DNA of 62,992 nucleotides, filler included, from Kipferlia bialata (taxonomy: Eukaryota): NCBI GenBank assembly GCA_003568945.1. It is 5 parts of 5 records of this genome, joined end to end, with 100 filler letters (N's around TTAATTAATTAA, not from the genome) between each part and the next. Parts side by side here need not be neighbours in the genome. Positions count along the whole stretch, not along the records: positions 1 to 13,776 come from BDIP01000901.1; 4 more parts are not named here. One strand, 5' to 3'. This document shows positions 1 to 62,992 of this stretch, one piece after another. The first letter of the stretch is position 1; each line of letters begins with the position of its first letter. Made by a program: the position numbers and the translations under genes. The notes under the pieces are model-generated. The model saw nothing but the letters and a program-made list of their open reading frames with translations. It was not told the origin of the DNA and searched no databases.

Positions 1-52
<52 letters not shown>

Positions 53-109
53 CCGCTTAGGCAAAAAACAGTATTCTATAATCCTATATACAAATATACT
101 ATACGCTAC

Positions 110-1475
110 CTCATGTCCCTTGGACACCGCCAGCTGACAGTTGGTGTACCCATTGCGCTTGATGGCTGCCAGCCACCCAACTACCTCTGCCCTGCCTCCC
201 ACTTGCTGGGGTCAGAGGGGGGGGGGTGTAGCTGAGTAACATATAACACATGTTCACCCAAGTGATACTACAACTATACTACACTACACTGTGAATAGAA
301 ATACCTTGAGAGTGGTTGTGATTGATGCCAGCCTCATCATGTTCTGCTGCTGGCCTGTCATGCCCTCCTTGTGCCGGGTGTGGGCCTGGGGGGAGGGACA
401 GAGTATCGGAAGACTATACAGAGATTCTTCACTCTTCACTTACAGAGCAAGATTCTTTCTCCTACATACATAAACTAGTACCTCTCGGAGCAGGACTGCC
501 ACGCACAGCAGACTGAGAGTATAGGGAACCACGTAATTAAATGATTACATACACATATACATACACACACACATCCACACCTCTCTGAGCATGACTGCCA
601 CGCACAGTGACTCCAGCTTGGCCATGGCAGACAGACCCCCCAGTCTGAGGACAGGGCCCAGGTGCTGGGGGTGGGAGGGGGGGGGGTTGGTATGATACTC
701 ACACTATACACTATACAATACTGATGAATACACATACCTCCTCAGACGCAGCGAGTGCCCTCAGCCCCTCTATGTCCCCTGACACTGCACACTCCACAAG
801 GGCCGCAAAGGAGTCTAGGCCCCTGGAGGGTCAGAACAGGCACACGGTGATATAATACTAGCACTAACCACTTGTATATATTGTACCCCCACCTAGCCCT
901 GAGGGTGTCTGGTCTGATGACTGCACCCAGGTTGAGGAGGGCCACGCCTAGGTACCTGGGGGTCAGACAGAGAGTAATACATCAGCAGGGAGGCAATATC
1001 ATACCTTCAGAAGTCAGATATATAGCAATAATGGTATGTATCAATCTAAGTGTGTATGTACTCCTCTACCACACGATATCCTAGATCCAAGACCTTCACG
1101 GCCTCACCTCTCTGCCAGCGCCCTGTTCCTGGTCCCCTTCCCCAACAGCTGCACACTGCCACACAGATCAACAGCAGCCTTGGTGTTCTGGTTGTCGGCC
1201 AGTCTCACACGGCCCCTGGGGGGTGAGAAGAAGGGTATATACCATATAATACCCTATTGCGCATAGAATATGGGCCTCCCCCACCTGTGGTTAGGAATGC
1301 TGCCATAAGCTGTGACTCTCTCTCTCCTCTCTCTCTCTCTATATATAATCATTCTCCCACCTGTGGTATAGGAATGCTGCCACCTCTGGGCTCTTGTTGT
1401 AGTTGACCCTGGCCCCTGCCTTGCCCTTGGCCTTGCCCCTCTTCTTGGACACCTGGGGTGAGTGTATAGAGAGAG

Positions 1476-1508
<33 letters not shown>

Positions 1509-2544
1509 TATATGAGCAGTCCCTTGGCCTTGCCCCTCTTCTTGGACACCTAAGGTCTCGGTTGACCTGTGCCTGCGCTGCCAATTCTTCCAGTATAGTA
1601 TATATATCGTATATATATACAGCGTATGTCTAAAGACAGCACACCCCACACCTGTGTCTGACCCAAAAACATAAAAAGAGAAATATATACATATATATAC
1701 TATTCTATCAATACATTACTCTTCTATATACACCCCACACCTGTGTCTGTGCCTGCACTGGTCTGACCCCCCCTGGTAGCAGGCACAGAGGCACATCGGC
1801 CTGCACATCACTCCTCTCCTTGCCAGCAATCTGGGGTGAGGGGGAGAGAGAGTACTGATACGGACATCAGGATAGGGACAATGAAGCGAACACTCAGAGA
1901 CACCCAGAGTATGGACACCTGGTATAGAATGGCATAACTGGTATGTATAGCACACTCTCCCACCTTAGCCACCTCGAGCCTGCCCAGTATCAGTATGAGT
2001 ATGAGTATCAGTATCATACCCCTATACAGGTATAACCCCCACCTTGGCCACCTCGAGCCTGCCCTCACTGATGCTGATGCCCAGCATCACATTCAGCACA
2101 GCCAGATACGTGTTCTTGGACTGGGGGGAGTCTGGGGTCAGAAAAGCATATTACACTGAATATATACACATACAAGTATACATTACACTACACTATAATC
2201 AATAATAATCAATATACTGTGGGGCGAGTCTGGGGTAAACGTGTGTATAATAGGAGGTAGCTACACTATATGGTAGTCTGGGGGATGGAGTGAGTTGAGA
2301 AGCGACACAGAGTATCCCTGTGGCCTGACTTGACTTAAACAAGTACAGTTGTGATGTCTCTGACACAATGAACATTGTGCTACGAGCATATTCTATATAT
2401 TATATACATCCTACAGTGGGAAGCAGAGAGTAGAGACAGAGAGTCCATTCCTGACTTTGACAGTCCAGCTGTCACATCTCTGGCACTGGACACAAACCCC
2501 TGGAGGTAGTCGGAGGACCCAGTGCCCTTCTGGGAGGCCTTGAT
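110..2544 (-). CDS. PCI-domain protein, PCID2/Thp1/Csn12-like; multi-exon, partial at both ends
   Basis: Hand-spliced exons give SKNTYLAVLNVMLGISISEGRLEVAK...VAAFLYHR-GRVRLADNQNTKAAVDL...RNRALAER-YLGVALLNLG...FAALVECAVSGDIEGL...EVVGWLAAIKRNGY. This is colinear with PCID2 as recalled (SKKWGMLFLVNQLFKIY...TYKYYVGRKAM...NKRMILIYLLPVKMLLG...FAEVTRAVSEGNL). Acceptors are ctgac/ctcac-cccag. Confidence 0.7.
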
Positions 2545-2789
2545 CTGGGGGGGTGAGACGGGGGTGGAGATAGTAGTGTATGGGAGGGGAAAGAGAGAGA
2601 GAGAGAGGGGGGGGGGGGAAACTAGTGAGAATAGAACAATGCTCAACTCTCTCACCCCCCCCCCCCCCCCCCCCCCTCCTCCCCCCCCCCCCCCCCCCCC
2701 CCCCCCCCCACACACACACCCTCCCGTCTCTCTCTCTCTCAGCGTCTCTCCCCCTCTCCCTCTCTCCCTCTCTCTACTGACGTTCAGAC

Positions 2790-3765
2790 CTACCGGATGG
2801 CCCACGTCTCCAGGACCCATATGCAGATGTACACAGGTAGGAGGATTGTCAGTATCACTGTGTGCAGCAATACTATGTACACAAGTATCGTATGATGATG
2901 CGTAGTACCAGGATCACAGTGTATATACACTAAATCGTAGTAGTGAATGTATATACTAAGATGCAGGGCCTGTGCCCTCAAGCTGATGGCCGAGGTGTCT
3001 GTCATGAATAGTTTCGTATATGTATCTCTATATTTGTTTATATGTATACATAGTGCGGTGTATTATTATTTTCTAACTATCAGAGCATGTGCCCTCAAGC
3101 TGATGGCCGAGGTGTCTGTGATGAGGGCCAAGGAGGCATATGGTGCATATAAGGAGCATGTGAAGGGAAAGGAGAAGAGAGGGACCCCTACCCAGGCAGA
3201 GACTGGAGAGACTGAGGGTAGTGGAGAGAAGGGAGAGAGTGGGGTGGATACTGCAGCAGAGGGTGCTGAGACTGGAGGTGAGGCATCTACCACACAGGCT
3301 GAGGAGGGTGACACTGTAAGGGAAGGAGAGGTAGAGGAGAAGAAGGCAGATGCTGATGGGGCTGCTACCTCTTCCAAGCCTACCCCTACCCCTGCCCCTA
3401 CCCCTGCACCCACTATGCCACCTGTACCTGCACTGCTGCCAGGGAAGGTATGTACCCTACTCTATAATTAGTAATAGTGCGTAGTTAATGCCATATTTAG
3501 TTCACCTGTGCCTGCACTGCTGCCAGGGAAGGTACTGACGCCCATTGTGTACACACAAGTCATATACATATATATATATATTTATATTGCACTGCTGCCA
3601 TGGATGGTGTGTAGTACTCATGTATATGAAGGGATCTTATGATATCAAGTACCCGTACCCCACTCCCCTATTCCCAATTATACTTGTTTTCTATTCATAT
3701 TCATATCCTATGTGTTAACCCCCAGGTTCGCAACCTACATATGGTATGGTATATTTGTATGTTGA

Positions 3766-3808
<43 letters not shown>

Positions 3809-6800
3809 GCCTGTCCTATATATTAACCCCCAGGTGCGTACTCTGCTGACCAGACTCAGAGTGGCAGAGGGACCAGGGCAGGTATATACACTATTCTTAA
3901 TAGTAGAGTATGTATACATTCATAATATATGGTATATTGCACTTAGATTCAACTCTTATCAGACTCAGAGTGGCAGAGGGGCCAGGGCAGGTAGTATGTA
4001 TAATCAATTGTATTGTCATATGCACGAGTATTAGACTATATATATATCTTTATCAAATAGTTGTGTTTGTGTGGTTTGTGTATATTGCATTTTCATGTCC
4101 CACCCCCAGGTTGTCAAGGGACTGGAGGCCATGCGGGAGATGGCAGAGACAGGTGATATATACATAGATATATATGTATATATATTGCATATACATGCAT
4201 CAGTGACAGACAAGTAGGTGGATTCATTATTCTATTATAGATGTGTATACACATACTATAGATGTGTGTCTATAATGTGTGGAGATGGCAGAGACAGGTG
4301 GGACCAGTGTATATAGAGATGTGCATTTAATGGTTACAGAAGTGTCAGAGACGGTGGGTCAGACATGGATACACACTCGTAAGTGTCCTGTTTTGTATTT
4401 GATGAGTTTCTCGATATATGACCTCACCCCAGTGAAGAATGACGTGTACATGTACGAGACTGGATGCCACATGGTACGTGCAATATTCTACATTCAAATA
4501 TCTCTTGTCTCCTATTAATTAGTACATTTGCGTGTAAATCTACTTGTTTTGTATATATATATAAATATATATATCTTGACCCCTAGGCCGCCCTGTACTG
4601 CATGTCCACCTATGCATCCTCACCAGAGGTCGTCACAGCCGGGGCAAGGGCACTGTGGACCATTGTGTTTGAAGGTATGTATCTGAGTATATAGATATCT
4701 CTTCAGGTACTTACTGTCAGAGAACCCCTCACACCACGCTTATAGATATATAGAGAGAGTATAAATAGATATAGATAGACACATGCACTTTCATATATAA
4801 TGTTTATAGTAATGGTGTCACTCAATCATATTATGAAACATGATACATCTATACTCACTGTCAGAGAACCCCCACCCGATGCACCTTGCAACCACAATAT
4901 AATGATGATGATAAATGTCGACTTACTCTTACTTACCCTTAGAGAACCCCCACCCGATGCGCCAGGGCATAGTGGACCTGGGGGCAGTCCCCCTGACACT
5001 CGAGTTGATGGGGTATGGGGATAGATATTCATATAGTGTATAGTTATGATATCATATGGAATATATGTATAGTATAGTATCCCTCACACTTGAGTTGATG
5101 GGGTATGGGGATAGTAATTAACCTATAATTGTGTTTGAAAGGTGAAATCTACAATACTTGTGAGTGGTTACCATAGAGCAGTCTGTCTTGACCCGAGCAA
5201 GCACTTCAACTCCCACCTCACCGTATAGTTGTAACTACAATGAGTGTATATGGCTGAACGATATCCTATATATTTCCAGTATCATTATAGTATCCTAATA
5301 ATCCCAGCAAGCACTTCTACTCCCACCTCCCCATATAATCGGTGTAAGTGTATACTATATATTTATATATTAATTCCTTACACTACCCTGACCCCAGCAA
5401 GCACTTCCACTCCCACCTCCCAGTCAACTGGCTGGTGGCCCTGCTCAGTGTGCTGGCCACTAAAGGTACATATGCTTTATTATATATGTTAAATTGTGTA
5501 TGGTATATTATATTTACTAGCTTAGTGGTATTGGAAAGTCAACTGGCTGGTGGCCCTGCTCAGTGTCCTGGCAACAAAGGGTGTGTTTATTAGTGTCATG
5601 AAGTGCTTGTTTACTACTATACTTAATCAATAGTACTGGCTGGTAACCCTACTCAGGTTACTGGCCACTACTTTGTTTGTATCTGAACATATCTATCACT
5701 CTTTCGTAGTAAAGTCTGGTTCAACTATAATCCATATGTATAATGTACCTAACCCTCAGATAGCAACAGGGACCTCATGTTTAGGCTGCAGTGCCACGTC
5801 CAGGTCATGAAGGCAGTGCAGAAGCACAGGGTACGTATACCTCTAACCGTTAACGTATGTTTATTACTGTTCAACTATATGTATGGCATGTATACTACCA
5901 ATTTAGTATCATTATACACCATCTCTTTCTTGGATATCAGGAAGGCAGTCCAGAAGCACAGGGTACGTATACCGTTATCTATATGTATGCAACCACCAAC
6001 CCCCTTTCTCTTTCTCGATCCACCCCCTCATACCAGACCAACGTTGGTGTGGTGACCCAGGCCTGTGGGTTCTTCAGAAACGTGTGCCAAGGAGGTGGGT
6101 CCTTTACTTCGTATATATATGCATCGTTAAGCACGTTGATAAGGATAGTCCAATATTGCCGTGGAGGTGGGCATTGTGAACTATCACTAATTATTGTTGT
6201 AGCAGATGACCGTAACCCTTTGCAGAGTTTGTATCTATATATTGTAATTATATAGATAGTATCGGCATGTCCCTCACCCCAGGCGCCACCAGACAGGTTG
6301 CTCTGGTCAAGCTCAAGGTGGTGCCCCTGCTGCTCAGGTATGGGGTGTTGACTTATAGATGACTATAATAATAATGTGCAACGTGTACATTAATATTGAT
6401 ATCTCAATACTACCTTGTTTCTTCCTGACCTTCAGGTGTCTATCCGAGCACCGCAATGACACGGTGCTGGTCAGATGGCTCCTGCTGGCACTCGAGATGA
6501 TGGGGAACGCAGGTATATATCATCTTTACTTTATATTTGCATTGGTACATTCATAATACATAGTCTAATGCTATAGACACGCTATAGTAATATCCTACAG
6601 GCACTCGGGATGATGAGGAATGCAAGTTTGCCACTTTAACGATATCACCAACTTATAGCGACATGCCTTTTACATGATATTAGTCTATGGATATTATTAT
6701 AATTCTCTGCTGCTCTAACCCCAGCTGCCAACCTGCCTGAGATGTATGGGGAGGGCTGTCACCTGCACTGTCTGGCAGTACTCAAGGTATATACATGTAC

Positions 6801-8724
6801 TTATACATTCATGTATTTGGTATGTATATACATCTACATCGGTATCTTCTCTTTTCTCTCACCTGCACTGTCTGGCGGTTCTCAAGGTGTGTATCTATAC
6901 CCTAATTATGTATGTACTGTCTGGGTACCTGTCAACACTATCGTGACTACACATATGTATATATGTATATGCATATATACTAACCCCAGTCCATGGGCGG
7001 TGTCACTTCAAGGCAATATCGTACTCAACGGTAATTCTTTAGTTTAATGGTAACGTATCAATTATAATGGACTAACCCCAGTCCATGGGCGGTGTCAAGG
7101 CTGCAGAGAGGGAGAAGAAGTCTGACAAGCTGGCACATTACATCAGAGTCAGTGCCCTGGCCCTGATGTCCAGACTGTGCGTGGATAGAGGTGCATACAT
7201 GTATTATACTTGTGTATATACATAGTATATAAAAGTGGGCAGGTGGTTAGTGCCCTGGCCCTGATGTCCAGACTGTGTCTAGATAGAGGTATGTATGTAT
7301 ATATATATATACATATATATTTATATAGAGAGAGAGGTAGATGGTATGGTATATGCGGTGTATTGGATAGTGCCCTGGCCCTCATGTCCAGACTGTGCGT
7401 AGATAGAGGTATGTATATGCATGTAGCACTCATATGTATATTATTCACATAGTAAAGTTTATAAGTAGATGATGGCCTGGCCCTGATATCCAGACTGTAC
7501 AGTAGATAAAGGTGTGTATGCACATTGTAGTCTCTATTATAATTCATAATAATACACTGCTGTACTGACACTCACTCCAGATACCACCTGTCTTGTCAAG
7601 GCCGGTGCTGTCTCTGTCCTAACAACACTCTACAAGTCAGTGGACAGGTACCAGGGAGGGGGAGAGACAGACACCAAGACTGGGAAGAAGAGTGAGACAG
7701 AGCCACTGACTGAGAAAGAGAAGGAGAGAGAGAGAGAGAGAGACCTGTCCCTCCTGGGCCACATCCTGTCTGCCGTATCCAGCATATCTGAGAACAAGGC
7801 CAATGTCCATGCACTGTACAAGGGAGACTGGCACAACTTGCAGGTATAGTATATATACATAGGCTACAATACGTATGGTACAATATATATATAGGGAAGG
7901 GAGTGTATATATGTTGTGGTGTATTTGTAGTACAGTATCTAGTATGTCCATCCACTGTACAACGGCGACTGGCACAACTTGCATGTATGGCTTGAAATTA
8001 TATATATATATCAGAAACCCCTTTGAATGTGTCCTATGTACTATCACTACCCTGACCCTCAGGTCAGTGCCCTCCGGTCCTACTACAATACACTTTTATA
8101 TATATGATATATATATATATATGTGTGTGTGTATATATATTCATACTATTTAATATATATACTCACCCCCAGGTCACTGCCCTCGGTCCTCCTACACAGA
8201 TGCCAGCATTGTATATTAGCTAATACATATATTTCTATGCATATACATGTATATAATATTAACTATATACTATCACTACCCTGACTATTAGGTCACTGCT
8301 CTCCGGTCCTACTACACAGATGCCAGCATTGTATATCATCCAATGCTCTCTATATATATATATATGTATATATACTATATATCACTATCTGACTACTAGG
8401 TCACTGCCTTCCGGTCCTACTACACCGATGCCAGCATTGTGTCCAGTCTGTGCAGACTGTGCAGCTGGATGTCAAGAGGTAGATACATATTCTCTCTCTC
8501 TCTCTTTCTCTCCATCTCTCCATTTATTTATATATGATTAGAGTATACATACATTTGTGTGTAGGTGTGTATCTATGTGTCCTGACCCACCAGACGCCAC
8601 CGGTGTCAAGAGATGCATTGTTCAGGCCCTTACATCTCTTTCTCTCTCTCTATCTCTCTATGTACCTATGTGAATCCTGATCATCAGATGCCACCAGTGT
8701 CAAGAGGTACATTGTTCAGCCCTC

Positions 8725-8777
<53 letters not shown>

Positions 8778-11282
8778 GCATATTGATGAATGTGTATCTG
8801 ACCCCAGACGCCACCAGTGTCAAGAGGTGCATTGTGCAGGCCGGTATGCCTGAGGCCATGGTACTGGCCCACACCCAGTGGAGGTCCAACACTGGCATCA
8901 TAGCAGACATACTCTGGGCCATCAGCCACATGGGGGCAACAGGTGTGGATTGTATACATATATATATATATATATATATGTATACATATAGTGAGGCTAT
9001 GTATATATGTATATGTATGAGTGTGTATAGGTAGCAGACATACTCTGGGCCATCAGCCACATGGGGGCAACAGGTGGGGATTGTATACATATATAGTATT
9101 GATGTGTATATATAGTCACGGTATATTCACACATACTCTGGATGATAATAATTAGGCCGCCACTGTCCCGTCCTGATAGATGCCAAGTTATTACTGTATT
9201 TAACACTGTGTATCTTAATGTCTATACATGGTTAAATGCAATGCTTGTATGATAACATCAGGCCGCCACTGCCCTGTCCTGATGGATGCCAAGTGGCACG
9301 AGCATGCCTATGAGAGCCTCAAGGAGCACCCAACAGACATCAAGGTATGTATTGTCGCTTAATAGTGTATGAATAGCATACATTTCTTTTGAGTGTCCCC
9401 CCCCCCTCCCCCCCATCGTCTCTGTTACACTTGGTATGTAGAGATTTACTATAACTACTCTCTAATGCCAGGTGTGCCGGCAGAGCATGTGTCTGCTCAA
9501 TGTATTGGCCAAGAATGGTGAGTGAAAGTGTATATACATAATACATTAAAAGAAGAAGAAAATAGAATTCTTTATAGTTTTAATATATATGAATGTATCT
9601 CATTATATCTCATTCTTAGATGCTGACCGCACTGCCTCTGTGTACTCCCTGGGGTGTGTGGGCACAGTCATCAAGGTGGGGGTAGAGTTATAAATACACG
9701 TATTGTTATATATCCATATGTACTGACATATGTATGTATCTGTAAGTGTTAACCAGGATCGGCTATAATATAGATATATATAGATGTCTCCTGTGTACAT
9801 TAATGTTGTTGTAGTATCCCCTCCCCTTCTTCACTCCTTACCGTATTTGTTTGTGCATCGTTGTCTCTCTATGTATCTCTTTTCATACATATACTACTAT
9901 ATATACTTTTGTATATGTGTTTGTATATGACACACATTGTGTAAGTGTGTAATTGTATATGTGAGTTTCTCACATCAGGCCATGCGCAACCACCTAGACA
10001 ACACCGATGTCGTATGGAGGGGTCTCCTACTGCTCACAACACTCACCACACCCATGCTAGGTATATATATATACCTAGTATTATATACATGTAGGTATTA
10101 GTGACCATATTGACCAGACCACCCTGCACCAAAGTAATATTCTGGTTCTGATTGTGTATACTGGGTTGAGTATTGTTAGTTATCCTCATAATGATCCAGC
10201 CTTGCCCATGGTCTAGTTCTCTTCCACTGGCCCTTCTTAGAGTGGGTCTCGCTCTTAGCTATATATCCCTATTCCAATACTGTATCCAACGAGTAAGCAA
10301 GATATTAGTATCAGTGACACTCAGAGAGAGTGTCTCCCTCAATTCCTAAACTATACTATATTCGTGTACAAGGTATTAGTATCAGTCACATTGCTAACCC
10401 CTCAGAGAGAGCGTCTCCCTCTGAGATGAGAGAATGTGGTGAAGTGTGTGGGGAGGTACTGGCCAAGCAGAAGGAGGCCAAGGTGAGGATGTAGCAATAT
10501 ATACGGGGTTACAATTATATAATATGTATATGAATGTATGTCACCAGAAGGAGGCCAATAATTCAAGGTGAGAATATTAATATAGTTAGATGTGTGGGTA
10601 TATATTAGTATTTTTGACATATGTATAATAGTTGTTTGTGTTCTCTGACCCCCAGGTTGACCACCAGAATATTCATATAGATATATATACATATATATGT
10701 TAATATATATTATTGTGATTATATAGCACTATTACCCCCAGGTTGACCACCAGACTGTCAAGGCATCTGCTGTATATATATATATGTGTGTGTGTGTGGG
10801 TGTGTGGGTGTGGGTGTTTATAGATATAGATATATTAGTTCTATGCCTCTGACCCCCAGGTTGACCACCAGACTGTAAAGGCCTCTGCTGGTCTGGCTAC
10901 CACTCTTGTGGAGAAGATGAGTGAGGGGGTTAAGAAGGTGTGTGGAGAGGCTGGGATTGAGGTTGAGGGGGAGGCAGGAGAGAATGCCGATGCAGTGGAG
11001 GAAGAGGCTCAGACTGTAGATGAGACCCAGACCGATGCAGGTAACACTGGCCAGTCTCCAGAGGAGGGAGAGCCTGACACTGCAGGAGAGAGCATGGCCG
11101 ATAGAGCTACTGCCACAGCAGAGGCTGCAGAGAAGGGGGAGGATCCTGCAGAGACTACTGCAGTTACAGTAGAAGAGGGAGAGGGGAAGGGAGAGGACCC
11201 AGAGGGAGAGGGAGAGGGAGAGAGGGAGAAGGGTGTTGAGGAGGACCCTGCCCCTCTTTCCCAGGACACAGAGGCACAGTGA
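2790..11282 (+). CDS. Large armadillo/HEAT-repeat protein, >20 exons, 5' end missing, acidic low-complexity insert and tail
   Basis: Spliced exons such as SPEVVTAGARALWTIVFE, RQGIVDLGAVPLTLELMG, NVGVVTQACGFFRNVC, VKRCIVQAGMPEAMVLAHTQWRSNTGIIADILWAISHMG and AMRNHLDNTDVVWRGLLLLTTL have ARM-repeat periodicity. The last exon ends in TGA at 11280-11282. Confidence 0.7.
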
Positions 11283-11608
11283 GAGAGAGGACTATTGTGA
11301 TTGACATTCATTATCTCCCAGTCACTGGCTCTCTCACACAGATCAATATTCCATTCTTACTATGCATTGCTTTCAGTGTTGTGTGATTTCAATTCATTAT
11401 CGGATTTCAATAGACACCCCAGTGTAATGCACTAGACATAATGTCAATTGATGGTGTCAGTCGGTCAGGACTCCTGAGTCTCAGGAGACGAATATCCCAC
11501 ACTTGAATAATCGTATATACGCCATAATGTAACCCGAACATTCGCAATGCAAAGTTCGCATTGTGACTTGCAAATTGAGTTGAGTCCCCTTGCTGCTGGC
11601 ATTGTACC

Positions 11609-12549
11609 ATGAAGCGCTGCAGCTGTGTCACTGCCTTGTGTGCTCTTGTGGGCACGGCCATGCTGGGTATATATTGTATTTATATATATGCATTATAGAT
11701 ATATGTATACTATATATATATATAGATATACTATATAGAAAGATTGTCTTATACATATATATTATTATATCAGATATATAATTATATAATGCTAGGAATA
11801 CTCATGTGGGTATTCAGTCAGGAGCAGTCCGACTCTGATCTTCCTACATGGGAGGAACCAGGCTCATACGATGTCCTTACAGACATGTTTGACCATAGGT
11901 AAGGCCATCTCTCCTATGTTGGAGGTGAATATAACACATGTATCGTGACTGTAAGTATGAGTATCATCCCAGATTCTGTGAGGTGCTGATGCTATATCGG
12001 ACTGGTCTCACTGCGGAGGTTAACGTGCTCTCTACTCTTGGGAAGAATGAGTGTCCTGCAGACCTCTGGAGTGTACTGGATAGCGAGGCGCTAGCGGCAG
12101 ACTACGATGCTGAGGCTGTCATATTCAATGGACCGAGGTACATGCTGGCAGACACTGTCAAGATACCCGTGGAGCTACCCTTTGTCACACTAGATGACCT
12201 AGAGCTTCAGGAACTAGGGCTGGGTCAGATGAAGCTGTGGGAGCTGACCTCTCTCACCTCCCCATACACTGACTTCACTCTAAGGTGGGAGAGTGTCCAT
12301 GTCTACAACTCTGGTAGGAGGGTATATGAGCTAGAGTCCCCACTGGGAGACACCTACCGTATGGTGTCCTACTGCCTTCTTGTGGACTCGGAGCTAGATG
12401 TGGAGACACTGTCCACTCTTGGTGTGGGATTGAGTCTTCCTGAGGGCTGGTCGTACTCGACTAGGACACTGGGCCAAGAGGAGGCCCTCGATTCTCACAC
12501 AGTAGTCAGGCTGCAGGATAGTTACCAGAACACATACCAGAGAATATAG
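11609..12549 (+). CDS. Hypothetical protein with N-terminal signal/anchor, resembling a conserved bacterial uncharacterised family; exons 11609-11666, 11796-11898, 11973-12549
   Basis: Both introns splice in frame: MKRCSCVTALCALVGTAMLG-ILMWVFSQ...DHR-FCEVLML...GKNECPADLWSVLD...FNGPRYMLAD...LPEGWSYSTRTL...QDSYQNTYQRI*. The bacterial resemblance is from memory of motifs, not from a search. Confidence 0.7.
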
Positions 12550-12691
12550 GTCTCTTGACATATTTCAGAGAATGATTTGGGTGTAGCGCGTGGTATCGTG
12601 GTGAAAGGGTTTGTGAGTCGAAAGGAGATTTATATATATATATATGTCCAATGAACAAAAGTTGTCATACGAATCGTCAAGATTGGTCCAG

Positions 12692-13676
12692 TCGTGACAA
12701 GTGAACCAAAGGTTGAGAAATTTTCATTGCCACTTGTCACCCACAACTTGTCAACAGTACGTGTGTCACACCGACATACACAGTGTCACTCTTCTCTTTC
12801 ACAACCTGACATACCCCATCAGTGGTACCTCAGCGAACTAACAGAGAGAGCACGTTAACACAACCACAACAAGTAGTAGGTAGCAGGCTGGGATAGCAGA
12901 GAGTGTGAGACTCACACTGTGAGTCACACTGTGTGACATGGACTCTGGTAAAGAGTCCACGGGGGCCAAACATAGTCTGGAATACTAGGCTGGCAGAAGT
13001 GAAGGAGTATCTACGCTCTCACAAGACATGGCCATCTAGGCGCCAAGGTTCACTCGGTGATTGGGTATATACTCAAAGATGCAGCTATAGGAGAAGGAAG
13101 CTGTCACAGGAACGTATTGCAGCGCTGGAGAAGTTGGACATTGATTGGAACCCAGGCAGACGGACTAATCAGTAGCGATGCTACGTACAAGTTGACATTG
13201 CAGGCCGTTGTACACCATTAGGTTAAGTACTATCGTGGGACTTAGTGTAGAAGAACGCTTGGTATTGGAGTCTATAGTGTGTACACAAGTGTATAAGATG
13301 AAATGATATAGTAGTTAGCCAGACGTATTGGGCATCACAGATGTCCAAAGTTGACTTAGTAACAAGATTTGATTACATGTAGGTTGGTACGGGACAATCT
13401 GTGTATACGTTCCAAGGATCACTGTCTGGCAACATTGAGGACGTGACGAGTGAGCCAAAAGTTGACCATATTTCGGTGCCACTTGTCAAGCAAAAGTTGT
13501 CATCAACAGTGAGTGACACACTGACACACACAGTGTCAGACCTCTTCTTCACAGGCTGTCGTTCACTACTAGTGATATCTTGGGTTACTGACAGGGTAAA
13601 CACTGGTTCACAGAAACACTACAAGTAGTAGGTGCCTGTGGATTGGGAAAGTAGAGAGTGTGACATGGACTCTGGG
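12692..13676 (+). repeat. Diverged direct duplication (about 12692-12948 vs 13442-13676) of an upstream region ending in ATGGACTCTGG
   Basis: Shared blocks in the same order: cgtgac-agtga-ccaaa-gttga, tgccacttgtca, acacagtgtca, acaagtagtaggt, gtgtgacatggactctgg. Confidence 0.75.
12933..13175 (+). pseudogene. Isolated helicase-associated (HA) domain, out of frame with the family start codon; probable truncated paralogue
   Basis: WNTRLAEVKEYLRSHKTWP...LGDWVYTQRCSYRRRKLSQERIAALEKLDIDW matches the HA pattern and the HA domains near 43340-43520. The ATGGACTCTGG start at 12938 is in another frame and soon hits TAG. Confidence 0.6.
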
Positions 13677-13776
13677 GTAGAGCATGTCAAGCAGGAGCCC
13701 CCACTTAGACACCTGGCTATATCCACACACACAGTCAAGGTGGAACCAGGCATTGACAGGGATGCAGAGAGGGTGG
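13665..13776 (+). CDS. 5' exon of an HA-domain family gene (MDSGVEHVKQEPP...), cut by the contig end
   Basis: ATG at 13665. The last 51 bp are identical to the first 51 bp of the contig starting at 41620, where the frame continues. Confidence 0.6.
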
Positions 13777-13876
13777 NNNNNNNNNNNNNNNNNNNNNNNN
13801 NNNNNNNNNNNNNNNNNNNNTTAATTAATTAANNNNNNNNNNNNNNNNNNNNNNNNNNNNNNNNNNNNNNNNNNNN
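13777..13876. other. Artificial contig linker
   Basis: N44-TTAATTAATTAA-N44, with stops in all six frames. Confidence 0.98.
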
Positions 13877-13889
13877 GAGAAGGGAGGAA

Positions 13890-13930
<41 letters not shown>

Positions 13931-14949
13931 GACGAGAGTACTGGTTGCAGAGTCCCTCTTACCTATCAACCCTGAATACCACTAAGATACAGCTCGGTAC
14001 CAGAGTTTGCTCGGAAGCTGGTAAGAAGAAACACTGCCTCAGATTCGGTAGCATCTTCCCGAGATTAAACAGGCACCTGGCCACACATCCAGTCGTAGTT
14101 CCAGCCTTTCTAGCGCGGCCTGTCTCACTAGAGTCTAAATCCAGAAATCTATACCGAACCCTCGTCTGTTTGGCAAGGGAACGATGGCTACTGTGAGAGC
14201 TCAGAATGACCATGCAGGGTACAACAATGCGACACCCACCTTGCGACTCTCTCTTTCATCATCTTATCAAGGGCCTGCCGGCAGGACGCCACGTCAACGG
14301 GACAGAAGTATTCATCTTCTGTCTCGCCGTGTAAGGAATCATCATTGGGAGGCAAATACGACAAGTTCCTCAGGGATAGTGAAGAACTAGGGTCATCCAT
14401 TACAGTTGGGACATACTCCCAACAAGAATAGGTTGACTCTGTGTAATCACGACTGAAGACGTTGCGAGTTGACACGTGTCCAAATTGAACCTAGTTAAGT
14501 CGTAAACATAAGTCTTAAATCTGTTTTCATGACAAATATGCAGATCACAAGCACATTATGGTGGGAGAACGTATACACAGAGAGATGAGTAATAAGAACC
14601 CCTCATGACAAGGTGTGGGCATGTCATGGTTTCAGATTGCCCACTTATGCTGTGAATAACACTGTAGGTTTACTGGGTCACAATTAGTCAACCCAGAGTC
14701 AACGCAGGTCACCACAAATGGCATAAGGGTGTAGGCTAGCAGTATAAGGTTCAAGTCCACCTGGATGTTCCAATTGACTTGTGTTCCTATCACTCACTAA
14801 CCTGCTGTTTGGGGGACAGACCTCACTTGACACTTGTGACAGGACGCTTTTCATCCTGTGCAGGCCCCAAGTATTCGGAAGGACCTTAGTTAGAACAGAG
14901 GACCAGTTCCACATAAGCGGGACACATCTATACCAATACGCATATTCAC

Positions 14950-16433
14950 ATGGACAACCCAATGGTGATGCCCGACTCAGTACCTGCCCCCCCTATCACA
15001 TCAGCAATCGCTGAGGTGGCAAGGCAGGAGCCAGACCCCCCTGACAAGGGTTCGATGTTCGAGGGTCACACCCTTGCCTATCCCGCTCCTAGCCCCAAGA
15101 AGGAGGTGGTCGCTGTGGCAAAGCCTGCCCCTAAGAAGGCCAAGAAGGTACAAGTAGTGTTACTCACTGTCAGTGTCAGAAGCTCCGCGATGTGTTTACT
15201 GATTTCAATAAGAATGATATACTTCGTCACTATCTCACCGTAGCGTTATGTACCCGTTAGCCCTGAGATTGTGGCCCAGGTGATGCTCTGGCACACCACT
15301 GAGACCCAGGTATCGTATGTTTGGCATGTACCATTATGGGCAGTGTCTCAATTTGTATTGCGTTTTCACTTGCTATCAGTGTGGTTTCAGTCAAATCTCC
15401 ACAATTCTCATTGTGGTCCTGTCTCATGCCAGTCTCGGGGCAAGCCAGATGTCAACAGGATTGTGAACAAGCTCGGGATCAGCCGCTCGTCATACTACAG
15501 AATTGTGAGGTATTGCCTGCACATGTCAGTGTACAAATATTTGACTGGGTATTCTGATTCCTTCTTACCCTCCCAGGTCAAATGGACAGTACACCCCCCT
15601 CAAGCGTGGAGGGTCCAAGTCCAAGCTGCAACCCGAGAACATGCGTCTTCTGTGGCGCCTTCTGGGTGCCAACCCCTCCGCCTCCATATCCTCTCTCATG
15701 AGGGCCACACAGGGGTCCAACTTCCCCAAGGTGTCCGTGGCCACCTACAGACGCAGGCTGGATGGCTGCCTCCTGCTCTACGCCCCCTTCTGCCCCCCGC
15801 CCCCCATCCCCCTCCCCGTGCTCCCCCTTGTTGCGGTGTCGCAGTGCTCTGTCTCCATGTGGGGCACCCTGCCCCTCCCCAAGAGCCAGGAGGAGGCAGG
15901 CGCCGACCCCGACCCCCAGGTGGACCCCGCCACTGCCGCAGACGGCATGTCCTGGGTGCATGCCATGTTTGTGCTCAGCACTGTGGACCACAGGGTGCTG
16001 CACACCGTGGTCGGGGAGCAGATCAGCTCGGAGCAGGTATGGGTACAATGCTGAGGCCGACAAGCCTTCCTCATCAAAGTTCTCTGTTCTCGTAACACTT
16101 CTAACACTGCCTGCCTCACCCCAGATTGACACCGCCCTGACCATTGCCCAGGACGCAGCTGTTGATGACGAAGCCCAGCACCAGTGTGCCGCATACCCCT
16201 ACCTCGCCGTAGTCACTGAGAGGTGGCTCAACCTGGCCAGAGACCACCTGGCGACACCTGAGAAGCAGGCCCTCATCGCCCAGACTGAGAGGCTACCCCC
16301 CGTGGACAGGGTGAGGGAGAGGGCCGGCATGACCCTGGAGGCCATGACAGTGGCTGCCGAGGACCTCAAGCGCATCGAGGGGATGCCCCTGTACGAGGCC
16401 CTTCCCCCCGAGTCCCCCCTCTACTGGCTGTGA
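14950..16433 (+). CDS. Protein with a Tc1/mariner-IS630-like tandem HTH DNA-binding region and no recognisable DDE domain; about 5 exons
   Basis: Spliced: RYVPVSPEIVAQVMLWH...DVNRIVNKLGISRSSYYRIVR-SNGQYTPLKRGGSKSKLQPENMRLLWRLLGANPSASISSL...VSVATYRRRL. This is the HTH1 / GRP-like linker / HTH2 layout of these transposases. Confidence 0.65.
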
Positions 16434-16786
16434 GAGGCAGGGCACACTCATGTACCCGAGGGCCGGGGGATGGGGGCACTGAGTGCTCTCCCCCGACCCC
16501 TATATGAGGCTGGGTCGACACACGTAGCGTGTCCGGCCCATCTCACCACCATCCTGGGCGATACCGCCCTGGATACCAGAATTAGTCATTGCTGCCGCTT
16601 CTCCCACTGTTGGGAGTACGCAGTCAAGTTTTTATTATAGTTGGCCTTTTCGTAAGGCATTAGTCGTCCTCTCCGGAGGCTCTCCCTAGGTTTAGGGTAA
16701 TAGATGGTAACCTATTAACAGCTCTGGTGTTGCGTCTCAGTGGAGTATACCCACGGTGGTTGTCCCATCCAACAATATCGGTATAT

Positions 16787-18342
16787 CTATTGCATCTCTG
16801 CATCAGTGTCATCCCCGAACTGCTCGTGGAACTGCACCACTGTCTCTGCCTTGGCGTCCACCTTCTGCCCGTGCTGGGCATTGGCTAAGGAGACGGTGGG
16901 CACTACATCCACCACAGTGACAGTGAGAGAAGGGGTGTCGACGGTGTACACCACCTTGAACGACCCCAGCATCAGCACCCCCTTGGATCCAGACTGGGGG
17001 TAAGTAAGGGGTTAGGGGAGGGTTACGCCCATCATATATACTCCAGCCCCCGTACCTTTGCCTCCTTATGGGTGCGTGTCTTGAGTGGGTTCCGTGCCAG
17101 GCCTCCCTTGATCATGGCCCACACATCCACCCTCGTCCCAATCTCACTCTTAGCCAGGAAGTCACACATCGAGTGCACCCTGGGGCCACTGGTATTGACA
17201 GTGTACACAACACCAGTGTCTGTCTCGGTAGGGTCTCTGCCGGCTGACGGCTGTGCTGCGTCACTGCCCGAGGAGTAGGTGTCATAATGTAACGGCAGCA
17301 GAGAGCCTGAGGTTAAGCATTATGAGACATTAAGAGAGTATATATATCGCCTAGCACACCCAGCCGCACCTTGCTGCCCCTCCTGCTGCAGCCACCCTGC
17401 CTGTGCCCCAGGGACATCGAACCCAGGGGTGTATGGCTGCAGGGCTATGATGGGGGTCTCGTCCAGCAGATCTGCCCCGGATATCGTGATGACGCCATGG
17501 GCCACGTCCACATCAGCAACAAGAGACAGAGACAGGCCAAGGGGGTTGGGGCGGAAGGGGGCCCTGGTGGCAAACATGCCTATGCGGCCCTTGCGTCTGG
17601 GGGGCAGGACCCTGGCACGGTAGTGGGCATTGCGGTCAAACTGGAAGTGCACAAAGAGGTATCCACCTGAGGGTAGGGCTAGAGATGCATAAGGAGATCT
17701 AAACACACAGGGATATGAGGTATCTGTAATCGCGTTGAGTATGTTATGTACACATGATACTTCTGACACACACCTGGGCTGACGTCGGGCAAGGCATTCC
17801 CGTCGAGCATCCTGATGTATGACACCCTGCCAGCACTCTCACCCAGGAAGGGCTGCCTTGGTGCCTCAAATCTGTCCCTTCTAGTTAGAGGGGGACATCA
17901 GTATCGATACGGTATATGTGATTGGGTAGAAGCATAGAGCAGCATCCACTTATCGACCCAAGAGAGAAAAGACTCACTGGGAGGATACTGCAACCTCCCC
18001 CCCCCCTTCCCCCCACCTGAATGTGCCCTCTGCCACGGCCACAGGGAACAGCCTCACAGCAGGTATTGGCCCCTCTCCCAGTCCCTTCTCCACCTCCCTC
18101 CGAGTGGCAGCCTCGCGTTGCTGCTGCCGCACTGTGTTGTGGTGCAGCTCGTGGGCCAGCCTCTCTGCCAGCAGTGCTGGTGTGGCCATCTCTGAGGGAC
18201 ACTGCATGCGCCGCCTCTCCAGCTTGAGCCGTGCCATCTGCTCAGCCTCTAGGGCCTCCAGGGCCTCAATCTCTCGCTGGCACGCATCACGCTGCTGGAT
18301 ATAGGTGTCGAGAAAGCTATTCACCGCATCCTCCTTTGGCAT
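16787..18342 (-). CDS. trmO: TsaA/TrmO (YaeB) family tRNA m6t6A37 methyltransferase-like protein with N-terminal coiled coil; 5 exons
   Basis: Motifs RFEAPRQP, FVHFQFDRN, VLPPRRKGRIGMFATRAPFRPNPLGLSL and ISGADLLDETPII; TAG stop at 16787-16789; AATAAA on the minus strand near 16630. Confidence 0.85.
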
Positions 18343-18741
18343 TGATCAAGAGAAAGAGGCTGTGCCACCAATGGAGGCTCCATTATGGCATACAGATACA
18401 TAAACCCTTAGATTCTAGTTTGACTGTCGCTCGAATCGAGTCTCGACAGGTTCGAGAAGACTAGGCCTAGGAGTATCCCATTATATGCTACTTCACGGCT
18501 ACACTTATCCGCCCAGGACTGATACATGCTACACAATAACTTTGCGAGTGCCACAAAAGAGTGGTACCAGAACATTCGCAACGTGTATACCTAAGTCCAT
18601 GACAAAACAGACCAGCAGCTTCACATCAAATAACACAGTATATTGGAACATAAAACACCTATAATTACATATGCTTCAAGAGCGGGACACGAGAGAGGGA
18701 ACCTTGGCCAACAAGACTGCCCTCAAATCCTCAAAGCACAA

Positions 18742-19290
18742 TCACTCCACCTCTCCTGCTTCCTCTAATGTCTCCACCAGAGCTGCAGCTAACCTGTGTG
18801 AGTAACAGGGGGGGGGGGGGGCAATGTAAGGATAAGAAGATAACTACAACACCTACGCAAACTGCGTCCCAATGCAATGTATATATATGACACTCTACCT
18901 GATCCGATCGGTTCTTAGCCTGTACCCAAGCATGGCCAGACGAAGCACCGCCCCGTGGAGATCAAACAGGACCCCTTCCACAACTTCCAAAGCAGCCTTC
19001 TCCCCTCCCTCCCCATCTGTCACCTGCCTACGGGATGGATCCTCTGGAACCCTAATGGGGGCAGTGTATTGATCACGTGGTGAAACCACATTTGGAGGGT
19101 CAGCAGACAGTGCTGGCTGCAGCATACGAACATAGTTGTCAAGGAACAATAGCTGGCCAAACTCATGGTCAGCTTCGCCCTGGATAAGGGTTAGCAACCT
19201 GCCAAACACCTCCCTAAGCTCTGGAAGGGTGTACAGGTTGCCATCCTTCATGCGACTCCGCAAATCACGGACAATCGAGATATTAGACAT
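18742..19290 (-). CDS. Hypothetical helical protein, at least 2 exons
   Basis: 134-aa ORF with exon-like composition splices in frame to RLAAALVETLEEAGEVE*. Start uncertain. Confidence 0.5.
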
Positions 19291-19468
19291 GTCCTCCACC
19301 CCTAACCACGTCTAAAGCAGGATTCCGAGGATATATGACTGCGTTGGAAGGTGGAGAAGCATGAGCTCACTGACTCTGATGGACCCTCTGGATGCAAAAA
19401 CCTTGGGCAACATCACTGCTAACTGACCTCTCTAGATCTACAGGGTTTGTGGCAGGTGCTGTTTAAAG

Positions 19469-22400
19469 ATGGATCATAACCCTCGTCCGGGACCGCCCCC
19501 GGGGGTTAGAATCCATTGGGACCGGAGAGTGAGCGTAGATGCTGAGTCTGTGACCTTTGAGGCCACATCAAGTACTAACCAGTATCCCACCAACATTGTT
19601 GCCAAGGTGTTTTACCGGAAGCAATCCCTCTCACTCTCCGCGCAGCACTGTTGCTCTTGTCCAGGTATGTTGCCCCCAGTAGTGTGTGTGAATTACATGT
19701 CACTCACACATAATGTATTGTTGGTTCTACTGAGTTGCTTAGTCAGGTGCTACCCTACCAATCCTGTACCAAGGGGTGGTTCCTGCCTCCCTCTCTGCTC
19801 TCAGAAACCTGAAGGGTTACCAGCGTAGCATTCCCCGCTACGAATACCATCCTTATGTCCTAGTTCCGAGGTAACTATTCTATATGTCCTCTGTCTCACT
19901 CTTTCCACATTACTTACGACAGAGTTCAGGGTTCCCTGGAGACCCACCCCGCGTTAGATCCCTCGTGCATCAACCCCACGAACCCTGACACATACATTGC
20001 AGCTCTAGACCTGTGCCTCAACGTTGTCAGGCCTCTCAGGTGTGTTTGTTGTCACTGTGTTGCTGGGTCTGCCTCCCCTCTCTCACCTCAGTTGGCTCCA
20101 TCAGTCAGGGTATGTGCACGGCAGGGTGTCTGCCTCCACTGTGGTGCGTGTTTTGCCTGCCGACCTCCTAGCCGATGACCACAAGGGCATATCCCTGGTA
20201 TGTGGTGTATTGGTAGCTTTAGATAGTTATGAGTCCATGGCTTCCACCCCTGGCCTGTTCTATCCATGTTGTCCTACCCCCTCCTCTCGTATTCCCCTTC
20301 TCATACTAGGCCAGACACCCTGCCGGTCCCGTGTGGCTGCTGGGTGAGATGACCCCCTGCCCCACCCTCATACCCATCGAGAGGCCCCCCAATGCTGACC
20401 CAGAGTGGGTCACAGATGCCTCAGAGGCCCTGGATGTACGCCACGCTGTGCAGACTCTGCTCTCTGTCATGTGTGGAGGGGGCTCGTGGAAGGCGGCCCT
20501 GGTGAGCCTCGCCCCCTCCCCCCTGAGGTCCCAGATCAAGCACTGGCTGAGGACACCCCCCGTGGCGGCAGATGCCCTGGCCTATCTGAACAGAGAGTGG
20601 GAGGCGGCGTGGCAGGCTGCTGCCAGTTCGGGTGTCATCGACATGGGTGCTGTCAAGGGGGCAAGCAGGGGATCCTTTGGGTCAGGGGTGAGCGGAAGCA
20701 CTCTGCAGTCGGAGGACACCCCGCATGCAGAGGGAGAGGCAGAGGGTGACGGGGACTCTGTCTCTGAGTTCCACCTGTCTGACGCCCTAGTAACATCATC
20801 ATCATCATCTGAGGGGGAGGCAGGGGGGGAGGCCCCTCCCCATAGGGGTGCCTCAGTGCCGGATAGGGACACTCGAGGGCCCAGTCCTCTTCAGAGGGAC
20901 TCGTCCAACCTGGCCAGTCTCTACCGTAAGCTAGGGGGGGGGAGAGAGAAGTCCCTAGCGTCCATCAGGAGACTGAGTGTGGATGCGTATGCCAGGAGGC
21001 AGGATGAGAGGGAGATGGAGGCACAGCGATCCCGGGCCATGTTTGGGGCGAGTGAGTCCAGCAGTGAGGGAGAGAGTGCCCAGTCAGAGAGCGATGACTC
21101 TACTGGCTCCAGTGTGGGTACCCTGCCCTACACGGATGGGGTTAGCGGCATATCCCCAGGGCACAGGGACCAGCTCCTGTCCCTGGGGGTGGGTCAGGGG
21201 TCATCAGAGGACAGGGACTGCCATACTGAGGAGGAGAGTGTGAGTGCACACCAGTCAGAGCACGGCATGTCCCATGGAGAGAGGGAGACAGAGGGTGGCT
21301 TCGAGAGTGTCCCTGCTGACGTGAGCCCCCGACCTCAGCTGAACATCCTTGATCTGGTTGTGGACATGAGTGTGGACACTGCCTCGCCCAAGGTGGCTAG
21401 GGCAAAGAGAGAGAGAGAGAGGAGAAGGGCGGAGATGCTGAAGAGGGAGAGGGAGAGAGAGGAGAGAGAGAGACAGAAGCAGATGGAGGAAGAGCGCTCC
21501 CCGCCAACGCCCCCTGATGTTCCACCCTTCGGTCAGAGTGCTGACTCCTCAGAGACAGAGCCTCTGTCTAGCCAGGGTGGAGAGGATATAGGGTCAGACC
21601 CTATGGGAGAGGGGGAGGGTGAGGAAGAGCAGCCTGACAGCGGCCAGTCCCCCCAGCGTCTTCCCATGTGCATGATGAATGGACCCAGAGACATGTCGGA
21701 CGATGAGCCCCCCTCCTACTGCCCCCCTGTCCCCTCTAGGTACATGGTGGATATGGGGGAGGGGGGGGCGCCTAGCAGTTCTGACAGGCCCCCAGACCGT
21801 GGCCCTAGTGTGCCTGTGGACCTAGTTGACATGACCCACACCATAGACGGGGAGAGTGAGTCCGACGGGGTCACCAGGGTGCACAGCGTGTCTGTCCTGG
21901 AGTCAATGTCCCAGGGGGGTAGGGGTGTGTCCTCCCCCTGTGCAGAGTGCCTCAAGCCAGGGACACCACTGGGGGCAGAGGGTGTGGGTCTCTCCCTGTC
22001 CCCCTCCGTGTCCACCCCAGGTGCCCCTCATGATAGCACAGCTGACACACCCTCTGCACCCAGTGGCCAGATGCTGCTGGTCCCTGACAGAGGCAATGCC
22101 CATACAGACCAGGTCTACCACATTCACCCTGATGACACAGAGAGCAGGGGTATGGGGCCTAGGTGCTGCAGTGTGGCCCATGGACTGGATGACGGCAGTG
22201 GTCAGGGGGCAGGGGCACAGAGAGACAGGGGTCAGATATCAGTATATGGGGATGTGCCTCTCTGGGCGTCCCCCTCATCTGAGGGGGCCCCAGCTAGGGC
22301 CTCTCTTGATGGAGGTGTGGGACCTGAGCGGTATGTGTCGTGGGAGGTGACTGTGGTGAGGCTGGACAGGGCCCAGACATTTGGGGTCGGGGTGGGCATG

Positions 22401-23300
22401 AGAGACAGGCTGGCCAAGGGGGACCAGTCCTCCATCACATCCTCCTTCCTCTACCTCCACTCTCCCTCCATCCCACCTGGGCCCACAGACAATGCATACA
22501 TAGCAGATGTGCGCTTTGCCAGACAGGACAGGCTCACCCTCCTCTTTGACAGACTGTTCAACCAACTCAGTGTCACACACAACCAGAGGGAGGTGGGTGT
22601 GGTGTACTCAGTGGCAGGGGCAGGGGCTGTTGGGCCTGGGCATGTCCTGGTGCCCTACTTCCTGCTGAACGGTGCTGAGGTGGAGGTGTCCCCGGCTGTT
22701 ATGCACGACGAGCCCCCCACCCTGCCCCACCCTCGTACCTGGGGCTTCCACCACTCTGGGTCCCATGTCCAGACCATGGACAGAAGGGCCACCTTGATAG
22801 GGCCCAGAGACAGTGTGGCACTGGCCCCTGGGTCCGTGTCTCTGACCCAGTCTGAGGGGTGTGACACCCATGTGTGGAGGGTGCTCGTGGCAGAGGTCGA
22901 GGCTGGGTGCCGCCCCGTGCTGGAGGTTGGCCTGGCCCAGGTGCCCCATGGGACAGTGGATGACACCCTCTCTCTCCATCTCCACCTCTCCCACGGGTCG
23001 ACCAGGTCTGTCCCCCTCTACACCTTCAGTCCCAAGCGCATGCAGTGCCGCACCCTGCGTGTGTCCCAGAGACAGACCCTGCCTAAGGTCAAGGCGGGCT
23101 CAGTTCTCTCCCTGGTGTACACCCCCGCCCAGTCCCTGTTCAAGTGCAGGGTCAACAGGGGCATGTACAGAACCATGCACTGCGAGGGAGGGCTCTCCCC
23201 AGATGGCCCCGTCGTGCCTGTCTTTGCCGCAAAGGGGGTCAGGCTCACCTTGCTTGGTGAGGATACCCCTGTGGGTAAGGGGTGCATGTGTTGCTGCTGA
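19469..23300 (+). CDS. Large protein: degenerate kinase-like N-terminus, long acidic disordered linker, two SPRY-like beta domains, C-terminal Cys cluster
   Basis: Short 5' exons (IVAKVFYRK; WLHQSGYVHGRVSASTVV) are followed by a roughly 3-kb exon (989-aa ORF) ending GKGCMCCC*. The CDS is clear; domain calls are by eye. Confidence 0.7.
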
Positions 23301-23380
23301 GGGTGTGTGGAGAACGCGGAGTGGGTGTGTTTTTGTGAGTGCCTCCTTTTGGAGGGATAGGTTGTACAGAGAGACGTTTC

Positions 23381-23414
<34 letters not shown>

Positions 23415-24373
23415 AGGATCTTCTACCAGTGAGGGAGTCAGTTTCTAAATAGATGTGTGTGCGACAGTGAGCTTCTCTTGGCTCAAGAGTCTGGCCCAGT
23501 GATGATCAGAATCTGTCTACTCAAAGAGTTGGTCGCCTACTAGACGTCAGGGACTCAAAGCAACTCATGTATTGGTCAAGTGGATTTGAATCAGAACTTT
23601 GGCTAATTGTTGCACTCACAAAGACATGTAGTACGAGTATAGAATCTATACTATAGATTGAGTAAATGACGCGATTCGTGACTAATCATTCGTCTAGAGG
23701 ATAACTATTCAATTATATCATCATGCGTGATAAGACTGTATCGTCCAACATACAAAGGCTTTGGTCCACATCATCAGGCGACGGTGGTTTTCCGAGTCAC
23801 TATCATTGCCAGTGCAACATGCACACGCACTGCGTGACGCAGCATGAAGGGTAGCATGAAGAGAATCAACCGATGAACCCAATGCCACATCGGAGTATCG
23901 ATTTAAGAGCACCGCGTAGCAGAACTCTCAATGACTAAACTAATTGTCAAGATATATCTGTCTCTTGATCACTTGAATGTGACATTGCGGAGTTCGCTCA
24001 GAGAACCATTCCCACTGGAATATCCAGGTGTATGACACTTTGAGTCGAAGTTCGACCTCATCAGACCGCTTTGCCACATTCCACTCATGCAATTCATTCC
24101 AGTACATGGGGAGAACAGTACTCCAATGAGATCGCCACAGAGGAATTGTGTGCCCGCTGATCAAGTACGAATATCCCCATATGTGTCATGCAGTGCAGCA
24201 GCCATAGGGCTTCAACCACCCCTTCGTTGTGACCAACACAATTGCCTACTGTATCCACAGTCAAACCTCACACACATGATTGGGAGTATTCTTACACTTC
24301 TCTATTACTATCAGTTGCACTCACACACAACATATGCGGAGACACCACCACCAATGCCCCCTATCCAACCCAC

Positions 24374-25744
24374 TCAGTTGTTGAGCATCATGAGGATGTA
24401 CATGAATATGTTGAGCACATCAAGGAACAGGGTGATGGCACCCAGGACATACTCCTCAACTGGGGGTGAGGCAGGGGGGGAGGAGGAGAGAGAGAGAGAG
24501 TGAGAGAGAGAGAGTGAGAGAGAGAGAGAAGGGTAAAAACAGAGCGGTCTGAGGGGGATACGAATATCAAGACTTGTATACCGACCACTGGTCAGTCTGC
24601 CGTATACATATTACTCATTCGTAGGTTACACTAATTGCATACATATCGGTGTCCCCATAACCCCTCTACATCTACACCACTATCACTGGTGTATGTACCT
24701 GGCAGCTTCTTGGCGATGAGCTGGGTGTCGATGAGGAGGTACACAGAGAAGATGGCGGCGAAGAGGAAGCTGGGGTGAGGAGGAGAGGTGGGGGGCGGGA
24801 CAGTATGCATGTATACAGACCACAAGGAGGCACAGTCCCGTACCAGAACATGGAGTCCAGGAATGGGATCCAGATGCTCCAGATGCAGGCGAAGAGAGCA
24901 CCGATCAGGAGGCCGAACATCATGGGGTAGAGGTATGTGAAGTCCTGAGGTTGGGAGCGGAAGCAAGGATCGAAGTAGAAACTGGATACCAACCCATACG
25001 AATAAATCACACACATATATGTGGAGATACAGCCCCTCTCACGACCCCTACCTTGTCGGTTGTGAAGGCATACACTGTGATGGCGCCAAACACACCCAGG
25101 GTGATGGTGGCAGCGGCCAGGACCTCAGTGAGGTCGCTCATGGCCACGATCATACCACAGGTGATGCCCATAGTGCCGGCAAAGACGTACAGCATGACCT
25201 AGGGGTCAGGGGAGAGGTAACACACTCAGAACAAAGTGCCTTTAGACTTCGAATAGCAAAACATACATATACAGATACGCCTCTCTTACCAGGTTGACTG
25301 GGTACCGCTTCCTGAGGATGATGAGGGGGATCAGCTCGATGAGGGGGGCAAAGCAGGCAGTCCAGTAGAGACCTGGGTCAGGGAGAGGAATGGAGTTGGT
25401 TTTATGTATGAGAGGTATGTGGAGTACCCAAATGATATCTGATGGGTATCTGAGGAGTACATCCCACCCCCCAACGTAGAGATATATCTATACTATACAT
25501 ATGCACCCACCCCAGAACTGGGACTCGTGTGCATTGAAGTAGCTCATGACAGGGGGCAGGCTGAAGATGGCACACTCGACCACAACAAGGGCAATCATGG
25601 ACAGCATCAGGGCGTACACCTGTTGGGTTAGCGCCAAAGAGAACAGTACACGAGAATCAGACAAATCTGAAGTACCTTCCTGATGAACTGCAGACGGAGG
25701 GACACTGCGTCATTAACAAGCCCCTTGGGGCTTGTCACCGGCAT
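24374..25744 (-). CDS. Bax inhibitor-1 / Lifeguard (TMBIM) family membrane protein; start uncertain
   Basis: Spliced: SLRLQFIRK-VYALMLSM...RKRYPVNL-VMLYVFA...DFTYLYPMMFGLL...FSVYLLIDTQLI...EEYVLGAITLFLDVLNIFMYILMMLNN*. Confidence 0.9.
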
Positions 25745-26420
25745 AGCGGAGTAGGAAGTCTCTGATGTAAGCCACAAGTGCAATTACTCAGATCGTGTAT
25801 ATTGGTTGTCTCTGAGTCATCGGTGTCGTGGACGAAATAGGTATAGTATGGACTCACACACACCCAACCAGACAGAAACCATAACCCAAAACCACAGCAC
25901 ATAAACGTGATGTGCCGAGGTGTCAACAATAAGCACATTACACACCACAACAATATCAGTGAGGGATAGGGATAAGGATTGAGGGCTATTTCATCCACGC
26001 TGACCCACCAAAAGTATATCAAAGTACTTCTCTAACCATAACGCCACTAATTCCACGCCAATAGATACATATATACCATACCTGCAGAGTACATCTCAGG
26101 GACTTGATGAATGGAGATGTTGGATACCTGCGAAGCATGTTTTTGCCAATATCTGAGTAGTTAAACCCTTTCTATCGCTCGAAACCGCAGAAGGACTTCA
26201 GCAGCCTGGTCGCTGATGATAGCCGCTTCTCCCTCACGCACACTACAATGTAACACTATTTATTCTCTAACAACGTAATCTTTATATTCAAATAATACAG
26301 GAGAGATGAGGCACCCAATCACTACCAGCATAAGCACTGGCTAAATAGACTGGATACCCTCTCCATAGACAGGCCATGTGCCAATACCAGCCCCTGCCTC
26401 ACTCAGTGACTGAGTCAGTC

Positions 26421-27589
26421 TCACTCAGTCTCGAGCCTGAACAGAGACACCCCCACCATGGTGGCGCTGATGAGGAAGAGACCAGAGGCCACGACGAGCA
26501 TGGCATAGGCCACCCAGTTGCGGGACAGGAAGGTGGAGTAGGGGGTGTCGAGGTGGGGGCGCTGGATCTTGGCAGATACGGCACGGGGCACACTGCGGGA
26601 CAGCACGGCGTCCTCCTCATCCTCGGAGGCCTCGGTGGAGAACTCGAGGTACTGGGTGCGGTGGCAGAGCACCTCTCTCTGCAGCCTCTTCCTGGAGTAT
26701 ATCTGCATCAGGGCAGGGGAGAAGAGCAGGAACACTGGGGTGAGAGGGGAATGTCATTCAGTATCACTGTTGCAATGACAATGAGATAGAGAACAAACGC
26801 ACATATATACGGCTCATTCACTCACCGAATCCTGTGAGGCCTGTGACCTCGACCACAATGCCAAAGTCCTTGACAGCCGCACAGGCCACAATGGGGATGA
26901 TGGCACACAGAAGGGCCACAAGCATGTAGCCAAGGCGGGGGTTGGTGTCACGCATGGTGACCTGGGGGGTGAGAACCAGACGCATACATGTAGATATATG
27001 TGTGAACTGGCAGGGCTGGGTACCTTGGCGGGTAGGGTCTTGTAGAGGTTGCCTGCAATGGTCACAACGTGGAGCAGGAAGGCAGAGAAGGCTTCGACGC
27101 AGGGGAACACCAGGATGAGGGCCTGGGGGGTCAGGATTACTCACACAACAGTCAAAGACTACATTCACGCATGTACCTTGATGACTGGTCCGTGGTATGT
27201 GCTCCAGTTGAGGGAGATGATGCTCTCGCTCTCAGTGCCAAAGTACGCGGCTGCGGCACTGCCAAAGATGGTATAGAAGGTGCATGTGGTGAGGAAGGCA
27301 GCCCTGGAGGTAAGACACGAAAGAGAGAGAGACAACTATACTGGAGTGAACCCTGTCTTTGGCCCCGAAGGCAAAGAGCCCATCCTTGTCGAGAATGAAA
27401 CAGGAGTATACGATATGCCGCAACGGTAATGTAAGGTCATAATCAGGGGTATATGAATATGACCAAGAGTGCATCCACACACTTGGCTGACCTGAACATG
27501 GAGTTTGCCTTCTTCTTGTTGGAGATCATGGAGGTGAGGCCTGGGATGGAGTGGTGTGCCATGGAGGCAAAGATGGTGCTGGACGCCAT
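26421..27589 (-). CDS. Amino-acid transporter-like protein (TMEM104/Aa_trans family), 3' part
   Basis: STIFASMAHHSIPGL, YFGTESESIISLNW, LVFPCVEAFSAFLLHVVTIAGNL, IVVEVTGLTGF, FSPALMQIYSRK. The 5' part is cut by poly-G at the contig end. Confidence 0.75.
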
Positions 27590-27608
27590 CTGGCGGTGAG
27601 GGGATGGT

Positions 27609-27640
<32 letters not shown>

Positions 27641-27649
27641 AGGGGGGAG

Positions 27650-27749
27650 NNNNNNNNNNNNNNNNNNNNNNNNNNNNNNNNNNNNNNNNNNNNTTAATTA
27701 ATTAANNNNNNNNNNNNNNNNNNNNNNNNNNNNNNNNNNNNNNNNNNNN
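27650..27749. other. Artificial contig linker
   Basis: N44-TTAATTAATTAA-N44. Confidence 0.98.
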
Positions 27750-28056
27750 CACTGACAATGGTAGTACAATCGTTCACACTGTACAATGTACACAAAGAAA
27801 CCTGATTAAAACGTAACTGGTAATCTATTCAATTAGAATTCAATATCGAAGTCCGGTCGGAGACACGTATCGATAGAAGTATCGATGCATATCTAAGACC
27901 TGGACCAACTCGACATACCAGTGAATGCTAGACATTCCCAAGTACCGAGCCTCTCTCTCTCTCTCTCCCCCTCTCTCTCTAGACCCTCATTAAGGACCTA
28001 TGTAACGCAAGCTGACAATAGATTCTTCCTCTCTCTCTCTCTCTCTCTCTACACCC

Positions 28057-29607
28057 TTAAAGTGGCATGTTGAGGAAGGGAATGCTGTTGAAGAAAGACA
28101 TGGCGATGTCATCATCCTTAGCCCCCTCTCTCTCTCCCTCTCTCTCCTTCTCCCTCTCTTTCTCTCTCTCTGAACCTTCCGTAGTCACACGTGACCTCTC
28201 TCCCTCTGCACCCTTAATGCCACACTTTCTCGCCCTCTCTCTGGGTGAGAGAGGGAGGTTCTCATAGCTATCCTTCTCCGCCTCGCCCTCTCTCTCTCTC
28301 TCTACACCCTTAATGTCAGGCATTGACTGCAGTGACCCCTGGAGAGGCAGTACATCTGCCACTCTCTCTCTCTCTCCCTCTACAGCTGCAATCTCTGTGA
28401 CAGAAGCCCCTGAGACCAAATGCTCTCTCTCTCTCTCTCTGTCTCTCTCTCCCCCATGATCTCTCTCCCTCTCCCTCTCCCTCTCCCTCTCCCTCTCCCT
28501 CTCTCTGCTCCTAAAGGCAACACGTAAAGAGTCACCTGGGTGTAAGGCGGTAGAATGAGGATTGCAATACTGTAAATACATATATATAGTATACTACAGA
28601 ACCGACGGCAAAATAGTTGGTATACCTGGAGCATGGAAGTATGGCCGAGATCTGGGGGGAGGGGGACGGAAGGGGATAACCTAGGAGTGAGGTACAGAGA
28701 GAGAAAGAGAGAGAGACGGAAGGATACAACCTCAGTGAACAGGGTGCTGGGTATCTAGGTTGTAAGTATCTGTACCTTAGGTAGCACCAATCCAGGGCTC
28801 CATCTATATACATATATCACAGTATATAGATATACACATCTATACATATGTATAGAGTACCTTGGGTAGCACTAAGCCAGGGTTCTTGTTCTGCTTCACC
28901 ACCTCCATCATCTGTTTGGGTGCCTCAAAGACATACCGCCTACTGCTACCTCTCTCTCTCTCCCTGTAATGCCTCTTCCTCTTTGACTTGGCCGTCTGGC
29001 GTTTGACCGTCTGGACGTTTCGCCGTTTGGGTGGGTGGGGCGGGAGAGCTGCACCGAGTCCCCGTGTGCGGGTGTCTCTCTCTCTCTCTCTCTTGACGGG
29101 ACGCCTCCCTCTCTCTCTCTTTCCCTCTATATCCCTCTTGCCTAGTTGTGTGCCTGCTGCTTTGGAGTTGTACCCCTGGACCAGGAGCTGTGGTAAGGGG
29201 TATTTAGATATATATATTCATCAATATGATGGAGAGAGAGAGAGAGAGTTGTACCCCTGGACTAGGAGCTGGGATTAGAGGTATTTAGACATATATATAT
29301 AATCATCTATATGATAGATAGAGAGAGAGAGAGTTGTACCCCTGGACAAGGAGCTGGGGTTAGATATATATATATAGATATATGCACACACACACATATA
29401 TTAATATATATATATATACATATACCAAAGAGAGAGCAACCACTGGACAAAAACCAAGGGTTTGGGGTATATATTGTATCAAAGTATACATATAGTACAT
29501 ATGTATACCTTGACAATCTCCCTGAACACCCCCCTGATCACCCCCAGCACATTGAGGCAAAGATCTCTCTCTCTCCACTAAACAGTAACTAGTATATATA
29601 AATATAT

Positions 29608-29643
<36 letters not shown>

Positions 29644-30328
29644 GTGCGTGTGTACACATTTACCTTATCTATCTCCCTGAACACCCCTCTGATCACACCC
29701 AGCACATTGTGGTCTAGGTGGGGCCAGTCGGTGGTGAGGTCACGTACAACCTAGGGTAAGGACATATATAGAATGAGAGAGAGAGCGAGGTGGGGCCCGT
29801 CAGGTGGACAGACCTGATGAGATGATGAAGTACGTAATCATCGCCATATACAGAAATACACATGCATACATACACACATACACACCTCGTTGAATATGGC
29901 CTCTGCCCCACCATCTCCCTACATATACTCATATGGTAATATCAATAATAGTATAATAGTATATATATATATGTGCACACTGATAATATCTATACCTCGT
30001 TGAATATGGCCTCTGCCCCACCGTCTCCCACAAGCCTGGGTATAAGGGGGGGGGATGGGAGAGAGAGAGAGCGATAGTGATATGTGCTCCACTAAGCTGA
30101 GGGACTATCCATATAGAGACACAGACAGAGAAGACAAGTACCAGTTTGACACTGTCTGTGTCACGACGCACTGTCTTGAATATAGTAGTGATACTATATG
30201 AATCTATACTATAGAGTATACTATAGAGTATTCTGTTACTATTATATACCTGTTTGACACTGTCTGTGACACGAGGGCCTCAGTACGTCTGTGGCGGGGG
30301 ATCTGTAGAGTCAGGGAGAGAGAGAGAA

Positions 30329-30369
<41 letters not shown>

Positions 30370-30784
30370 CCCTCAGTGCGTCTGGGGCGGGAGCCAATCA
30401 TAGTATACAAAAGTACTATATATAGAGAGTACATATAGTGAGTTTATATAGTATACTATACCTTGATCAGCCCCCTCAGGAGTATGGCCAGCAGCACAGA
30501 GTGCCTGTCTCTAAGGGTGAGAGGTGTATCCATTTGTATACAGATATATACTCCTATAGCTAAAATCAATATCTGAACCACACCCCCACACTGTCAAAGT
30601 GGGTGTTTCATTGAGAATATAATATAGAATATAATATAGGATATATAATATAGTATTTACTTATGTTAATACATCACTATTATATGCACATACATACCTA
30701 TCTGTAACTGGACCTCACCCCCATACTGTCAAAGTGGGTGTTGACACACATTGTATAGTATAGGAATTAGTATATACATATATT

Positions 30785-30825
<41 letters not shown>

Positions 30826-31482
30826 CTTTGCGTACCTGTATCTATAGCTGGACCTCACCCCCACACTGTCAAAGTGGGTGTTGACACTGGCCAGGATCTG
30901 GCGGAACCAGGCTTAGAGTGAGAAGGGTATAGAGAGAGAGAGAGAGAGAAGGAGGGAGAGAGATAGGTGTTGTCACCTGCTAGGATCTGGCAGAACCCGG
31001 CTGAATGGTAAGGGTGTAGAGGGAGAGAGAGTGTGTGTGTGAGAGAGAGAGAGACAGGGTGCCGGGAGTGAGAGAGAAAGCCAGACACTGGAAACGACAG
31101 GTGATACTATATACTAGAGGAAAGGACAGAGGGGGGGGGGGTCAGAGAGAGAGAGAGAGAGGTATGGCAAACGTACGTGAGTTCCTCATGACGTTGATGT
31201 GGGTGTACAGACAACTCTCCCTCTCTCTTAGTATATATATACACACATATATAAATGTATCATTATGTATGTATACTCACGTGAGTTCCTCATCACATTG
31301 ATGTGGGTGTACAGACAACTCTCCCTCTCTCTCTCAATATACTCACATACTAATATAGCATATATACATGATACACTATACATATACATATACTTACGTG
31401 AGTTCCTCATCACATTGATGTGCGTGTCCTTCATCAGAGTGGCAGAGATGGAATAGCCGCCAGTGTTGGAACCTATCCACTC
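28057..31482 (-). CDS. Hypothetical multi-exon protein with an ER-repeat-rich C-terminus, 5' end missing
   Basis: In-frame exons EWIGSNTGGYSISATLMKDTHINVMRNS / WFRQILASVNTHFDSV / DRHSVLLAILLRGLIK / VVRDLTTDWPHLDHNVLGVIRGVFREIDK; the last exon ends FFNSIPFLNMPL*. Confidence 0.55.
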
Positions 31483-31846
31483 CTGGGATAAAGGGGGTAG
31501 ACCGAGATAGAGGGAGAGAGAGAGAGGGACAGAGAGAGAGACAGAGAGAGAGAGAGAGTGATATGGAGAAGTCGGCAGTGTTGGAACCGATCCACTCCTG
31601 AGAGTAAGGGAGGAGAGGGAGAGAGAGAGAGAGAGAGAGACACTCCAGCTCTGGTTGTCAGTGTAAGAGAACGTGTAGGTGTGTGGGGCAAAACATTGAT
31701 ATATAGGGGGTGTAAGGATCCCATAAAACGGAGTCAAAGTGTAGGGGAGACAAAGAGAAAGGGGGGGGGCAGGAGAGTAGGGAGGGGAGGGGGGGGGGGG
31801 GGCCAAAGGATAAATACCACAAAAACCCAAAATCCCCCCCCCCCCC

Positions 31847-31877
<31 letters not shown>

Positions 31878-32132
31878 CCTTCTCGTAAATACTCTCTAGG
31901 CTGACTGTGTTGTCTGTTGTCTGCACATACAGAGACACTGTATAAACTCCTAGAATGAGTCTTCTTCTTTCTCCTTCTCTCTCTCGCTTGTTTTGGCATT
32001 CTCATGTATTGCCACTGCCTCCAGAAGAGACTCATTTACTTCCCTCTCTGCCTCACATATGTATGTATGACTCCATACAATGATCATATATGTTATTATT
32101 CATCACTCTCTATCTGTTCTGTCTGATTCCAG

Positions 32133-34996
32133 GTCAGACTCATCATCTCTGCCTCCTCTCTGTATGACACGGACAGTGATGCACCCAGGACATCCAACCC
32201 AGACCCCATATGCCTAGTGTGAGTGTGTATATATGTATACATTGCATATATATATATAGAGAGAGAGAGAGACAGAGAGTAATATACTGAGAGTCCAACA
32301 CAAAATAGTATATACAACCAGGTACTGTATATGTACCTCTCACCCCCCAGGTATGTGGATGCCACTGACATTGCAGACTCAGAGATTAATATTTAAATAT
32401 GTTTATGTATACTGAGTCATTTATGTGTATACCCTGTATATATACTTGTCTCACCCCCCAGGTATGTGGATGCCACTGACATTGCAGACATCGAGGAGGA
32501 CTGGGTACTCACAGGTATGTACATTATATTATGAACTCAAGCATCCAGTGACACATCACTCTATGTCACTCTATATGAATGAGAGTATATATATGGTATA
32601 TCTATACACATATACTCTTCTAACCCAGGCACCACCGAGATCAAGCACAGTGACAGAAGTCCGGTCTGGGACACTAACATCGGTACGAGCCTCCTAGAGC
32701 ATATTTCTATGTATCCATCTATTATACTTGTTCTTGAACACTCTTTCGTCATTGGATACATTTCGCTCCATCTGTATTTACTATGATTAGCCTGCCAGGT
32801 CGCTCCTACAAGTTTTACATTTGCAATATAATGTATCTCTCTGATGCAATGTGAACCTGCTCCACTCACACTCAGACGTCCCCCTTGACCCCGACAGACC
32901 CATCCTTCTCAAGGTGTATGACGTGGATGACCCGTCGCAAGTCGCAAAGTGGGTCAAGACATATATATAGTAGTATATAGTAGTATATACATCATAGTAT
33001 ATAGATACATATCTGCATAGTATATATGGTAATACCATACTGTCTTTGACGTGGATGACCCATCGCAAGTGGCAAAGTAAGTATATATAGTACTCATATA
33101 TAGTACTCATATTATATATGTCATTGTATACGGTGAGTACATCGCTATATTGTGTAATGACGTGGATGACCCGTCACAAGTGGCAAAGTGAGTGATGGCA
33201 TGCGGTAATGTATGAGTGATAGTATATATCTCCAGTGGTACTCACTATTCCACACACAGTTTTGATTGAAATGTCTTCTTCTAAGCTGTATATTCCCTGT
33301 CTCACTCCCAGGTTTGACCAGCATGACTTTCTGGGCCAGACAGAGACAAGGTATGTATATTATATATATTTATATATATAAATTAGTATATATATTGGAA
33401 GATATATTAGTGTACATTAGTATATATATATATATGTGTATGAATGCTATTGTATATACATAGTATGAGTGTAGTAACATAGATTCTCTGTCTCAGCATG
33501 ACCTCCTGGGCCACACAGAGACTAGGCATGTATATATATGCGGATATATATATATTACTATGGTCACCTCTGTCTCTTACCGCCAGTGTTGGCGCCCTGC
33601 TGTCTGCCGAGGGTCAGACTGTCACTCTGCCCCTGCTCTACTTCCAGGTACTCTTCGGTCTCTCTCTCTCTCTCTCCCCCTCTCTCTATGTATATATATT
33701 AGTGTATGCATCTAAAATTGTTTCTTTACCCCCCGGGCCAGTCCGACCACTCCATATGCATTTATATATATATTCTCTGTCTCTAAGTATCTATATATAT
33801 ATTCATATGTATATTGTGCATTATTGCACTCATCCTCACCCCAGGGCCAGTCCGACCACTCCCTCAGCCAGTTCACACCCAATGTGCCAGGTGGGTTATG
33901 GTATACACACTTACACAAGCATATATGCATAGATATATTTGAGATGTATCTTCCCCCCAGGCTGGCCCTATGGCATGACTCCAAGATATATGTAGATATA
34001 TAGATATATATATATATATTTATATATGGTGTTCATTAGTTAACTATCCCATTACACATATTTACTAACCCAGGCTGGTCCTATGAGCCCGATGGCATGA
34101 CCCCTAGAGATAGGGAGGAGAGGGAGAGGGAGAGAGGGAGGGAGGGGGAGAGAGAGAGAGGGAAGGTTCCCTCCAGGTGTAGGACCAGCACCATATCCCT
34201 GTGCATCAAGGAGTTCCTAAACACAGGTGAGTTTGATATATAAATACGTATATACATCCATATTTAGATATGTATCCTCATGTCTCTCTGTACATCAAAG
34301 AGTTCCGCAACACAGGTATGACATCCACACCCCAGATGTGCGGCTCTGCATTGTTATCACCTTCATACCTGCTGATTCTCCCAGATTTATACATATCTCT
34401 CTAACTCTCTATATATGTATGTCACGTATATATATATGAAGTATTGCTCACCACCAGACGTACTCTCTCTGACTGTCACCTTCCCCCCCCCCCTGCTATA
34501 CCTCCATATTCATGTACTCTCTCTCCCTCTCTCTATTATACTCACACCAGATGTTCTGTCCCTGGCCGTCACCTTCTCCCCCCCTGCCCTCCATCCATAT
34601 ATATAGTATACATACTCTCTCTCTCTCTTATCTCTATTCGTATGTACTAGTCTCACACTAGACGTCCTGTCCCTAGCTGTCACATTCTCCCCCCCTACCC
34701 TATCTATATATCTTTACTATGTTTCTCCCCCTCTATTATACTCACACCAGACGTCCTGTCCCTGGCCGTCACCTTCTCCCCCCCTGCCCTGCCTCTAGAT
34801 CCATACTTTCTCTCTTTTTCTCAATCTTCTCACAATAGATGTTCTGTCCCTGTCTGTCACCTTCTCCCCCCCTGCCCTGCCTCAGCAGGAGAAGGAGGGG
34901 GAGAGAGAGGGCGCCACTCTGTCTGTGGACAAGAGGGTGGATGGACAGTGGGTGGAGGCATTCAGAGGGATAGAGAGTAGGTATGTATGTATATAG

Positions 34997-35033
<37 letters not shown>

Positions 35034-36905
35034 GGGGAGAGAGAGAGAGAGGGTGCCACTCTGTCTGTGGACAAGAGGGTGGATGGACAGTGGATAGAGG
35101 CATTTAGAGGGATTGAGAGTAGGTATGTATATATTTACCTTTTCATTGATATTCTAGTATTGTGTATCTCACCCCAGGGGTGGTGGGACAAGACCAGGGG
35201 ACAAGGCATTCATGCTGAGGTACTATATATATGTGTATGTATATATACCCACATATATATGTGTATACAATGTATATCTATGCATCCAGGGGACAAGGCA
35301 TTCATGCTGAGGTAATAATAATGGATATGTATATTTATATATACATACACACACATATATATATGTATATATGCATCTAGGAGACAAGGCTGCTCAGGAA
35401 ATATATGTGATGCCGTAATGTGTAAGTGATGTATTGGATATCCGTGTATGGGGCAATGTGAGGGTTCCAACAACACACCTACGTTACGATGTGGTATCAG
35501 TTGGTACATATGTCTGTCTCCCCCCAAGCTCCCCTACTACAAATACTTAGCATTCTATTTCCAAAATTATTGCGAATACAATAGCTTACCCCAGGCTCCC
35601 CTACCCCCTTGTCTACCCCGACTCCCTCCTGGCATCTGGACCCCCAGCTGATGCAGGTGGGTATCCTATATATATATATATATATATATGCATGTATACC
35701 ATATGTGTTGAATAGACCCACAGCTGATGCAGGTACACTCCAAAATTTTGCTATAGACACAAGAATACAACACCTATACATTGCTCCATTACCATGGTAA
35801 AGTTCAATCTTATACAATACCTCTCTATTGATGGACATAACCAATACATAGTGACTCCAGATGACCCCCTGGACACCCTGGTCTCCCTGCCATGCATATT
35901 GCATCACCTCATATATTATATATATACTCTACACATTCTATACTTGCCCTTATATCCAGATGACCCCCTTGACACCCTGGTCTCCCTGCCATGCATACTT
36001 TATCACTATGTATACTATATATATACTCTATACATAACTAATACACACCGACTCCAGATGACCCCCTTGACACCCTGGTCTCCCTGCCCCTGTGTGCTGG
36101 GGGGACACCCACCCTGCGGTGCAGACTCATGTGAGTATTTGTATATACACATACATCAATGTATATATGTATATGGTAACGATACTGGGACACCCACCCT
36201 GCGGTGCAGACTCATGTGAGTATTTGTATATATACATATATATAGGCACAAACATTTGTGTAGTGATACCTAAATACTTCCATCTATGAAACGTACTTAC
36301 AAATGAACATGCAATTATCCTTAGTGTGAGACATCCCCATTTAGAATATATGTATCTTCATTCTTCTGTCCGTCTTATTCATTAGGTATGAGAGTCATTA
36401 CATAGTCTCTTACACAGTATATATGCCTTGCTTCAGTATCAGTTGTTTATTGCCAATCACCAGAACTAATCATCAGGTATTAATATGAGAAGACCACCTT
36501 CTTTGGCCGTTTGCTCAAGTATCATTCATATCACTATAGTATATTATGTATTACTATAATATGTATTTTAGTACCTTACACAAGGTATGAGAAGACCACC
36601 TTCTTTGGCCGTCTGAGACGCAAGAGGAGGCAGAAGAAGCAGGCCTCTAGACCAGTGTCACCAGATAGGGAGAGAGAGAAGGAGAGGGAGAGGGAGAAGC
36701 TGTTGCTCGACTGCGCTCAGGTATCATTGTAGAATTACCATTGTATTTGAGTAATTCATTTTTTTCCTTCTTGTATTGTGTCGTTGTAATTGACTCAAGT
36801 CATATTTCAATATTTCATTCATTACTCTTATGACCAGATCTGTCTGGGCCCCATGGGAGAGGGCACGCCCCAGGTGGTGGATACAGAGGGAGGTGAGGGA
36901 ATATG

Positions 36906-36936
<31 letters not shown>

Positions 36937-39900
36937 AATGTCATCAGGTGGTGGATACAGAGGGAGGTGAGACATTATATATATGTATGTATATGTGTAT
37001 ATAGTATGTCATCAGGTGGTGGATGCAGAGGGAGGTGAGGCAATGCGTATATCATACTGATGCAACTCATCCGGGATAATGCCTTGTTGTTCATATGTTA
37101 GTGTTTACAGTATATGTCCTACAGTAACTAAGGTGAGTGCTGCATATATATATATATTGCAGTCATTTACCCTCAGCCCCCCACCCCTGTGCCTCTGTGG
37201 TATATACCAACTGCATTCTTAGTACTGTATGTGTTAATTGTCCTTACTATGTATGTGTGTACTATAATATGACACTGACCCTTAGCCCCCCACCCGTGTG
37301 CCTCTGTGGCATCTGTCAACAGGATACACCTCCCAAGCTTCCAGGTACAGTATGTATATATACACATACTAATTAGTATATATATATATATATATATATA
37401 TATGATCATATTGTTTCACCTGCCCAGTTTCCAGGTATATTGTGTATATATACACACATACATGATTATATAATAGATATTATAAAAATATGAAATGAAT
37501 TATCTACAATTGTACAAATATATATGTAGTATTCGTCGTGTTTGTAAAATAGTCTCTCTTTGCTTTGTTCTACTGTCTCATATCCTCTGGAGCGTGTGAG
37601 TCTGGGCTTGAATACTTGATAATTAGAGAGTATATTGTATTTTGATACATAGTACTGTGTCTCACCCTCAGGAGCGTGTGGAGTCTGGCCTTGACCTGAG
37701 ACTGGCACTGCTGGTGGACATGACACACTCGGAGACAGGGTGGGTATATGTATAGTGGACCAAAATTGAATCACAATTAGTTTCTATCCGCAGAGTCTAT
37801 ATCTCACCCCAGCAGTACCCCCAGTGCCCCCTCCGATTCAGTTGGTGCACGGCACAGAGACACACGGGCTGGGGCAGGTTTGGGTATATATTGTTGTGTA
37901 TAGTGTATATTGTTGTATGTATTAACTTTGCCTAGTGAACTCGATAATACTAGTGTATGCCAATTTGTGGCGTTGGAGTTTGGTTCTTTCACTTACCTCT
38001 CAGGCCGCGTTGAGAGCGTGAGGGAACCCCTACTCGCAGTCCTCAACACCCTATCATTCTTCAAGGTATATTGGGCATATATATATTGACTATATTAAAC
38101 TATATTTGAAAACCCTTGACTTCTCCTGACCTCCCCAGGGACCTGTCTGGACCTCTGGGTTTGGGGCAGTATCACAGAAGAGAGTGGGTGAGGGGGAGAC
38201 AGGACTATGTGCCCCAATCACATTCCCAAAGGTGGGGGTCTTGTATATATATATACTATATATACATGTGTGTGTATATATATATACTGTATATATATGT
38301 ATATGTATATATATGTATATTGAGTAGAATTGCATAGACAGATAGCGAGTCCCAATCACATTCCCAAAGGTAGGTCATGGTACATTTTCACATTCTTTTC
38401 TAGATGTCTATGTGTTTCTCACCCCAGCCCCCCTCTAACAGTGACCCTGACCCCCATGTCTTACCACACTCTATAGAAACACATGCATTTACACACTATA
38501 TATATTGTATCTCTCAACATCTGTCTCATCCTAGTCCCCCTCTGCTGGTGACCCTGACCCCCATGTCCTGCCCAGTCTGAATAGTGTGGTGGAGGGTTAT
38601 GACAAGGTGGGTAGATATATTCAAGAGTATATATATGATATGTACTAGTTCAGTCTCTGAATAGTGTGGTAGAAGGATATGACAAGGTATGAGAGAGAGT
38701 TTGTGTATGTATTGTAGATATGCAGCAGTATACCATGTATATTATACAGTGTGATAGAGGGTTATGACGAGGTGGGTATATATACAAGAGTATATATATA
38801 TATATATATGTGTGTGTGCGTGTGTGAGTCCATTTGATATGTACTAGTTTTGCATCTGGCCAATGTGGTGGACGGGTATGACAAGGTACGAGAGAGCCAT
38901 ATGTAAGTATTATATATACACAGGAGTGTATACCACGTGTATGATATATACTATAATTGCCTTATATAGTGTATGTATTATGCTGTGTTTCTGAGGTTTC
39001 TCTCTATTGGAAAGGTCTAGATATTGACGTCCACCTTTCCCATTCCGTCTGACCCCTAGGTCTGTTCCACCCTCCAGCCCTCCTCTCCCTCACTCCTGCT
39101 GCCATGCCTCAGGTCGGAGATACTGTGTACTATACCACTACTTATATATATACACATACTCTATAGGCATAAGTGATAGTATTTGTGCATATGTGTCACT
39201 CCTGCTGCCATGCCCCAGGTGATAGATATTCATATATGAAAGCATACATGTATACGTATATATGCAAAAGTGTGTATACTGTACTTACGTCCTGCTGCCA
39301 TGCCTCAGGTGACAAATGTAGTCAGTACTATTCATATACATGGAACTAGATACATACTATTTATCCTTCGTCCCTGTGTATAGAGTACCCCAGCACTGAC
39401 TGTCAGGCGTTTCTACAACTCGTCCTTTGCCCAGTGTGACAATGAGGGTGGCATGGATAGTGGCAAGCAGACCTTCACCCTGCTGGTTATCCTCACAAAC
39501 AGTGTGGTGGTGGACTATTGCAGGTACAGTTTAATATAGGCTATTATTATTGTGAAAACCGTTGTAGGTTATGCTGAGAGCAATACCAGAAAGCAGCGCA
39601 GTTTAGGTTATTGTTTGAGACTTCCGGGCACTCTACTCTATCTGACATACATTGTAATGAGTACTTCTTTTCTTATGTATTGTCCCTCACCCCAGCGGTC
39701 TGAACCACATTATTGAGACTAACGAAATACCATTTTAATATGCTAGTGTGGTGCTTACTTCAGTGTTCTGAACCACATTAGGCACAGATCCGATGCCCCC
39801 GTGGCATGTGCCATCATAGAGTGTGGCAGAGGAGGTATGTATACTTACGACGATTATTTGACGATACACAATTGTGTTCAATTTCCCAAACCCTATACTC

Positions 39901-40482
39901 TGCCGAGGCCTTCCTCTTCGGGAGAGTTCGTGTAATGACTATTCAGTTGCAACTATATTCAAGAGTATATGTCTATGAATACTATCGCTCACCCCATACT
40001 CTGCGGAGGCCTTCCTGTGAGAGAGAGTCCTTGTAATGACTATTCATTTGCATCTATGAACAAGAGTATATGTCTATGAGTAATATCTTATCCTCAGACT
40101 CTGCCGAGGCCTTCCTGTCAGAGCGGGAGTCTTTGTTGTATATATATGTATATACTATAGTATACATATTTTTGTGTGCATACACCTAATGTCAGACTCT
40201 GCCGAGGCCTTCCTGTCTGAGAGAGAGTCTGCCAGGGGGAGGGGGGTCGAGAGTGACAACCTCTGGGTGGTGCAGGTAATACTGTATGTCAATATATCGG
40301 TATTACTACAATACAATTACACTTATACATATATGGATTCTATGATAAGTCATTGTTTGCAATCCGTATAAGGTAGCTTTCGTGCCTATTTTACACCCAC
40401 CAACCCCAGTATGGCCTTGTTGGCCACTCCCCCTTCCTGCTCAGAAGGACAGTGCTGGACCCCTTGCCCAGCTGTGTGTCAG
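32133..40482 (+). CDS. Divergent copine-like protein (C2 domain(s) + vWA); both ends uncertain
   Basis: C2 region: VRLIISASSLYDTD...SNPDPICLV, GTTEIKHSDRSPVW, LLKVYDVDD, HDFLGQTET. vWA region: GLDLRLALLVDMTHS (copine DFTAS equivalent), VVEGYDK, FTLLVILTNSVVVD, SDAPVACAIIECG, DNLWVVQY. Confidence 0.75.
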
Positions 40483-41470
40483 GTATGTATGTATATATAT
40501 ATATATATATGTATGTAAATAGTATAGTGATATACATATATTGTATAGTATAGGATGTATCATTGTATTGTGTTATATACATATATATCAGAGGACAGTG
40601 CTGGACCCCTTGCCCAGCTGTGTGTCAGGTATGTACTTGGATATATAGGAATGTATGGTATAGGATGTATAGTATACAGCTGTGTGTCAGGTATTGTATG
40701 TACATATATATATATATTTCTGTACATTTCATATATAGTATGTATAGAATGTATGTGGATACATATATTGATGAATACATGTCTACTTGGATATACATAT
40801 ATTGATCTCTTCTATAGATAGTATCATTAAGCAGATATCAGTGCTCGATCCACTGAAAAACTGTAAAGCATACATATACGAACCTCCTCATCCTAGGCCA
40901 CAGTACCAATGGTACCAGTGCAGGTCCCCATTCATAACGCGAGATAACATATGGTGGCCTTTGCTACCTTCACGGGATAGGTCTAGCATTAGATTACAGG
41001 GACTGCAACTCTTAGCACGTAACATGAGAAGCTCATGCCGATTAGTTTACTTCATTACTAGGCCTAGTAGTAATAGAACAGATGTTGGTTTTCTGTTCTT
41101 TGTCGCAATCAGTTTGAATGTTGGTTTTCAGTTCATTGTCAACTCAATACCCGGACCCTTTTTCAGTTGTGTTTGTCATGAAAGATATGCTCGACACTGA
41201 CCTTTTCGTGTGTGTTACTCGTCAGTGAGTGAGTACTGTAGTGGATGCCACACACCAACGACACACAAGAGGGGAGTGAAGGAGTTATAGTAGTTTCCCA
41301 TGAGTCCTTGTGTGGTGAGGGGGAAGAGGGGGAGAGAGAGAGTGACGAGAGGAGAGGGTCTGTCTCTGAGAGAGAGACATGCCAGTCTGAGCCCCAAGGG
41401 TGTGAGGACATAAGGTGGAATCTACAACAATATGTAATACATACATCATCACTGTTACACTGCGTACATA

Positions 41471-41519
<49 letters not shown>

Positions 41520-41619
41520 NNNNNNNNNNNNNNNNNNNNNNNNNNNNNNNNNNNNNNNNNNNNTTAATTAATTAANNNNNNNNNNNNNNNNNNNNNNNNN
41601 NNNNNNNNNNNNNNNNNNN
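41520..41619. other. Artificial contig linker
   Basis: N44-TTAATTAATTAA-N44. Confidence 0.98.
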
Positions 41620-43538
41620 CACACACAGTCAAGGTGGAACCAGGCATTGACAGGGATGCAGAGAGGGTGGATGTGGGACATGGAGGTATGTGTAGTGTGT
41701 AGCATGAGGGTAGTGTATGGGTGACATGTCTCTCTCTCTCAGCTTGTCATACCAACATCCTGTAATACAGGACCTGTATACAATAGTGTAGCAGTGATCT
41801 CATACACAGACATACATGCACAATCAGGGGTGGATGCTGTAGATGAACGTCACACGCAACCACCCCCTCAGTCTGAGGGGAAGGCACTGGAGACATACCA
41901 CCAGAGTCTAGTGGCAGAGGTGAGTGTACAGGTAGCGTGTAGACACACTGAGTAATGCTCACTTCGCAAAAAACTATATCAGAGAGATCAGGCTGATGCC
42001 CAGAATGCTGCTCTGCGTCAGAGACACCAGGAGTGCACGAGAGAACTGCAGTGTCAGAGAGAGCTCTATGACACACGCATTGCCTCTCTCTCCCAGTCTC
42101 TCACTGACCAAGAGAGAGAGCACAAGGCTGAGGTTCAGAGACAGAGAGAGGTGTATGAGGCTCGTATTGTCTCTCTCTCCAAGCTGCTCTCTGACAGTGG
42201 AGCAAAGAACAAGAGCCTATCTGACTCCCTCTATGTCTCTAATGATATGTGCCGAAGGCTGGCCCAAGAGGTGTTGAAGGTACGTTTTCACAAAATGTAT
42301 ACTTGATGAGTTCGTATCTGTAAAACCACTTTCTAACTAGTGTCAGACCGCATATATACATACTGTTTGTGACACTATCCTAACCCTCTTACACAAGCAC
42401 CGCCTGTCAATCCCTCAGAGGGAGACAAGGGAACACAGCATGCAGTCCCAGATACTACAGCTTCAGGTTTGTAATAACGTAGCACTATATTGCATTTATG
42501 TGTATGTTCTTTGAACTTAGGAGCCTCTGGATATCTGATTATGAGGAATACCGTGTAGACTACAATTGCAACTCACAACAGGCTGAGTTGTCAAGGGTCA
42601 GAGCAACAGAGGGACACTCGTCTCCAAGGTGTGTTAGGGTTTGTGTGTCCATGTACTCCCGTACTAATGGGTACTCTTCACTCACAGCACTCACACCAAG
42701 GTCACCTCAGAGAAAGAGGCCTGCTCCTTTACAACTGCAGAGTGACGCTCTCGTGCAATCTAGACCAACCGTGATAGACACATGCTCTACAGCCACAGTG
42801 TCACAGCCAGAGCAGTCAGTGTATGGACAGGCACCAGAGAGAACCATGTCTAGAGTCTCTAGACAGTCTAGAGACACTGTCACTGAGAGTGTCACTGAGA
42901 GTGAGGGAACCAGACCTGCTTTTGTTGGTGATGTTTATATGGATGGAGAGGGTGATGAGGAGAACCAGCATTCTACCTCTGATGAGAGCTATGCGATGGA
43001 AGGAAACCAGTCTCCTTCAGAGCCAGACACATCCCCTTTCCAGAGGTCCACTAGCCCCACAGCAGAGAGTGTCATTCATGTCGATACTGTGCTGGGACAC
43101 GACACATCCATACCCTCAGCAGTTGTAGCACGGAGGCAGAAGGAGTGGGACAAGGGACTGGCTTCCCTTACGCAGTACCTTGAGACACACAACACGTGGC
43201 CAAGCAGAAGTGACAATCGCCGCATATCAGACTGGACTTTCAGGCAGCGGAAGCTACACAGAAACGGGAAGCTCCCCGAAGACTGTGTAGCCGCTCTGGA
43301 TGAGCTAGGTATTGACTGGAACCCCTACAGGGTGCCACCTAAGCTGTGGACCACTAGACTAGCAGAGCTCCAGAAGTACCTACGCCACCACGGGACTTGG
43401 CCATCCTGGAGAAAGGGTCCGGTAGGGACGTGGGTAAACAGCCAGCGTTGTGCTTATAGGTCAGGCAAGCTTTCCGCAGAGAGAGTGTCAGCTCTGGAGG
43501 AGTTGGGTATTGACTGGTCCCCAAGTCAAAGCACCTAG
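41620..43538 (+). CDS. Coiled-coil protein with two C-terminal helicase-associated (HA) domains and no helicase core
   Basis: Exon with an internal repeat (QRELYDTRIASLSQ / QREVYEARIVSLSK). Last exon: WDKGLASLTQYLETHNTWP...DWTFRQRKLHRNGKLPEDCVAALDELGIDW and WTTRLAELQKYLRHHGTWP...WVNSQRCAYRSGKLSAERVSALEELGIDW. Confidence 0.8.
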
Positions 43539-43726
43539 GATGCACCAAGCGCAAGTCAGTGATCCAATGTGGACACGAATTGCCAGCAGAGCCACAAATT
43601 GGTGTGTGGAAGAACATAGAGTAAATACAATTTCAATCCTCCTATTGGGAACACTCTGCCCTCCATATGGGACCCATTATACCAATCATGACAATACGTC
43701 ATCTATTACAGACAGTGTCTTTGTCT

Positions 43727-45359
43727 CTACTCGACACTCCACAGATCCTCAATGCTGTATCCCTCTGCAAGGGACTCGATGCACAGACCGAGCTCGGGAC
43801 TGGAGTCAAGAACAATGGAGAATGGAAGAGAAACCAATAGTAATGAACTATTATAGTATATACTGCCAATGACAAGATGCACAGACCCAGCTCGGGACTG
43901 GGATCAGGGGTCAAGAATAGAGAACAGAATTGAGAATAGTATTGTTATAAGAGAATAATACATAGACCTACACATATATATACCTGAAGACTGGGTCTCT
44001 CTCCTTGGTGTCCTCCCCACTGGTGGTGGAGTACCTGGGGTTAGACAGTACAGCAGACCTATTAACCACAGTGAAGTGAATACATGAGAGACCGCATGAT
44101 AACTTGTTACTAGGCCTCAACAACTAAGAGAATGCGAGAGAGAGTAGGTACTCACAACACCACTGTATATATACTATTCAATATCAGTTCTTAACAATAC
44201 ATATGATCTAACCTTGCCAGGATGTCCTGCTTCATTAATACATCTATATGTACATATATATAAATATATATACTAATATATATATCTATACATTGTCTAA
44301 CCTCGCCAGGACGTCCTGCTTCATTAATACATCTATATGTACATATATAAAGTATTCTTTTTACATTTGTATATATATAGAGTATTATATATATCAACAT
44401 ATAATCTTACCTAGCCAGGATGTCCTGCTTGTGTGCAGCCTCAGGTGCGCCAGGCAGTACCTTAGGGTAAGAGACCACAAGTAATACGATAAGCACTATA
44501 TACTTGCTGTACTATATCAACTATGTATATATTTCCTGTATACTCTTTCACTGTACACCTGCTCTACTATCCTGCCTGGCTGCATCTGCTCAGAATATAC
44601 TTCTACTCGATACTATTTCTACACGATATACCTGCTCCACAATCATGTCTGGCTCCATCTGCTCGGTATACTATTTCTTACTCGATACTATTTCTACACG
44701 ATATACCTGCTCCACAATCCTGTCTGGCTGCATCTGCTCCGTGACTGATGCCAGATCTGCTGGGCCACTCTCTGTGACTGCCCTGACTCCATACTCTGGC
44801 TTCACATTGGCAGCCCTGCACATCTGGATGATCTCGGCAGCTACAGTGTTCAGCCTAGTATGAGAAGACATATATACATTTACATTGATATAGTGTAGTA
44901 TTGTATGTATATGTTCAGCCTAGTATGAGAGGACATGAATACATATTTCACTATATCACTATACACCTTGTGGCTGGGTCTATTCTGAAGCCCATTGAGA
45001 ACTCGGACCCCTCTGCCTGGGAGGCAAGGACAAGGGCAGGGCCGATGCGGGTCTTCCTGAACAATTAGGAATAGCACTATTCATAGTGGATATCCATATA
45101 GTACATACACTATAGTACAACATGGTTACTCATAATGTACATGGTATACTGTATGTGGTACTCATACCTTACACCCACGCTGTCCATGGCCACATAGGGT
45201 ATGGCCACATATAATGCATACACTATACACAATCAATATATATATGTGCATATATACATATATATGTATATATATCAATACCTTACACCCACGCTGTCCA
45301 TGGCCACATAGGGTATGGCCACGTTGAAGTTACCAGAGGCCTCGGCATACCAGATAACA
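43727..45359 (-). CDS. BBS5: BBSome subunit BBS5, C-terminal half only
   Basis: VIWYAEASGNFNVAIPY...KTRIGPALVL...MGFRIDPATRLNTVAAEI...PEYGV...ERDPVFSPELGLCIESLAEGYSIEDLWSVE* matches the BBS5 C-terminus as recalled (IVWHAN...FNVSIPY...GFKIDP...REPVFSEELGLAIEKL). Confidence 0.9.
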
Positions 45360-45751
45360 CTGCTTGTCAGATGTGTACATACATATACATACAGAATTGA
45401 GTAAACACTAATACATATATGTATGAATATAGTAACCGGAGGCCTCGACATAACATATGACCCTAGAGTGAGATATACATACATGTAGAGAGAGAGACTA
45501 AGATAGAGAGAAAGAGAGAAATATAGTAGTTACCAGAGGCCTCGGCATAACCGATGACCCTAAATTGAGAAGTGTATATATAAAAGATATATATAGAGGC
45601 GAGAGAGATAGAGAGAGAGGGTGGGAGGGGGGGGGGGGGGGGGGGGTATTAACGGCGTGTATACAGAGAAGACAGCCCAATTGTACATATGATAGATGAA
45701 GCATTATGAATGTGTACAATACTCTTATGTACATATATATATCCCACTCAC

Positions 45752-46359
45752 ATCTTCTTCTTGTCCTCCTTGTCGGATGTCATTTGGAACACCTTGCCGC
45801 ACATGGCGTAGTGGATGCCTGGGGGTGAGAGGTAGGACATATATCAGCTAGTCAGTGAAGTAGGATACGTATGCCATGAGCAAACCACACTTGGAGGGAG
45901 AATCAGCAAAGAGATACGACTACCTCCACACAATGACCCTCTATGAAGAAAATACCAACACACAACACCAACTACAACACGACACCGCCCCTACTAACAT
46001 GGAAAGTCACCATAAACCAATCTGAGGGAGATACGTCCAACATCCAATCTCTGGCATATGGTAGATGACTCACCCTGGCTCTCAAAGAACTCCTTGTTGA
46101 GAGACTTGTCGTACTGGCCCTCCTTGCCGCTCCCGAGGGATGTCACGATGTTGACCTGCAGCTGGGCGCCCTTGGAGGTGTCCAGAGGCTGCTCGTCGTT
46201 GCGGCTGAACCTCAGCACAGCCATGTTGATGTCAAGCTTGGCATCGATGCTGGCGTCTGCAGAACGCAGGTCAAGGCGGGACACGTCGTCAAAGAACTTG
46301 CCGGCAGTGTCTGTGCCCTGCACCTGCATCATCTCGGAGAAAATGGTGTCCTGCTGCAT
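45752..46359 (-). CDS. RPB8: RNA polymerase I/II/III common subunit RPB8 (RPABC3), first two exons (46359-46074, 45818-45752); C-terminus not found
   Basis: IFSEMMQVQGTDTAGKFFDDVSRL...KLDINM...HYAMCGKVFQM corresponds to RPB8 LFEDIFDV..IDPEGKKFDRVSRL...LDVN...EYVMYGKVYRI. Confidence 0.85.
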
Positions 46360-46538
46360 CTCTGAGTCACTCACTGCAAGAAAGGGCAGACTGGGCCAGA
46401 TGAGGCTGGAAATCAAGGGGTGCAGGGACCTAAACTCCAGTTTTACGTTTTTCCGATTTAAAGTTGTCCTTAATTGCGAAATGAATTGGTCCCAACGGTG
46501 TGAGCAATCAAGAGCCAATCCACTTTTCTAACGCAGCA
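46360..46538. promoter_or_regulatory. Putative compact bidirectional promoter between RPB8 and alpha-amylase
   Basis: About 180 bp between divergent ATGs, with an AT-rich core and CAAT/CCAAT motifs at 46505-46520. Confidence 0.4.
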
Positions 46539-48098
46539 ATGAAGGTCCTCCTTCTCGCCTGTGCCTTCCTAGCCATGGCTGCGGCCACCCCTGACTTCAA
46601 GCAGTGGCCCAACCTGCTTGAGGTGTCCACCCGGCCCTGGCTGTACGAGATGACCCAGCAGTACGGTTACCTCATCTCTCTCTCCAACGTTCCCGACGCT
46701 GAGCTCGATGCCATCCAGGCAGACGGCATCACAGCCCTCTACGCCCTCGGCATGTGGTCTCTGGGACCCTACGGCCTGGCACACGACAGGACAGACCCCG
46801 GCCTGCTCTCCAGCTATGCCCAGGTGGACAAGTTGGGTGTTACCCTCTATATATTAGCCCCATACACCCACTCACTGACCCCAGACCCTCCCCGACTACA
46901 CTGTGGACGACATCATCGGCTCCTGCTTCGCCGTCACCTCCTACACCATCAACCCCGAGGTACTGGTGTCTCTGACATGTGCTAGTATTAGTCCATTTTC
47001 ATACACCTCCCCACTATCTCCTCTTCCTCACCCTAGATTGGCACTGAGGATGACCTTGTCACCTTCAGGCAGAGACTCCACTCCAGGGGCATCGCCCTCT
47101 ACCTCGGTAAGACTGACTCGTTTATGTCATATGTGTATATGGCTCAATCAATGGCTCTAGTATCTTTATTTCAAGGGTATCGCCCTCTACCTCGGTCCGT
47201 CCAGACTGATACTGATTCCACTGACTCGCATCGTACATATAGCCACTATGACAAGTATTTCAATACAAACCATAACAACCACTAACCTCCCAGACTTTGT
47301 GCCCAACCACTCTGCCGTGGACAGTGTCCACATGAGTGAGCACAACGAGTACTTCATCCACGCACCAAAGGTATATACTACCTACTTACTCTCTCTCTCA
47401 CTGTATCTCTCTCTGTACCCCCCTCTTCCCTCGGATAAGCACTGCATCCAAGGTGTCTACACCTCTTTCTATATACCCCTCCCCCCACCCATGTGGACCT
47501 CTCTCTCTCTCTTCCTCACCCCAGGGCCAGACCTCCCCCAAGCCTCTGTCTGTCTCTCTCTCTCTCCCTCACCCCAGGGGCAGACCTCCCCCTACGACCC
47601 CTCCACCTACCTCCCAGATGGCACTGCATTTGGAAAGGACAAGTACGGCAATGTGTGGACAGACACAGGTAATGAGTATGTGTATATACCCCTGTACAGT
47701 ACATATATACATATACCTATATATATGTATATTGATAACAATGTTCCTGTGTCTCTAACCCCCAGCCCAGTACAACTACTGGGACACCATGACCTACCAT
47801 GCCCGTATCATGGAGCTGCAGACAGTGGCATCATTCGCCGATGGAATCAGGTATGTATATATATATGGATCGATGTATAGATATGTGTTGGTACACGACA
47901 TGATATGATATATATGTCTATTCAATGGGAACTGCAGACAGTGTCATCATTCGCTGATGGAATCAGGTATGACTGCCCCCCCCCCCCCCATACTTACACT
48001 CATATATATACAAATATATATGATGCATATATTTATGTATATGTGTGTGTGTTCCATTTCCTCACCTGCAGGTGTGACATGGCCATGCTTGCCCTCAA

Positions 48099-48136
<38 letters not shown>

Positions 48137-50869
48137 CTATACCCACCTGCAGGTGTGACATGGCCATGCAGGCCCTCAACTCTCTCTTTCACTCTCCCTC
48201 TCTCTGTGTATCCCTCTCTCTCTCTCTCTCTCTTTCTACCCTCACCCCCAGGTGTGACATGGCCATGCTGGCCCACAACACTCTCTCTCTATTTCTCTCT
48301 GTCTCTATGTATCCCTCCCTCTCTCTCTCCCTCTCTCTCTCTATATATATATATATATAGATACTCACCTCTAGGTGTGACATGGCCATGCTGGCCCTCA
48401 ACTCCCAGATCGCAGACATCTGGAGCTACACCCTCACCACATGGGGATACACTGCCCCAGAGGTATGATTTCATATAATTATATTTTCCATTAGTTCCGT
48501 ATACAATATGTATACGTTTGATAGACATTGTTCTATATACCCCTCACCCCAGGAGGAGTTCTGGCCTGCTGCCATCAGTATCATATGTATATATATGTAT
48601 CATTACTTAAAGATTCATATATAAATATGTATATATGTATATGTATTACACTGTATTAATCCCGCAGGAGGAGTTCTGGTCTGCTGCCATCAGGGCTGTC
48701 AAGCAGGTCTACCCAGGTGGGGCCGGTTTGAGTGTATATAGTATCCTCTTTCTACCATATTGGTAACCGAAGTTAATATCTGACTGTAGTATAGGAAATA
48801 TGTCATCTCTTACCTTAGACACTATCTTCATGGCCGAGGTCTACTGGGGTCTGGGCCAGGACCTCCTGGACACAGGCTTTGACTACGTCTATGACAAGGT
48901 GACACTGCTCTCTCTCTCTCTCTCTCTCCCCCCTCTCTTTCGCTCTTTGTATATGTGTCAGTATGTCAAGGTGCCAATACTCTCTCTCTCCCTCCCTCTC
49001 TCTGTATGTGTGAGTGTGGGTCTTTTTATGTGTGTCTGTGGTTGTCAATATGTCTCTCTCCCTCTCTCTCCCCCCCTCTCTCTCTCCCTCTCTCTCTCCC
49101 TTACCCTCAGGAGGGTCTCTACGACACCCTCTCTGGCGAGTACCTTGACAACATCAGGTGGGTTTGCGTATATATATGTATGTGGAATGATCTCGATGAA
49201 GTACTATCATTGTGTTATTATTGTATGTACAGTGTCCATCTCTTGTCTATGTCTCCCTTGCCCCGTAGGAACTACATCAAGTACACCTCCTTCGACTACA
49301 TATTATGTATACAATTATGTGTGCATATATATTTAAGCAGACATGTGTTTATATATATATATACTAAGCATCTCTCCCTCAACCCAGGAACTACATCAAG
49401 TACACCTCCTACGACTACCTGTCCCACGGCACACACTTCATCGAGAACCACGACGAGGGTGAGAGATACATATACATATAGTATAGTAATACATATATAC
49501 ATACTATCCATGCTGATACTTCATCGAGAACCACGACGAGGGTGGGTGTAGTACATATATATATAGTTATATGTGTACATACAATGTGTGATACGGTAGA
49601 CGCTGATTCTGCCCATACTGGTACATTCATCGAGAACCACGACGAGGGTGGGTGAACATGTATTATGCATACATGTGTTATTGTAAATACTAGTACTGAT
49701 ATCTGACTACATATGAATATACCCATCTCACCCCCAGGCCGTGCCGTTGAGCACTTTGGGTCTGTGCCCGTGGCAGATGCCGCTGGCCTCATTACATTCA
49801 CACTCCCAGGTATGTATATTAAGGGTGAATGGAGTGTAATAGTATATACGCGTACATCTCTCTTACTATAGGTATGAAGTTCCACTTCCAGGGCCAGTGG
49901 GTCGGCAAGAGGAACAAGCTCGACGTCCACCTGAGACGCTCATACGCTGAGGCAGACTCTACCGAGGTATACATGTCTTTTGGACCAAGTCGCTTCTATT
50001 TTTAATACCTTGCGTTCTCTGTTTCTCTCTCTCTCTCACTCTAGGCTGAGGACCTCTACGGGGCCCTTCTGCCCATGCTCAATGACGATGTGTGGCACCT
50101 GGGTACGGATGTCTCTCTCTCTTCCTCTCTCTCTTCCTTGTGTGTCTCTATCATATATACGCGCTCCCCCTCTTGTTCTCTTCCTCTGTCTCTAACCCCA
50201 GGGACCTACACCTATGGGGATGTGTGCTTCTCTCTCTCTCTCTCTCCATCTCAGTTTCTCCTAATCTCCTCTCACTATAGGCACCTACACCTACGACGAC
50301 GTGTGGGGCACTGATGACTGCTGGAGACTCATGTCCTGGAGATACGAGTACAACGGAGTCAAGGTACTGTTCCACTTCCATCTCTCTCTCCCCCTCTCGC
50401 TCTTTCTCTTCCCTCTCTCTTCTTCTTACCCCCTCAGGTTGTGGTCATTGCCAACTTCAGTGACCAGTCCGGGTCTGGTAGGGTCTCCGTGCCCAACGCA
50501 GGTATGATTTATATGAATTTCATATATATGTGTTATATACAAATACGTATACATATACATATACACTGGGTCTGGCAGGGCCTCCGTGCCCAACGCAGGT
50601 TTGTATACATACTCTCTCTCTCTCTATATATATATGGATACATATATCTCACCCCCAGGCAACGGCTCCGACTCCCTCGTCATCACTGAGAAACTCTCTC
50701 TCCCTCCCTATATATCCATATCTAACCCCCAGGCAATGGCTCTGACTCCATCGTGATCACTGAGAAGCTGTCTGGTGCCGAGTACACCCGTTCTGCCAGT
50801 GACATGAGGGACAACGGCCTCTTTGTGATAGTGGATGCATGGGACGCACAGATATTCTACTACCCATAA
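46539..50869 (+). CDS. Secreted GH13 alpha-amylase-family glycoside hydrolase, many introns
   Basis: Signal peptide MKVLLLACAFLAMAAA; GH13 conserved regions LDFVPNH, DGIRCDMAML (nucleophile D), FMAEVYW (acid/base E) and FIENHDE; TAA at 50867-50869. Confidence 0.92.
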
Positions 50870-51036
50870 GTGGTAAATAGAGTGAGTATTGTATACTGTC
50901 AGTGCGTGGCGTCTCTCTAGTTAGAGGGCTGTTGCACTGACATGAATGAGAATCAGAATGGATAAATGAATTGCGTTATGTAACTGAGAGTGGTGTCGTC
51001 TATTGATGCTCACATAGCAGAGCTGCACGATTCACC

Positions 51037-51522
51037 CTACAACTGGAACCCCCCCTGTATGTTGTGGTTGTGGGGCTGGAAGCGGGTCACCATCTCTCCC
51101 AGACGGACCTGGGGGTGAGGATGCATATGCATATATAGTCATTCATATATACATAGTCATGATGAGGATATACATATGGTCACGAACACTGTAGTCATAG
51201 ACATCAGTTGTAATTGACAGTAGTATGTTTATACCTGCATCAATACCTACCTCCCTCCCTTTGACTGCATGTGTTATGTATATATGTATGTATATATGTA
51301 TGTATATATGTATGTATATACATCGGTCTCTCTCTCTCTCTATTTATACTCACCTGCATCAATGCCTCTCTCCCCGCCTCCGACTGCATCAGTCCCCCCT
51401 GGGACAGTGCCTCTGTGAGTAGGAAGGACCTGTCATTGACAACCTTGGCATCCGCTATACCCTTGGAGTCCTAGAGATTAGTATATATATATATATACTA
51501 CATATGTATATGGCTATATATG

Positions 51523-51560
<38 letters not shown>

Positions 51561-54500
51561 ACCTGGCATCGGCTGTGCCCTTGGAGTCCTAGAATGAGTT
51601 TATATAGTACAGTATGTATATATATAGAGGTAATATATAGTATGTGTATACGTAGACTCTTATACACATATGTATGTGAAAGTGTATACAATATTCAGAG
51701 AATCTGCACCCACCTGTACACAATGTGCCAGTGATCTGTGCAGTGTGAGTGCCTCCTGCTCCAGTCTGTGCACTATGGCCAAGGAGGTCATGCCGTGGCT
51801 ATCGGTGGCCCTGGTGCCTGACACAACCCTGTAAGTTAGGGCGTATACACCATACCGAGAAGAAGGCTATTCAGTTTAGCTAGTACTTCTTCCATATACT
51901 CGGACTCCCCACCTGTCAAAGTCCCTCTGCACATCCGGCCTCACCCTCTGGGCGTCCCTCTCTGCCACTAGCTGTCTCTCCCTCTCCCTCTCCTCCCTCT
52001 CCAGCTGGGGCAGGAGAGACAGGTGGGCTAGGGTGGCTGAGATGGCCTCATGCATGCCTGGCATTAATGTACACCAATGTTTGTATATATATATAGAGAG
52101 AGATCAACAAGCCCACCTGCCACTGCCTGTACAACTGGTGTCAGGGAGTGTGCCTCCACCCTGGCCAGTGCCTCTGTATAGACACCCTCCTTGGTGCAGG
52201 GGGTGGCCTTGCCCTGTCTCCCTATCACCCTCTGCTTGTACGTGGCATGGGCTCGTCTGATATAAGTATATGTATACAGATATAGATACATACCACCAAC
52301 TTTTACGTCACATGGGCATATCTGGCATTAGAGTCTATATATACATGTAAGTATGAATATGTAAGCGAATGACATGACAGATACTCACCGAATGTCCCCC
52401 TCGATGTCCAGCCCCTCCCCCTCGGCCTCTGCCCCAGGGTTGTCCACCCCCCTCCCAACCCCGGCTCTCCCCCTTCCCTCCAACCTTTGCGCCTCAACTC
52501 TCTCCTTCTGCGCCTCCCGTCTACTCTCTGCCTCGTTCGCCCTCACCTGCACAGCCAAGGCAGAGAGAGTCCCCTCCACTCCCTCCCTCAGTGCCTGTCT
52601 CATACCCTCCTGGGCCCTACCCATAGCCATGCCACCCCTCATGTGTGTGGCTATGTCATGCACTAGTGAGAGAGTGCAGGGGGGTATGGGGGAGGGTCTG
52701 GGTAAGGATACACCCTTCCACATCTTGGCAAGGCCCTCGCACCGCTCCTCCCGAGAGACACCAACCTGGGAGTAAGGAAACGTGTACTAAAGGAAAGAGA
52801 GAGAGGCTCCTCCCGTTAAACACCAACCTGGAAGACAGATAACTCTTTGTATACGAACAGAGAAAAAGAACATATTACTCACTGAGAGTACATCATTGTG
52901 CACTATACATACCTTCTGCCCCGTGGACAGCACAGCCCCGGCCTTGGCCCCCCTAATGCTATCGAAGAACCCCTTCCTGGACATGTTCCATATCAACAAG
53001 GCCCACACAGAGGCACTTCCAGAGGGGCCAGCCTTCTTGGCACCTGGTTTTGCTACTCTTACTGGCCTAGCCCCTGGTCTAGCCCCTGCTCTTGTAGACG
53101 ATGCTCCAGAGGCAGCAGTCCTTGCCCTAGGTACCTTGGGGCCTGCTCTCTCTCTCTCTCTCTCTCCCTCCCTGGAGGGTCTCACCCCAGTAACAGATGT
53201 CCTACCCGATCTAGAGCCAGTAGGCGGCTTGCCCCTACTGCTACCGGCAGTTCTAGTGGTAGGCGCGGTCCTTGCGGTTCCCATACCCGGCCCTCCCCTT
53301 CTCTCCCTCTCTACCCCAGTCTTAGCCTTCCCCCTAGTACCTACATTGATCGTTGGCTTGTTCCTTGTACCTGACTGGGCATTCTGCTTTGCCCCAGTCT
53401 GAGGTGTGATGTTGCCCCTAGTACCCACATCTGTCTGGGGTGTGTGGTAGTCCATGGCGGCATGTGCGGATAGCATGGGGGGCAGACTGGGAAGAGAGGG
53501 GTGCAGGGCAGGGGCGTGTCTCGCATATGCCCCATGAATGGTGCTGACACAGGAGTCAGAGAGCGCCTGATATTAGATATAGATATGTAGATATATACCA
53601 TTACGATATAGCATATGCCCTGTACATAATACTGACACAGGAGTCAGAGAGGACCTGATATAAGAGTTACACATATAGAGAGTCTGAGGGTTAGACTATG
53701 CCCCAGGCCTTGTAGACACAAAGAAGGATTCGCCTGCACTTGTGCTTATTCGACTGTGAGTACATAATTATTGTACTGACCTGTGTCCCCTCTGCACACA
53801 CACACATATATATATACATACAAGTAGTTAGGTATATAGAGTATACAACTACATATGTGTGTATATATAGTGTACACATATGCACCTGTGCCTGTTCGAC
53901 TGTGACCTGTGCCCCCTCTGCGTTGCCCCACTCACTCTCTCCCTCCCCCCCTGTGTCTGTTGTTAATAGTACAGCAGGGTGCACCTGGCCCAGACAGGGG
54001 GGGAAGGCACCCCCGTCAGCTTTGTACCTAGAGTAAGTGCGGTGGATAAAGAGTTCCCTACGCCCCCATATATATATTAGGCACGGTCGCCATTTTCCCT
54101 GATACTGGTTCTATCCATGAGTCCAGTGTGCCAATAATTGGATATATACTGGGTCTCAAACTGACACACAGTATTGGCTAATTCGCGAGATAGGCTCACG
54201 ATTGTCTGCATCAAAGTGTATTCAATGGAATATACTAGTGTAGCTACACCTCTGGTACTGGGTGTCAAAGTGACACGGTATATATATATATATATATATA
54301 TTATTATATATATAATATCATTCATACTACCTCTGGTACTGTGTGTCAAACTGACACGGGTCAGAGTCGGCACTCCTCTGTCTCTCTCTCTCTCTCTCCC
54401 TCTCGATAGCCTGTACAACCTGACAGTGAGCGTATGATATATCCTCGTATCCTCATTGGTACATACTCATAGAGAGAGAGACACAGAAACATATGTATAT

Positions 54501-54610
54501 ACCTTGGTAGAGAGACCATCAAATAGAGCAGCGTCTGGGTGTAGGGGTGGGTCACTGGGTGTGGTGACAATGTCAACAGAACCACAGGGGGAGGTCTGAA
54601 TGTATGAGTG

Positions 54611-54644
<34 letters not shown>

Positions 54645-55281
54645 ACAGACCCAGAGGAGGTGGTCTGGATGTTGGAACAGGGAGAGAGGGGAGGGGGGGG
54701 GGGGGGGAACAACTCTGGGATCATACAACATCAATACCTCAGTGATTACGCTTAGTCTGCAGATCATATAAAACTCATATATATGTTACACAACACACCA
54801 ATACCTTAGTATCTATGCCCAGTCTGTCCAGGGTGGCAGATGCAGACTAACTATTATATATATTATACGTGTAATATAGTGCTATTATCCATATGAATCA
54901 TAAATATATATAGTACCTCCGTGGCTATGCCCAGTCTGTCCAGGGTGGCAGATGCAGACTGGTACACAGCTGACAGCTCACGGGTCAGGTGGTGTCTGGT
55001 TGTGAGAAGAGAGAGAGAGATAGTAATACACATATGCCTATATATATATAGAGAGGGGGGGGGAAGAAGAGTGAGAGAAAGAGAGAGAGAGAGGATAGCT
55101 CACGGGTCAGGTGGCATATATATGGTAAACATAAACATGATGAGTCATCTAGCTTTCTAGAATTTAGTGACAAGTAGGATAGAGAAGGAAGTACAATCCA
55201 ACATTCACTCACTCATGCAGTCTCAGCACCGTGTCAGTCTCTCTGAAGAGCACACAGAAGCGCTGGAGCTCGGCAATACCC
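51037..55281 (-). CDS. Hypothetical multi-exon protein with a basic low-complexity region, 5' end missing
   Basis: Exon-like blocks with canonical splice signals (GIAELQRFCVLFRETD; ASVWALLIWNMSRKGFFDSIRG; VVNDRSFLLTEALSQGG; final VRLGEMVTRFQPPQ...FQL*). No family recognised; continuity across the G-run near 54690 not verified. Confidence 0.5.
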
Positions 55282-55384
55282 CTAGGGTGGGTGACAATGG
55301 GACCACTTAACTTGCATCTATCTAGGAGATTGCGAGGGGAGGGAGTGGGTGGGGGGGGGGGGGGGGGGGCAAAAACGCGCTTTC

Positions 55385-55484
55385 NNNNNNNNNNNNNNNN
55401 NNNNNNNNNNNNNNNNNNNNNNNNNNNNTTAATTAATTAANNNNNNNNNNNNNNNNNNNNNNNNNNNNNNNNNNNNNNNNNNNN
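55385..55484. other. Artificial contig linker
   Basis: N44-TTAATTAATTAA-N44. Confidence 0.98.
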
Positions 55485-55551
55485 TTATAAGAACCTGGTG
55501 TTTCCCCCCCCCCCCCCCCCCCAACACGTATTTTTGCCTCTGACTGGCAGG

Positions 55552-56134
55552 TGTTCAGGATCCAAGAAGAGTGGCGCCCTCAGACGAGCACTAGCCTCTA
55601 CCCTGGGCAGTGCAATGGGTACGAGAACTGTGCATTGTACTGACAGAGTTTGCTTCTAGGCCTAGTAAGACATCATCACAATATTAGCACAATCGCAGGG
55701 TGTTTCTCTGCTTCTCCAGATGTGTCTCTCTGTCTCACGTCTCAGGTGGCGATGTCCCCTTTGTATACTGTGTGGAGATATCCAACAGTCATGGCCCCCC
55801 CGTGGAGACTCCGCAGCTCACCAAGGAGAAGGAGTGGGAGAGAGAGAAGGAGAGAGACAGAGACACGGAGACGGGGGAGATGGATCCAGACCACATAGTG
55901 TACACACCAGACGTGTATACACAGGTATGTCCTCAATTCTTGGCTGCTGTCACCGTCGTTTGATTTCAACTGTTTGTCCACTGTCCTTATTGTGTCTTCG
56001 TAGTCTTAGGTCGTTGTGATGTCATGTCTCTCCCAGGGCTCATTGCTAGGTTGGTGGCTGCATTGGGGAGACGCTGGCCGATATATATGGGGTCTAGATG
56101 GTCCTTGTGCGTGTGTCACCCTCGACCTTGGTGA
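55552..56134 (+). CDS. 3' exons of an unidentified gene
   Basis: Three GC-rich blocks bounded by AG/GT (e.g. GDVPFVYCVEISNSHGPP...YTPDVYTQ). End uncertain. Confidence 0.3.
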
Positions 56135-56682
56135 TGTCAAGTCTACTCCCAAGTGTACTCTAGCTCGTTATTACTGCTGCTAGTGCTGGGTATTTGCACA
56201 AAGGAGGGTTTCCTTCTCGCCACCCGGCTGTTTCAATATAGTGTCAGGTTGTATAGATCTACTCGATCACAGTGGTATTGGCAATACATTCTCTCCTTCA
56301 CACGACCTGGGATCTCTAAGGGTTCGCCATAGTGTCACTTCACCCTCACAATATCCAGCAAATATATATCCGTACTAGTCTTGTATTTTCCCATCACATC
56401 ATATGATGTTGACCTCATATTGAGTGAAAGACCACGATTAATTACTTTAGGGTCCCTTTAGCCAAAGTGGGAAAAGAGCCCCGCCTTTGTCGCGTGTATA
56501 GTAGAAGCGCCATTCACCTCTTGGTTCTTCTCAGGTAGTGAGAAGAGAAGCCGGCCACCAGAGCCTGCTACTGAGCCACAGAACAACACACTCGAGACCA
56601 AACCCTTTCAATTCTTTTCTTATTCTTTTTTTGGCCTACAGTCAGTGGCTTCCAACTGCACCATTTTCAGCCTTGACCCGCG

Positions 56683-58774
56683 ATGGAGGCCTTCCAGAAC
56701 CAGCTTATCAGCATGGAGGTGGGTTAGTAGTGGTCAGGCCCACTTAGAGTACAGAGTCCGTTGTTGATACTGTGTCAGTGTCGAGGTCTAGTCGTACCAC
56801 GTCCTTTTCTACCCTTTTGAGATCGCATAGAGACCATAGCACATGGTATTCCAGTTAAGTTGTGCTTTTTATTTTGTCTGTGCTGACTATCAGAACCGGA
56901 CAGGTGTCCGGACTACCTGGAATGTGTTCCCCAACGCTCGGAGTGACCTTCTGAGGAACGGTGTTCCTCTTGGACTTGTGTACAGCCCCCTTAAGGTACG
57001 ATCCCTATAGCTGAGTTGTGCACCTCATTGTAGTTGTGGAGGTCTGATATATCTTCTAAGTGACATGTATTCCTGATCTCTGTGTCTGTGTACAGTTCCA
57101 GGAGAAGTGGCTGTATTTCACAGACTGGCTGTTCACTACTCCCTCTTGGCTGCCTGTAGTGAGTGTATTCACTCTGATATCCAGGACATTGAGGGCATTC
57201 CTCAGCTGCAGTACAGCCCTGTCAAGTGCAAGCGGTGCCACTCTGTGCTCAACCCATTCTCCTTCATTGACTTCGACCAGAAGAGGTTCATCTGCCCATT
57301 CTGCCAGCAGCAGAACGCCCTACCTCCCAATTACGGAGGTACCAAACATATATTGCTATCAATGTCAGGACCAACACTTTCTGGCTGTGCATTGGAAGTG
57401 CATTCATCCACATATCAAGTGTCTCCCTCACTCCAGATATCTCCCCCCAGAACCTGCCTGCCGAGGTCATCCAGTCCTTTGGGAGTGTGGAGTACATCTC
57501 ACCCGCACCCCACCAGAGTCAGGTATAAAGTCCTCTCAACTCTTGCAGTGTCATATCATTCAGTGTTATTGGCGAATGAGGAGGTGTACCTCATATGATC
57601 CATTAGTCCTTACCCCCAGGAGTCCTCTCCCGCTGCCCCCGCCTTCATGTTTGTCCTGGATGCATGCATGCCGGACAAGGAGTTCGAGGCTGCAAAGGTA
57701 TCAGGGTCTGCACATCTTCCCTTACCACGACTTCTGTTGCATAGTTTGTGGACACGTTTGCCTTTCTATATTCTTAGGGTACATGTATACCCTATCTATC
57801 TTTACACCGTCCCTTTATCTTTGACATAGTGTTTGGTTATCTTACACTTCACCTCCTGTTGTGTCCTCTCACTTCTTACCCTTCTAGGAGCAGCTCCTTT
57901 GGGCTCTGTCCGTCCTGCCAGAGCACACCATTGTGGGTCTCATTGTGTATGGCACCACAGTGCAGGTCAGAGCAATGTGTTTTCAGTCTTCTAAAGCGGT
58001 TTCGGGTTGCTGATTCTTGTTGTTCACTGGCACTGACGTTGCAGGTGTATGAGTTGAGGTTTGAGGTGTGCCCCAGAAGCTATGTTTTCAGGGGCCTCAA
58101 GGAGATCCCAAGCAACCAGGTGTGTTGTGGTTCATATATACATGGAGTGCTGGAATGGGATGGTAGGCTGTCTTGTTACCTTTCATATGTTTGTACCCCC
58201 TCACCCAGGTCGAGGAGGGGCTTGGCCTTAGGAACAGGGACCTGCAGAGACAGAACATCCTCAGGACCATAGGTTAGTGAGTATACCCCCCCCCTCCCCC
58301 CCCGTTCCCTCCGTGTCTGTCTGACCCCAGGGGAGGTTGAGCTGACCCTCCCTGCCATTGTCGAGGGTCTGAGGCCTGACCCCTGGGACGTCAAGGACGA
58401 CAAGAGGCCTTACAGGTGCACAGGCGTTGCGCTGTCCTTGGCCGTGTCCATTCTGGGCAGACTGCTCCCTGGTGTGGGGTCCAGGGTGGTCCTACTCACA
58501 TCGGGCCCTTGCACACTGGGACCAGGTACATGTATATATGCACGTGGATATGTGTGGATGTTCTTATGTGACGTCAGTATTCTGTTTGTAGGCGCACTCT
58601 GTTTACAGCTTGTGTAGTTGTCAGTCTTCCAATATCTCGATATCGAGCGTCTGTGAGATTTCTATTGTTCAGCACCCTATGCCTCCTGCCCTGTAACCCC
58701 CAGGCCAGACTGCCTCCATTGAGCTAGCCGAGCACATGAGGCACCACTCCGACATGGAGGACGGGGACCACAAG
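56683..58774 (+). CDS. SEC23: COPII coat subunit Sec23, N-terminal part; truncated before a poly-C tract
   Basis: GVRTTWNVFP...VPLGLVYSPLK, zinc finger CKRCHSVLNPF...CPFCQQQN, FMFVLDAC, VGLIVYG, SYVFRG, DPWDVKDDKRPYRCTGVAL, GPCTLGPG. Confidence 0.95.
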
Positions 58775-58871
58775 GTGGGTGGCGGTGTACGGTATCAGTC
58801 TCAGTCTCCGTGTCATTGATATAGTGGACGGGGACCACTCGGTGGGTATCTGTTAGTGGGTGTATGGATGC

Positions 58872-58921
<50 letters not shown>

Positions 58922-59451
58922 TTCTTTCCCCCCCCCCCCCCCCCCCCCCCGCCAAAACACACACACTCCCCCCCTCGCTCTCCCCCTCTACTGCATATAC
59001 TTTTGGATATAGTATCAATACTACTTGAATCTACTGCTAGTACCAGTAGTAATTCTGATAGACAAGGCATGATCAATTGGTTTTAAACTACTAGGATTGC
59101 TGAATGTAACTCCATAATTGTATACTATATAGAATACTATATGTAACTTACTCCAGATGATGGTGAGTTTCTTAGGCTATGGTGATTTTGTAACTGAGTC
59201 CAAAAGAGTAATAATTGTCATTTGATTGGTTGGTTGGAATATATCATTTGTCATTTCATATTTGGAAAGTGTTCTAAATGTAACTTATCCTACTATTGTG
59301 ATATTCAATGAATTATTAAGAGTGCTGAATGTAACTCCATAATTGTATACTATGTAGAGCACTTAATGTAACTCATTGCAGCAGACGATAGGTTCCTACG
59401 CTGTGCCACTATGGGTGTAACCGATGTGGAATGCAGGGTGGGTATATATAT

Positions 59452-59491
<40 letters not shown>

Positions 59492-60409
59492 TTCACTCTT
59501 TACACCTTGTATTAAGACTAGTATATTGTGCCACTATGGGTGTATCCGATGTGGAATGCAGGGTGGGTATATATAGATACATATGTATATAAATTAGTTA
59601 GATGTTCTGTATTCTAGATATAGTATATGCATATATATTACTTAGATATTTTGTATAATTTGTATTTTGTATGTATATATTGTACTGTAAAGTTCTATAC
59701 TGACATTCATTATGGTATTTTTGTTATACATGGTATATAGCATATACTACAAAGTATAGTAACCATGTATACAGTGTTTTCTATATACAACCGATGTGGG
59801 ATGACAGTAGATATACATTGCTATATATATTCTCCAAGATATCCTTATCCCGATATCCTTATCCCTTTATCCTTATCCTTGTATAGTTCTCACTCTGAAG
59901 TGCAAAGTGTCAGTATCCTCTGAGAACGGCTGCTGCCTGAAGGTTATCGAAGAGGGAGACGTATATGCACACTCTATTTCGTGCAAAATCATGGTATGTC
60001 ATATATATATTTAGTATATGACAAATGTGGTTATTCATATATATGCTACCCCTATCTATATCACTATATATAGTATATATTATATGTCACTATATATAGT
60101 ATATATTGTATACCAGTATTAAAATTTATATGTATGCTATATATGCATTTAGTTGAACACTCTGATGCATGTAACATCTTGATATGTCGTATGTACAGTA
60201 TAGATATATGCTAACAACGTATGTATCCCTGTATTATCAGGTACCAGTTCTAGTTTACGTGTAACAGCTTGGGAGGCCCGTTCCATATTTCAGTTAGATT
60301 CTATATACTGTGTGTATAATTTATGTATGTAGAGTATGTACTATATTAGACGGCGCCATATTGTATGTGCCTTTACCCTTACTCTTGCAGCCCTGCCATC
60401 AACGGTATT

Positions 60410-60582
60410 ATATATAATATATAAAAAATATATAAAAAGTATATAAAAAATATATATAATATATAATATATAATATATAATATAATATATAATAATATAT
60501 AATATATCGATATAATATATAATATATATAATATATAATATATCGATATAGATATAATATACAATGTATATTATAATACTAT
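60410..60582. repeat. Almost pure A/T microsatellite ((AATAT)n/(AATATAT)n-like)
   Basis: Directly visible low-complexity tract. Confidence 0.85.
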
Positions 60583-60895
60583 ATTCTACATGAGACATAC
60601 TGGTGAGTGGGTGGAATGTGGACTGAATTGAATGGGGTTTGAGCATTGTTTGGTAACATCATATCTCTCACCCAATTTCAGTCTTCGCTCCCCTTTCGTG
60701 TTCACCCACATATATACGCATATAAATATGTGTATAGAGGACCCAGACCTTAGTAGTGACACAATATCACTCTGGCATCTATTCTCCTGATATCAGTCTC
60801 CCCCTGCGTGCCCACCCACATATATATAGAGTGTATGTATACAGTGCTCATGACTCTTTATGCATGTGTATCTGTCATCTACTCTCCTCATAACA

Positions 60896-62351
60896 GTCTC
60901 AGCTCCCCTTGCGAATTCAGCGTTACCCCATCCATACTCTTCCAACCCGCCGTAGGGAGTTTGCGGGAGAACTACTGGATGTATGCGGTGACATTGTAAG
61001 AGGTGCCAATGTATGATACATTTATGATACATAATGTATTATACATTATGTATCCCTCTATATATGTATCGAGAGAGGGGAAGAGAGAGATATTGATACC
61101 GCAACATCGTAACAGGTACAAAAGTATAAGGAGTTACACCCAGACACACACATATGTATATATATATATACAGTTATTGTAGTAGTTAATACCTAATGAA
61201 TTACTAAGTAATTGAGTGTTCATTACGTACATATGATTTCAACATCCAAGGTTCATCTTACATCCAGAGTAGGGCAAGCACTGCATTAATAGTCAGTACG
61301 TGATACTCTTCTCCCAATCTAATTTTAGGTGTGGCAGTGGTTTCACCTACCGAGGTCCTCTGCGCAAGTGACGCAATGGATGATCCAGCCATGTGTATGG
61401 TTACGCTGCCTGAGAGTAGCACTGTAGACGGTAACCCTAGTCTGGGAAGGCCATGTAGTGTGGAGCAGATACATGTGCCCAAAGAGGGGTGTGACATCAC
61501 CGAGTGGTCGTTCCAGGTACGTGTAGGGGTAGCTTCAACTGATTGATATCCTCTTGTTATATATTACGTCAGCACTTATCATACCATGTGATATCTCCAA
61601 CCAGTCGTACTATATCCTTGTGACCTCTATACCTAACCTCAAGGTTGTAGGCTCTGAGGTATATGCTATCCCAGACAGCTGTGAATCAGAGGGGGACATC
61701 TATGTGTACGTCCCAGAGACCAAGGACTGGAGGGCACTACCTGGCTTCATTCATGGAAGTGGGGATGTGGAATCTCGACACATATTCACTATTGACCAGT
61801 GTATCTATGTCCCTGTCACTGACAAGACAATCAGTATGTCCAAGCTCTGGCGCTACACTCCTGAGACAGCAGAATGGGAGGCGTTGCCTCTCTGTCCCGT
61901 AATAGCGGGTAGAGATGATGCTTGTGAGTTTGACGGGATTGCAACCACCACAACCACCATGTACGGAACCTTCAATGGGACAGAGATGTACAGCTACACC
62001 CCTGGCTACAGTCAAGAGTGGCAGTCCTTGGAGGTTGTCCCCGATGACCTGGAATACCTCATATGCACCCCTGTAGGGCCATATCTGGTTTTTCATCAGT
62101 GCGATATGGAGAGTACAACAGTGTATGACACCATATCGGGTGAGTGGATACACACTACCAGAGATGTGAAGGCGCTCTTTGGGGAGAGAGGGGGGGCTGA
62201 GTATTCCATGGTTGGGTGTCCTGGTTTCAGCTATGGCGAGATGAGTCCTGTTAGAATTGTGTCAGATGCTTCTGGTGTGTATGTGAGTGTACTTATGGTT
62301 GATACTGCCATTGCCCAGAATGGGGGTGGGGGTGGGTTTACTACTGATTAG
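60896..62351 (+). CDS. Kelch-like beta-propeller protein; further 5' exons may lie in 59385-60770
   Basis: Blade-like segments VVGSEVYAI...IYVYVPETKDWRALP, FTIDQCIYV...LWRYTPETAEWEALP, MYSYTPG..QEWQSL, PVGPYLVF...VYDTISGEW. Confidence 0.65.
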
Positions 62352-62992
62352 GCTGTAATAGGACTAAGAGGCAACACTTCGAAGAGGTAGTGAATTTCCA
62401 TGACAGTGTTACGAAAGATTTCCAACTCCTTGTAAGCAGTAAGAACAGAATGAAAGTCAATGTAATCACAGCTCATACACTCAAAGTGTGAATTTCTCTA
62501 ACATTCTTTCTAACACAAGTATACTACTTTCAGTTCATTTAGAGATATACTTAACCAGACTCTCTGCGTGACCAATAGGACTGGCAATTTCTGAGGAACC
62601 GGTTCCCAGACGGTTCTGACAATACAACCTTCGGGTCTCGGTCGAAAGAGAGAGAGAGAGAGAGAGATAAAGAGACTACCCCACAGTGTGGAATGTGGAC
62701 CACACACTCTCTAACTTCTCGTCAACCGTGAGGTAGTACTTGCTACTTCGGAGTCAGACGGAATACTGTTCCGTGACTGAAGTTCCATTTCGACTACACC
62801 CTTCGATCCCAAAGAATTTTTGTGTCCGCTGATCCTTTACCTCTCTTCATACCCCCCCCCCCCCACACCCACAGTACTATGTGTAACCCTGCGAGGGAAG
62901 GACACCTAGGCACCCACATACCCCTCTCCCTGTGGAGTGTTAGGTTTGACACCCCTGATGCCCTGGTAGCAGCAGTGGAGGCAGAGTCAGAT

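What the first reader, a model, noticed from the sequence alone, without database searches (positions are those of the whole stretch)
2960..10880. Polarised exon stuttering: introns filled with partial copies of the adjacent exon ends and their splice sites
Seen: many exons of the ARM gene have echo copies. Upstream of the intact exon lie acceptor + exon-5' fragments that fade into TA/CT microsatellite (e.g. ctaaccccag-TCCATGGGCGGTGTCA near 6981 before the full exon near 7082; GTTGACCACCAGA near 10656, 10742 and 10860). Downstream lie exon-3' fragments + GT donor (GCCCTGGCCCTGATGTCCAGACTGT..AG/gt near 7153, 7252, 7372 and a more decayed copy near 7474). The same rule holds in the PCID2-like, copine, BBS5 and amylase genes and two hypothetical genes, on both strands and three contigs. 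Inference: a systematic local duplication process centred on splice junctions that lengthens introns and surrounds each true splice site with decoys. I know of no description of this at such density.
Basis: partly seen in the sequence, partly recalled or inferred. Interest (0 to 1): 0.85.

Follow-up and report, generated by a model that had tools for sequence, protein, structure and literature searches.

The report
Exon-end echoes from diverged alleles
In the free-living protist Kipferlia bialata about half of the introns examined hold short copies of the neighbouring exon's end with its splice site, which the one messenger RNA checked skips, and the copies differ from the exon the way a working gene variant would, so they were likely copied from diverged alleles during DNA repair.

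Summary
Real and not an assembly error. The window is Kipferlia bialata. 62 of 126 modelled introns hold 110 echoes of about 30 exon bases plus splice site, about 100 bases apart; none is wrong-sided. One RNA contig splices the ARM gene at the first donor and last acceptor throughout. The polarity needs no special process: any tandem duplication across one splice site gives it. Such repeats are known as amphioxus 'mirages', and this scan met single-locus stacks before in a sea urchin and an annelid. New here: echoes differ from their exon 3.8 times more at four-fold than at non-degenerate sites (neutral copies give about 2); mismatch jumps from about 8% to 40-55% at the first base beyond GT or AG; and changed decoy motifs keep true-site strength. 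The echoes look like ends of other working alleles. Best reading (0.55): imprecise homologous repair between diverged homologues, anchored in exons, in a lineage lacking NHEJ and Rad51A. No second allele or strain was found to test it.

The parts
2788..11282 (+). ARM-like gene (public model KIPB_004280), 23 exons and 22 GT-AG introns in the part modelled; 30 echoes in 16 introns
   Evidence: 13 joints shown by an RNA contig; contig arithmetic constant at 7 anchors and 814 open codons; identical to residues 33-846 of P0004
2968..3007 (+). acceptor-type echo of exon 3084-3447
   Evidence: score 70; skipped by joint 2836>3084
3503..3604 (+). two donor-type echoes of exon 3084-3447
5198..5670 (+). 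exon 5398-5465 with two acceptor echoes (5198, 5308) and two donor echoes (5537, 5635)
   Evidence: joints 5012>5398 and 5465>5760
6990..7005 (+). acceptor echo whose 8 intron bases before AG equal those of the true site at 7082
   Evidence: skipped by joint 6786>7082
7246..7511 (+). three donor echoes of exon 7082-7190, each followed by GT
   Evidence: skipped by joint 7190>7581
8063..8332 (+). three acceptor echoes of exon 8400-8478
   Evidence: skipped by joint 7843>8400
8594..9073 (+). two acceptor echoes of exon 8808-8942 and a near-exact donor echo (9032-9073) that shares its intron flank: a young ordinary tandem copy
10656..10772 (+). two acceptor echoes of exon 10860
   Evidence: RNA piece starts at 10858
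110..2131 (-). hypothetical gene, 9 exons modelled, echoes in 4 of 8 introns
   Evidence: open frame
43725..45362 (-). 3' half of BBS5, echoes in 4 of 5 introns
   Evidence: PF07289 hit
46539..50869 (+). GH13 amylase, 17 exons, echoes in 8 of 16 introns
   Evidence: model identical to public P0001, 508 aa
51032..54995 (-). hypothetical gene, 12 exons modelled, echoes in 6 of 11 introns

Best explanation
These introns hold tandem copies of an exon end, its splice site and some intron, about 100 bases a unit, which the ARM messenger RNA skips, and most copies were likely made during homologous repair from a diverged homologue, so that two units in a row would come from different working alleles. 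Shown: units of about 30 exon bases and 68 intron bases, perfect sidedness, and use of the exon-proximal site in the ARM gene. Deduced from geometry: a duplication across an acceptor leaves the partial copy upstream, one across a donor leaves it downstream. Inferred: copies inside or over whole exons are purged. Inferred: where allelic introns no longer match, a broken end can pair only in the exon; synthesis runs through the other allele's splice site into its intron and then switches back out of register about 100 bases away (perhaps through Pol theta). Each round adds one unit, which then decays neutrally (about 5% so far). Inferred: the decoys are harmless because sites are paired across the short exon (exon definition), possibly helped by decay of mis-spliced RNA.
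For: Four-fold sites differ at 101 of 562, non-degenerate sites at 98 of 2056: ratio 3.8, bootstrap over 79 arrays 2.9-4.9; ARM alone, in an RNA-confirmed frame, 30 of 164 against 27 of 568. A simulated neutral echo beside an exon free at synonymous sites gives mean 1.99, maximum 2.94 in 200 runs. Echo against next echo: 35 of 142 against 35 of 508. Only 7 of 88 variable calls in arrays are shared by all echoes, so the exon did not simply speed up. Mismatch is 4-18% over the last 12 exon bases and 40-68% from +3 on (50 donors); 2-24% over the first 12 exon bases and 24-64% from -3 on (42 acceptors); ageing of exact copies predicts about 0.8 of 8 flank mismatches, 3.6 seen. Decoys changed at 2 or more of 4 donor positions (29) or 4 or more of 10 acceptor positions (23) still score near true sites and far above intronic GT or AG. 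Divergence is near-binomial across 92 echoes and unrelated to flank mismatch. Period does not follow exon length (rho -0.02). Metamonads lack NHEJ and fornicates lost Rad51A but keep two Dmc1 (PMC8516963 section 8); K. bialata has PolQ, Spo11 and Rad10 (its supplementary table). Scored present: U2AF65 and five SR proteins; absent: SF1, Prp40, U2AF35 (PMC6679479 supplement).
Against: No second allele was seen: the DNA run shows no other letters on the ARM stretch, no related locus came up in metagenomes, and no close paralogue for ARM or amylase. The model needs intron bases next to GT and AG to diverge several times faster than four-fold sites, which is unexplained. 17 of 92 echoes have at most 1 of 8 flank mismatches (6 expected), and units such as 9032, 36187 and 44667 are near-exact, so ordinary same-chromosome duplication also happens. 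The nearest echo scores above the farthest in 18 of 23 arrays, as nested same-allele copying also predicts. Echoes with related flanks show the same ratio (3.79) as those with unrelated flanks (3.63). The echo-echo interval reaches down to 1.9. Non-synonymous differences are not more conservative than chance (p 0.25; 4 stops against 3.7 expected). The dispersion test is weakened by local-alignment trimming. RNA evidence covers one gene, one contig, major isoform only.
Confidence: 0.55

Rival explanations
1. Ordinary same-chromosome tandem duplications (mirage-like), followed by very fast turnover of TA-rich intron sequence and occasional conversion of the echo, or of the exon, from exon sequence.
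For: Near-exact young units exist; nearest copies score highest in 18 of 23 arrays; flanks keep some relatedness (11 of 48 acceptor flanks in the top 1% of controls); echo-bearing genes have TA-richer introns even where no echo is found (0.130 against 0.078 TA per base).
Against: Predicts a four-fold ratio of 2 or less unless other alleles supply the converting sequence; predicts no step at +3 and -3, where the register is fixed; predicts that changed decoy motifs weaken, but they do not.
Confidence: 0.2
2. Echoes are old and kept under selection today because recombination (pop-out between the 30-base repeats, or conversion into the exon) often moves them into the working position, so harmful changes in them are purged.
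For: [quoted passage not shown]
Against: By my arithmetic it needs population diversity of roughly 0.1-0.5 per site to reach a ratio of 3.8 (inference); fast exchange should homogenise spacers, but only 2 of 28 neighbouring flanks are in the top 1% of controls; the 8 gaps are all frame-breaking and stops occur at the neutral rate.
Confidence: 0.12
3. Echoes are translated or regulatory now, through alternative use of the decoy sites.
For: GT kept in 50 of 55, AG in 42 of 48; decoys as strong as true sites; contigs drop rare isoforms.
Against: Period is a multiple of three in 36 of 103 (chance) and only 8 of 103 are in frame and stop-free; the ratio is as high in out-of-frame echoes (3.96); no extra AG or GT at the inner edges; the RNA contig uses none in ARM.
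Confidence: 0.06
4. Echoes are remnants of whole duplicated exons that were once mutually exclusive and then lost one end.
For: Would give a period of coding constraint on both copies.
Against: Period does not follow exon length (exons of 263-654 bases have periods of 81-141); loss of either end should give wrong-sided remnants, 0 of 110 seen.
Confidence: 0.04
5. Assembly artefact: two alleles laid in tandem by the assembler.
For: The copies look allelic; the DNA run laid may be the source of the window; the assembly seems to have false joins at poly-G and poly-C tracts.
Against: One 3530-base unitig at depth 437 covers 3817-7278 with no difference and spans 13 of the listed echoes; each spacer-to-exon junction is sequence that neither allele would hold, so a de Bruijn graph could not invent it (inference).
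Confidence: 0.03

Closest known systems
Amphioxus 'mirages' (Adh3, globins BflGb6 and BflGb9, TnC, PGBD5; PMC3087553 section 16 read, PMC3902484 one passage; the original Canestro et al. 2002 paper is not held)
   Same: [quoted passage not shown] The PGBD5 repeats are described as imperfect.
   Different: Mirages are minisatellite-like (81-100% identity over units in BflGb6, with concerted evolution) at scattered loci. Here 1-4 copies, about 93% identical in the exon part but about 50% from the first intron base on, in half of the introns examined, with a synonymous excess that I did not find reported.
Human F7 intron 7 37-bp VNTR with silent 5' pseudo-sites (PMC1557585, abstract seen)
   Same: The first of several copied donors is used and stronger downstream ones are ignored.
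   Different: One locus, identical repeats, donors only; here the last of several acceptors is also chosen, which 5'-to-3' scanning alone does not explain.
Rogers (1989) intron gain by tandem duplication and internal gene duplication (Gao and Lynch 2009), as cited in PMC3087553
   Same: Short intragenic tandem duplication that supplies splice signals.
   Different: No new intron or exon arises here; an existing intron lengthens and the copy stays out of the ARM mRNA.

Membership tests
amphioxus-type mirages | tandem repeat unit spans an exon-intron boundary | tested here: met
   103 of 110 echoes reach the exon end; residual flank similarity above control
amphioxus-type mirages | occurs at both 5' and 3' boundaries and many units keep AG or GT | tested here: met
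   AG 42 of 48, GT 50 of 55
amphioxus-type mirages | normal splicing is not disturbed | tested here: met
   ARM major isoform only; rare isoforms not visible
amphioxus-type mirages | minisatellite-like units, similar over their whole length and homogenised within the cluster | tested here: not met
   flanks match at 12 or more of 14 bases in only 2 of 42 acceptors and 4 of 50 donors; 2 of 28 neighbouring flanks in the top 1% of controls
amphioxus-type mirages | length polymorphism and somatic instability of clusters | not testable with these tools
   one sample, contigs only
Rogers-type newborn introns | duplicated exon segment supplies both splice sites and one copy's worth is spliced out between them | tested here: not met
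   splicing uses the original boundaries; no excess AG or GT at inner edges
mutually exclusive duplicated exons | whole exon copied with both splice sites | tested here: not met
   0 of 110 whole copies; period independent of exon length
dispersed mobile introns (introners) | related copies in unrelated genes | tested here: inconclusive
   exon-derived parts match only adjacent introns; introns were not compared with each other across genes

The most novel reading that the evidence does not exclude
In K. bialata, mismatch-tolerant repair between long-diverged homologues is a genome-wide force that writes the exon ends and splice sites of other alleles into introns. Its introns would then be a readable fossil record of lost alleles, the process would account for much of its intron length, and a protist with 100-base introns and no detected SF1, Prp40 or U2AF35 would pick sites by strict exon definition.
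Probability: 0.4. Interest if true: 0.88.

Novelty: new variant of a known kind. Interest (0 to 1): 0.72.

Why it matters
The origin of boundary repeats ('mirages') is called unclear in the one group where they are described; here there are over a hundred in 63 kb with a measurable signature that points to diverged alleles as the source. The genome also offers a very large natural test of exon against intron definition: in all 16 ARM introns with intact decoys a normal-sized intron (69-264 bases) could be cut from the copied sites, yet the longer one is spliced. Practical point: echoes fool gene finders (my own put 5 false mini-exons into ARM and split a true exon).

Tried and rejected
No whole genome was held, so counts rest on this window. 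Only two runs hold the ARM stretch, from one sample; none is on record as RNA, though one gave a spliced contig. RNA evidence for the other six echo-bearing genes is lacking; they rest on open GT-AG frames and, for amylase, the public protein. No related locus in metagenome contigs: 592 pattern hits, none confirmed. The Rpb8 exon search found nothing. RIP-like or CpG context as cause of the third-position excess: C>T is raised at CA and CG but the four-fold excess holds for every base (ratios 2.3-5.7). End-trimming of alignments does not remove it (3.7 and 3.6). Conservative bias among non-synonymous changes: none. Amylase relatives at about 50% identity were too distant to tell echo from exon residues. 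Purely intronic or intergenic duplicates: of 161 direct pairs 35-420 bases apart, 138 are exon-echo or echo-echo; by eye 17 of the other 23 are further boundary copies, 1 is a coding repeat and 5 lie in an unmodelled gene region on contig 5; fast intron decay could hide such pairs, so centring on junctions is not proven. Sec23 counts as echo-free over its 9 modelled introns but has an echo after its last modelled exon. Literature searches (listings only) gave no account of these repeats in Kipferlia; its genome paper has 0 hits for 'duplicat' and 'tandem' in the main text (parts 1-2 of 6 read, supplements not seen). Most subscription papers are outside the library.
Full report
Setting. The window is five contigs joined by N linkers. 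A search with amylase exon 1 returned a 100% identical 508-residue protein named for Kipferlia bialata on a contig of 13765 bases, the length of contig 4; the ARM exon returned KIPB_004280 on a contig of 13776 bases. K. bialata is a free-living fornicate with 124,912 introns, assembled from short reads and thought diploid (PMC5874029, parts 1-2 of 6 and passages).

Gene structure. An RNA-like contig laid on 2760-11400 shows 13 GT-AG joints. With nine more introns filled in, the model has 23 exons and 814 open codons, and the contig's own coordinates fit at all 7 anchor points; it equals residues 33-846 of the public protein. Six more echo-bearing genes were modelled by hand as open GT-AG chains; the amylase model equals the public protein. 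Seven further genes served as denominator.

Exon matches lie in adjacent introns only (29 of 126 upstream, 42 of 126 downstream, 0 of 1646 non-adjacent at score 30). Of 110 echoes none is wrong-sided, and in the 17 introns with both kinds no acceptor echo precedes a donor echo. The first period has median 99 bases (53-175): about 30 exon-derived plus 68 intron-derived bases. Removing echo units leaves a median of 104 bases, against 97 for echo-free introns and 279.5 before removal. Echoes cluster by gene: 62 of 94 introns in seven genes, 0 of 32 in seven others (none of 20000 permutations reached this). A 3530-base unitig at depth 437 spans 3817-7278 without a difference; that run may be the source of the window, but junctions between spacer and mid-exon could not be invented by a graph.

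Polarity is geometry. A tandem copy across an acceptor leaves the broken copy upstream; across a donor, downstream. Copies within or over whole exons would change the protein and be purged (inference). With exons and introns both near 50-130 bases, most surviving 100-base duplications must span one site. So sidedness does not show targeting. Clear intron-only duplicates were not found, but intron sequence decays too fast for that to be decisive.

Splicing. In all 16 ARM introns with intact decoys the contig uses the first donor and last acceptor (11 by direct joints, 5 by length arithmetic), though copied sites would allow a 69-264-base intron and decoys equal or beat the true site in 26 of 50 donors and 23 of 42 acceptors. 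Only 8 of 103 decoys would give an in-frame, stop-free product. This fits pairing across the short exon; leak plus decay cannot be excluded from contigs. A published table scores U2AF65 and five SR proteins present and SF1, Prp40 and U2AF35 absent in K. bialata (PMC6679479 supplement); that SF1 and Prp40 bridge across the intron is recalled, not checked.

If echoes were neutral copies of the present exon, four-fold sites could differ at most about twice as often as non-degenerate ones. They differ at 101 of 562 against 98 of 2056, a ratio of 3.8 (2.9-4.9); a pipeline simulation gives 1.99, maximum 2.94 of 200. The excess holds in ARM alone, out of frame, after trimming, for each base and between neighbouring echoes (3.5, interval 1.9-5.9). 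Only 7 of 88 variable calls are shared by all echoes of an array, so the exon has not simply run ahead. Mismatch steps from about 8% to 40-55% at the first base beyond GT or AG, where the register is fixed; 12 of 17 echoes identical in the exon part already differ at 3 or more of 8 flank bases. Yet changed motifs remain consensus-like (G at +5 in 18 of 29 changed donors against 182 of 954 intronic GT). Non-synonymous changes, stops and gaps look unfiltered. So each echo carries a neutral layer of about 5% over an older layer shaped like divergence between working alleles.

Mechanism. The simplest source of such units is a diverged homologue. Metamonads lack NHEJ, fornicates lost Rad51A and keep two Dmc1, and repair by recombination is thought to dominate (PMC8516963 section 8); K. 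bialata has PolQ, Spo11 and Rad10. That Dmc1 tolerates mismatches and that TA repeats are fragile is recalled. If allelic introns no longer match, pairing is confined to exons, and an out-of-register switch near the boundary would leave one allele's end beside another's. Echo-bearing genes have TA-richer introns even where no echo is seen. Against this: no allele was seen, some units are near-exact same-chromosome copies, nearest copies tend to score best, and the fast divergence of intron bases is unexplained. I give it 0.55; plain duplication with fast intron turnover 0.2; ongoing selection through recombination 0.12.

Known kinds. The structure here works like a mirage but fails the whole-unit similarity test, so I file it as a new variant. 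Ten searches of the held library (listings) showed no account of it in Kipferlia nor of the synonymous signature; the original mirage paper and the genome paper's supplements were not seen.

Verdict. Observation confirmed, interpretation partly supported, interest 0.72.

Noticed in passing
2545-2790; 31700-31900; 45560-45760; 58775-58990: Genes seem to break off at poly-G or poly-C tracts and run into a different gene (hypothetical/ARM, PCID2-like/copine, Rpb8/BBS5 3' half, Sec23/unknown). Likely false joins in the assembly. The RNA contig's 75-base loose end before 2784 does not look, by eye, like the first exon of the public ARM model at about 2412-2507.
   Followed up: partly
58751-58850: Sec23 has no echo in 9 modelled introns but one donor echo after exon 58704-58774, just before a poly-C tract.
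   Followed up: partly
59086-60900: Unmodelled AT-rich gene region on contig 5 with five direct pairs, among them a 71-base pair 225 apart and a donor-type pair at 59402.
   Followed up: no
all modelled acceptors: A branch-point-like motif lies within the last 12 intron bases in 93 of 126 introns (background 5%), with a C-run before AG, recalling the fused branch point and acceptor of Giardia introns (recalled).
   Followed up: partly
43050-43535: Gene with two helicase-associated (HA, PF03457) domains and no echo in its introns.
   Followed up: no
13880-27640 (contig 2): The four genes modelled on this contig have short, complex introns with few microsatellites and no echoes (0 of 18 introns), so the process is patchy along the genome.
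   Followed up: partly
coding and intron sequence of the models: CpG is depleted about three-fold in both exons (0.34) and introns (0.36); cause not examined.
   Followed up: no
12640-12960 and 13420-13680; 13640-13776 and 41620-41680: By eye, a diverged repeat pair lies in the last intergenic stretch of contig 1, and the end of contig 1 shares about 45 bases with the start of contig 4.
   Followed up: no
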